A stretch of 64,000 bases of DNA from Amphiscolops sp. MND2022 (lineage: Eukaryota), in the NCBI GenBank assembly GCA_964187785.1, contig OZ076409.1, forward strand, positions 43,278,001 to 43,342,000, in the 5' to 3' direction. The notes beneath the pieces were generated by a model, which did not search any database, was not told where the DNA came from, and saw only the letters and a list, made by a program, of their open reading frames with translations. Within the stretch, counting starts at the first letter, position 1; each line of letters begins with the position of its first letter. The position numbers and the translations under genes were made by a program. Positions 1 through 64,000 of this stretch are shown here, piece after piece.

Positions 1-10
1 TTGATTTTAG

Positions 11-130
11 CGGGTACTTCAAAGACGAGCGTGTAATTTTCAACTCTGACGAGGGATACATCCATTGGACGAAACCAAAAGGATCACTTGAGGTTATCTT
101 TAAAAGTCCCGAAGGTCATCTCGACTTCAG
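11..130 (+). CDS. Penultimate coding exon of an unidentified gene entering from the left edge
   Basis: ttttag|...|gtcagt boundaries; open frame GYFKDERVIFNSDEGYIHWTKPKGSLEVIFKSPEGHLDF; phase-2 donor matches the acceptor at 692. Confidence 0.6.
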
Positions 131-691
131 GTCAGTTTCTCTCAAGAAAGCGAAAATTCTGAAGTTTATATTTTATTCACTTCGTGAAGATAAAAGCTTG
201 CCGTTCCAATTTTGGAGCCTGTCATTACAAAATCAAACCCATAAACTTCATTTTCCTGCTTCTTTAAACCAAACTTTGAATAATCAAGGTTTACGAAACG
301 TATTAAGCTTGAAATTCAGGCGTATATCAATTTTTTATATCAATTTTTTACAGGTTGCATGGATGCATGCAGGGATTTTTTTGAAAAACCTAGATAATTC
401 AGGAACTCTACAGAGAAAAATCTTGTAAACCTTTTGTGCATCTTGCTAAATCTTTGACGTTTTTCATTGCACTTTCAAAAAAGTTCCCATCAAAAAATCC
501 AATTTCCCCATAAATTTTTCTTTAAAAAATTCATTTTAATGAAATGTTACATATGTGCAAATTTATTGTAATGAATTCATACTGAGCTGGATAAGCCAGT
601 CAATATTAAAAAGTATGACTGAATTCACCTGATAAAATCGTCAAAATTGCGAGGAATCTTCAACACTTATGTAATTTTTTCATGCTTGAAG

Positions 692-902
692 CTGCAAGGT
701 TGAGCCGAAGCACGAGGGCATGAAGATCTACGAGGTGCGTGAAGACGCGGAAGTGCTCATCTCCAACGGTAGAGGGCCAGGTTCCCTGGAGACCCTGGAG
801 TTCTCGGCTATCGATGGGGTAGTCGTCATAGTGCTGGAGACTTACGAAGAAGAAGAGCAACTGCCCCCTGAGTTCAAAATGGTGTGGGGGCTACACATGT
901 AA
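692..902 (+). CDS. Terminal coding exon of the same unidentified gene
   Basis: ttgaag| acceptor; splicing gives ...DFSCKVEPKHEGMKIYEVREDAEV...MVWGLHM*; GC-rich codon usage against AT-rich flanks; contains ORF 720..902. Confidence 0.6.
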
Positions 903-1445
903 CAAAAACTATTTCTCAACAAAAATGTTACAATCTTATCGGTCGGTATATGTTCAGAAGGATCCGAAAATTATTCTAAGAGTTTTTCCTTTTCAATCGA
1001 CGAGTACTGAACGTTCAAACTTTTTGCTTCAGTTTTTTTCAACGTTTTTCTAAAGACTTACGATGAAATTTTAAAACAGCTTATCTCTTGAATTTTGATT
1101 TATCAGTCTTTTGAACATATATCGCCCATTTATAATTACCCATTTTGGAATCTTCTGTTGTAGCCGCGGAACTTCGAACTGAGTGTCATCTGTTGGCTCA
1201 ACAATCACCACACTCTGTGAATTCGGTGTAAAACGTACAATGCAGAAATAATGACTGGTGAATATTTTAACTCAGCAGATGACTCGAATTTCGAGTTCGA
1301 GTTTTTAGCTGTGAAAGGCAAGCTTTTATTTGACAACTGATGGTCTTTCTGATTGTTGATGTTGGAAATTACACAATGTTTTACTGATGCACTAAATCAA
1401 TTTAACTTTAATTTGTTTTTTTTCTTCATTTGAGCTATTCAAATG

Positions 1446-1549
1446 AAAAATTCGAGCGATGACAGGTAAAAATTTCCTGTTTGGGCGCAATGTTTACGTA
1501 AACATTGCGCCCAAACAGGAAATTTTTACCTGTCATCGCTCGAATTTTT
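1446..1549. repeat. Perfect 104-bp palindrome with no spacer
   Basis: Arms 1446-1497 and 1498-1549 are exact reverse complements (centre ...tgtttac|gtaaaca...). Confidence 0.95.
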
Positions 1550-3160
1550 GCTTCAAAGAAACGTCAACTTTTAGGCAAAAGCTGAAATACAAGAATACCT
1601 GCACTTGATTTGAGTTGGTTTTATCCTAGAAGAAACGCAACTAACATTTTTCAAAATTTTCCTACTTTTTTTTCTAATTAGTTTATGTTTTCCATTATCA
1701 GCAGCTCTCAGAAAATGCAGATTTTTCTTTTGTTTAATTTGTGTTTTCTTCCATGGCTTCACTGAATGCCCTCAATATGTAGAGTAGAAAGGAAAGGAAA
1801 CCCAATTGCAGACATATTTGACACCCATTTGTGACGTCAATAATTAAAACATCAAGATAGAGTGGGAAACTGTTTTACCTCTCAATTGGTGTAAGTACTC
1901 CAAGTTAATTTGCGAAAGCCTTGAAGATTGGAAACATACGTCACTATTTTTGCCTGAGCATCGCAATGACCCTTTTACATGTCATGTAAGTATCATCTAA
2001 AAATAATGCAAAGAAAAATGAACGCATGTTAATTTTGTGGAATTCTGAATGCATGTTGATTGGGGGTTCAAGAATTTCATACCGTTCCATGCCGTGAAAT
2101 CATGTTTTGATAGAAAATTCTGGTAAAACGGTCTGTGGCAATATCATCATGTGAATGATATTTCGGCTCTATACTTTTCATTGCATGGCTGAATTTGAGA
2201 CCAACTAGGGTTGATCTTGCATGAAAGTTGTAGAACTATCAGAGCAGGATCACAGTTACTACGATCACACTAAAATCCTAGATCGTGTCACAATGGTGCC
2301 ACACATCGTATTACATACAGCAAAACACCAAAAAGTCAATTCGGACAGTTCGAAAACAGGCGTTAAGCTTGGAAAAACAGTCGAACGAAAATTACTTGCC
2401 AAAATGATCTTAGCCTCGACAATACACCGAGAAGTAAAAAAACGACAAAAATTGGCAACATTTTTCAAAGCCTAATTTTTCCATGGATAATAGCCACAGC
2501 TTAAATCGGTTTTCTGCTCCTGAAAGCCTTCTACCTAAGCTTTCAAATGCACACTAGTTAGGCTGGGACTCGGTGCCACTTTTTGTGGTGAGAGCCGCTT
2601 TCAAATGCCGGTTGAACTCTTAGCTGCAGTTTCATTGCAAAAACTTCTTTATGCGTTTTCAATGGCAAACTGTGTTACTAGAGTGTGACAGTAACTTAGC
2701 AAACAGGTGTTGTGTTATTGAGAAAAGGCTAATTTTCTGAAACGTCTTTTTTTGCAAATTTTCACTTTTTTCCAGTTCCTTTTTTGCCGGTAGCTTTGAA
2801 GACAAACTATAATGACAAATAACAACTCACCCAGATAGTCCAATAGAGTGTTAATAAGAAAGACAAATTTTCGTTTTCCTATATGCTTTTTTCGTTTCGC
2901 AATTTTCTATTGATTGTGATAAAAAATCGCTGTCCTCGTTTGAGGACAAATTCACTGTCGAGGTTAGAGCATGACTTCACCAGAAGTAATACCATTTCCC
3001 ATGTATCTATCCTCAGTTAGAAGCGATGATTTTGCCGATTTTTTGGTTGACGCTTTTCTTTGAAAAGAGCGACAATCATCATTGCTTTCAGTCAGCTTGT
3101 TTTGATATACCTGAACTGTCTCAAATAGGTCTATCTAAAGTTTTTCAATTTTGTCAAGTC

Positions 3161-3880
3161 AGCCAGTCACTTGGCCTAGTGGTTATTGCGGATTTCCGCG
3201 GTCTAAGAAGCAAAGGTACACGGGTTAGAGTCTCGCACAGAACCAAAACATTTTTATGTTTGCAAAAGTAGGGGCAGACCAGAGTGTCCCCCTTTAGATT
3301 TTTTTCGGCACTATGCAACTTTTTTCAGTTTCTCCAAACCTAAACCCCTCCCTGGATTTTCAGCAGAAACAAAGCGATTTGCAAAAAAGGATGGTCACTT
3401 CGGTTTTTGCGACTTCTCGAAACAAAAATAGAAAAAGTTATGAAAACTTGAAAATTTTCATTCAGTTTTTTAGGTTTGCGGTAAAGGAAACATGAATTCG
3501 GAGTTGACTTCTTTGTTACTTTTTGATCCTATCTATGGAACTGATGAGTTTTCTTTATGGTTGTGGAAAATACCTATTTTCAGATGTTTTTTTCCGGCTC
3601 TGAGCGTCTTTTTTCTATAACCAATTTTGTTTCCTTTCGCTTTCATTGCTGATTTCGGCTTAAGAAAAAGTGTTTTGCGAGCTGACACCTTTTTCGGCAC
3701 AAGCAGACTTTCGAAAAATGACGAACAATTAATTTTCAGAAAATGATTTTTTTGTGTATCCAGTCCAAAGAAAAGTAGTTTTCGAGACTTGTGCGTACCC
3801 GAGAAATTGGAAAATGTTTGAAAATAGTGTCTTTTGCATATTTAGGAAACTTGGACCGGACCGATTTATATGAAGTTGTT
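3161..3880 (+). mobile_element. Degenerate copy of the DINE-1/HINE-like repeat with a tRNA-like module
   Basis: A-box-like TGGCCTAGTGG (3172), B-box-like GGTTAGAGTCT, ...AACCA, then the family modules cccctttagatttttttcggcact; boundaries approximate. Confidence 0.45.
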
Positions 3881-4378
3881 TCGTGAAAACATTTTTGGGG
3901 AAACTTTTTCAGCGGAAAAACTCCCATACATTTCGAAGAGCAAATTTGATAGGCATCATAAGTTTAAAAAAAGGGTTCAAAAATAAGTAAGACGTCCGCT
4001 ATGCACCGAGATAATCTCCGCCTTCAATTGGCCAACAGTAAAGAAAATGCTAACAATAGACACCTCAAAATGTTAACAATAGAATCGAGCATTCATCTCC
4101 TCCTTGGTAAAACGCAATTTACTTCGGATAATACGTCAAAATTCGGATATAGAGCAAATGTTTCGAACCTCCGCTTCCTCCGCAGTAAAACACAATTAAC
4201 TTCGGATATAACGTCAAAACTTCGGATATAGCGTGCTGGGACAAACGCGAGAGTCTCCTCCTCTGTAAAACGCAGTTTTAAATATAAAATGAAGTAACAA
4301 GTGGAGTTTTGGTAGAAATTGGAAAAAAACGCAACATAATTCTTACCCCCTACACAATAATATGTGGGGACGGAAAGT

Positions 4379-5136
4379 AACAAGGCGGAAACGCTCCAAG
4401 TCGGTGTCCCGCTGAAGTAAAGTTTTTAAGTATGCAAAAGGACACTTTAGTTGGAGTTTCAATTTTAAAGTGCCGAAAACTACCCCAAAGGATACGCAAA
4501 AGACGACTTTTTCTCCAAATTGAGACTTTCAAAAAACGAAAAATTGAAGATAATAATTTTCCGGAGTTTTTAAAAAAAATAGACAAAAGTCTCCGGTAAG
4601 TCGCATAGTGTCGAAACCATTAGGAGTCCTCTATCATTGAAAAAGATTTCCTCCCTAGTAAATATTAAAAGGGGCTTGAAGGAAAACAAATATCAAAAGT
4701 TCGCATGGAAAAAATGCTGGTCTTTACAAACTAAAATTCGGATGAAGGGTGCTAAGAAAATATGATTTTAACAAAAATAATCATTTTGAAGAATATCACA
4801 ATGTCAAAAATAGAAAAAAGAAGAGGGATCTTTAGGGCTTTTTGAAAATCCAATTTGTTGCAAAATATCAAAAAAAATAGAAAGGAGGACCCTTTGGGGA
4901 TATTTGAAACTTTCAAAAAAATAACAAAAATAAATAATAAATAATAAATTTCTGATTAAAGCAGGAATTTGAACCTGCGACCATTGGGTTCCCCCTAAAC
5001 CGGTTGGCTGAAGTTACAAGTTAGAGAGCAATAGCTTACAAAGCTTATAAAATCTGTCAGTTCGTTGTTCTTGAGAAAAATCGAAAAGAAAAGCTACTAC
5101 TATAGTCTGCTCTTTCTACGAAAGCTCCAACTAAAA
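4379..5136 (-). mobile_element. DINE-1/HINE-like non-autonomous element (diverged)
   Basis: Diverged family ends aacaaggcggaaacgctccaagtcggtg ... tagtctgc...aaagctccaactaaaa; internal gaccctttgg modules. Confidence 0.55.
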
Positions 5137-5597
5137 ACCACGAATCGCTTGCAAATACGTGACTGGAAAAAATGGAAATATTCTAGCATGTTTTCTTTCG
5201 AGTAGATGGATGACTGGACGTCTTTCACGAAATATCGTTACATTTCTAGCAAAACAAAAATAAGGTTGCTTTTGAAAAGTCTTTGAAAATCCGGATCAGA
5301 GCTGGAAGAAACAATGATCTGAAAAACATTATTACACATTCTAATAAGTTCCAGAAAATTGTTAGATATAAAAAATGCGGCACAAAACGTCTTACATCTT
5401 TAGATTTGTGCAAAAATTCCTTTAAACGTAACTCCGATATTTTTAGGATGTTTTTCAAACCTTTCCGGTCTCAAGAGAAGGCTTAATAAATTTTCTGTTA
5501 TTTTCGCCACAACTTTAGCATTTTTATAAGTAGTTTGTTTACGAAAACTAATTTCGGCACTGTGGACAATTTTATTTCAATTTTGAAGTTTCTGGTG

Positions 5598-6043
5598 TTT
5601 AGTCGGCGCTTTATGAAGTGAAACGCGACTATTATAGTGACTCTTTTTTCATAAAGAGTGCTACCAAATTCTACAAAATTTCATGGTGTCAAATTGAACG
5701 AATTGGGCTTGGAACCTGAACCAAAAACGTTTTTCCCTTTTATTCGGCGTAACACAAAATCGGGCGAGACTAAAGGGCCCCCTTTCAGTTTTATTAGCAT
5801 TGTGAGACTTTTTTCGAAAAAAATCCCCAAGGTATCTCTCCTTCAATTTTGTTGATACTTTGAAAAAGAAGTGTTGAAAATTTCAAAGGGATCCCTCTTT
5901 TAGCGCGCCAGGGGCCCCGGCGCGTCAATTCTGTCCACCTTTTGGGTTTTTTGGGTAGTGTAAAAACTACTTGACACTTTGGAGTCCTTTTGCTGTTTTT
6001 GGGCTTTAGGAATGGCTCCGACTTATGCCGATCCCGGCTTGTT
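5598..6043 (+). mobile_element. DINE-1/HINE-like non-autonomous element
   Basis: 5' tttAGTCGGCGC...cgcgact; 3' gctccgact plus hairpin gccg-atcc-cggc plus ttgtt. Confidence 0.7.
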
Positions 6044-6252
6044 CTAATCGAGATTTATAGCCCGAAATCAAATGAAAATGACCAAAATTGTTCTACCTAA
6101 TGTTACGTCAAGTACGAGGCACACATACCAGAGCTGGGACAATGCCTAGGTTGCTTTGACAGGAAACCATAGTCTCACTACAAGCCTAGACATCAGTTTT
6201 TCTCCCAAAGTGGTCTTCTCGAAGGACTTTGCTAACGTCAAGGAGACTCCTC

Positions 6253-7754
6253 TGTGATAATCTTCTCCTGTGCGGTCCTCATTTATGACCACAGAGTCAT
6301 TTAGATCAATGTATTGCATGCTCAAAGGTTGTATTGGCGTTCTAAGATCGTTTAAATTAGATGGTCTGAAAGGATTATCCTGTATTTCACATTCTCGATT
6401 TTCTGGCTCAGATGCGTTTTCTTCACCGTCCTCATTACTTGCGTATTTTGAAGTTCCTGCTCTGGGGGTGTTTTGTTCTGTTCGCCATATCGTTTGTTCG
6501 GTACGGATTGTGTTCTTCTGTTATTTTTCATCTCTTTCAGTATTTTCTCTAGTTTCTCATCCATTTCTTTCCTTAAGTTTGCTACTTCTTTGTTCGTTTT
6601 ATCTGATATTCTCTGGGTCCAAATTTGCATTTCATTTTCATTTTGTGTTCCACTGTCTAGAGCTATTTCTTCGTCCCTAACTGAACAACATTTTCAAAGT
6701 TACTTAAAGTTTCGATAACAGTTTCATTACCTTGTGATGTTTCTATTTCGGATGTGCTCAACTCTCTCTCTCAAGTGAGCGTGATTGTCCTCGTCTAGAT
6801 CTTCTATTTCTCTTGTTACCCATTTTAGTCAGGTTAAAATGCTGTTTCGGAGAGAAGAATTTCCATTGGAATGATGAGCAAAGTAGAATTAGGTTGAAAT
6901 AAAGTTGAAGAGAATGCACATATTGTTAAGTTATCAAAGTTGAAACAAAGGTTGTGAGGATGAGAAGAAAAGTTTAATCAGTCTGAAAGTTTTCTGTTGA
7001 CTGAATATTATTGGGTTTCTTACACTCCTTTTTGATTCGGCTTGAATTTAGCAGCATGACAACCAATTTGTGGAATGTCAAGGTTACATCACGATTATGC
7101 AATCACTAAAACTAGTACCCAATTTGATATAAAATAGGTTTGTAAGTTACATCACTTCTATAAATAGATTCCTGCATGACGAATATTTTCCTGCATTTTG
7201 ATTGGTCATTACACTGGCTGTACCAATCCGTTCATCGCTAATGAGAAAAATGTGGCAACACGTAGTATGACTCATATGTAGTGCAAGTGTTAATTCCAAC
7301 ATATTACCCCCATGCGTGATCAGATTGTTATGATGAATCATACTCTCAAATGCTATGATTAAGAATATTGAAAATGTGAATATGTACTGCAAGATGCTGC
7401 AAACTTAGTACAGCAATTCAATTCAAATACTTGAGTCAGTATGCGGTAATGTTACATAGAAGCCACGTATAATTTATTTTTTTCACAAGAATTCGCAATA
7501 AACAGTATTATGCGTCATGTAAGTTAACACCATGTAACATCTGGTAAATCTTGTATGAATGAGTATTGTTTTACAAATATGGCTAGCAACAATAGCAAAC
7601 AAATTCAGACATAGCTGATAATCAAAAGTTATTATAAATCCATACAATATAAGTTTCATGAAGCCATGAGTTTTCTCTGAATTCACTGCAGATGGGTGAG
7701 TCATTTGCCTTCAATGCTGCACCGCGGATCCAACGCAAGCTCTAGGCTGCGACA
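6253..7754 (-). repeat. 3' LTR of the large Gypsy element
   Basis: Near-identical to 20392-21891 (scattered substitutions, a few small indels); flanked on the left by TSD TCCTC. Confidence 0.88.
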
Positions 7755-8818
7755 GGCCAGCATTCTTGAAGCAAATGAGTGCTGCCTCGAACCCATCTAG
7801 ACAGGCACGTGATCTGATGTTTCTATCTCTCACTGTCTCGCCTGGGTATTCAGTTGCAGCTGTATAGGCCGCCAGAGCATCAAGGGCAACTTCGTTGTGT
7901 GTCCTGCCGCACCAGTGACAATTCCCCTGAACATGAGGCACAACAGGAGTGTTAAGTTGCCTTCGTAAGGGGTTCCTCGGTTGTTGTGCGTTGTTGTCAC
8001 TACGAGCAGGACCCACATCAGTCGTCTCCATATTGCTATGAGTGCCTTGGGTGTCCAGGTACAACTGACCATTGGCATTATAATAATATGCAACATTAAC
8101 AGGCCCATCTGGTTGCAATATCTGTGTACTCGGGTTGTATGAGGTTGTATCATGTTTTGAGCAGCTAATATTGGTAACTGGAATTGAGTGGCCGGTACAA
8201 CGAACTGGTTTACTATAGGTGTTTGCAGTATTCCTCCCCCGTTATATGGGCGAGTAAAGTTCGGTTGGGGAATCTCATGTGGAATTACCACGGGCGTAAT
8301 AGGTAAGGGTCTGATCGGCCCATTTCCTTAGGTGACAGCTGGAGGGATATTGCTGTCAGCATCAGACCGTATAGGTATTTGTCTTGCCGGTCTTTCGGCT
8401 CTTACAGCGGAACAGCCAACACAGGTCTACCATAGCTGTTTCTCACTGTTGCTCCCGCTCGATTCGAAGAATGAAATCGGTGAAATGTTGGGTAATTCAG
8501 TATCCTCTGAGATCATGCTCAGCACCTCTCTTTCGATATCAGTACCTGTGATATCAATCACAGAATCTTCTCTCAACTCAGGTTCGCTTACGGCGAACAA
8601 TCTTGCAGCATCTCCATTTACGAACGCAGTCATGGGGTCATTAAGTGGTCCCCGATTCTGAATCTCAGGTCTATGGGTTCTGAGTTAGGTTGTTCAGTCA
8701 GGAACTCCTCCCCAGAATCGCTCGAAATATTTATCAGTCCGGGAGAGTTTGTAGAAACAGACAGCATGTCTTCGTCAATCGTGAAGAGGTGAGAGTTTTT
8801 GGGGTATCTATTGTCCAT
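7711..8818 (-). pseudogene. Sense-strand accessory ORF of the Gypsy element (frameshifted, unknown function)
   Basis: ORF pieces 8630-8818, 8427-8633, 7830-8291 and 7711-8118 chain into one acidic/Pro-rich protein with a CHWCGRTH motif; the stop codon lies inside the 3' LTR. Confidence 0.55.
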
Positions 8819-9539
8819 TTGAGCTTGAAATTATCGACTGACTTGTTCCGTGAATATTCGCAGAAAAAACACTTGTCTCTTCTTTTCAGTTGGTGTATAT
8901 TTTCGCGGTTTTTAGGGGTGTCGTAAACAATCCTCGATGTCATCTTTCTTCTAACTTGCAATTTTCCTGGCGATTTCATAGCAGACTCAAAGTTATGCTC
9001 CTGTTTTTCATTTAAATAGCTCCATAACAAAATACAATCCACGTTGTGATTTCCGTTTATGGTGATAATCGTTCCAATTAGCACAACAAGATGAATTTTT
9101 TTTCGCAGCTTTCATATATGGCGAATAGAAGCGTCGACAAAGGCACATTAAACGATTATAAACAAATATGAATGAAATTTTCCATGATGAATTTTAAAAA
9201 CCCGGATTTTTTTCTGAATTTTACAAATTTTACATGCAAACCTAAATAAAATAGTGGGTAATATTAGGAATGAAAAGTTCATGGACGCAAAGTTTCTGTA
9301 TAATTGTGTATTTTACAAACTACGAAGTTTCTCAAAATTTAAGGTTCACACTCGTTTACTTTCTATTTCCATCTCATATTGTTTATTTCGGCATCATCAT
9401 GATGTCAACTGAATGATACACTGTTATCTTCATAGCAGTAATGCGATGAATAGGGTCATGAGATACTGTTTCTTTTTAGGTCAGCACCAGTTCAAGTTGC
9501 ACTGCAAGATGCTTTTCACTTCGTACTTTTCTTCAAACA

Positions 9540-9720
9540 GCCACTGGGGGCGGCGCATCATATATATGTAAATGAGCTTAGTTATACTGTATTAAATACC
9601 AATCTCTCTGGCAGGTTTGATCGGTTCCTAAATATTTCAGCCAATCAGCGCTCAGTATTTGCGCAAACATGTTAATGTAATTTGTTCAGCCGGAAGCGAC
9701 GCCACTTCTCATGTCCGTAT
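9540..9720. promoter_or_regulatory. Putative bidirectional internal promoter between the two cargo units
   Basis: GC-box-like gggggcggc (~9546), TATATAT (~9561), CCAAT (9599, 9641) and Ets-like CCGGAAG (9690) lie between divergent ORFs. Confidence 0.35.
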
Positions 9721-9913
9721 ACTGTATTTATCTTGGTCAGTTTCAAAGTCGTTTTGTCGTCAAATTTCTCTGAATTCTTCAATTCATCAAGTTTACGTTT
9801 TTATTTTGTAATCATAGTTTGTAGTTCAGCTTTCATTTTCAATAAACAATTTCCTTTTGAATTCGTGTTTACAATTCCATTTTTATTCCTTGCTTCGCTT
9901 GGTTATTTACCAA

Positions 9914-12900
9914 ATGGTGCGTTCGCGTTCTTCTTGTTCCCGCAGGAAAGCAACCCCCCCCCGCAGAGAAGAGCGGCAGTTGCGAGGAATCTCCGGTCAT
10001 CCACTACTGCGATAAGCTTGAAAATTGGTTGATTTTTCTGATTGACTCAGATAGTTCTTTTTTTTTCTTTGTGACGTCACGGATTTTAAATGCAAGTAAG
10101 CCAGACTCACATTTTAGTGTCGACTATCCTTTGATTTGTCAACTTCCGGTTTCTAAGTTTTAGGCAGAAATAATAATTTCCTGTTACTGATTTCTGTTAT
10201 CGACATCAGTACAATTCAGGATTTTTGTTTCAGATTCTTCCCCAACTCAGCCGCGAAGTAGAGTTTCTAAACCTTCTGATGCCAGCAAAGTGCCCGTAAC
10301 ACAACAAACTGTTTTACTGGAAAATTTCTCCCAACGGTCATTTCCGGATGATCTTCAACTTCCCCCAAGCTTGACCCCGGAAGTCCTTATCGAAAACAAC
10401 ATATCTGAGTTTGTCGACATTCTGGAGGAGTCAACTCACGCAGAACAACAGAAAGAAACAACTGCCAGTGATTGGGCTCAGCAAGGGATGAATTCTCTTA
10501 CTAACGCACCCGTAGGCGGGAAACTGTCTTGTACTTCATTTGTACAATGCGACATGCAACCCACACCAGTTAGGAAAGTCCAAGAAGAGGGAGTAAATTC
10601 TTCTGAACAAACTCCTGTGAGCAAGAATGCATCACCGTTCACTCGTTTCCTCACTCAACCTTCCTCCGTGAAGTCCAAGAAATCCATTTCTCCAGAACGA
10701 AAGAAAATTACACGGATCATCGATTCTCCGACTACCGGTAAAGACAGTCCTGGGGACACTGGGGAGGTAAGGCAGCAGAAGCGAGCACCCAGGTCCCGTC
10801 CAGGTTTGAAGATACGACTGGAACAAACTTGATCCAAGGATCCAGCAACACATTCACCTCCAAAAGGAGTTGCAGAACAATAGCTGAGGCTGAAACTCCT
10901 TCAAAACAAGCATACATTGAAGAGGATAGTGATGAGGAGTCGGAGGAGTCAGATGCTAGTACTGACTCAAGTTCTTCAGTTGAGTTGCTACCCAATGAAG
11001 AGGAAGAGTTCCCAAAAGCGAAACCGGTTAAACGAAAAAAAACAACAGGAAGAGACTTCTGCTCGGAAACGAACTAAGCCGCGACTTGTGCTAGCAGGGT
11101 GGATGTACCACAAATATCCAATCCTGAATTTCTTTGCCACCGCTCCCGCTGATGCTGCTAGATATCCACATAAATACCGGTGTCGGGTCTGTTTGTTAGA
11201 ATTGTCTCTGATGACAAAAGGTCCTTTGGAGATCCCTCACCACTACCGTACGGATGCCCATTCAATTAAAGAGCACCGAATACGAATGGAGACCCCGGGA
11301 CTCCCATTGTTCGACAAGAATCGAGAGAAACTGAGTGGCATGCCATTAAAGTATGCCAAAGAACGAGCTCGACGAGAGTACCCCGAAATTAGGAGATTAT
11401 TATCTGAGATTGGGACAGCAAGAACAGGCTGAAGTCGCTGGAGAAGATAACCCCAGTAATGAAATCTTCGCGCAACTGAATCTTCTCAAAATTGGCCTAA
11501 TGCATGGCGGCCATGCCATATCACAGCAATGGTGGCTTTATGGCATGATCTCGTTAAGGAAACAAAGACATCCGAAGCCATTGTTCAGCACCATAGGCGA
11601 CCACACCACTTTTTTGCAAGTATTAATCTGTTTTTTTGTAGTTAGGCAGGGTTAATCTTCTTTTTACTCAAAGAATGTTTGGTTTTTAAGGGCCTCGTCA
11701 CATACATGTTCCGCGAGCTACCTTCTTTCTGTGTGGATTCTATCGAAGCCAACGGCAGTTACTTCTCAAACTAACACAGTATGCGAACGAAACGCGCTTA
11801 TTTGTTCATTTCTGGGCAAGAAATTCCCTCTATGGTCTTTACATTGGAGTCTTCCCCGGGAGAGTCTATACACCTGGAACCCTCCTGCTGCTTTTGAGTA
11901 ACTTCTTTGCACTCATTGGGAAAGATGCTCATTTGTTTTTCAAGGCTGGCTTTGCTCCACGGATCGTCTGGACAGTGTCAAGAGTCCTCTCACAACGCAA
12001 GAAGTTTTGCAGGATCCCCTCATTCGATGCTGAGCACTTGGAGCAGACAATGTTGGTCCCATCTGTACAGATCTTGCATCGATTTGACTTTCGAAGCGTT
12101 CTCGACTTCTTACTTTTACGACTTCCTTCGGCTTGTAGCAGCCCCTGGTTATCATCACTGCCCGATTTTCAACACGTTAGAATCCCCATGTTTCATGCTC
12201 CATAATCTTTTTGTTATAAGAAGAAAAGTTTTACATCTTGATGTTTTACATCTAATGTTAATCCAAAAATTTCCAATTCTATTTGCTGCTCATTGCCCCG
12301 AATTCAATGTAGTTTCGGGTTTTTACAAGTTTCCGCAGTTAAAGCATTTTCTTGTTGTATTTTCAGCATTGTTGTATTTTCAGCATTTTTCTTTTTTCGA
12401 ATGAGGTATTATCTTTCTTTTATGCAGCATAAAGTTTGCGAAGTTTGCAGAATAAGGAAGCATAATAGGGTCATCCAATTCATTTTTCTTTACTTTATGG
12501 AGGTTATATGCGATGTTATGTAATGCGATTAGTCATTTGTTCATTTCTGATTTCTTTCTGTATTTCGTCATGTTTTTGCACGTGTTACTTCGAACTCGAT
12601 TTTTGTAACTAGGTTTCCAAAGACTTTTCGCACGTGCTACTAGATTCTAGTCAGTTCGTGACTCATCGTGACTTCTGTATTTTAGACTGTCACAACATTG
12701 GATTACGATCTGCCTCGTGCCGTTGAGATCATGAACCATTTGATTACTAACTGAAGTAAAATGATCCAACATATTCAATGCAGCAGACGGATTCCCTCCC
12801 ACCGTTCCCACATGCAAAAGGTTTGTTTCTAGTTTTCTTCTCCTTTCTATTATATCTGTTTTTCTAAGTTTCTTCGATTGTTTTACATAGGTGTTTCTTA

Positions 12901-14306
12901 TCCAACTTGATAATTGTTTTCATTTGCTCATTTTGTTTTAGCCCTCAGGGATGGACGATTTGCTTCTTCGGGACAAGGTGTTCGTTGTTCGTCTGTTTGT
13001 AACCCGGAACATTCTCAGTCAGTGTAAGTATTCCCTTCTTATACTCTGGTTTCTATTCTCTTTTTTGCATGTTAAACTGTTTTCCACTCCTAACCGCTCC
13101 TTGTTCTTGAATCGCCAACTCATTTTTCGTTCTCTATTTTAGACAACTCAACTCTTGGTGAGGTGTTCAATTCGAAATCTGGAGGCTTCAGACTTTACAA
13201 CCAGTTTTGTGTGTTTGTTTACACACAACTCCAGAAGATTTTGCCTGATTCCCATCTCGGGCCAATTTCCGATTGGGACGCTTACATGAAAACCAACATG
13301 GACGACCCCACATTGCCCTTCAAATCAGTAGATGACGTCTTGCTCGATCATGACCTGTCGGATTTGCTCAAGACAAGCAAGATTTCAACCCCTCGTCGGT
13401 TTGTGAGTCAGATTGTTCTACAAGTACTTCATCAAGTTATTGTTGACGAACGACATTGCTACTTCCGCTTTCGTACGGTGGCTTTCTGCCTTTGATGAGC
13501 CTGTCGTCAGAGTGGGTCGTGAGGCAGATTACACCGAAGCCATTCAACTCCTCTCCGGATATTTTGTCCAGCAAAAATGGATTGCCCCTAGTGTAAAACC
13601 TGTCATAGTCAGCGAGTACTGTTCACTCGTAACTAAACTGCGCTCTGACAAATTCCTTGCCGCCAAAGATTGGGTAGAGACATTTTCTTGCCATTACGAG
13701 TTACAGAGCCGGGCTGAACTGTTCGACCTGTTCAAAGTTTGTTGTGAAGCGCTTCGTGGGCCTTGCCTTGTTCCTCCTCCGTTTACCGTATCTATTCCTG
13801 GATTACGATCTGATGCATTCGAGTTTTCGTCCTGTGTCAGAAGTTTGCAGTGTTCTTGGCTTCCATCCAGAAGTGTGAAAATTTGTTTTTGTCTCCAACA
13901 GCTTTACCCCGTGCCTTTGAGCTTGTGGAGAGAGTGCCAGGACTTATCCTCAAAAGGAAATTTTCTGTGTGGAATCTCTTATCTTCCACTCATTTCCTCA
14001 AAACTGGCTTGTTGGCATCCTTGGAGGAATATTACGCAAAAAGTGGTTCGGTGGAGGCAAAAGGATGGATTACAACTGACGACAGGTCCAGCTTTTCCCC
14101 TGGGTACGTTTCTAGTACGAGCAGTAAAGACAGTTGCGGAGAGAAAGATTGACTCGACCCCTATTGTGAGTCCTGTGGTTCAGCGCCTGACTGAAGTCCC
14201 GGTTATTCCTGATCGCATGGTTTCGGGTTCAAAACAGAAGAAAAGGAGTAGTGCTATTGTCCTCTTGAAGATAACTCATCTCTTCCCGCAAAGGACGGTT
14301 TTCTGA
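9914..14306 (+). pseudogene. Antisense, intron-containing cargo gene of the Gypsy element; Zn finger plus hAT-transposase-like features
   Basis: Coding blocks ~10234-11619, 11691-12175, 12686-12820, 12942-13023 and 13143-14152/14306 are separated by T-rich gt...ag segments; motif YRCRVCLLELSLMTKGPLEIPHHYRTDAH; several frameshifts; first exon at 9914 is tentative. Confidence 0.65.
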
Positions 14307-14407
14307 TTTGTTTTAAGTACTTTTTGTTTGTATTTACTATTTCATTTTAAAAGAAAAGAAGAAGATGAGAAGTAAGACGACTTGAGATTTGTTGGTCTTT
14401 GTTTTTA

Positions 14408-17400
14408 TTATCTGTATGAGTCTGAAAAGTTAGAGTTTGGGTTAGGTCGTAAATTGTATTTTTCACCACGTGTATTGATAGGGGTTTTTTCTTTTTGAAC
14501 CTCATCATTTTTTTGATTTTCATCTGTATCTCCTGGGGATTTTTCTGCATCAATAGTAGCGTTAGGTTGTATCTCTTGCTGATTATCAATTTCATCAATT
14601 TCATTTCCTGCATTTTCGGTTGGGGTTTCTACATTAGGAACGGTAGTTTGTTCTACCGGGGCTCATCCACTGTTTTTTGACATTTCGAGGGAGGGTGGGC
14701 GGTTTATCGGTACATATACTTGTTTGTCATCTTGTTCGTTATCTGGGAGTTCTGTGTCAAATGGATCTGTTCCAAAGTTTGTACCCCATGTGTGGGCATA
14801 CAGGTCATCGTGTGTTACTAATATGTTGTCATTTTTTGCCAATCTGTTTCTCTGACGAAATTATCTGCTAGTGAAGCACTAGGTGTAAATTTTCTCAAAC
14901 GTATTCGGTGTAACAGTTGTGTTTTGTTTGTCCCTAGCCTTCGTACAAGGTAATTATTGTTAGGTAGGACTTTTTTGACTTTGTGAGGACCTATCCAACG
15001 GAATTCTTGGAACGGAATTTTCTGTTGCTTGTGTGTCTGCCTTCGGGTTCAGTATATAGCAATAGTCTGTTGTAGTAAGCGGTGCTGCTTTTGCCTTGCG
15101 GTCATAGTATGCTTTATATTTTAAGTATGACTGCATGATATTCTTTTTGGTTTGATCATTGAGTATCTCCATTCTGCGTTGTATTTCTTCTGCAATGTCA
15201 GTCTGTGGAGTATACCGTGGGTTAGGATTGTAGCCTAGCTTGTAGTCTAGAATGTTATGTGGTATCCTGCCGTGGAAAACACGGGTGGGTTCACATCCTA
15301 AGCTGGCATGATACGTTGTGTCGTAGTTTAAGACTGCCAGTGGTAGGAATTTGTGCCAAGTATTGCGAAATTCACCTGTAGCTGCTTTCAAATGTGTTTC
15401 TACTGTAGCAGGAGTGCGTTCTAGAATGCCGATTGTTTGTGCATGTTTTGTCGAAGCATGTTTTAGTTCAACTCCAAGCACTGCTGCTACTTCTCGGGTG
15501 ATTTGTGAGTTGAATTGAGTGCCCATGTCAGTTTATATGGTCGTTGGTAAATACGCGTGTTTGCACAAAATGTCCAAAATGACTCTTGCGACTGTAGGGG
15601 CTGTGATTCGGTTTGTTGGGTAAGCAAATAAATATCTTGAGAAGACATCAAATGCTGTTATGATGTTATCAAAACCTCCACTTGGTGGGAGATTAGGTAA
15701 GATGTCCATATGAAGAATATCTTCTGGACAGAGGTCCCATTCTGGACAATTTAGAAGTTCTGTTTTCAGTAAATCGTTATTGATTCGTTTGTTTTGAATG
15801 CACATCTGGCAATTATGTACCCAATTTTTGATGTGTTTTGCTAAGCATGGGTATAAGTATTTCTGTCGCGCTTCTTGTATCATTTTTGTTATTCCAGGGT
15901 GATTTGCATTGTGTCCATGCAATGCCTGTAGGAATTCTTCGAGAAGTTGTTTCGATACGAGTATTTGGTAGTGTGAGATTTGTCCAATATCATTGTAGTA
16001 TTTTCGTGCAAGAATGTCTTGGCGAATTTCGATGCGGGTTATGTTTTGTAGGTAATGTTGGTAGCCATTGTCTTGTGTGAACGCTGATTCATCAAAAGGT
16101 TCACCTTTTATTTTTGCTCTGAGATGGCGAAGGACTGGGTCATTATTTTGTTCGAGTCGGATTTTTGCGTTGTCTCGAAAGTGTCCTTCCCGATAATCTA
16201 TTGTTCCAGCAGTTGGTTTATGGAAATTTTGTAATTCAGTTGTTTCATTTTCCGGTTCATTGTGTGTTTATGTTTGTGACTGATTTCTGATATTGTCTTT
16301 TTGTTCCCAAAGTGTTTTTTTATCATTTTCATTGTATGGGTGGATGTGAATTTGTTCTTCTTCGGCTATGCCAGAGGATTGGATATTAACCTCGATAGCT
16401 TTTGTTTGTATGTCGTTGCGTAAATTCATTTCAAGGTTTTCTGTCGGATTGATTTCCGTTCGCGACAAGGTGTCCGCATTCATTGCTCCTGCTACGTGTG
16501 CTATGACGAAATTATACTGCAGGACGTAGTCGCATGCGTTCCATAGTGCTGGAGGAATGATTTTTGTTTGGAAAAATCTTGTGACTGCTCGGTTGTCAGT
16601 AAAAACAATTACGGGAAAAGTACTTCTCCACATTAGATGTCCATTTTCTGAGAAAGCAAAGAAGATAGCTAAAAACTCCTTCGCATATACTGACATTTTT
16701 AATTGGGTGGGGTTGAAAGTTTTTGAACCAAATGCAAGTGGGGCGTATGTTTTGCGTTTTGATTGTAGTTTTTGTTGAGGGTCGTCTTCAATCATAATCG
16801 CATATCCTGCAGCTAAAAAACTTGCATCTGGCATGACGATTAGTTGTTCGTCTTTGAGTGGTTGTTTGAGTGCCATTTGGCAAGATTGGAGTAGGAGGTT
16901 GTTCAACTGTTCAAAATTGTTTGTATGTTCAGTAGAAATGTAGAATTTATTGGTTTCTTTCAGCAGTTTGAAGAAAGGGGTGAGTCGTTCCGAAAGGCGT
17001 GGTATATAATTTCTGCAATAGTTCAGAAAACCAATATACCTTTGAAGGCCTTTTTTGGATTTTGGGAATTAAAGTTTCGCTAAGAAATCTTTGACTTTTT
17101 CTACTTGGGAAGAAACTCTTTCAGGTGTAATCGTTCTTCCCAGGAAGTCGACTTGTTTCACTCCAAAATGGCATTTTGACATTGACAATTTCAGACCTGC
17201 GTTCCGTATACAATCAAAGACTGCTCGGATGTTTATACACAGTTGTGACACTGTGTTTGCTGCAATTCCGATGTCATCGACGTATTGGGCGCATTGGTCT
17301 GCTTTGATGAGGGTGTCTAAGTATTCTTGTATGAAACTGGAGAATGCTGATAGTGATCGACTAAGGCCTTTTGCTAAACGCCGATACGCAAAGGTTCGGC

Positions 17401-19200
17401 TAGCAAAGTTAAAGGCCAACATCTGAATTGATTGGTAATCTGCCATCTGAAGGCATTGATACGCTTGTGAACAGTCAAGTTTGAAGAATAATTTCTTTCC
17501 TGCCATATGTTGGGCTGCATCGGAAAGTGTACTGACTGGGTGGTTGTTGTTTACGTAGTCTTCGGAGATGAGATTATTTATTTTGCGCAAGTCGACTAAG
17601 AGTCGCAATCGACCATTAGATTTTCGTTGCGCAGAATGGGACTTGCATATTTAGAGAAAGGTAGAGTTGTTATTATACCATACTTGTGAAGTAAGGCAAG
17701 TTCTACCGTGATGTCGTCTTTTAGGTTGATCGGTGTTGGAAGGCTTTGGCTATATGCTGGTCGGTCATCGTTTGGTGTGAGTTTGACTTTGAATTCTCTA
17801 TTTGTTCCAAAGTCAAACATGTGTCGGGCGAAAATATCGTGAAATTCAACTAGCAGTTTTTCCACTTTTTGTCGTTCAAACAGTGTGAGTGTTGTGTCAC
17901 TCCAGTCAAAATTGTCAAGAAATGTTTTGCGTGATTGTTCGTCGTCTTGTGGGTTAAGTTTTTCTAGTGTTTGAAGTTCCACTAGTTCATCAAATAGTCG
18001 TTTCTGAATGGGTGTGTATGTTGTGGGGTCTCCGGGTTGTTCCAGTGTTGGAAACCAGTTTTGTTCCGTTTTGTCTTCTTTGTTGTTTACTTTTAGAAGT
18101 TCATTGAGGTATACATCTGTAACTTCAGTATGTTGATGCATGATGATTGTTAGCATTGAAGGGTTGACTGACTTGATACATTTTAACTGTTCTGGGGTTA
18201 AAACTTGAAAGACGGCTAGATGTGTGTCTTTTATGATTGTACAGGGTAGTTTTGAGAAATTACAGATCTGGTATCCTACTGCGTTATTGTTGACTGTGCA
18301 GAGGGAAGACACAAGGAAAAGTGTGTCATGATCTTCAAGGTGCGTTGATGGCGTTACTATGCCCGTTGCATCCTGTTCTATCAAGTGTGGCATTCTGCTT
18401 GCAATAAGCATGGTTTCACCCGGTTGCAGTGTGTATGTTGCCTCTGCAAGTAATGGTGTTGATTGTCGTGTTAGAAGATTGTGATCTGGTTTCAACTGCA
18501 TTGATAAATGCGGAAAAGTTAATACTCCTTGTCGGATGTCGAAAATGGCATTGTTCCTTTTTAGGAAAAAAAGTCCAATGAGGGGATTCGGTATGACATT
18601 GAATTTTTCTTTGAACAAAAAATCTGCCACTTCAAATGTTAGGCAGACTGTTCCGATTGGCGTTTCCAATTATCCGTTTGCTACCAGGTTTTGGAAAATG
18701 GGTGCAGGACCTGTATCTGTTATTGCCTCGGGTGCAAGAAGTTTGATCTTATTTAGATCTTTTGTTCCAATATTGCACTCGTGAGAGCTCCAGTATCGAT
18801 TAAGCCGTCAAGTGTAAGCTTTTCAAAATCCATCGGGAAGTAATACATATGGCGTTTCTTTTTAGAGTCAGGTTGGTTGATAGGAGAAGCATTGGTATAT
18901 CTGTTTCTTTACTAATTGTAAGATGATTTTGAATTTCATCTTCTATGAGGGGTAGTTTTTGTGTTGATGCAGGTTCGATTGGTATTTCTGTCTTGTGTTT
19001 GGAGAGGTTCAAGATTGTTTTTCGGAAGAGGTTCTGGTAATTTTTGTGGTGAGGTTTCGTGTTCAGATTCAAACAGATTTTCTGGTTTTTTTTCGTAACT
19101 TATGTCAAGATGTGTGGTTATGTATCTGTCAGGGGCATCTCTGTATATTTCATACAAATCGTCCTCTGATTCGTTTTGTTGAGTTCCTGGAGTCTGAGAG
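14408..19200 (-). pseudogene. pol: Gypsy pol (protease, RT, RNase H, integrase), frameshifted
   Basis: LIDTGA protease (~18800); RLLVDLRKIN, LDCSQAY, YVDD RT (17069-17608); DAS...KEFLAI...TDN RNase H; HPG...CQMC and MDI...DVFSRY integrase; ends YNLRPNPN...YR*. Confidence 0.93.
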
Positions 19201-19393
19201 TCGGTGTGTTGTGTGAAAGTGTTTTTGTTGGGTGAGGAGTTGGATGCTGCCAGTCATCTTTCTCCTCTGATTTTGTGGGGCGTGGGTTCATTAGTTTAAA
19301 TCCTTCGATGATGAAGGTTGTTGACGGGGTGCTTTCGGGTTAATATGTTTGTTGGAGTTTTGTAACTTTCAATGAGTTTTTTCTGTGCTTCGG

Positions 19394-20963
19394 TTAGTGT
19401 CCACTTCGGGGGCGGTTTTCCATATTTGCTCCAAAGTAGCATGTTGATTCCTGATGTCCTGGTGCGTTACAATGCGTACAGCGTATGGCATCAGGGTCTT
19501 CTTCCAGCTTACGACGTTTTGCTAGTTTAGCGCAGTCTGCTGCCTTGTCCCCCGTAATTTTACAGTAAAGATTTTGGTCATCTTGCAATGTATTGTTGGG
19601 CACTGTTTTTGGCGTTTGTTGCTTCTTTTTTGTTGTTGCAGTTTTCTGCTGCGTTAGTTTGTCTTCTGCTTGTTTGTTGATTGCCGTCAATTGCGTTTTA
19701 AGGCCAGTGTCTTCTGATTCAAGTCCGTTTAATTCCGTCTCACGTTCGAGATGTCGGACTATTTGCTCGTATGTTACTTTCTCAAGGTAAGCTTGATTAA
19801 TAGAACGTTTCAAGTGTGGCGGCATTTTTGCATATAATAGACTTGCTATCATTTGTGATGCAATGTCACCGAAGGCTTTTTCGGCGCTTTCTTGTAATTC
19901 TTTTAAGAAGTCTGGTAGTTTTTGGCGTTCCGGGTCAAAAACCAAGCGATGAAATCTATGTTTTGCGGACGCACTAGATTCAGGCTTGACATATTTTTTA
20001 CGTAACACTACCAGTATGTCTTCAAGCGTAGTTGTTGGTGTTCGTTGGATGTTTTTGAATGTTTTCAATGCTAATCCACGCAAATGTGCGTGAAAATGAT
20101 TTATTTTCAATTCCTCAGTTAATGTGGGTTGCATTTGGAGTGTTGTGTGGAAAAAATCTTCAAAAAATTCAAATTTCTCGTTCTTTTTCAATTCACTTTT
20201 GAATGTGAGTGTATTTTTTGGGTGAAAGAGTGATGGTTGTGTGTTGCGGCTTGCCAGTTTCTCAATAGCCATTGCTATTTGGTTAACGGGGTCTTGCTGA
20301 ATATTAAGTGGTTCAGCAATCAGATGTCCATTGTGTGTTGTTGTGTTGTTTGAGTTTTGACGATGAAGTGGTTTGATAGCTCCTGTCACCATGTGATACT
20401 CCTCTCCTGTGCGGTCCTCATTTATGACCACAGAGTCATTTAGATCAATGTTTTGCATGCTCAATGGTTGTATTGGCGTTCTAAGTTCGTTTAAATTAGA
20501 TGGCCTGAAAGGATTATCCTGTATTTCACATTCTTGATTTTCTGGCTCAGATGCGTTTTCTTCACCGTCCTGTCCTCTTTACTTGCGTATTTTGAAGTTC
20601 CTGCTCTGGAAGTGTTTTGTTCGCCATATCGTCTGTTCGGTACAGATTGTGTTTTTCTGGTAGTTTTCATCTCTTTCCGTATTTTCTCTAGTTTTTCATT
20701 CATTTTTTTCCTTAGGTTTGCTACTTCTTCGTTCGTTTTATCTGATATTCTCTGGGTTCAAATTTGCATTTCATTTTCATTTTGTGTTCCACTGTCTAGA
20801 GCTATTTCTTCGTCCCTAACTGAACTAACATTTTCAAAATTACTTGAAGTTTCGATAACAGTTTCATTACCTTGTGATGTTTCTATTTCGAATGTGCTCA
20901 ACTCTCTCTCTCAAGTGAGCGTGATTGTCCTCGTCTAGATCTTCTATTTCTCTTGTTACCCAT
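19394..20963 (-). pseudogene. gag: Gypsy gag; the N-terminal ~188 codons lie inside the 5' LTR
   Basis: ORF 19394..20464 with a C-terminal CTHCNAPGHQESTC knuckle; the frame extends upstream to ATG 20963 (MGNKRNRRSRR...) across a 2-nt GA slip, one TGG>TGA stop and a 5-bp duplication. Confidence 0.8.
20375..20391 (-). promoter_or_regulatory. Primer-binding site (PBS)
   Basis: TGGTGACAGGAG... directly after the LTR terminal ...TATCACA; resembles a tRNA-Leu-type PBS (TGGTGTCAGGAG), but the tRNA identity is not verified. Confidence 0.65.
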
Positions 20964-21891
20964 TTTAGTCAGGTTAAAATGCTGTTTCGGAGAGAAGAAA
21001 TTCCATTGGAATGATGAGCAAAGTAGAATTAGGTTGAAATAAAGTTGAAGAGAATGCACATAATGTTAAGTTATCAAAGTTGAAACAAAGGTTGTGAGGA
21101 TGAGAAGAAAGGTCTAATCAGTCTGAAAGTTTTCTGTTGACTGAATATTATTGGGTTTCTTACACTCCTTTTTGATTCGGCCTGAATTTAGCAGCATGAC
21201 AACCAATTTTTGAAATGTCACGGTTACATCACGATTATGCGATCACTAAAACTATTACCCAATTTGATATAAAAAAGGTTTGTAAGTTACATCACTTCTA
21301 TAAATAGATTCCTGCATGACGAATATTTTCCTGCATTTTGATTGGTCATTACACTGGCTGTACCAATCCGTTCATCGTTAATGAGAAAAATGTGGCACCA
21401 CGTAGTATGACTCATATGTAGTGCAAGTGTTTATTCCAACATATTACTCCATGCGTGATCAGATTGTTATGATGAATCATACTCTCAAATGCTATGATTA
21501 AGAATATTGAAAATGTGAATATGTACTGCAAGATGCTGTAAACTTAGTACAGCAATTCAATTCAAATACTTGAGTCAGTATGCGTTAATGTTACATAGAA
21601 GCCACGTATAATTTATTCTTTTCACAAGAATTCGCAAAAAACAGTATTATGCGTCGAATAAGTTAACACCATGTAACATCTGGTAAATCTTGTATGAATG
21701 AGTATTGTTTTACAAATATGGCTAGCAACAATAGCAAACAAATTCAGACATAGCTGATAATCAAAAGTTATTATAAATCCATACAATATAAGTTTCATGA
21801 AGCGATGAGTTTTCTCTGATTTCACTGCAGATGGGTGAGTCATTTGCCTTCAATGCTGCACCGCGGATCCAACGCAACCTCTAGGCTGACA
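20392..21891 (-). repeat. 5' LTR of the large Gypsy element
   Basis: Direct repeat of 6253-7754; adjacent to the PBS; TSD TCCTC on the right. Confidence 0.88.
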
Positions 21892-22596
21892 TCCTCATTT
21901 AGAGCTCCGAGGCAACGTGCCAGCACCTTTGAAGTCCGGACACGTCCCCCAAGCACGTGAAAAACTATTCCTATATACTGCCGAGGTCCAAAAAGTCAAT
22001 CAGCTGAAATTAATTATATTGGATCTAAAGGTGATAAAAACAAACGATCTAGCATATCACACATCACCAAATACTTGAAATCTGTAGCAAAACAATAAGA
22101 AATATTACAATAAGCCGATATTACATCTACAACAGTCTCAGTGAGTTTTGTGTCTCCATTTGCACAAAAGTTGCACATTTCTTCAGATCTCGGGGGTATC
22201 TGTATTCTCTTCTGAACTCAAGATGGTACTCACTGGGGCTGTGTTTCTCATTCGGGAAAGATATGTAGTCTTTCTCTGTGAATTCTGGGAGTTTTTCAGT
22301 CTTTTTCTGCTTATAGGGAAACCTCTCTGTGTGTTCCTCGTGAACCGTCTTCTTGACTGATTTTGGGTACTGTCAGGTCGGCCATGTCAAAACTAAAATT
22401 TTTCAAAAAAATTGAACAGGGGCCTTGAAACTGGTGGACGTTACATAAGGTCTACAACAAGGTACACTTTATGAAGTGTGTTAGTCTATCGATGAGCGCA
22501 CGAGGCTCATATTCCGAATGTTGTAGTTTCCGACCTACCAATTCTCGAGTTTCTACAAAAGAATGTCGTATAGGGACTAGCATATTACTTGCACCA

Positions 22597-23081
22597 GGTA
22601 TGCGGAAAACTCGTCGAAAACAGCTCGCCGAATGCAACTCGTCGAAAACAACTCGTCGGCGGAAAACTGGTCGAAAATTAACTCGTCGAATGATAATTAA
22701 GTGCAAACTCGTCGAATTCTTACAGGTTACCCACTGCGATGATTCAGTTCTAATTATGATTTAATTTTCGTTAATTGATGCGTAAAATCTTAAGTTTTAC
22801 GCAGAATATAGCCCCTTTTTAGTTATATAATTGCTTGAAAGGATTCACTTTTATAGTTTACAGTGTAATACTTCATAATAATTTAGAACTCCATAACACG
22901 GTATGATCACAAAGCTAGCACTATATTTGCCTGAGATTATTTTCTATTCTTGCGACGAGTTTTCCGCCGGAGAATTTTCGGCGAGTTGCTTTTCGACGAG
23001 TTTTCCGCCTAGTATTTTCGACGAGTTGTTTTCGGCGAGTTGTTTTCGACGAGTTGTTTTCGACGAGTTTTCCTAGATTCC
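22597..23081. mobile_element. Foldback MITE (Mutator-like) with ~15-bp subterminal repeats
   Basis: Inverted arrays of aaaactcgtcg / cgacgagtttt; CTTGCACCAG duplicated at 22588-22597 and 23081-23090. Confidence 0.8.
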
Positions 23082-23716
23082 TTGCACCAGAAAGCAGCCA
23101 AGAAGAATGTATGCTTGCAAACAAAAAAATAATATTGCGAATTCTAAAAAAAATATTTCAACATTAGCATTTGACATTTATTAGAGTCCTGAAAACAACT
23201 ATTTCGAAATCAAAATTAGTCTTGCCATTGTGGCATTTCTGACAGAAAGAATTCGTTTCACTTCATCAAAAATGCAAAGAAAAAGTTGAGTTTTTTTATG
23301 AGTACTAAAGCATTCAGTTTTCAACCTTTCTTTGATTAATATAAAAGTGATCTCGATTGATTTGAATACATTTTGTATAATTAAAAAAATTCCAATGTAA
23401 CCTTGACAAATTTCTATGCCTTGTCGTCCTACTAAACTTCTGAGCCCTGAGCGTCACCTTTTGATTGTTCACCACAATTGATGGTCTTAAAAGCCCTTGC
23501 TAGGCTCGAAAAAAACTGTCGCGTGGGTTATTCGGGGCTTTCGGAAATCAAAATGACGCAACTATACGAGACTATTTTTTCTCCAGCCTCATTCCAAGTT
23601 TTTAACTTTTCTGGTCAATTTGTTAACTTTCAAACTTTTCTGGTACAATTCTAAAATGCATTTGAAATGTGCCAAAACTGATTCAAACAATTTACAAGCT
23701 ATATGATACCGAAGGG

Positions 23717-24540
23717 CGGGAGGCGGAAATTTCGTCGCCAGAAATTTCGTCGTCAGAAATTACGTCGTAGGAAATTTCATCGTATTAGCAAATCCAGAAA
23801 TTTCGTCGTCAGAAATTTCGTCGTCTGAATTTTCGTCGTATTGATTAAAATTAACAGCGTTAACGAAAAGACATCATTTTAATTATTCAATTATTAAGTT
23901 ATTAAGTTAGATCTTAAGAACACGTTTCAGTTTGACAACAAAATGGGATCAAAAAGTTAACTGCATCTAAACAACTCATCAAGAAGGTTATTGAGCAATG
24001 GTATACCTATTTTCAGTCCTACCGGTGGAACTACTCACCGGGGCTTCACAATACAATTTAGGCTTGTTCCAGGGGTGAATTTTTGTTTTTTTAATCATTA
24101 TTTTAAAAATCATGGTAATTTTTGCTTTAAGTGTCGAAACGAATTCGTGTTGGGGGGGGGGGGGTGGGTTTAAGACAAAAGGTGTATCTGGGGGTATAAA
24201 GAACATGGTCCGAAACTGTTTCTCTCAAAACCATAGCTAAAAGTAGTCAATGATAGCAATAATTGCACAATTATCGATAAATATTAAGATAATTATCAAG
24301 ACTCGATAATTATTAGGACTCAATGATAAAACGATTCCTAAAAGATTAGAGAAAATGCGACGGTTTATAGAACGTAATCACCGACGACGAAATTTCTGAC
24401 GACGAAATTTCCGACGACGAAATTTCTGGCGACGAAATTTCTGACGACGAAATTTCCGACGACGAAATTTCCGACGACGAAATTTCCGACGACGAAATTT
24501 CTGACGACGAAATTTCCGACGACGAAATTTCTGGTAATCT
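23717..24540. mobile_element. Foldback MITE with 15-bp tandem arrays (gacgacgaaatttc[t/c])
   Basis: Left array 23725-23840 and right array 24381-24532 are inverted; partial flanking duplication gaaggg; exact ends uncertain. Confidence 0.7.
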
Positions 24541-26812
24541 GAAGGGAAGGTCTTCTTTTTGTTTTCTGTTGTTTTCGCTTCAGAAAATGCCTTTAATAGT
24601 ATGAAAGTTCGCAAAAGTCTACAGAACGTCAAACAACTTTCAGTTTTGGTTTTTTTGACCCTCAGGAAGGGGCCCCAATTCGGCCGTTGAGCATCTCATT
24701 GGCTGTTTCAATTTTCTTCATTGAGTGAAATCAATGCTTTGACAGTTCGGCTGGATGAAAACGCTTTCTGTTAACAAAGAAATCTTGGCACGGGGCTATT
24801 CCATGTAGCAGAGGGAACTGTTTTCTTAACAATTGATTGTTTTCCAAAAGAACTGACTGTTAACTAGGGTGGACATAATGCCATCAATGTGATAATTGCT
24901 AAATTTTGCTTATTTTTGATAGGATTTTACAAAAAAACGTCTATTTTGTTAGAATAGTCGTTATTAATCCTTTTCCAGTCAGTTTTCAAGTCTAAATAAC
25001 TTATGACGCCATCCAACGCTTCAAACTAATTTCTGATACGAAAAGCAAAAATATATATATTTCATCAGTTGTTTGCGTCCTCATTCGTTTGTTTTGTACG
25101 AACAGCACGTTGTTATATCTTTTTATAGACAGCGGTTGTATTCTGTGTTTGGTTTCAGGACGCAATTCCAAACATAGCCAAGTCATTCCAGAAGGCGGCT
25201 ATTAAAATTTAAATGCACTTTGAGGCTACGGACGAATTGATTACATGCATACAGGGAAAACTGGTGAAAGAGACGGCTGAGTTTATTCGCTGATTTTAAA
25301 AAAAAACTACCATCCGTCAGAGATACAAGATGGGTTTCTTGGTTGAGCTGTGCCCTTTGTTATGCCAGAAATTTACCAAGAATCCGCGAAATCGTCAAGT
25401 CTTATGATGGGGATGGGCCTGCATTGACCAGCAATATTTGAAACTCGGAAACAAAATGTGCTGCCTGCTCAGTTGCCATACTCAAAAAATGCATTGGCAC
25501 AAACATTGCGTTGGAACAATTGTCCCAATGCTAAAGAAACTATTAGACTCTGATCGCTCTTTTAAGCCCGGAAATATTGTAAAACATTTTACTTTGTATT
25601 TTAGAACAAATATACTGGCTTAAAAAAGTTCCTAATTGCAGTATTTTTCTATTTAATGCAAAGACAGAAAATGCCATATTACGAAACGTTAGGGCCATTT
25701 TTCTCGAACTTCAAGCGCCAGAAAAACCACCCGACCGAAAACAAAAAACAACAAAAACCTGAAAAAGAAGCGTTTTCAGAATTCAGTTAAAAACCGTTTC
25801 GTATCTTTTTTTTTCTTTCAAAGACAAAAGTTTTTTATGATTGCGAGGAGTAAAAAAATTTTACTCGAAACAATCTTTTCATTGAACTCCTATTGGACAG
25901 TATCACTAAAAAATTTTTAGAAACAGCTGATACTGAACACTGAAATAATTTCTCAAACAACTTCTCCGTTCAAATGAACCCATTGGTAATCTGTTTTAAG
26001 TAGTCTGGTACCAAAGAAATCAACAGCTCGGTAATATGTCTGCAATTGAAAAACTTCTGACTTTCTTCGAAGGTTCCGACTGTTAGTTTTTCTCTGTCTT
26101 TGCTGCATAACAGTTACACAATGAGAACATATGTGAAACTCGTCTACCATTTCCAGACTTTTTATAACAGCCAAAACAGATGAAACGGCTTCAGACGTTA
26201 TTCCTGCTCACCTGGCAACCAAATGAGGGAAATCAAGGTGCTTGTGCTTTCAACAGCTAATACGAGGGTGCATAAAAGAGTTTTAACATTCCTTTCGTCT
26301 ACGGGGACATGTATGAAACTCACGATACCTCCTCCGTTGACTCTGTATGTGATTTATCCCAAACTATTTTAGATTTCAAACATTACCTTGGTTGAGAAAA
26401 AATACAATCCTCGCAAGAATGCTACGAGATGACATGAAACTTGTAAAATTCTGCCAGATTCTGCCACAGTAGTTCTTTTCTCAACGATAAACATTTGTTT
26501 GAGAGAACGTGGAATGAAAAAAAAAACAAGCTTTCATTTGAAGCCAGGAGATTTTTCAGACCCAGTTGAAACATTGTCTTCAACGTTCCGTGTACTTGTG
26601 AATTTTTTTCTGCAAATTTTTTCCCCCATTCCCACATTCACTAGTTTAGTTTCCCGAGGCCACCAACAGACGCTTCGCTAAGTGAGTCCTAGGTCGAGCT
26701 GGAAAACGGGGAAACAACAGTTATCACGTTGTGATCGAATGACTGCAAGTTTTTTACAAGCAGTAGTAGAAGAATGCGTTCAACAAAGTTTGCAAAGTCA
26801 AGAAACAAATTC

Positions 26813-29524
26813 AACAAGACGGGAACGTCTAAAATCGGCGCTATATCTAAGGCTCAAAAACCGCAAAAGACTTTGTTTTGAAAAAAAAACTTGAATTTTT
26901 TTTCTTTCAGAAAATGTCGCATAGTGCCGAAAAATGTAAAAGGGGGGCCCTTTGGGCTTTATTAACATGTATTCTGTTGCAAAATATCAAAAAACTCAAA
27001 AGGACGACTTTCACGACCCGCTCCCGGTCGTGGTTGCGACTGGTCCTTCGCAATAGGAAGACGACGCGGCCGAGGATACTGCAAGTAAAACTCTAACCCT
27101 TTTAACTAATTTTCTACTTAAACTACAGCTAGGTGAATTGTAGATAAATTTTCAGTTGCAAAACACGACGTAAGTATCACGGAATATTTCCAGAAATGAT
27201 CTTAGACTAACTTAAATTCCCGGCCAAATATTTTCACGCGCAACGCTATTTTTCATTTCCGGTTTCATCTTCTGATTTTTCCATACCAATCTAAATATTA
27301 AAACAAGAACATTTTCTAAGTGGGATCTTTTTCTTTTCTGCTCCACACTAAAATGAAAACATCAAAGATAATAGTTAACTCCGAGATCCCAACGGAGTTC
27401 ATAAAATCTAAAATGAAAAACATACAAAATACAGAAGAGTTATTTCTCCAGTATTAAAGTAGTTGTCAATATCCACTTAAAACATCAGTTAAGTGATTTT
27501 AAGCAAATGTTTACAACGTTATGACAGCGTCACTCAACTAAGCTAGTAACGGATATTTCTATTTTTACGGACCAATGGCGTCGCTCCTCAACTGAATTAT
27601 TTGAGCTCAAGCTATTAAGCTCGTGCCAATAGAATTATGCTCAGTTGCCCCTAGCAACGCCAATTAGCTAAGAGAAAGAGAATGAATTCGCTTACGCTCT
27701 TCACTTTCCCTCAGTTAGCCACCGCCGCTCAGCTATACCTAATCTTAATACGTACGGAGCGACTACGGAGTGAACTGTAAACGTGTATTCCGCTGCTCAG
27801 CTATAACTAATCTTAATACGTACGGAGCACTTACGGAGCGAATTGTAAAATCGTAACTACGAAGTACTGGTTCAAACGAAATTCTGACGCAGTTCCTCTT
27901 TCAAGTTAAATCGACGCATTAAAGAATTTTCTGGAACAGGATTTCATATAAGAAAAGCTCTACTGTTGGGAGAATTAAAGTGTTAACTTGGTAACAAGTT
28001 AGTGATGAAACAAATGTAATGTGATTTTAATTTTACGTTTGTTTTACGTTACGCCCAATTCGATTTTGTATCTATAAACCCCATAATGATGACAATTTCA
28101 AAAAAGATGCAAATTCCCCAATACTATCGAAGCAGCCTCATGGTGTTAACCTCAATAAACTTAGTTCAGCCAATTTTCACTGAATACAATGAGTGTAATA
28201 ATGCAAAGTGCACATTTTTTTGATGGCAATTAGCATGTCTGACTTACGTTGCAATTAATTTGCTCAAAGAGGTGTTGTAGTTAAACATTTCACTTTATGT
28301 GCGATATGCCACTTAATAGTAAGATCGGAGATGCAACGTAAGTTTGGTGCAATTCAGATGTCCTGTTTATTAAATGAATGATTCCTGAAACCTTGCTATT
28401 ACTATACAGTTTAGCTGCAATCATGTTCCACCATTAATTTCCTGTTGATTTTTAGTATGCAGAGTTTGTACCAATTCGACGGATAGTTTCCGTCAACAAT
28501 CGTTCGTGTTTTGTTAGATTTATTGCTTACTATTGTTGAGTAAGACGCAACATTGGTTTTGTTTGTTATCGTAATATGCTATCCCAGTATCATCTGTTCC
28601 TTTTCCATATCTAGATCTTTTCATTCCCGAAATTTTTTGCTCTGTTTCATTTGCGTTGATAATTTTGAGTGTCATACTTTTGCTCCGAATATTAATTCCC
28701 CAGTTTGGGAGTTGACTTATTGATCATGCCGGCGTGCCCTCGTCGATGAAAATATCAACTAGACTTTTATTTACCGCAGTTTTGAAGTCCAAACAAGAAA
28801 TAGAATTGCCTGAACAAAAAGGATTTCAACAAATGTCACGGGATAACGACGCAACTAGGGATTTCGACTAGAAGTCAAAAGAGGAAAGCAGTAGCTGAGC
28901 CAGTTCCTGGAGATTTTGAAGCTTCTATAGCCGAGAACACTCCGTCTGAAAACCCTATAGCTAAAGTCCCTAGGTTAGAACCCGAGAATCTAGAAGAAAT
29001 AAAAACTTCTCTGAGAAAAAAGATAATGTCTGATCTGACAAAAATACTTGCTGAGAACCAAAAGGAAATGCTCAAACTGATAGCACCTTTGAATAAAAAA
29101 CAGCCAGTCTGTTCAAATATCCAGGATTCTGACTCTGAGCCAAAAAATATCTCCGTAGCTAGGACGTCTACTTCCGTTGATGCACACACTGCGACTAATT
29201 CTAAAACAACACCGAAAAATAGTCGTAACAAGCACTCTTTTGAGACGTTTAAAAATTTTCGAAAAAAAGTCGCACAATACCGAAACAAATCGAAAGGGAC
29301 CGGTTAGTCTCGTCCGGTTTTGTAGGTTACGTTAAAATAGTAAAAATGAAAAGGGGGACCTTTTTGCACTATTTTCCGCTGACTGGACTTGGCCTTATGG
29401 TAGTAGATTTAGTAGTTTCGATTGTTAGAAAAGTGGCCCAATCAGAGTGAGATTGTAGTCTGACGAAAAAAACTAGCCACTGTAAGAGTCGGGCGCTTTT
29501 CCCTGGAAAAGCGCCGATTAAAAA
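26813..29524 (-). mobile_element. DINE-1/HINE-like element interrupted by a solo LTR
   Basis: aacaagacgggaacgtctaaaatcggcgc at 26813; family sequence resumes at 29231 and ends agtcgggc...aaaagcgccgattaaaa. Confidence 0.75.
27009..29230 (+). mobile_element. Solo LTR (~2.2 kb) of a related Gypsy family containing a gag-like N-terminal ORF
   Basis: Starts tttcacgaccc (inferred decayed tgtcacg), ends ...agtcgtaaca; flanks acgac/agcac (degenerate 5-bp TSD); interrupts a HINE; ORF ...STRSQKRKAVAE...MSDLTKILAENQKEML... runs to the LTR end. Confidence 0.65.
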
Positions 29525-30120
29525 GACCTTTGTGCCGGTATTTTCCGACCAATATGTAACGTTTCATGTAAATCAAACATTTGCATTCATTTCCTTGCAT
29601 TTCTTGGTACAACCACAAAACTAAACACAAAAAATTCGGTATTCCGACTCTGAGAAGTTAGCTGTTTTTGGCTCCGATCTCGAGTTTCCTGTTTTGTTAC
29701 ATTCGTTGGAACATAATTCTCATTTCTTGATTACTCGATTTTACGTCTCCAAGCTATGCTTACTGACGAACTTTCCGAGCTTTACGACGGCCTGGTTGAC
29801 AACTAACAGACACTTCTAAAATTGATTTGTCCAAGGAAGACACTTGCAAAATCCATTTATAAGAATGGCTTGCGTTACTTTAAACAAGTTTCAAAAGTCA
29901 ATGAAGCAATAAATGCGTCTGTGACTTTGCATCTATTCTGTTTCACAAAAACTGCCAAAAAGTTACTTTCAAATTCAAAACTGAGACAATTAGAGTCAAC
30001 TTAGTTGTATACACGAAGTTGGCAGGTAGCTGCTGTTGATCTTCTAACTTCTAAACCAAATGACAAAACCTAACTCCTGCGTTCTAAAGCAAAAACTTTC
30101 TGAATCAAATTTACCTTTAC

Positions 30121-31776
30121 CATACATTACGATACATATCCCAGCAAGCAAGTTCCCAGATCTTGCGACTTGTATTATTAACCAATCACAGTAAGTTATT
30201 ATGATGAATACAATTTTACATTATTCTCATTTTACACAAAGAATAACTAGTTACACTGAATGACTAGAATTCATTGATTAACGGGCTTACACTATTTTCC
30301 GGAGAAAAACTTTGCAATAATTGACTGCTTTCGCCCTTATGAAGTCCTACAGACTTTGAATAAATTACGCAATTTTCCCCTACACATTTTGACTGAATTA
30401 CGCCGTCTTACTAATTACGTGGTGTAAATTAGTCAAATAGTGTAGCACAGTAATGAAATTGACTATTTTACACGTTTTGTGAGTCATTGGTTTAACTATT
30501 ATAAAGATTGTTTTATGAGTCCTATTTTACGCGATTTGTTGAACATCACAACGTATTAGTTTACATGTAATAACACGCGTGTATTAATACAGTGTTTCAC
30601 TCCAATGCGCTAAAGTTTTAGGTAATGTAAAAAAATCAGTATTGAAAGACGATTAGTATTGAATTAGTAGTGATTCGAATGGAATTACAAGAATTCTGAT
30701 CATAAAGTTTTTGTTTGAAATTTTTGCCTAAGGTTTTGACCAATAAGGACTTGGTTCAAATCAAAAAGTTACGGTTGAAAACTTTGCTTACTGTCATAAT
30801 CAGTGAGCAATTTGGTTACGTAATTCTAAGTGATTCAAATTGATTCACAAAAAATCAATTCATAAAGTGCACGTTTAAAACTTTTGCTTACTCTCATGAT
30901 CATTAAGCAATTAAGTCACGCAATTTCAAGTGCTTCAATTTGAAAGGATTCATATAGCATGAAAATTTCAGTTTCACGCATAATATTTATTGTGTCAAAA
31001 TATACTTTTTTAAACATTTATTAGAAATGAGAAGTCAATACCGAAAGTTGAAAGAGTTTTACACCAGGTGTCATAGCATAGTCGTCAACGTTTACTACTC
31101 TCTCATTTCTAGACTCAGTTTCATTGACTAAATTCTACACGTGCAATTACTCAAGTATAATAAACGTCACCTTGTTTTTACGAATTACAGAATATTTTTC
31201 AATTAGGTGTGAATTTGGTGTTGAATGGTGAATTTAAAACCAAATTCACGTTACGGTTGAAACCTTTGCCAATTGTTGTGATCAGTAAGCGATTGGATTA
31301 CGCAATTTTGATTCCAATTGAATCACAAGTGTTCCAATCATAAAATTTATGTTGAAACACTTTGCTTACTGCCATGGTCAGTGAGCATTTGGTTCAAATC
31401 ATAAAGTTACGGTTGAAGATTTTGATTACTGTCATTGTCAGTAAGCAAAAAGTTTATGCAATTCTAAGTGTTTCGACGGAATTTGTTTGCATGTGTTATC
31501 CATTGTACAGCTTACTGTATGTTTGTATGTGATAAGATAACTATGCATTTATAAAATAACTCTGACTGATTTACACTTTACACAATTGGTGAAACTCCAG
31601 TTGAAAATTTTTGACTGTTTTATTGACCGCGTTCATATTACACTTCTCTGCAACACTACACTAACGAATTAGTACACTCTTCGACATATTTACACTAATT
31701 GACAATTTTACCCAAAATACAATTTACACCAAAAGATCGCTTTCCACTTTTGCGGTGTGATCTATCGTAATGTATG
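30121..31776. repeat. Degenerate ~100-bp tandem repeats bounded by 14-bp inverted repeats (probable non-autonomous DNA element)
   Basis: catacattacgata (30121) / tatcgtaatgtatg (31763); recurring tttgcttactgtcatgatcagtaagcaatt unit at 30700-31480. Confidence 0.45.
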
Positions 31777-32426
31777 CAATATAAGTCAAATAATGTTGGA
31801 ATTTCGGAGCGATATATTACCGCTTATTCAATTCTAAACATTTCTTCAAGAGCCAGTGTTAAATGCAAATATTGAACGAGAAAGTTCCAAACCCTCATTT
31901 TCTTCAGTACTTGAGTAGCAAAGTCGACCAATTTTGGATATCTTCTTAGGTCTGTGGAAGAGAGGAAATGATGCAACAAAGCGACACACCATCAAGCTGA
32001 CATGACCACAAGCCGACATTTCGAACTCATTTCGCTATAATTTATTTTTTAAAGTCAAACTCGAACAATCACATAGCTGTGATGATAAAACCTTTTTGAA
32101 TAATGACTATTTAACAAACTTTTGTTACTCAACGAACTCAAATTTTCAAAACAATTGAACCAAACGAAATTGTTTGTCATTTCTTTTTATTCAAATAGTT
32201 TCGATACCTTGTTACGGAATGTCGAAGTTTCACTGAGGTTAAACTAAGGTAAAGAACTGATATGAATAAGCACAATTTTGATCTTTTTGCCCCTAAGCAC
32301 CCCCTCAGGGACGTATTTTCTGTAGAGTATTAATGCCAAATCAATGAAAAAAACAAGAACCACATTCAAAACAAACAAAACAGACATTCAACCACTTCTA
32401 TAAAATCTGCTTACACAGTTCAACTT

Positions 32427-33870
32427 TATTCATTTCGACAAGCAGTTGCTATTGGATTCCAATACATAACCAAGGAAGTATTCCTATCAAGATTGGAATG
32501 TTTGGGGGACTGTTCATTTCGTCGAACATTCAATTCGTCGAACACGTATTAATTTAGCGAGCATTGTATGACGTAATGGAATGAATTGATTTCAGCCAAT
32601 CAAATTCGAGCACTCAAAATTACCATAAAGTAGTCAGATAAGTTCACATACTCCTAGTGCCCTAAATGCAGGAGCGAAGCGAAGCAGAGCGACGTGCCAT
32701 TTGGCCATGCCTCAATATTGCTACTTGGCGAAGGGAGCGAAGCGACCGAGCCATACAACAAAAATGCTAATCGCCACAAAATATAACCAAATGAAATTAA
32801 TCGCTGATATGGAATTCTTTCGACGCATTGAATAGCTTTTCATTTTTCGACGATTTGAATGTTCGACGAATTGAAGTTGCACCGAATGTTTGAGTCGCAG
32901 AACTTTTTATCCAATGTCTTGAATCCTGTTCTGTCCGGCAGGCTCCTCCTTGAAATTCTCTGAATATCGAGACGTGATTACATATTCGTGAACCTCCATA
33001 TTTCTGAGAACTTTCCAACACTTTGGAATAGAAGTTCCAACATCGTTGATCCAGCTCCGGTTCCAGTTTTTGCACTTTTTGGTTGTCCTTAATGTCGAGT
33101 GCCAATCAAAAACATTCCAGTTCTCCTGTTGATGATTTTAATATTTTTACAGAAAATTTCGACTTTATTCATGATTTGTTCCAAGTTAGGACAATCATAA
33201 CAAATATTCCGAATTGTTTTCAAAATTGTTGAAACCAGGAAGTATTTCGGTCTGTGGTATAATTCGCAGACTAAATAACCGCAGGATATTTTTTGAACGC
33301 AGGGAGTTATTTGATAGACAATGGTAATGCCTTCTTCTTGAAAATTCGGTAAATTCTCCGCAAGAACAGGAACCAGGAGCTATAGTGCTGAGAAACGAAG
33401 AAATTTTTCTTGATTGCTGGAGCAATATACGATTCAAAGTCTGTCACTATTAGAAGTGTTACACCAAATGTTTCACAGCCATTGATAATCAAAAACTCGA
33501 ACAGCCTCGTAGAAACTTCCTCAGTTTTTGAGCCCAAGCGACACACATCGTCCGTTCTGTTGTAGCCCCGAACGATGGGTAAAATTTCGAAGTTGGGTGT
33601 GGTGCTGTGTTGAAGGTTCCTTTGAGAAAAACATACTTTGACTTGATCCAAACTTCGAGACCCTGGTCTGACTCAACAATCAACATTCCCGGCTCCTGGC
33701 GAAGTAAAAACTGTTTTTTGTTCAGAGCAAGGTCCCTATTGCCTTGAACATCAACGTGATTGAAATGTTTTGGAGCAGCGGGGAATTATCGAAACATACT
33801 CTTCTGCATTGTTAGTAACTGGGGTATGGTAAAACTTTGCGCATCGTGTTCCAGAACATCTTCCTAGAAA
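32427..33870 (-). pseudogene. Mutator (MULE) transposase relic
   Basis: YVFLKGTFNTAP (decayed DGTF motif), IVTDFESYIAPAIKKNF and WNFY segments appear in MULE order across frames. Confidence 0.65.
32505..32883. mobile_element. Mutator-type MITE inserted into the MULE relic
   Basis: 9-bp TSD GAATGTTTG (32496-32504, 32884-32892); GG...CC ends; inverted ttcgtcgaacattc repeats. Confidence 0.85.
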
Positions 33871-33939
33871 AAATTTAAGCAAGTTTCAAAAAGGATCCTC
33901 TGAAATTAAATGATTCATTTAAATCACAGCATTACCTTT

Positions 33940-36900
33940 CACGATGTGTTATAATATAGTTTACGACATTGTACATCTCCCTCCCCCTCCAGTCCGAACT
34001 GGACGTAGTAGATCGGGGAGGACTGTCAGATTAAAATGTACTCCCCAAGTCTCGCAGGATGTCGCTTTTCATTCTGGGACGGTTTGGGAAGAGTCCGTGG
34101 GTTATCCAAGGGAGACTAAGATAGGAGTGACTCCGCGTCAGATGACCCGGATTCGTAAGGTTTATCACAACAATCGGACTCCTCGTCGGATGATTCAGTG
34201 GATAGGACTCATTTAGACGGCAGTTTTGCTTGAGTGCGTTGATTCTACCGGGACGGATTCCTTTCGAAGTTGGTAATTTGTAAAGGCTGGATGGTACGGG
34301 CAGTAACAAGTGTACGTTTCACAACGATCTTGCCGAACTTCCGTTGAAACTTCCGATTCCGGAGACTAACTCTGCCCGAGCTATCCACTCTCGATCACCT
34401 CGATCACCAGGGCGGTTCGATTCTATTTTAGTAGTTGGTTATTCTCTGGTCTTGGATAAAGACTTGGTCGTCAACGTCAAGGGGCTGCAATCGCACCATG
34501 TGTTCGGTGAGGTGTTCACCTTTTCTGACATTTCTGGCACGCATTGCTTTTTTCTTGTCGCGCGATGTTTCTATCGAGGTATTGTGAAGTCTGTACGAAC
34601 CGGACAAAAAGGGGAGGAAGTATTTTATGGGTGGTGCAAGTTCATCAGTGCTGGGGATAAACCGGTATCGCGGTCGGGGGTGTTGTGGTATTGATGCATG
34701 CCTGTTTGAAATTTGTCGCCGTTGATCTCGTTGTGCAGGCCAGTGTTGTCCATAAGCATGTGCTTGCAGGCTTTGACCCCGAGCTCGGCACGTGCGTTTG
34801 AAAGGGCAAGCGCAACATACGAGAGGCGATGATGGACACCCCAGTTTGACAACAGTTGCTGTCTCCTCGGCTGTAAATTCTGCCATTCCAATGTGACGAA
34901 ACCTTCGCGAAGGTATTTTACAAGCTTCAAAGAACCTTCTCGTCATTGTTGAACGTAATTGAAGTAATCCGGACAGATGCACTGCAAAGGGTAGACTGGT
35001 TCCTGAGCCGCGAAGGAAAGACCATGCGGCTGACTGGCCGCAGCAACAGCACTTTCACTTCAGCTGATGAGAATCAGCTGATGTGTCGGGTTCCTACACC
35101 TTGCTGGCCTCTAGAGAGTCGCAGTTAAATACATCCCATGGGTTCGAAATTGTTATCCAGGCGAAGTTTTTTGCATCACCAGTGGGTTTTCTCGAACTTG
35201 CATCCTTTTGTCTCTGGCCGGTCTTGTGGATGATAGAGATCCGGTATGGCAGCGTTTTCTTCTCGGGTGACAGTAGTCTTTCATTCTTGATGTAGCCGAG
35301 GTGCCGCTTTTTGAGAACCCCGAGTACCCCCTTGTCTTCAGGGGCTACCACCGAAATGTCCCAATCGAGTACAAAGTGATGGGCGGACTCCAGTCCATAA
35401 ACCACAGCCGAGGATTCCCCTTCAGTTGGAGCATATCTGGTGGTTGTGTGAACCTGCTACCCCAAACGCAATGCTGTTTTCTATCCCGTTGAGCAACATA
35501 TAGGAGAAACGACCTCACAGGTGCAGTACTTCTGCAAGAGCCAGATACCGATGCCGTTCAAGGACCAATCTGAGTCGAGGAAAGTGACACATTTGGAGTT
35601 GAATATCCGAACATCCTCCGTGATTTTTCCCAGTATAGCAGCCATGGACTGCTCAAAAACTTGTTGTAGCCGATAATCCCATTATAAAGTTGACGACGGC
35701 TTGAGTTGCCAGCGGAAAGGTGCCATGTCATTGAGGAGGAAATCGCGGTACGACATTTGGTTGATAAAACCGAAACAATATGGGATATCAGTGATGTTTT
35801 GTGGTGTAGGAAAGTCACGGAATTGGCGGATATATTTCACACTGGGTTGAACGTTGATCGGATGGTTGACGAAGCCAGCCAACTCCCCTGTGTCGGAACC
35901 GATTCCAAGTTTTTAGGATTCTGTAGAATACCGTGTCTACCGCAAATGTCTCGCCCACGACATGATTGAACAAAGCTTTCTTCGAGAGTGTCTGCCAATA
36001 AGCATGTGTCATCGATGTATTTGGTCTTGTTGGGAAAGAAAGTCGTTTTCAATTTCGTCTTACCGTCGTGTTATTCTGTCCTGGGACGCAGCGTAACCCT
36101 CTGGAGGAGTTTTGTGTCGGTACCAACCCCATCGGGTGTTGTGGTGGTCTTCTCGTATTGGCACACTGTGATACCCGTTCCAAACATCCGTGATTGACTT
36201 CTTGGTCCCTGAATGCATCAGCGTTGCCTGGTAAAACGGAATGGGTTGTGAGTCTTTCACGGACAGCATGTTTGTTGAGCACCTGCATTTCACTTTGCGT
36301 CGTGGCTTGTCGTCTATTTTCCGTGAGGTGACAATTTGATGACATTAAGTAATCGGTTCTCCAACTAGAACAACCTCCAGGGCCCCGAGTTTGACATCTA
36401 TGTCGATAGAGCCCTTCACTTTCTGTTGCCATTGTAGGGGGACCGGTTTCGGTTTGAGGACTGCGATTGTCTTGGCCTCAAGGTCGACGTGGAACTCCAA
36501 CGACGCCCCGCCATTAAAAAGAGTGTTCGGCATTCGCAAGTGTTGAAAGTGCTGGATCTGTATCTGTCTAGTATAATAATCTGGAGAGCGGTCCGATAGG
36601 CGTTAGTTGCGGGGTTGATTAAGAAGTTGGTGACGGTGACCGCTTGGTGCGTATGGGGCAGGAGCAGTACTTTGGTATTTGGACTCTAGCAAAGGTCTCT
36701 AGTACGTTGCCTGACACCGACTTTCCGAATAGTCGTCGAATAACTGCCCCTAGAATCGAAATGACGTCCCAATTCAGCGCCGCTTTTTTCACGGAAATGA
36801 CGTCTGATTTTCTGAAAAGCAACCTTTGAATGATTTTGATCCCAACTAGAACTGATTGACGACCAGCATCAGCCGTCATAGCTATCGTAGCTTGGTGTAT

Positions 36901-39050
36901 CCGTGTGCGAAGGCATCTCGTAGTTTTTTGTGTGAGCGCGGGCGGTGAGATGGACTATCGGCTGTGGAGGCGACCGTCTTGTGATCGAGCCATTTTTGTC
37001 GACGAAAATGTGGTGGTCAAGGACGACCGCATGATGACCAGTTTTATCAAAAGAGATCGTGCAGGCAACCGAGCTGTCGCACTAATTGCGGAAGAGAGTG
37101 TTGGATTCAGCCACATTGTTTATTGTCTTTTGGCAGTTCTTTTTGAGTTTAGACATACAGACATTTGCCAAGTGATTCGTATTGTCACACTCTGAAAAAA
37201 AATGTTCCAGGCTGGGCTCTTCTCCTTTCTAACCTGTGTATCACGTGCATCACCGTTTCTTTTTTTCCCGCATTTTGGCTTTTGACTAGGTGTTGGTCTC
37301 GTGTAATGTAATTCGCGTATTCGCGTAGGTGATTATAATTCGCGTATAATGTCGCAGACTCGAGTTCTGTAGAGTTGCTTGTAGTCGTTTTGCCAGCTTC
37401 TTTGGCTACTATAAACTTTTATCGTCCTTCCTTGGTCGTGTCTTGGTTAATGTGTCCCACTACATTTTGCTGTCGCCGTCGCCAAGTCGTCTAATTAGGG
37501 CGTCACGGACCATGTCATTGGTAAAATTATCTGCTTCAAGTTGGTTGTGAGAGCACTTTTCAGAAAACTTGTACACCTTTGCTTGACCGCGTAACCAATA
37601 ACCTCCACTCTGGAGTCTCGATTGCAGTTAGATCATCTATCTGGGTTGGCATTGTTATGTTTGAAAGGGAGCAGAGTCGGTTCTTGCGTAGACTTGCAAC
37701 GTTTGAGGAGCTGTAATGTAAAATGGCATCATGGTCAGCTATGCGAGTCAGGGATGTCAAGTATTTTTCAAGTTACTTGATCAAGTATCAAGTATCACTA
37801 ATTCAAGTTCAAGTTCAAGTATTAAAATTATAATTTTGTGTCAAAATTCAAGTATTTTCAAGTATTTGGGGAAATTCAAGTATTTTTGAATGAATCCCTG
37901 GAATTTCAAGTAGTTTTTCAAGTATTCAAATTATTTTTCATACTTTTTTATTTGTTTTTACTTTTTAATTTTTAACTTTTTTAAATATATTTTCATCATT
38001 TTGTTCAATTCAACTAAATAGTTAAAATGAAAAATACTATTACATTACACTGCTAGGTCAAAAATATGACCAAGTTCTTCAGTTAAAAATGACAATAGCA
38101 TGCGAAAAATATGTAAGCTTGTGTACCAGGACAATATTCCAATAAACGAGATTGTCAATTCAGCTACGCTAAAAGAAATGTTTCAAAAGTTGGGGTACGA
38201 TAAAGTTACAAAGGACAAGTTGAATAATTGCTTAAATAGAGAGTACGACGAACGTGTGACAAAGAAACGTGATGCGCTTTCTCAGAGGTCCTCTGCGGAT
38301 TTACCTGTCTTGTCGTTTGATAAATGGACGGCACAAGGAAATTGTAAATATGAGGTATATGCATTGCTAAGAATTATCTCCAGTAACGCTTGTCTCCAGA
38401 AATACATAATCGTAATGTCTTTTTGAATAAAAATTCAAAATAAAAACTGTTTTACATAGCTTTCTGTAGCAGCTTGTTCTTGTGTTATAACAGCCTAGAA
38501 ATGCACACGAGAAGTACAAGCAGGCACTTAGTTTAAATTTTATATTTTCAAGAATTAACATGTCAAGTATCAAGTAGTAAACTAATACTTGATCAAGTAT
38601 CAAGTTCAAGTACTTCGAACAATTTCAAGTTCAAGTATCACGATGTCAAGTACTTGACAACCCTGATGCGAGTAGCTAATTTTTTGGCGTCGCACCTGAT
38701 GATGAAGTACTCCGAGTCTTCACTCGTGCTTTCTGCAGACACTTTTTGGCGGTGCACTCTGTCGATTACATCCTGTTGACAAGCGCCGTCGCATGCGAAT
38801 AACCGTGCACATGAGCCGCTTCAAAATCCAAAGTCCCCTTGGCGTAAGTACATCCTTCGGTGGGGCAATTTAGCAGCACCATATCTACCGGACACGTTTA
38901 CTAGCTAGTTCTAGGCTTAGAGCACACGATACGTGATGCTGCCAAAGTATATACAGGGACGGGTTTGAAATAAACGATAGGTGATACTTCTAGGACAGAT
39001 AAAAAAATACGCTTGAAGCACACGATATGTGATACTACAAAGTCATATTC
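33940..39050 (-). mobile_element. Second, heavily decayed Ty3/Gypsy element
   Basis: RT (WNGYHSVPI, KYIDD), RNase H (YGLESAHHFVL) and integrase (SNARAELGVK) fragments; PPT ggaggggagggaga|tgtaca at ~33978-33991; TGG-initiated PBS-like site near 38881; LTRs poorly preserved. Confidence 0.8.
37749..38665 (+). mobile_element. Internally deleted hAT transposon nested in the second Gypsy
   Basis: TIR cagggatgtcaagta / tacttgacaaccctg; 8-bp TSD ATGCGAGT; transposase fragment LSFDKWT (ORF 38100..38426); subterminal tcaagt repeats. Confidence 0.9.
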
Positions 39051-39242
39051 ATGAGCAAGACAGTTGTAGTTCTGAAGCAGTTCAGTCTTAGTTTTTGAGG
39101 AAAAGGGACATTCTGAAAACAAAACATGTAAGGAATAAGATGAGGAACGCAATAACAGGATAGGATTGATTGTTCCTTGTAATTTGCAGGATTTCAGTAG
39201 ATTGCTGAAGTTTCTCGCTCACTTACTGAGAATAAAAGATAA

Positions 39243-39738
39243 TAGGGGTTGTCAAAAATTAATTTTTGGGAAACAATCAATTATCAAAGATTGCAATCAT
39301 TTAATTTAATTTTAGAAAAAATAAATCAATTAATTGCAATTAATCGTTGTTATGCACAGCATTTTGAAACAAGTTCTTCTTCCCAAAATTTTTTGTTTGT
39401 TTTCAAGAACAGCTACATTTCTAAGTTCATAGGTGTCATTTTTTGGCGAAAATCGTCGTATGCAAGGCCAGAAACGCTGAAAAACCTCTCGATCAGGTTT
39501 GAGGTTGGCAATAAAAATCTTGTTTCAATGTAACCGTTGTCATGTTCAGCTTTTACCTTTCGTCGTTTTATAAATTCCGCAACCGACGTGATTTGACATA
39601 ACAACGAGTAAATCAAAAGTATTACAATTAATTGCATCTAGCGATCAATTAATTGCAATTGCTGGAAGTCTTCAATCAATTCATTGATTGCAATTAATTG
39701 CAATTTATTTTTCTCCAAATAATTTTTGACAGCCCCTG
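39243..39738 (-). mobile_element. Short hAT derivative
   Basis: TIR taggggttgtcaaaaatta / taatttttgacagcccctg; hAT C-terminal dimerisation motif LPTSNLIERFFS...RQKMTPMNLE; TSD degenerate. Confidence 0.8.
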
Positions 39739-39786
39739 GAAAATATAGAAACCTCTAACGGTAGAAGTTGTTTCATCGAAAAGTTT

Positions 39787-40135
39787 GGGTGGCTGTAAAT
39801 AGGTCGAATTTTTCTGGTCGAAAGGACAGAGGTCGAACCTTTCGATCGAATTGCAGGGATCGAAAGGAATGCGGTCGAATTTTATCGTATTTGTTGTATG
39901 GCTCGGTCGCTTCGCTCCCTTCGCCAAGTACTAACATTGAGGCATGGCCATATGACACGTCGCTCCGCTTCGCTTCGCTCCTGCATTCAGGGCACTAGGG
40001 GTATGTGAACATATCTGACTACGGTACAAAAATTTCGATCCGAGTTGTTTCGATCCCATTCAAAAATTTGGTATGTCGACCTGAGGACTAACTTTGATTT
40101 TCGATCCCGTTCTTTCGACCTAGTTCCGCCCACCC
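39787..40135. mobile_element. Mutator-type MITE
   Basis: Ends gggtgg.../...ccaccc; 9-bp TSD gaaaagttt/gaaaaattt; ggtcgaa/ttcgacc subterminal repeats; core shared with 32505-32883. Confidence 0.8.
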
Positions 40136-41105
40136 GAAAAATTTCATACACTCTTTTAATAGAGTTGAGTTTATGACTTTGTACAAAAGGGGTTTTTGAG
40201 TAAGTTTCGATAATTTTCGGAACGATCAATTGAAATTCTTCCCTAGCATTTTTCTCTTCTGGCCGAAACGACTTGGGGGACCAGGTTGATTAACAATTGT
40301 TTTGAAAGTCAATTCATTAGTTCAGTTCGAAGAGTATTTATTGTGGTAAAGTTGTCTTTTTCGCGAGTGTTTCACTCTTTGAATAAACAGGTTTCAAGGA
40401 CGAAGGTAAAACCTCTGTTTGATTTTATGAATTGAAATTTCATCAACCTTGCTTTTCAAGTAATTGAATGAAATGAATTTGAAGTTTAGATCATTGTCGT
40501 GGGGAGTTATCATTCTTTTTGAGATCGATTTTTTGTGTGATCAAAAAGCAAAATCCAAAATGGATCAAAAAGATCGGATTGTATCGTTTTTGCTACGTTT
40601 GTGCTCCTGCAAAGCTTTAAGAAGTTTTAGGTAGTTTTTCCCACCTAACATGGTGTCATATACAATGTATGCACGCCCGCGCTCAGCGTTGCAAAGACCA
40701 GCTCCCACTAAGATTGCTTCGCGATCTCCGTTCACGTTAGGTTTTTGCTCCTGTTCGACCTCGCTTAGCAAGATGGGAACATAAGCGGCCCCACGGGGCC
40801 GCGGGGCACTAGAGGTGTCGTGGTGGAAATTTTTTTTATTATTTTCTACTATTTTTTCCCTTTTTTTACTTTATCAGATATCATGGATCTTCGTCATCAA
40901 TCAAGTGCCATGTGTATCATCATGTTGGGGGGAGCAGACACACACCCGTGGTCTGCAACGAAAGTAGGGAACCCCATACCAGCCACTATACCAGTAGACC
41001 AGTAACAAAAAAACAACCAACAAACTGCTCAAACCAGCCACTATGCAGTCGACCGGTGAAATTTTTTTTAAAGCTGCTTTGATATAAAGGTTAAAAATAA
41101 TTAGG

Positions 41106-41950
41106 CTATATGTAATAAATTTCTTCGAACGCATCTCTGTCGCTCACAGTTCCTAGAACACAGGCCGCATTGCCGATCTGGAGAGCCATTGAAATCCGTT
41201 GCTTCACAAAGCAGCCAGCTCGTTGATCGTCGTGCGAAGGACAAAGCATTTTACAGAGACGCGTGATGAAAATTTCACTGCTCTCGCCTAAAGAACCATG
41301 TACTTCCAAGGCCACTGGCTGAAAATGTATCCATTGTCTAATAATTCGCAATACTTCTCAATTTTTCGCGTTTCAGCCTCGGTGGCGGTGGTTCCCGGGT
41401 TGCAAGAGCCTTGATTCAGGCGACTGGGTGCAAGAGCATCCACAACCGTGACATCCCACACCAGCTGTTTACCCATTTCCCAAGGAATCATGGTAAGACC
41501 GTCTGGGCGTTGGCCATCAGTTCGGTACAGTCCACGCGGTTCGAGCATTGAAGGCAAGTCGAGAGATCCCAACGTCTGCTTTATGAGGGAATTGAGAGTA
41601 GCATGACGTGAGAAGCGACCAGCACTCTTGGTGCAAAAAAGACCGTGTAAACCGTCCCGTTCAACTCTTTTACCACAGTGGCACGTATGCGCAACGCAGA
41701 TGTTGGCACCGAGACGCAACCCAATTGAAATTCGAAGTTGCTGATCATCAAGCTTCAGGCCTAGGTTCTTGCAAGGAACGACGTTGAGCCATTTAGACCC
41801 GAATTTGCCTTGATGAGCGTTGAAAACTTTCGAACGTTTGTCATCCATTCTAGAAATCAAAGCTTGGGCGGTTTTGACGTAGACAGGTTGTGTCCAATTT
41901 TTCTGAGTTCCATCAAGAGGACTTTCCTGTTCATTCGTGGTGGAAAACAC
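41106..41950 (-). pseudogene. 5'-truncated non-LTR retrotransposon of the restriction-like endonuclease (CRE-like) type
   Basis: WL...LRLG, CHCG...HGLFC Zn knuckle, RH, RPDG...DVTV and RKIEKY PD-(D/E)xK endonuclease motifs; one frameshift near 41340. Confidence 0.85.
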
Positions 41951-42156
41951 TACTTGCAGGAAGTTTCTATTTGATATGCTTTCACCTCAAGCATACCTAA
42001 CACAATTAGGATAACATAAATAAGAATAAGACAACGACAGTTTATACGACAGTATATACTATGTTTTTTAGTGTGGCAGTAGTTCTGTCCTGTAATCATT
42101 TAGTGATTGTACAATACCTGGTTTTTGCAACTAAATGTTTCTTTTATTTTAGATAC

Positions 42157-42210
42157 AATGTTAACTGATGATGAATGATGTTACATTCGAAAAGCTTTTT
42201 AATTCAACAC
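42157..42210 (+). ncRNA. Minimal type-I hammerhead ribozyme (PLE pseudo-LTR, copy 1)
   Basis: ttaa-CTGATGA-t-GAATG atgtta CATTC-GAAA-AGCT-TT-ttaa: core boxes, stem II, palindromic stem III (AAGCTT) and stem I ttaa/ttaa. Confidence 0.75.
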
Positions 42211-44622
42211 TTGTCTTTTTATTCCTCAATTTTACAATATCAAGTGTGTTACCCCGAAGATTCCTATACTGGGAATTGGCAAGGCGTGATGTACTGAAGC
42301 AATACCGCGCCTATGAAAAGAAATATATTCAGTTACAACTTTCAATACAACGGATTTGTTTTTTGGAGTCATGTGTTTCTCTTCGTCTTATCCCGAGTTT
42401 CTTGAAGTTCAGAGTTCCGGCCAATGGATGTTTTAACGAATCGACTGTCCTGAACTTCCAAGGAAAACTATTGCAACAAGAGCTGAAGAAGGCAAAGGAC
42501 GATCAGAAACGTGTTGAAGTAGAGCTGAAACGACGAAGGGATGCAGTTAAATTTGACGTGCCTGAAAAATTACATCCTTCATTGTGGTTTCATTTGAAAG
42601 AATTGTGTAAAAAACGTGTACAGGAGGCTAAAGCAAGGCACCAACGAAAAATTGAAAATGCCAGTGCTATGCAAGATAAGCCCCTTTTGAACACAACCGG
42701 CTATCTGAAAATTCCTAGACGACATTAAAGTACCTGATTATGTACGTGAGTTGCTCAGATATGGACCCAAACACCCATGTCGGACCTCTTTTCAAGAAGA
42801 ACAGTTTTTGGCCAACATAGACCTACTGTTGGAAAGAGCTTCCATGGAAAAAGTACATCAGGATGCTCGCAATAAAATCAATGCCCTCACGGTGGGGTAT
42901 GTAATGAAGTGCAAGTATAGAAAGCCTGATAAAAACATCAAAAGTACCAGACAGTGGTTGAAAGACCAGGGCATACTGGCAGTGCCGTATGACAAGGGTA
43001 CCGGTTTTTGCCTTATGAAAGCTGAGACATACAATCTTAAGGTCAGAAAATTGCTTGAAGGCCCCCAGTTTGTTCCTTTGGCACCAAAGAAAAAAGATCT
43101 GACGTTAATCGAGGAAGTTCGTGTTTGTAATGTGCTTAAAACGCTTCAGTCTGATGGTAAGATTGACCAAAAACTGTTTCAAGCAGTTAAACCCATTGGA
43201 TCACAGCCTGCATGTTTCTATGGTCTCGCGAAGGTCCACAAGAAGGTTATTCCGCTGCGACCTATCGTCTCAATGCCCGGGTCAGCATACCACCCATTGG
43301 CAAAGCAGTTGGCAAATTGGATATCAAAGCTACCGGAGGCCTCAATTTCTTGCAACGTTGGTCAGGTCATGAGACAACTCTCGGACATCCAACTTCAATC
43401 TGATGAACAGTTAGTTAGCTTGGATGTAGAGGGCCTTTCCACCAATGTCCCTGTCAACGAGGCCATTGAATACACAACTGAGCTCATGTATTCGCCCAAC
43501 CATGACTTTGCACCACCAATTGATCAAGATACCTTTGTGAAGCTGCTGAAACTTGTATGTGTTGATGTGGTGTTCTCTACCCATCAAGGTTACTTCAAAC
43601 AAGTGGACGGTGTAGCTATGGGCAGCCCCTTAGGTCCCCTTCTCGCAAATGTGTTCATGTCAAAATTTGACAAGGATCTAGGCCTCTTCAGTTCCTTCTA
43701 TTATAGGTATGTGGACGACATACTGAGAACTATGTTGGTAGGAGGAGGAGAGTACCTGTTGAATTTTGCGAACACAATGCATCCAAATCTCAAGTTCACA
43801 TTGGGAAGTGAGGATAATGAAGGTGGACTATCATTTTTAGACATGCGTGTGGAGCATTTTGGGAACAAAATCGAAGTCTCATGGTACACCAAAAAAACGG
43901 ACACTGGTGTTGTTCTCAACTATAACAGCGAAGCACCAAACATTTTCAAGTGTGGCATCGTATCAGGTTTCGTACATCGCATATTCAATACATGCTCTTC
44001 GTGGCTTAGATTTCACGATGGACTGATGAAAGCACAGAAGATTTTACGTGACAATCAATATCCCACTAGTTTTATTGAAAAAATTACCAGTCACACGCTG
44101 GACAACATTTTGGCACCGGTGAAGAGTGGTCTTCCTGCGAAGCCGAATCGTCCGAAGGCTGATCTGAACATCGGTTTAAAGTTAATGTACAATGGGCCGT
44201 CATCCATTACCTTTGCCAAGAATCTGAAGAAGACCCTAGAACCATTGGCATCACTCAATGTCTACTTTACCACCACGAAATTGAGGTCAAACTTGCCTAG
44301 CCTGAAAGCAATTGTTCCTAAACCTATTCGGAGTCATCTTGTATACGAAATGAGTTGTTCTGCTTGTAGTGGAACCTATGTTGGACAAACCATCCGACAT
44401 TTAGACGTCCGAATACACGAACACAAGAACAAAAGCACGCCAGTGGGCCAACACTTCTCCAATTGTGGATTGGAATTGAGCTTGGAAGACGTGCGAATAC
44501 TGGCAACTGAACAGCATCCCAAAACCCTATTGGCACTTGAAGCTGTACTCATTCGTAGAGAGAAGCCCATCCTCAACACGCGCGACGAATTTAGAAGCCA
44601 CACGCTGAACTATGTTTTTTAG
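42168..44622 (+). CDS. Penelope RT / GIY-YIG endonuclease polyprotein with one frameshift near 42710
   Basis: DKG, YGLAKVHK..PLRPIVS, GVAMGSPLGPLLAN, RYVDD and LSFLD RT motifs; VYEMSCSACSGTYVGQT...RIHEH GIY-YIG; ORFs 42168..42728 and 42751..44622 are joined by a 1-nt shift. Confidence 0.9.
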
Positions 44623-44705
44623 TGTGGCAGTAGTTCTGTCCTGTAATCATTTAGTGATTGTACAATACCTGGTTTTTGCAACTAAATGTTTTTTATTTTA
44701 GATAC

Positions 44706-44760
44706 AATGTTAACTGATGATGAATGATGTTACATTCGAAAAGCTTTTTAATTCAACACT
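44706..44760 (+). ncRNA. Minimal type-I hammerhead ribozyme (PLE pseudo-LTR, copy 2)
   Basis: Same motif as copy 1; CTGATGA at 44714, GAAA at 44738. Confidence 0.75.
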
Positions 44761-45215
44761 TGTATTTTTATTCCTCAACAGTATATACCAGTGATTAATA
44801 ACTCTATATATCAAGGTTAAAATGATAGAAACAGGAGAGGTACAACCTGGTAGGAGGTGCTTGTGGCGGTTGGTTGCAGGTTTCTCTCCTTCTTGTGTCT
44901 CGCCGCATCTTAAGTTAGTGATAAAAGCTCAAGAGCTGTCCAGGTTCTGCTCACCTACGGCTGAGATGGTTAGACTTTTCGACAGTAACCAAAATTTGTT
45001 CAGGCCCAGCGCGCATAATGATATGAAACAAATCAAGTTTGTGAAAAAGAAAGGGAGAAGCCTATTTAATAAGTTTATCACAACAATTAGGCTAAAAGCA
45101 AGCATAAGTATGTCCAATACTAATCGGAATGTTTCCTTTCTTGTTTTTTCTAATAGTCTGTGGAAGTTCATTTTTCCTATTTTCAGTTCCAAGATGGTTG
45201 GATGAGTTGATCACA

Positions 45216-63659
<18,444 letters not shown>

Positions 63660-64000
63660 GTCAGCACAATTTACATGTTTTATGTCATTAAAAAGCCATG
63701 GTGATAATAGTTGCTCCTTTATCTTTGTTAAAACACCCGAAAGACTTTGTCTCAAAACTATAACTCCTTTCTCTTGCAAATCGTTCTCAAATGGGTAGTA
63801 GTGATTTCCAGTGAACTTTAACCGATTTCTTAACCGAAACTGATTCAAATGTTTCTAAATGAATCGGTTGAACGGACTTTTGTACGTAAAACTATTTCAA
63901 CAAAATTTTGATCAGTTCCTCGGAACCTCCACGAAGGAGTTCAAAATTCGAGAATCTGAGGAATATCCAACAAATAATTGGACTACCCATTGTGCTTTAA

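Follow-up and report, generated by a model that had tools for sequence, protein, structure and literature searches.

A predicted transposase-derived antisense gene and a likely SUMO-binding partner carried by an animal Gypsy retrotransposon lineage

A Gypsy retrotransposon of 15.6 kb in Amphiscolops sp. MND2022 carries two additional genes between pol and its 3' LTR, and the locus raises the question of whether these genes arrived as a recent nested insertion or belong to the element, and what they might do for it. The two genes are arranged head to head and are referred to below as A, which is antisense to pol, and S, which is in the sense orientation. The window, to which all coordinates refer, is a stretch of 64,000 nucleotides (contig OZ076409.1, positions 43,278,001 to 43,342,000).

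Anatomy of the element in the window

The element occupies the minus strand between a 5' LTR at 20392..21891 and a 3' LTR of 1502 bp at 6253..7754, the alignment of which gave 1441 matches and 50 mismatches (96.6% identity). Both LTRs bear TG...CA ends, and the 5-bp target-site duplication (TSD) TCCTC is seen in the sequence on each side, at 6248..6252 and at 21892..21896. Together with Pfam matches to reverse transcriptase (RT), RNase H, and integrase in Gypsy order, these features bear out the preliminary description, in which TSD-bounded LTRs were said to enclose gag-pol; LTR pairs with TSDs also occur in divergent relatives. The pol gene (14408..19339, minus strand) contains many stops and frameshifts and ends with a stop codon at 14408, as had been proposed, and its protease motif, D-[TS]-G, is directly visible in relatives. 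The primer-binding site, TGGTGACAGGAG (20380..20391, minus strand), immediately follows the 5' LTR, and an identical 15-mer junction was seen 60 times in 81 loci. The gag gene (19294..20963, minus strand) starts within the 5' LTR and reads through this site; the 3' LTR holds a copy of the 5' part of gag at the end opposite U3, while the final 14 codons of S fall in its U3 end. No clear polypurine tract was found upstream of the 3' LTR in the window's subfamily, where the stretch in question, AAGAATGCTGGCC in the window copy, overlaps S codons; the same position is richer in purines in some copies of group F.

Gene A comprises six exons on the plus strand, running from 9914 to about 14306 and ending some 100 bp short of the stop of pol, in line with the original annotation. 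Specifically, the basic exon 1 (9914..10011) begins with MVRSRS; exon 2 (10234..11619) encodes, in order, a long low-complexity region, a basic patch, a C2H2 BED-like finger, and a helical region; exon 3 (11691..12175) has a predicted RNase H fold without a conserved catalytic Asp; exons 4 (approximately 12686..12820) and 5 (12942..13023) are short; and exon 6 (13143..14306) encodes a helical domain similar to the insertion domain of Hermes, followed by a Ser/Lys-rich tail. The splice sites are conserved: GT follows exon 2 in 28/28, 12/12, and 7/7 copies, AG precedes exon 6 in 31/31 and 16/16 copies, and the exon 1 donor is present in 22 of 24 copies, although it is degenerate in the window copy.

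Gene S is encoded on the minus strand at 7711..8818. Its stop at 7711, inside the 3' LTR, stands as first described. The gene begins at 8818, and the upstream ORF at 9084 was rejected, since stops interrupt that frame in 14 of 29 homologous alignments. Genes A and S are separated by a spacer (8819..9913) that may contain one or more internal promoters, and this spacer is retained at 74-100% coverage in five of six short deletion derivatives and partially in the remaining one. A search for env-like membrane segments was also negative, in line with what was previously noted: the maximum 19-residue hydropathy was 1.39 or less in seven ORFs, leaving none with a segment of transmembrane strength, and an env identity was rejected. 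In particular, S, the sense third gene, reaches a maximum of only 0.58-0.98 and does not present the signal peptide and membrane anchor of an env protein.

Stops and frameshifts in the window copy have struck gag, pol, A, and S alike; gag, S, and exons 3 and 6 of A are frameshifted, and exon 2 is broken. The window element is a decayed, dead copy of a complex Gypsy lineage.

Cargo genes fixed in an old and large lineage

The transposase-derived look of gene A, and its absence from two loci that had been selected by pol alone, are what one might expect if the cargo had nested there recently or were a transposon in its own right. Gene A was present, however, in 28 of the 30 pol-selected loci, and both exceptions proved to be interrupted copies. 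Divergent A loci adjoined antisense pol in 30/30 cases (20/20 and 10/10), the cargo occupies an unchanged position even where pol identity between lineages drops to about 50%, and none of 50 cargo-selected loci contained a free-standing cargo. Inverted repeats around gene A did not exceed the shuffled background in any of 10 elements, consistent with the earlier statement that terminal inverted repeats (TIRs) are absent, and catalytic residues are likewise missing from its product. Moreover, both genes are under purifying selection comparable to that on RT: among group D pairs with dS of 0.5-1.5, gene A gave dN/dS of 0.05-0.06 across three exons (3-5 pairs per exon), S gave 0.05 and 0.16, and RT gave 0.06. 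A nested or independent insertion is therefore largely refuted and would now be exceedingly improbable, and the proposal that the cargo is integral to the element is upheld. In addition, groups D, E, and F are each set apart by a single branch, in the A tree as well as in an RT tree built without reference RTs (37 of 44 loci), and first-look candidates in the family number 6,874 for RT and 11,014 for A. The Gypsy lineage to which the window copy belongs is old, large, and recently active, and both cargo genes are fixed in it.

One early expectation, namely that the cargo would have diverged to a similar degree as pol, failed for gene A, whose divergence is roughly ten times that of pol and which passes from one backbone to another. 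Of the 487 pairs with an RT distance below 0.10, 417 had an A distance above 0.25; gene A moves, as a block, between backbones that are almost identical. This exchange takes place without the LTR, which makes it a poor fit to a strict LTR-sequence specificity of A.

Predicted nature of the two proteins

Pfam and PDB sequence searches with A and S returned nothing significant. Structure prediction nonetheless points to a catalytically dead hAT-type transposase in A, with a BED-like zinc finger, an RNase H fold, and a helical domain. The exon 3 model consists of three strands, a helix, a strand, and a helix (pLDDT 63-89 for residues 1-100), and many RNase H-fold proteins are among its top structure matches. 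All structure scores fall under the tools' trust levels, including those that placed Hermes at Foldseek ranks 1, 2, 4, 5, and 6 for exon 3 (best E 6.6e-3), those that placed ISCth4 (Z 5.2) and ribosomal L38-type chains level with it, and that of the best of 48,161 chains in the VIA comparison for exon 6, Hermes 368-569 (Z 5.0, rmsd 4.1, 142 residues aligned), whose runner-up was less than one Z unit behind. The Hermes matches are colinear, that of exon 3 beginning at residues 149-153 and that of exon 6 lying downstream. Foldseek gave no match for the exon 6 model, and ESM Atlas no usable match for exon 3. As for the finger, its CxxC...H...H pattern is conserved, and its comparison with host hAT BED fingers yielded an hhalign probability of 27% (E 6.5e-4), a level reached by 0 of 25 block shuffles; Pfam scans detected neither a BED match there nor a C-terminal PF05699 domain in A.

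A different source for A, whether another DDE transposase, for example of Mutator/IS256 type, or a host gene with an RNase H fold, put to a similar regulatory use, would accord with the parity of ISCth4 and Hermes for exon 3 and with the lack of a sequence link to host hATs, there being no profile similarity between exons 3 and 6 and 21 host hAT fragments. Such an origin seems unlikely, given that exon 6 places Hermes first and ISCth4 outside the top 50, that Hermes recurs in the Foldseek ranking, and that the finger is BED-like. Searches for further hAT subfamilies in genome G000, made with PF14291 and with a candidate sequence motif, gave no match and proved uninformative. Two other leads were discarded: a PPR identity for A or S traced to a designed repeat protein and was lost with deeper alignment, and a RasGAP lead from ESM Atlas scored 0.83, below the tool's 0.9 level.

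At the positions where catalytic residues would be expected, as placed by the models and by what we take to be the Hermes layout, exon 3 is acidic in at most 6/24 sequences at the end of strand 1, has Asp in 5/24 at the end of strand 4, and is acidic in at most 8/33 after the last helix (residues 201-220); a CxxH motif was found in 0/24. The DDE triad and CxxH are missing from A, and no acidic residues are conserved at these positions.

In relatives with an open frame, S measures about 345-390 aa and is acidic and rich in Pro and Ser; it bears a SIM-type motif in its N-terminal part and a CxxC plus helical domain at the C-terminus. The motif, LINISSDSGEE in the window (8705..8737, minus strand), was located by a scan with a consensus that we assume to be that of a SIM. 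Of 81 loci, 59 have it at the S N-terminus, a region with little other alignable sequence, and 61 of the 64 motif matches across these loci are S-type. Judging from this motif, S likely binds SUMO. The one locus examined from a search for the host SUMO gene presumably encodes a ubiquitin-family protein and not SUMO itself.

Possible roles and known comparators

Gene A probably originated through insertion of a DNA transposon into an ancestor of the lineage. The transposon would have landed antisense in the region between pol and the LTR and subsequently lost its ends, and the introns of A may have survived reverse transcription because, being antisense, they would escape splicing in the genomic RNA. 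We infer that the two genes work together in the nucleus, as a module for self-regulation or against silencing. Specifically, the shared spacer would drive both genes, A would bind element DNA through its zinc finger, S would engage silencing complexes that carry SUMO marks, and the way the host responds would favour the exchange of A variants. There is perhaps an even chance that the fixed pair, a captured dead hAT-type transposase and a SUMO binder, acts in the nucleus to keep element copies transcribed. Silencing of transposable elements (TEs) driven by SUMO-SIM recruitment is described in two reports (10.1101/533091; 10.64898/2026.03.21.713205).

The same fold and evidence of selection could also be explained if A were a dead transposase-derived protein acting on element cDNA or RNA, through integration targeting, nuclear import, or Rev-like export, with no part in silencing. 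Exons 1 and 2 and the tail contain basic patches that would suit this role, as would the general scarcity of target-motif arrays, and the Cer1 CERV protein is described as a precedent for Rev-like export (PMC10309623). We regard it as a minority prospect, seeing that it leaves unexplained why A diverges fast and is exchanged as a block, and why the SIM-type motif of S is conserved. Far less probable is a self-limiting or exclusion module that represses sister copies, with SUMO recruiting silencing in place of blocking it. DAXX and other SIM-bearing proteins are described as recruiting repressors (10.64898/2026.03.21.713205), and the divergent, exchangeable A alleles could represent immunity types, but the family is very abundant.

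The anti-silencing reading has a working analogy in the VANC proteins of VANDAL elements, which, like A, are described as the products of a TE-encoded, family-specific, and fast-diverging accessory gene (PMC6719617, PMC13547354). VANC, by contrast, is a MAIN-related protein of plant Mutator elements and depends on tandem motifs, while in the present lineage such arrays are weak or absent: of 41 non-coding regions, 6 had repeated target motifs above the shuffled maximum, none of them from the window's group. A bolder version, that an animal LTR-retrotransposon lineage has domesticated a DNA transposase and coupled it to a SUMO-binding protein as a two-gene, sequence-specific anti-silencing system whose DNA-binding half is swapped among backbones in an arms race with the host, is tentative and less likely than not. 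If true, it would constitute an animal, class I counterpart of VANC assembled from class II parts; the reviews consulted draw their examples of TE-encoded counter-silencing factors from plants, VANC among them.

The hAT transposase Hermes and host-domesticated forms such as ZBED and DAYSLEEPER have the order that is predicted for A, with a zinc finger, helical region, RNase H core, and helical insertion domain. A differs in having no DDE triad, CxxH, PF05699, or TIRs, and in being kept by a retrotransposon and not by a host. Antisense additional ORFs are shared with the plant Gypsy elements Retand, Grande, and RIRE2 (PMC11963269; PMC7264820), although here the host is an animal and the gene is spliced from six exons and lies head to head with a sense gene; Pfam scans also gave no match to TRP28 of the Retand type. 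The plant antisense ORFs are described as lacking similarity to other TEs, and a 2020 review weighed TE insertion as their source but found no similarity to support it (PMC7264820), whereas gene A is predicted to be transposase-derived. Our literature search found no transposase-derived antisense ORF in LTR retrotransposons. An extra gene after pol, as here, is also carried by animal Gypsy-type elements such as Oikopleura Tor, bdelloid elements with ORF3s, and errantiviruses, and the Tor env can use an internal promoter (PMC4402516, PMC5408684, PMC13524379). The extra genes described for those elements encode env, DEDDy, GDSL, coiled-coil, or membrane proteins, while A and S are not membrane-like.

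The lineage offers a candidate case for how antisense extra genes of LTR retrotransposons arise and what they do, one in which one class of transposon may have domesticated the enzyme of another and kept it, introns included, across a deep radiation. It also supplies two concrete proteins, along with many natural alleles, for testing self-encoded counter-silencing in an animal retrotransposon.

The window copy and the fixed place of its cargo

The element in the window (6253..21891, minus strand) is bounded by LTRs at 6253-7754 and 20392-21891 that are 96.6% identical by pairwise alignment (1441 matches, 50 mismatches). Both start with TG and end with CA, and TCCTC flanks the element on either side, bearing out the target-site duplication of the preliminary description. 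The PBS TGGTGACAGGAG lies directly after the 5' LTR, AAGAATGCTGGCC precedes the 3' LTR with no clear polypurine tract, and Pfam matches to RT (E 2e-20), RNase H, and integrase are arranged in Gypsy order. This copy is dead: gag, pol, and the two cargo genes carry frameshifts and stops when aligned to the natural ORFs of a relative. Its gag begins within the LTR and continues through the PBS. About 190 gag codons likewise lie inside the LTRs of groups D, E, and F (e.g., window 6466-6823), three sub-lineages of which E includes the window copy, with the PBS within the gag frame; this LTR-encoded part has an NVSSVRDEE stretch loosely resembling the motif of gene S described below.

The cargo consists of gene A, antisense (9914 to about 14306), and gene S, sense (7711..8818), head-to-head across a spacer (8819..9913). 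In the 1.07-Gb Amphiscolops genome, a first look yielded 6,874 candidates for RT and, with a divergent protein of gene A, 11,014, neither figure being a copy number. Among 30 loci of 20 kb each, picked by pol alone from 39 non-self RT matches, 28 had gene A homology. In 27 of these it sits where expected, and in one (E07) it adjoins a duplicated pol end; E16 and E27, which lack gene A, are both interrupted copies. Gene S was at its expected place in 25 of the 30. When 20 loci were instead picked by cargo DNA, LTR sequence was present in all and RT in 12; five or six of them are deletion derivatives of 6-7 kb, with most of A gone and gag and spacer kept. Derivatives of this size at L081-L090 and L097-L098 retain LTRs, gag, spacer, and the final 250 bp of A, with RT and integrase lost.

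A 45%-identical A protein recovered 20 group D loci. In all of them the three main A exons run antisense to pol; S is present in 19 and an LTR pair (92-100% identity) in 18. Three far more divergent A proteins yielded ten loci (nine group F, one D) of identical layout. Because this layout is common to group F, where pol is about 50% identical, and LTR identity is 98.6-100% in nine of these ten loci (those with a value given), the lineage is, on sequence grounds, both old and recently active. The cargo had been described as integral, and its expected position in 27/30 pol-selected loci and shared layout in divergent D and F loci agree. That it is instead a nested insertion is extremely improbable: inverted repeats flanking A did not exceed shuffled background in any of ten elements, consistent with the lack of TIRs noted originally.

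Young elements at L193-L194 and L139-L140 (LTRs 99.9-100% identical) have lost most of gag and kept A and S; thus, some non-autonomous forms retain the cargo longer than gag. Two A relatives from a search of 1.8 billion proteins reached at best 24-30% identity to the genome among about 100 scored candidates each, so gene A probably exists in other genomes too. One database protein, P0022, fuses a gag N-terminus encoded in the LTR to the zinc-finger region of gene A, and is either a chimera or a rearranged copy.

Constraint, splicing, and exchange of gene A

Among group D pairs at dS 0.5-1.5, the three A exons gave dN/dS of 0.05 (3 pairs), 0.06 (5 pairs), and 0.06 (5 pairs), the two conserved parts of S gave 0.05 (31 pairs) and 0.16 (19 pairs), and RT gave 0.06 (46 pairs), these being pairwise values from non-independent pairs, with most A pairs saturated. 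In older group E copies (dS 0.15-0.5), A gave 0.22-0.33, S 0.10-0.13, and RT 0.18. Six exons make up gene A in groups D and E; in group F it appears to be without the intron between exons 3 and 4. Splice sites, scored solely in copies with a motif anchoring the junction, were retained at the exon 1 donor (22/24), exon 3 donor (30/34 and 12/14), exon 4 donor (11/11 and 5/5), and the acceptors before exon 5 (20/21 and 5/5) and exon 6 (31/31 and 16/16). With a tightened pattern, the exon 2 donor was found in every copy scored of groups E (28/28), D (12/12), and F (7/7), the first, looser pattern having given 19/38 by catching wrong sites. The antisense orientation of A relative to the packaged RNA would presumably allow such introns to survive.

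Trees of RT and A were built from 37 of 44 loci, seven being left out for short ORFs. Groups D, E, and F each form one side of a branch in both, with support of 95/96, 95/92, and 100/100 for RT and 99, 78, and 100 in a quick tree for A; since the groups were defined by A, the RT result alone is a test. To judge from these trees and distances, gene A tracks RT at depth but not at shallow depth. The branch separating F from D/E has a length of 0.35 for RT and 3.6 for A. At shallow depth, A has saturated synonymous sites where RT does not, and of 487 group E pairs less than 0.10 apart in RT, 417 are more than 0.25 apart in A. Two copies are 88-96% identical across LTR, S, pol, and gag, with a sharp-edged A block at 46-67%. 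The shallow mismatch and the sharp edges together argue for old A variants placed on young backbones by recombination. Hence, of the expectation that cargo would recur at the same position and diverge like pol, the first part held (27/30 loci), whereas the second failed, A being far more divergent at shallow RT distance.

Products of the two cargo genes

Gene A has no sequence match in Pfam or PDB. Exon 2 encodes a conserved CxxC...H...H finger downstream of a basic patch; the finger aligns weakly with those of BED type in host hAT transposases (probability 27%, E 6.5e-4; as high in 0/25 block shuffles). The model of exon 3, built from 14 sequences (mean pLDDT 64, 63-89 over the first 100 residues), has a predicted RNase H topology; Foldseek placed Hermes, a hAT transposase, at ranks 1, 2, 4, 5, 6, 8, and 10 (best E 6.6e-3, TM 0.39), with zero matches at E 0.001 or better, and in VIA Hermes reached Z 5.1-5.3, level with ISCth4 and small ribosomal proteins. 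For the exon 6 model (31 sequences, pLDDT 70), Foldseek found no match, and the best of 48,161 chains in VIA was Hermes 368-569 (Z 5.0, rmsd 4.1, 142 aligned; runner-up 4.4). Because three separate parts, each weakly scored, indicate one protein type in the right order, a hAT origin is the reading we favor, with reasonable confidence, and descent from some DDE transposase is likely. Counting against hAT, profile comparison of exons 3 and 6 found no similarity to any of 21 host hAT fragments, which we take to be mostly of Ac type; this, and the equal standing of ISCth4 for exon 3, would suit a different origin of A, which we consider unlikely. Many Ac-type hAT transposases occur in the host (L171-L190), and in several the open frame is 600-700 aa long.

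At the catalytic positions expected from what we assume to be the Hermes layout, no column of acidic residues is conserved: acidic residues occur in at most 6/24 sequences after strand 1 and 8/33 in the 20 residues past the last helix, the position after strand 4 is Gly in 17, Asp in 5, and Asn in 2, and CxxH is found in 0/24. Gene A is not a member of the active hAT transposases; as modeled, its product would work like a transposase-derived, putative DNA-binding protein.

Gene S starts at 8818 and, as first described, stops inside the 3' LTR, 14 codons past its edge. Of 21 group E loci scored, 20 encode LSQP at the edge, with 14 residues from there to the stop, and LS[QRH][PS] is encoded in 34/34 loci scored. 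The protein is acidic and Pro/Ser-rich, and its maximum hydropathy (0.58-0.98) is not membrane-like, in keeping with the reported absence of an env-like TM segment. A C-terminal CxxC and helical domain is common to groups D and E, and group F proteins do not match its profile; S of all three groups is linked by the motif [VIL][VI][DNG][ILV]SS plus acidic residues (e.g., LINISSDSGEE, VVDISSGSE, and VIDISSDEE). Scanning 81 loci in six frames produced 64 matches, of which 61 in 59 loci are S-type, two of them in neighboring inserted elements; since the pattern was written after the S proteins had been seen, these counts speak to conservation and specificity, not function. The motif fits a candidate SUMO-interacting motif (SIM), the consensus being, we presume, a hydrophobic core with acidic residues. 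SUMO-SIM contacts are reported to recruit SetDB1/Wde in piRNA silencing (10.1101/533091) and to be needed for DAXX silencing of ERVs (10.64898/2026.03.21.713205).

Proposed role, known elements, and neighboring features

We give even odds to a role in which A and S keep cognate copies active: both would be expressed from the spacer, A would bind element DNA, S would contact SUMO-marked silencing machinery, and host pressure would favor turnover of A. The closest working analogy is VANC, the plant VANDAL anti-silencing protein (PMC6719617, PMC13547354). Repeated target motifs of VANC type exceeded the shuffled maximum in 6/41 regions, all from groups D and F, in weak agreement with what the analogy predicts. 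Some group D copies have TGCGGA/CGCATA words above shuffled background in both spacer and LTR; at L149, they recur in spacer, LTR, and long intron as candidate binding sites. A cargo function in cDNA or RNA handling seems doubtful by comparison, and self-repression by A and S more improbable still.

Antisense extra ORFs are already known from plant and fungal Gypsy elements (PMC7264820, PMC11963269). In the sources consulted, the extras of animal elements are env-like or enzymes (PMC4402516, PMC5408684, PMC13524379, PMC6431247), and Gypsy abundance, with nothing further, is given for one acoel (PMC6451197). Searches of the literature, largely of open-access main texts and with Repbase outside their scope, found no account of the present lineage, nor of any LTR element with an accessory gene derived from a transposase. 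Such elements may already be present, without annotation, in repeat libraries.

Elsewhere in the window, an ORF at 28804-29307 (+) matches the 5' part of gag from group F LTRs (TRSQKRKAVAE...) and probably belongs to the same lineage, as a solo LTR or a fragment. Two ORFs of 187 and 637 aa at 42165-44622 (+) have RT-like and GIY-YIG-like motifs, and presumably represent a Penelope-type element with a long open frame. An ABC transporter exon with Walker A and LSGGQ motifs (62543-63100, +) probably belongs to a host ABCC-type gene. Finally, 1446-1549 is a perfect 104-bp palindrome without a spacer, and small elements at 22604-23073 and 23708-24551, with inverted arms of 15-bp tandem units, are MITE or foldback-like.

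What the first reader, a model, noticed from the sequence alone, without database searches (positions are those of the whole stretch)
9914..14306. Antisense intron-retaining gene inside an LTR element, possibly a domesticated hAT-like transposase
Seen: coding blocks are separated by T-rich segments with plus-strand donors (11620, 12176, 12821, 13024 gtaagt) and acceptors (10233, 11690, 12685, 12941, 13142). Known: introns survive retrotransposition when they are antisense to the genomic RNA, which is the orientation here. The protein has a disordered acidic/basic N-terminus and a C-x2-C...H-x5-H finger (YRCRVC...HHYRTDAH). Later segments (IEANGSYFS...LFVHFW...YIGVF; WVETF...ELFDLFKVCC) loosely follow hAT transposase order, with no clear catalytic Asp. 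Inference: a DNA-transposase-derived DNA-binding protein co-opted by a retrotransposon, e.g. for targeting or anti-silencing.
Basis: partly seen in the sequence, partly recalled or inferred. Interest (0 to 1): 0.78.

Follow-up and report, generated by a model that had tools for sequence, protein, structure and literature searches.

The report
Retrotransposon carries disarmed, swappable transposase gene
A large family of copy-and-paste jumping genes carries, written backwards and still split by five introns, a conserved extra gene that related elements swap like a cassette; its protein is predicted to be a cut-and-paste transposase without its cutting residues, likely reused as a DNA-binding helper that switches the element on.

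Summary
Confirmed. The stretch is a decayed copy of a six-exon gene lying antisense between pol and the 3' LTR of a Ty3/gypsy element. All 73 copies examined lie in LTR elements, some very young. Splice sites are GT/AG at 463 of 472 homologous positions (4.6% at shifted sites). Internal exon lengths are fixed while introns vary. Seven copies lack one intron exactly. 18 of 29 copies splice into open frames of 1,052-1,149 codons. Synonymous sites saturate while protein is conserved. Two predicted models match Hermes (hAT) colinearly: BED finger, RNase H core, helical insertion. Scores are moderate and sequence profiles show almost nothing, so hAT ancestry is likely, not proven. The DDE triad is incomplete in every copy aligned. 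No terminal repeats flank the gene. Elements 95-99% identical in integrase carry cassettes only 61-73% identical, so the gene is exchanged by recombination. Best reading: a trans-acting DNA-binding activator or anti-silencer; no RNA or binding data. Antisense accessory ORFs are known in plant gypsy elements; eight literature searches found no intron-bearing, transposase-derived one. This scan noted the same system before on other pieces of this genome.

The parts
6253..7754 (-). 3' LTR of the Ty3/gypsy element; 5-bp TSD TCCTC at 6248-6252
7711..8828 (-). second extra gene (orfA), sense to gag-pol, broken here; 260-380 aa in intact copies, no transmembrane helix, conserved Cys motif at the C-terminus; its end overlaps the LTR
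9639..9696 (+). candidate internal promoter of the antisense gene: AGCCAATCA box (9639) and CCGGAAG (9690); inferred
   Evidence: AGCCAATCA upstream in 18 of 42 copies vs 1 of 42 in an exon-2 control; RRCCAATCA upstream in 10 of 10 distant elements
9914..10011 (+). exon 1 (ATG, basic and Ser-rich); donor at 10012 is lost in this copy; intron 1 phase 1
10234..11615 (+). exon 2: long low-complexity N-terminus, basic cluster, BED-like finger, helical region in the place of the hAT dimerisation domain; donor at 11616 (GC here, GT in sisters), phase 0
11181..11261 (+). BED-like zinc finger C-x2-C-x16-H-x5-H, the most conserved part of the protein
11691..12175 (+). exon 3 (486 nt in intact copies): predicted RNase H strands b1-b5 without the first catalytic Asp; start of helical insertion
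12176..12685 (+). intron 3 (89 to about 1300 nt across copies); holds tandem arrays of C(A/C)GCATA motifs in other subfamilies, three GCATAA/TTATGC copies here
12686..12820 (+). exon 4 (135 nt); intron 4 is exactly absent in one copy (L073)
12942..13023 (+). exon 5 (82 nt); intron 5 (phase 1) is exactly absent in six copies of one subfamily
13143..14306 (+). exon 6: helical insertion domain matching Hermes 365-565, Pro-rich segment where the catalytic Glu would lie, disordered basic tail; sisters stop near 14265
10373..14161 (.). segment removed in a family of non-autonomous derivatives, joined at a 6-nt GACCCC microhomology (10373-10378 and 14156-14161)
   Evidence: 17 of the 30 loci returned
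14400..18669 (-). pol (RT, RNase H, integrase by Pfam in gypsy order), broken by stops in this copy; low end approximate, by homology
19394..20578 (-). gag-position ORF; begins inside the 5' LTR; no Pfam match
20379..20391 (-). primer-binding site (TGG-initial) next to the 5' LTR
20392..21891 (-). 5' LTR; TSD TCCTC at 21892-21896

Best explanation
This Ty3/gypsy lineage carries a conserved six-exon gene antisense to gag-pol, whose roughly 1,100-residue product is predicted to be a hAT-type transposase without its catalytic triad and likely works in trans as a DNA-binding activator or anti-silencing factor for the element's own non-coding DNA. Shown: the gene model, purifying selection, fixed place between pol and the 3' LTR, exact intron losses, exchange of the gene between near-identical gag-pol backbones, and loss of the gene from non-autonomous derivatives. 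Inferred steps: (1) an internal CCAAT-box promoter makes a spliced antisense mRNA, while the genomic RNA carries the introns backwards and so keeps them through reverse transcription; (2) the protein enters the nucleus by its basic clusters and binds short clustered motifs through the BED finger, on a catalytically dead transposase scaffold; (3) binding at the LTR, the internal promoter and intron 3 keeps the element transcribed; (4) template switching between co-packaged RNAs swaps alleles, and occasional copying of the spliced mRNA removes single introns.
For: Gene: (463 of 472 sites; exons 486/135/82 nt; 18 of 29 open spliced frames). Introns 2-5 sit at the same places in a clade only 25-30% identical (one element read in full). 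Exact intron losses in 7 copies. Selection: pN 0.12-0.40 vs pS 0.73-0.84 in 18 between-subfamily pairs. Fold: b1-b2-b3-a-b4-a-b5 then helices; Foldseek ranks Hermes 1st, 2nd and 8th (E 1.6e-3, prob 0.96, 309 columns); VIA aligns model 5-312 to Hermes 22-264 (Z 7.1, 170 residues, rmsd 9.4) and 193-312 to 142-264 (Z 6.8, 114 residues, rmsd 3.7); the exon-6 model aligns 1-207 to Hermes 365-565 (Z 4.4, 142 residues, rmsd 4.6, the longest alignment in that list). Finger spacing C-x2-C-x16-H equals Hermes C51/C54/H71 (PMC10368747). Triad: no Asp at the end of b1 in any row, Gly at the end of b4 in 53 of 58 rows, Pro-rich segment at the Glu place. Trans action: 17 derivatives lack the gene but keep LTRs and upstream spacer. 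Motif clusters: C(A/C)GCATA in LTR, spacer and intron 3 of 7 of 16 elements tested, Poisson p 1e-7 to 1e-32. Precedents: VANC binds tandem repeats of its own element (PMC5735166 abstract); transposases can activate cognate copies and TnpA arose from a transposase (10.64898/2026.08.24.746577 abstract and passages).
Against: No expression, binding or genetic data. Fold scores are moderate: no Foldseek hit at E <= 0.001, Z 7.1 ties with CoaX and retroviral integrases, and the exon-6 Foldseek search found nothing; the last half of the exon-6 model has pLDDT under 50. No hAT Pfam match (zf-BED in 1 of 18 at E 0.71). Profile-profile comparison with six canonical hATs of the same genome is weak: probability 0.06-4.2%, only the finger aligns. 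The motif clusters are weak in the window's own clade (1.8-2.6 per kb vs 0.5 in flanks) and absent from the most distant clade, and several cassette alleles share one motif, so allele-specific targets are not shown. The register of the second Asp is uncertain: an Asp two residues later is present in 30 of 58 rows. No poly(A) signal was found after the stop. Within-subfamily dN/dS is noisy (0.04-3.6 in 6 pairs).
Confidence: 0.5

Rival explanations
1. Same dead transposase, but it steers integration: it binds host DNA or chromatin and tethers the gypsy integrase, as chromodomains or host factors do for other LTR elements. Swapping alleles would change the target niche.
For: A transposase scaffold naturally binds DNA ends and target DNA (established knowledge). 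Many alleles run on one conserved integrase, which would diversify targets.
Against: Motif clusters lie inside the element, not at its flanks. The TSDs seen share no obvious motif (by eye, not tested).
Confidence: 0.17
2. The gene restrains rather than activates: a repressor of the element's own LTR, a dominant-negative decoy against competing hAT transposons, or a source of antisense RNA that tunes silencing.
For: Convergent transcription with pol would give double-stranded RNA, a role raised for plant antisense ORFs (PMC7264820). The genome holds many canonical hATs.
Against: Strong protein-level selection needs a protein role. A pure repressor would favour gene-less autonomous elements, but the gene-less copies seen also lack part of pol in 16 of 17 cases. 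The protein is too far from the hATs sampled for easy co-assembly.
Confidence: 0.15
3. The source is not a hAT transposon but a host gene already domesticated from one (ZBED-like), or another insertion-domain DDE superfamily (Mutator, Transib, P, Kolobok); the function would still be DNA binding.
For: Five introns suit a host gene. Sequence-level hAT signal is nearly nil. Solved structures cover few transposase superfamilies, so Hermes may be the nearest available model.
Against: No free or single-copy relative among 73 copies examined. The order BED, helical linker, RNase H, insertion follows Hermes residue ranges colinearly. No other insertion-domain transposase appears in the rows shown.
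Confidence: 0.15
4. A DNA transposon nested passively in an LTR element and was copied along without function.
For: The junction in the short derivatives looks like an empty site with one GACCCC copy.
Against: No terminal inverted repeats or 8-bp TSD. Exons run through both junction points, and far older subfamilies hold the segment, so the short form is a deletion. Purifying selection, open frames in young copies, 73 of 73 LTR-borne.
Confidence: 0.02

Closest known systems
Antisense additional ORFs between pol and the 3' LTR (aORF-3R) of plant and fungal gypsy elements: maize Grande gene23, rice RIRE2, Retand TRP28 (PF04195), Boty (PMC7264820, parts 1-2 of 3 read, the whole main text; PMC11963269, abstract and passages)
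   Same: Same place and orientation, conserved across copies, own internal promoter (shown for Grande), predicted nuclear DNA-binding role.
   Different: No introns are described for those ORFs in the passages seen ('intron' 0 times in PMC11963269), and PMC7264820 finds no similarity to other TEs. Here: five conserved spliceosomal introns, a predicted whole hAT-type architecture, no PF04195 match, and cassette exchange.
Hermes / hAT transposases (PDB 8edg, 4d1q, 2bw3; PMC10368747 passages; PMC2533014 passages)
   Same: BED-type finger with the same first-three-ligand spacing, RNase H strands followed by a helical insertion, colinear residue ranges.
   Different: DDE triad and CxxH absent, no TIRs or 8-bp TSD, about 300-residue low-complexity N-terminus, C-terminal extension, no hAT Pfam match; moves by retrotransposition.
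Transposon-encoded regulators VANC (VANDAL) and TnpA (Spm) (PMC5735166 abstract; bioRxiv 10.64898/2026.08.24.746577 abstract and passages)
   Same: Accessory protein proposed to act on short tandem motifs in the element's own non-coding DNA; TnpA is reported to derive from a transposase.
   Different: Those serve the DNA transposon that encodes them; the bioRxiv text has no 'retrotransposon' or 'LTR' occurrence. Here a class II protein serves a class I element. Activity is untested here.
Host-domesticated dead transposases (ZBED family, recalled; MUG and FAR1) and retroviral antisense genes such as HBZ (passages in PMC11963269)
   Same: Loss of catalytic residues with retained DNA binding; spliced antisense accessory gene in a retroelement.
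   Different: The domesticating host is a retrotransposon, the gene is multi-allelic and still mobile, and there is no bZIP or other retroviral accessory fold.

Membership tests
Ty3/gypsy LTR retrotransposon (host element) | Two LTRs with TG...CA ends, TSD and PBS | tested here: met
   5-bp TSDs also
Ty3/gypsy LTR retrotransposon (host element) | pol order RT, RNase H, integrase | tested here: met
   (RVT_1, RT_RNaseH, Integrase_H2C2; rve below cut-off)
Ty3/gypsy LTR retrotransposon (host element) | env gene (errantivirus type) | tested here: not met
   orfA has no 19-residue window above 1.34 Kyte-Doolittle in 13 of 13 copies
aORF-3R (antisense ORF between pol and 3' LTR) | Antisense, between pol and 3' LTR, kept in most autonomous copies | tested here: met
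   copies were selected by carrying the gene, so the share of gene-less autonomous copies is not measured
aORF-3R (antisense ORF between pol and 3' LTR) | TRP28 / Transposase_28 domain (Retand type) | tested here: not met
   no PF04195
aORF-3R (antisense ORF between pol and 3' LTR) | Transcribed from an internal antisense promoter | not testable with these tools
   no RNA holder listed; conserved CCAAT box only
hAT transposase (protein) | N-terminal BED zinc finger | tested here: met
   C-x2-C-x16-H-x5-H; structural alignment to Hermes from residue 22; Pfam zf-BED only E 0.71
hAT transposase (protein) | RNase H core interrupted after b5 by a helical insertion | tested here: met
   moderate scores, two separate models
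hAT transposase (protein) | DDE catalytic triad | tested here: not met
   b1 end never Asp (Glu in 6 rows); b4 end Gly 53, Asp 3 of 58; Glu place Pro in about 39 of 46; registers inferred from secondary structure and alignment end points; one exon-3 row was out of frame
hAT transposase (protein) | CxxH motif after b5 | tested here: not met
   (Pro in 43 of 58, no His), register
hAT transposase (protein) | Sequence-profile similarity, C-terminal hAT domain PF05699, RW motif of the insertion | tested here: inconclusive
   no Pfam hit; hhalign score 26.5 vs 13-21 for 20 shuffles, finger only; that region of the model has low confidence
hAT transposase (protein) | Intertwined dimerisation domain | not tested
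   region 118-189 has low pLDDT as a monomer; no complex prediction obtained
hAT transposon (mobile DNA) | Terminal inverted repeats and 8-bp TSD; free copies | tested here: not met
   (two elements); 73 of 73 copies in LTR context
VANC/TnpA-like anti-silencing factor | Short motif clustered in the element's own non-coding DNA | tested here: inconclusive
   strong in 7 of 16 elements, weak in 6, absent in 3
VANC/TnpA-like anti-silencing factor | Binds that motif and lifts silencing | not testable with these tools
   needs ChIP, EMSA and expression data

The most novel reading that the evidence does not exclude
A retrotransposon lineage has domesticated a cut-and-paste transposase as its own sequence-specific anti-silencing factor and keeps it as a multi-allelic cassette. 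Ancient alleles with saturated synonymous sites are shuffled onto one gag-pol backbone, so a rare allele whose mRNA escapes existing small RNAs can switch the family back on. This would be a class II to class I domestication with an allelic counter-defence system, testable allele by allele.
Probability: 0.3. Interest if true: 0.92.

Novelty: new variant of a known kind. Interest (0 to 1): 0.78.

Why it matters
Transposase domestication is known for host genomes and inside DNA transposons. Here the beneficiary is a retrotransposon. The system makes two open questions testable: what antisense accessory ORFs of LTR elements do, and how LTR elements counter silencing in a sequence-specific way. 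It offers many intact young alleles on near-identical backbones as natural controls. It also shows spliceosomal introns persisting for a long time inside a retroelement, with exact single-intron losses that give a countable model for reverse-transcription-mediated intron loss. TE annotation pipelines would miss such genes.

Tried and rejected
No RNA holder was listed, so no reads were laid. Pfam scans of window ORFs and of three exon alignments gave no meaningful match for the antisense gene. PDB sequence profiles gave nothing. ESM Atlas gave no usable hit. The search for full-length spliced relatives of 701-2000 aa found none. The JGI metagenome scan found no relative. Foldseek with the exon-6 model found nothing. 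Transposase superfamilies other than hAT and integrases, apart from one Mos1 row and one IscB row, were not in the rows shown, which excludes nothing. HMMs of the gene did not detect canonical hAT ORFs of this genome. A homodimer prediction was not run: no verdict. Rejected: the 10378-14153 junction as a splice or as an empty insertion site (microhomology deletion). Rejected: 650-710 aa frames as loss of intron 2 (they are stop-free in-frame introns with GT/AG ends). Rejected: local hypermutation as the cause of cassette divergence (the same allele lies on different integrase clades). Rejected: orfA as env. A sixth intron, reported in earlier scan notes, was not seen as a conserved site in 14 copies scored. 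bioRxiv supplements were closed and no supplements were read; repeat libraries such as Repbase or Dfam could hold this family unseen.
Full report
1. Setting. The finding lies inside a 15.6-kb LTR retrotransposon on the minus strand. The LTRs are at 6253-7754 and 20392-21891 and are 95.9% identical. The TSD is TCCTC and a PBS follows the 5' LTR. RT, RNase H and integrase occur in gypsy order. Between pol and the 3' LTR lie the antisense gene and a second, sense ORF (orfA) with no transmembrane segment. The host is a eukaryote with a 1.07-Gb assembly; no call of mine names it.

2. The observation. Alignment with five sister copies gives six exons: 9914-10011, 10234-11615, 11691-12175, 12686-12820, 12942-13023 and 13143 onward, with intron phases 1, 0, 0, 0, 1. 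The donor of intron 2 is at 11616, not 11620. The window copy has lost donor 1 and carries nine private frame-breaking indels in exons, so it is a pseudogene.

3. The family. Protein searches of the own genome returned 150 scored matches each for the finger and exon 6, out of 5994 and 1600 candidates, and more distant groups with other queries. I fetched 73 copies, chosen to span the identity range, not at random. 68 have an integrase match on the opposite strand next to the gene. Of the other five, two continue into the end of pol, two are full LTR elements, and one is a truncated piece ending in pol. Whole elements show one layout down to about 25-30% protein identity, with LTR pairs up to 99.9% identical. 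No terminal inverted repeats flank the gene in the two elements scanned. Library relatives are all unnamed; those whose source was shown come from ENA assemblies (342 hits, 10 looked up; 75 hits). One of them is only 31-35% identical to its best match here, so the family probably extends to other genomes.

4. The gene is real and spliced, by comparison. In 63 copies, 463 of 472 mapped sites are GT/AG (16 slots set aside, 7 lost and 9 rearranged; offsets of a few bases allowed in 43 copies), against 433 of 9440 shifted sites. Exons 3, 4 and 5 keep 486, 135 and 82 nt in intact copies while intron 3 ranges from 321 to 1300 nt. Of 32 copies with an open exon 2 I left out three with weak or rearranged models; 18 of the other 29 splice, with their own letters, into open frames of 1,052-1,149 codons. 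Introns 2-5 sit at the same places in the most distant clade (one element read). Six copies of one subfamily lack intron 5 exactly and one copy lacks intron 4 exactly: these junctions equal the predicted spliced form and are the closest thing to cDNA evidence available. In 18 between-subfamily pairs pN is 0.12-0.40 and pS 0.73-0.84; six within-subfamily pairs are noisy (dN/dS 0.04-3.6). Introns survive because they are backwards in the genomic RNA (established logic of retrotransposition).

5. The protein. No Pfam, PDB-sequence or Atlas match was found. A natural read-through frame with a stop-free intron 2 was folded with an 83-row alignment (mean pLDDT 71). It shows a confident finger domain, a poorly resolved helical linker, then b1-b2-b3-a-b4-a-b5 and helices. 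Foldseek ranks Hermes first (E 1.6e-3, prob 0.96, 309 columns). VIA aligns model 5-312 to Hermes 22-264 (Z 7.1, 170 residues, rmsd 9.4) and 193-312 to 142-264 (Z 6.8, 114 residues, rmsd 3.7), longer than the roughly 80 residues of the integrases that tie in Z. The exon-6 model (pLDDT 50) aligns 1-207 to Hermes 365-565 (Z 4.4, 142 residues); Foldseek found nothing for it. The two ranges are colinear, with 126 unmodelled residues against 101 in Hermes. The finger spacing equals Hermes C51, C54, H71 (PMC10368747 passages). Against this, all scores are moderate, and profile comparison with six canonical hATs from this genome aligns only the finger (score 26.5 vs 13-21 for shuffles). I put hAT ancestry at about 0.75.

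6. Catalysis. Hermes needs D180, D248 and E572 (PMC2533014 passages). By strand register, the end of b1 is never Asp (Gln, Asn, Ala, Thr, Glu and others), the end of b4 is Gly in 53 of 58 rows and Asp in 3, and the segment after the Hermes-565 equivalent is Pro-Pro-x-Phe (one exon-3 row was out of frame). An Asp two residues after b4 occurs in 30 of 58 rows, so the second position is uncertain. The triad is incomplete under either register, and CxxH is absent.

7. Cassette exchange. Elements 96-98% identical over gag-pol and 94-97% over LTR plus orfA are about 70% identical over the gene (C5a/C3b, C13a/C3a, L132/L136). L087, L088 and L093 share 99.5-99.7% integrase identity with L095 but 66-67% over the gene. 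Conversely, one allele lies on integrases only 86-88% identical. AU tests reject two alleles as integrase clades (p 9e-56 and 0.002, 27 of 52 rows used; groups defined on the cargo tree). Recombination, not local hypermutation, explains this.

8. Clues to function. Seventeen of 30 loci from the DNA search lack the gene through one microhomology deletion yet keep LTRs and upstream spacer, so the gene is dispensable in cis. A CCAAT box lies 260-450 nt before the ATG in 10 of 14 copies scored and upstream in 10 of 10 distant elements. A C(A/C)GCATA motif clusters in LTR, spacer and intron 3 in 7 of 16 elements, is weak in the window's clade and absent from the most distant clade. Hermes BED domains bind short subterminal repeats, VANC proteins target tandem motifs of their own elements (abstract), and a preprint reports that transposases activate cognate copies and that TnpA derives from one. 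These make a self-activating DNA-binding role the best guess (0.5 for the whole statement). Targeting (0.17), repression (0.15) and a non-hAT or host-gene source (0.15) remain open.

9. What is known. Antisense ORFs at this place are common in plant gypsy elements and occur in fungi; their origin and role are unknown (PMC7264820, main text; PMC11963269, passages). Passages of PMC13547354 and PMC11728184 describe other accessory proteins, none antisense. Eight full-text searches (five aimed at this question) listed no intron-bearing, transposase-derived gene in an LTR element. The library lacks most subscription journals, and repeat databases were not available. Earlier notes of this scan describe the same system on other pieces of this genome; they are AI notes. 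One prompted the search for the distant clade. I found the cassette exchange before seeing the note that reports it. Two notes count six introns; I see five in the coding region here.

10. Verdict. Observation confirmed; interpretation supported, with function untested. It is a member of the antisense accessory ORF kind by position, not a member of hAT transposons, and works like a dead hAT-type DNA-binding protein by prediction. Novelty: new variant of a known kind. Interest 0.78.

Noticed in passing
window 7711-8828 (-); L043-type copies: A second extra gene (orfA) in sense orientation ends inside the 3' LTR. It is low-complexity with a conserved C-terminal C-x2-C...C...C motif in all clades, has no transmembrane helix, and travels with the LTR, not with the antisense cassette. 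It recalls the Cys-rich CERV export factor of Cer1 (PMC10309623 passages) by description only.
   Followed up: partly
L014-L030: An abundant non-autonomous family with up to three microhomology deletions (antisense gene, most of pol, orfA). The gene deletion is in frame and fuses the start of exon 2 to the last 35-50 codons.
   Followed up: partly
window 20379-20578 and 7755-7775: The gag frame starts inside the 5' LTR and runs through the PBS; no purine tract is evident next to the 3' LTR.
   Followed up: no
L002, L081, L097; close paired hits: Several elements hold tandem duplications of part of the antisense gene (about 2.3-2.6 kb).
   Followed up: no
L042:7290-7950 and sisters: Intron 3 holds a 40-bp tandem array of varying copy number; the same short motif recurs in the LTR and upstream spacer.
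   Followed up: partly
window 42165-44622 (+): Penelope-like element: RT plus GIY-YIG with a 172-bp direct repeat at 42058 and 44609.
   Followed up: no
window 22604-24551: Two pairs of inverted 15-bp tandem arrays, as at the ends of foldback or Mutator-like elements.
   Followed up: no
window 26800-29500 and 47000-58200: A dispersed repeat family with GGGACCCTTT cores in both orientations.
   Followed up: no
window 1446-1549: A perfect 104-bp palindrome.
   Followed up: no
L114-L119: The genome holds several intact, intron-less canonical hAT transposases with DDE, CxxH and RW motifs; none is close to the cargo gene.
   Followed up: partly
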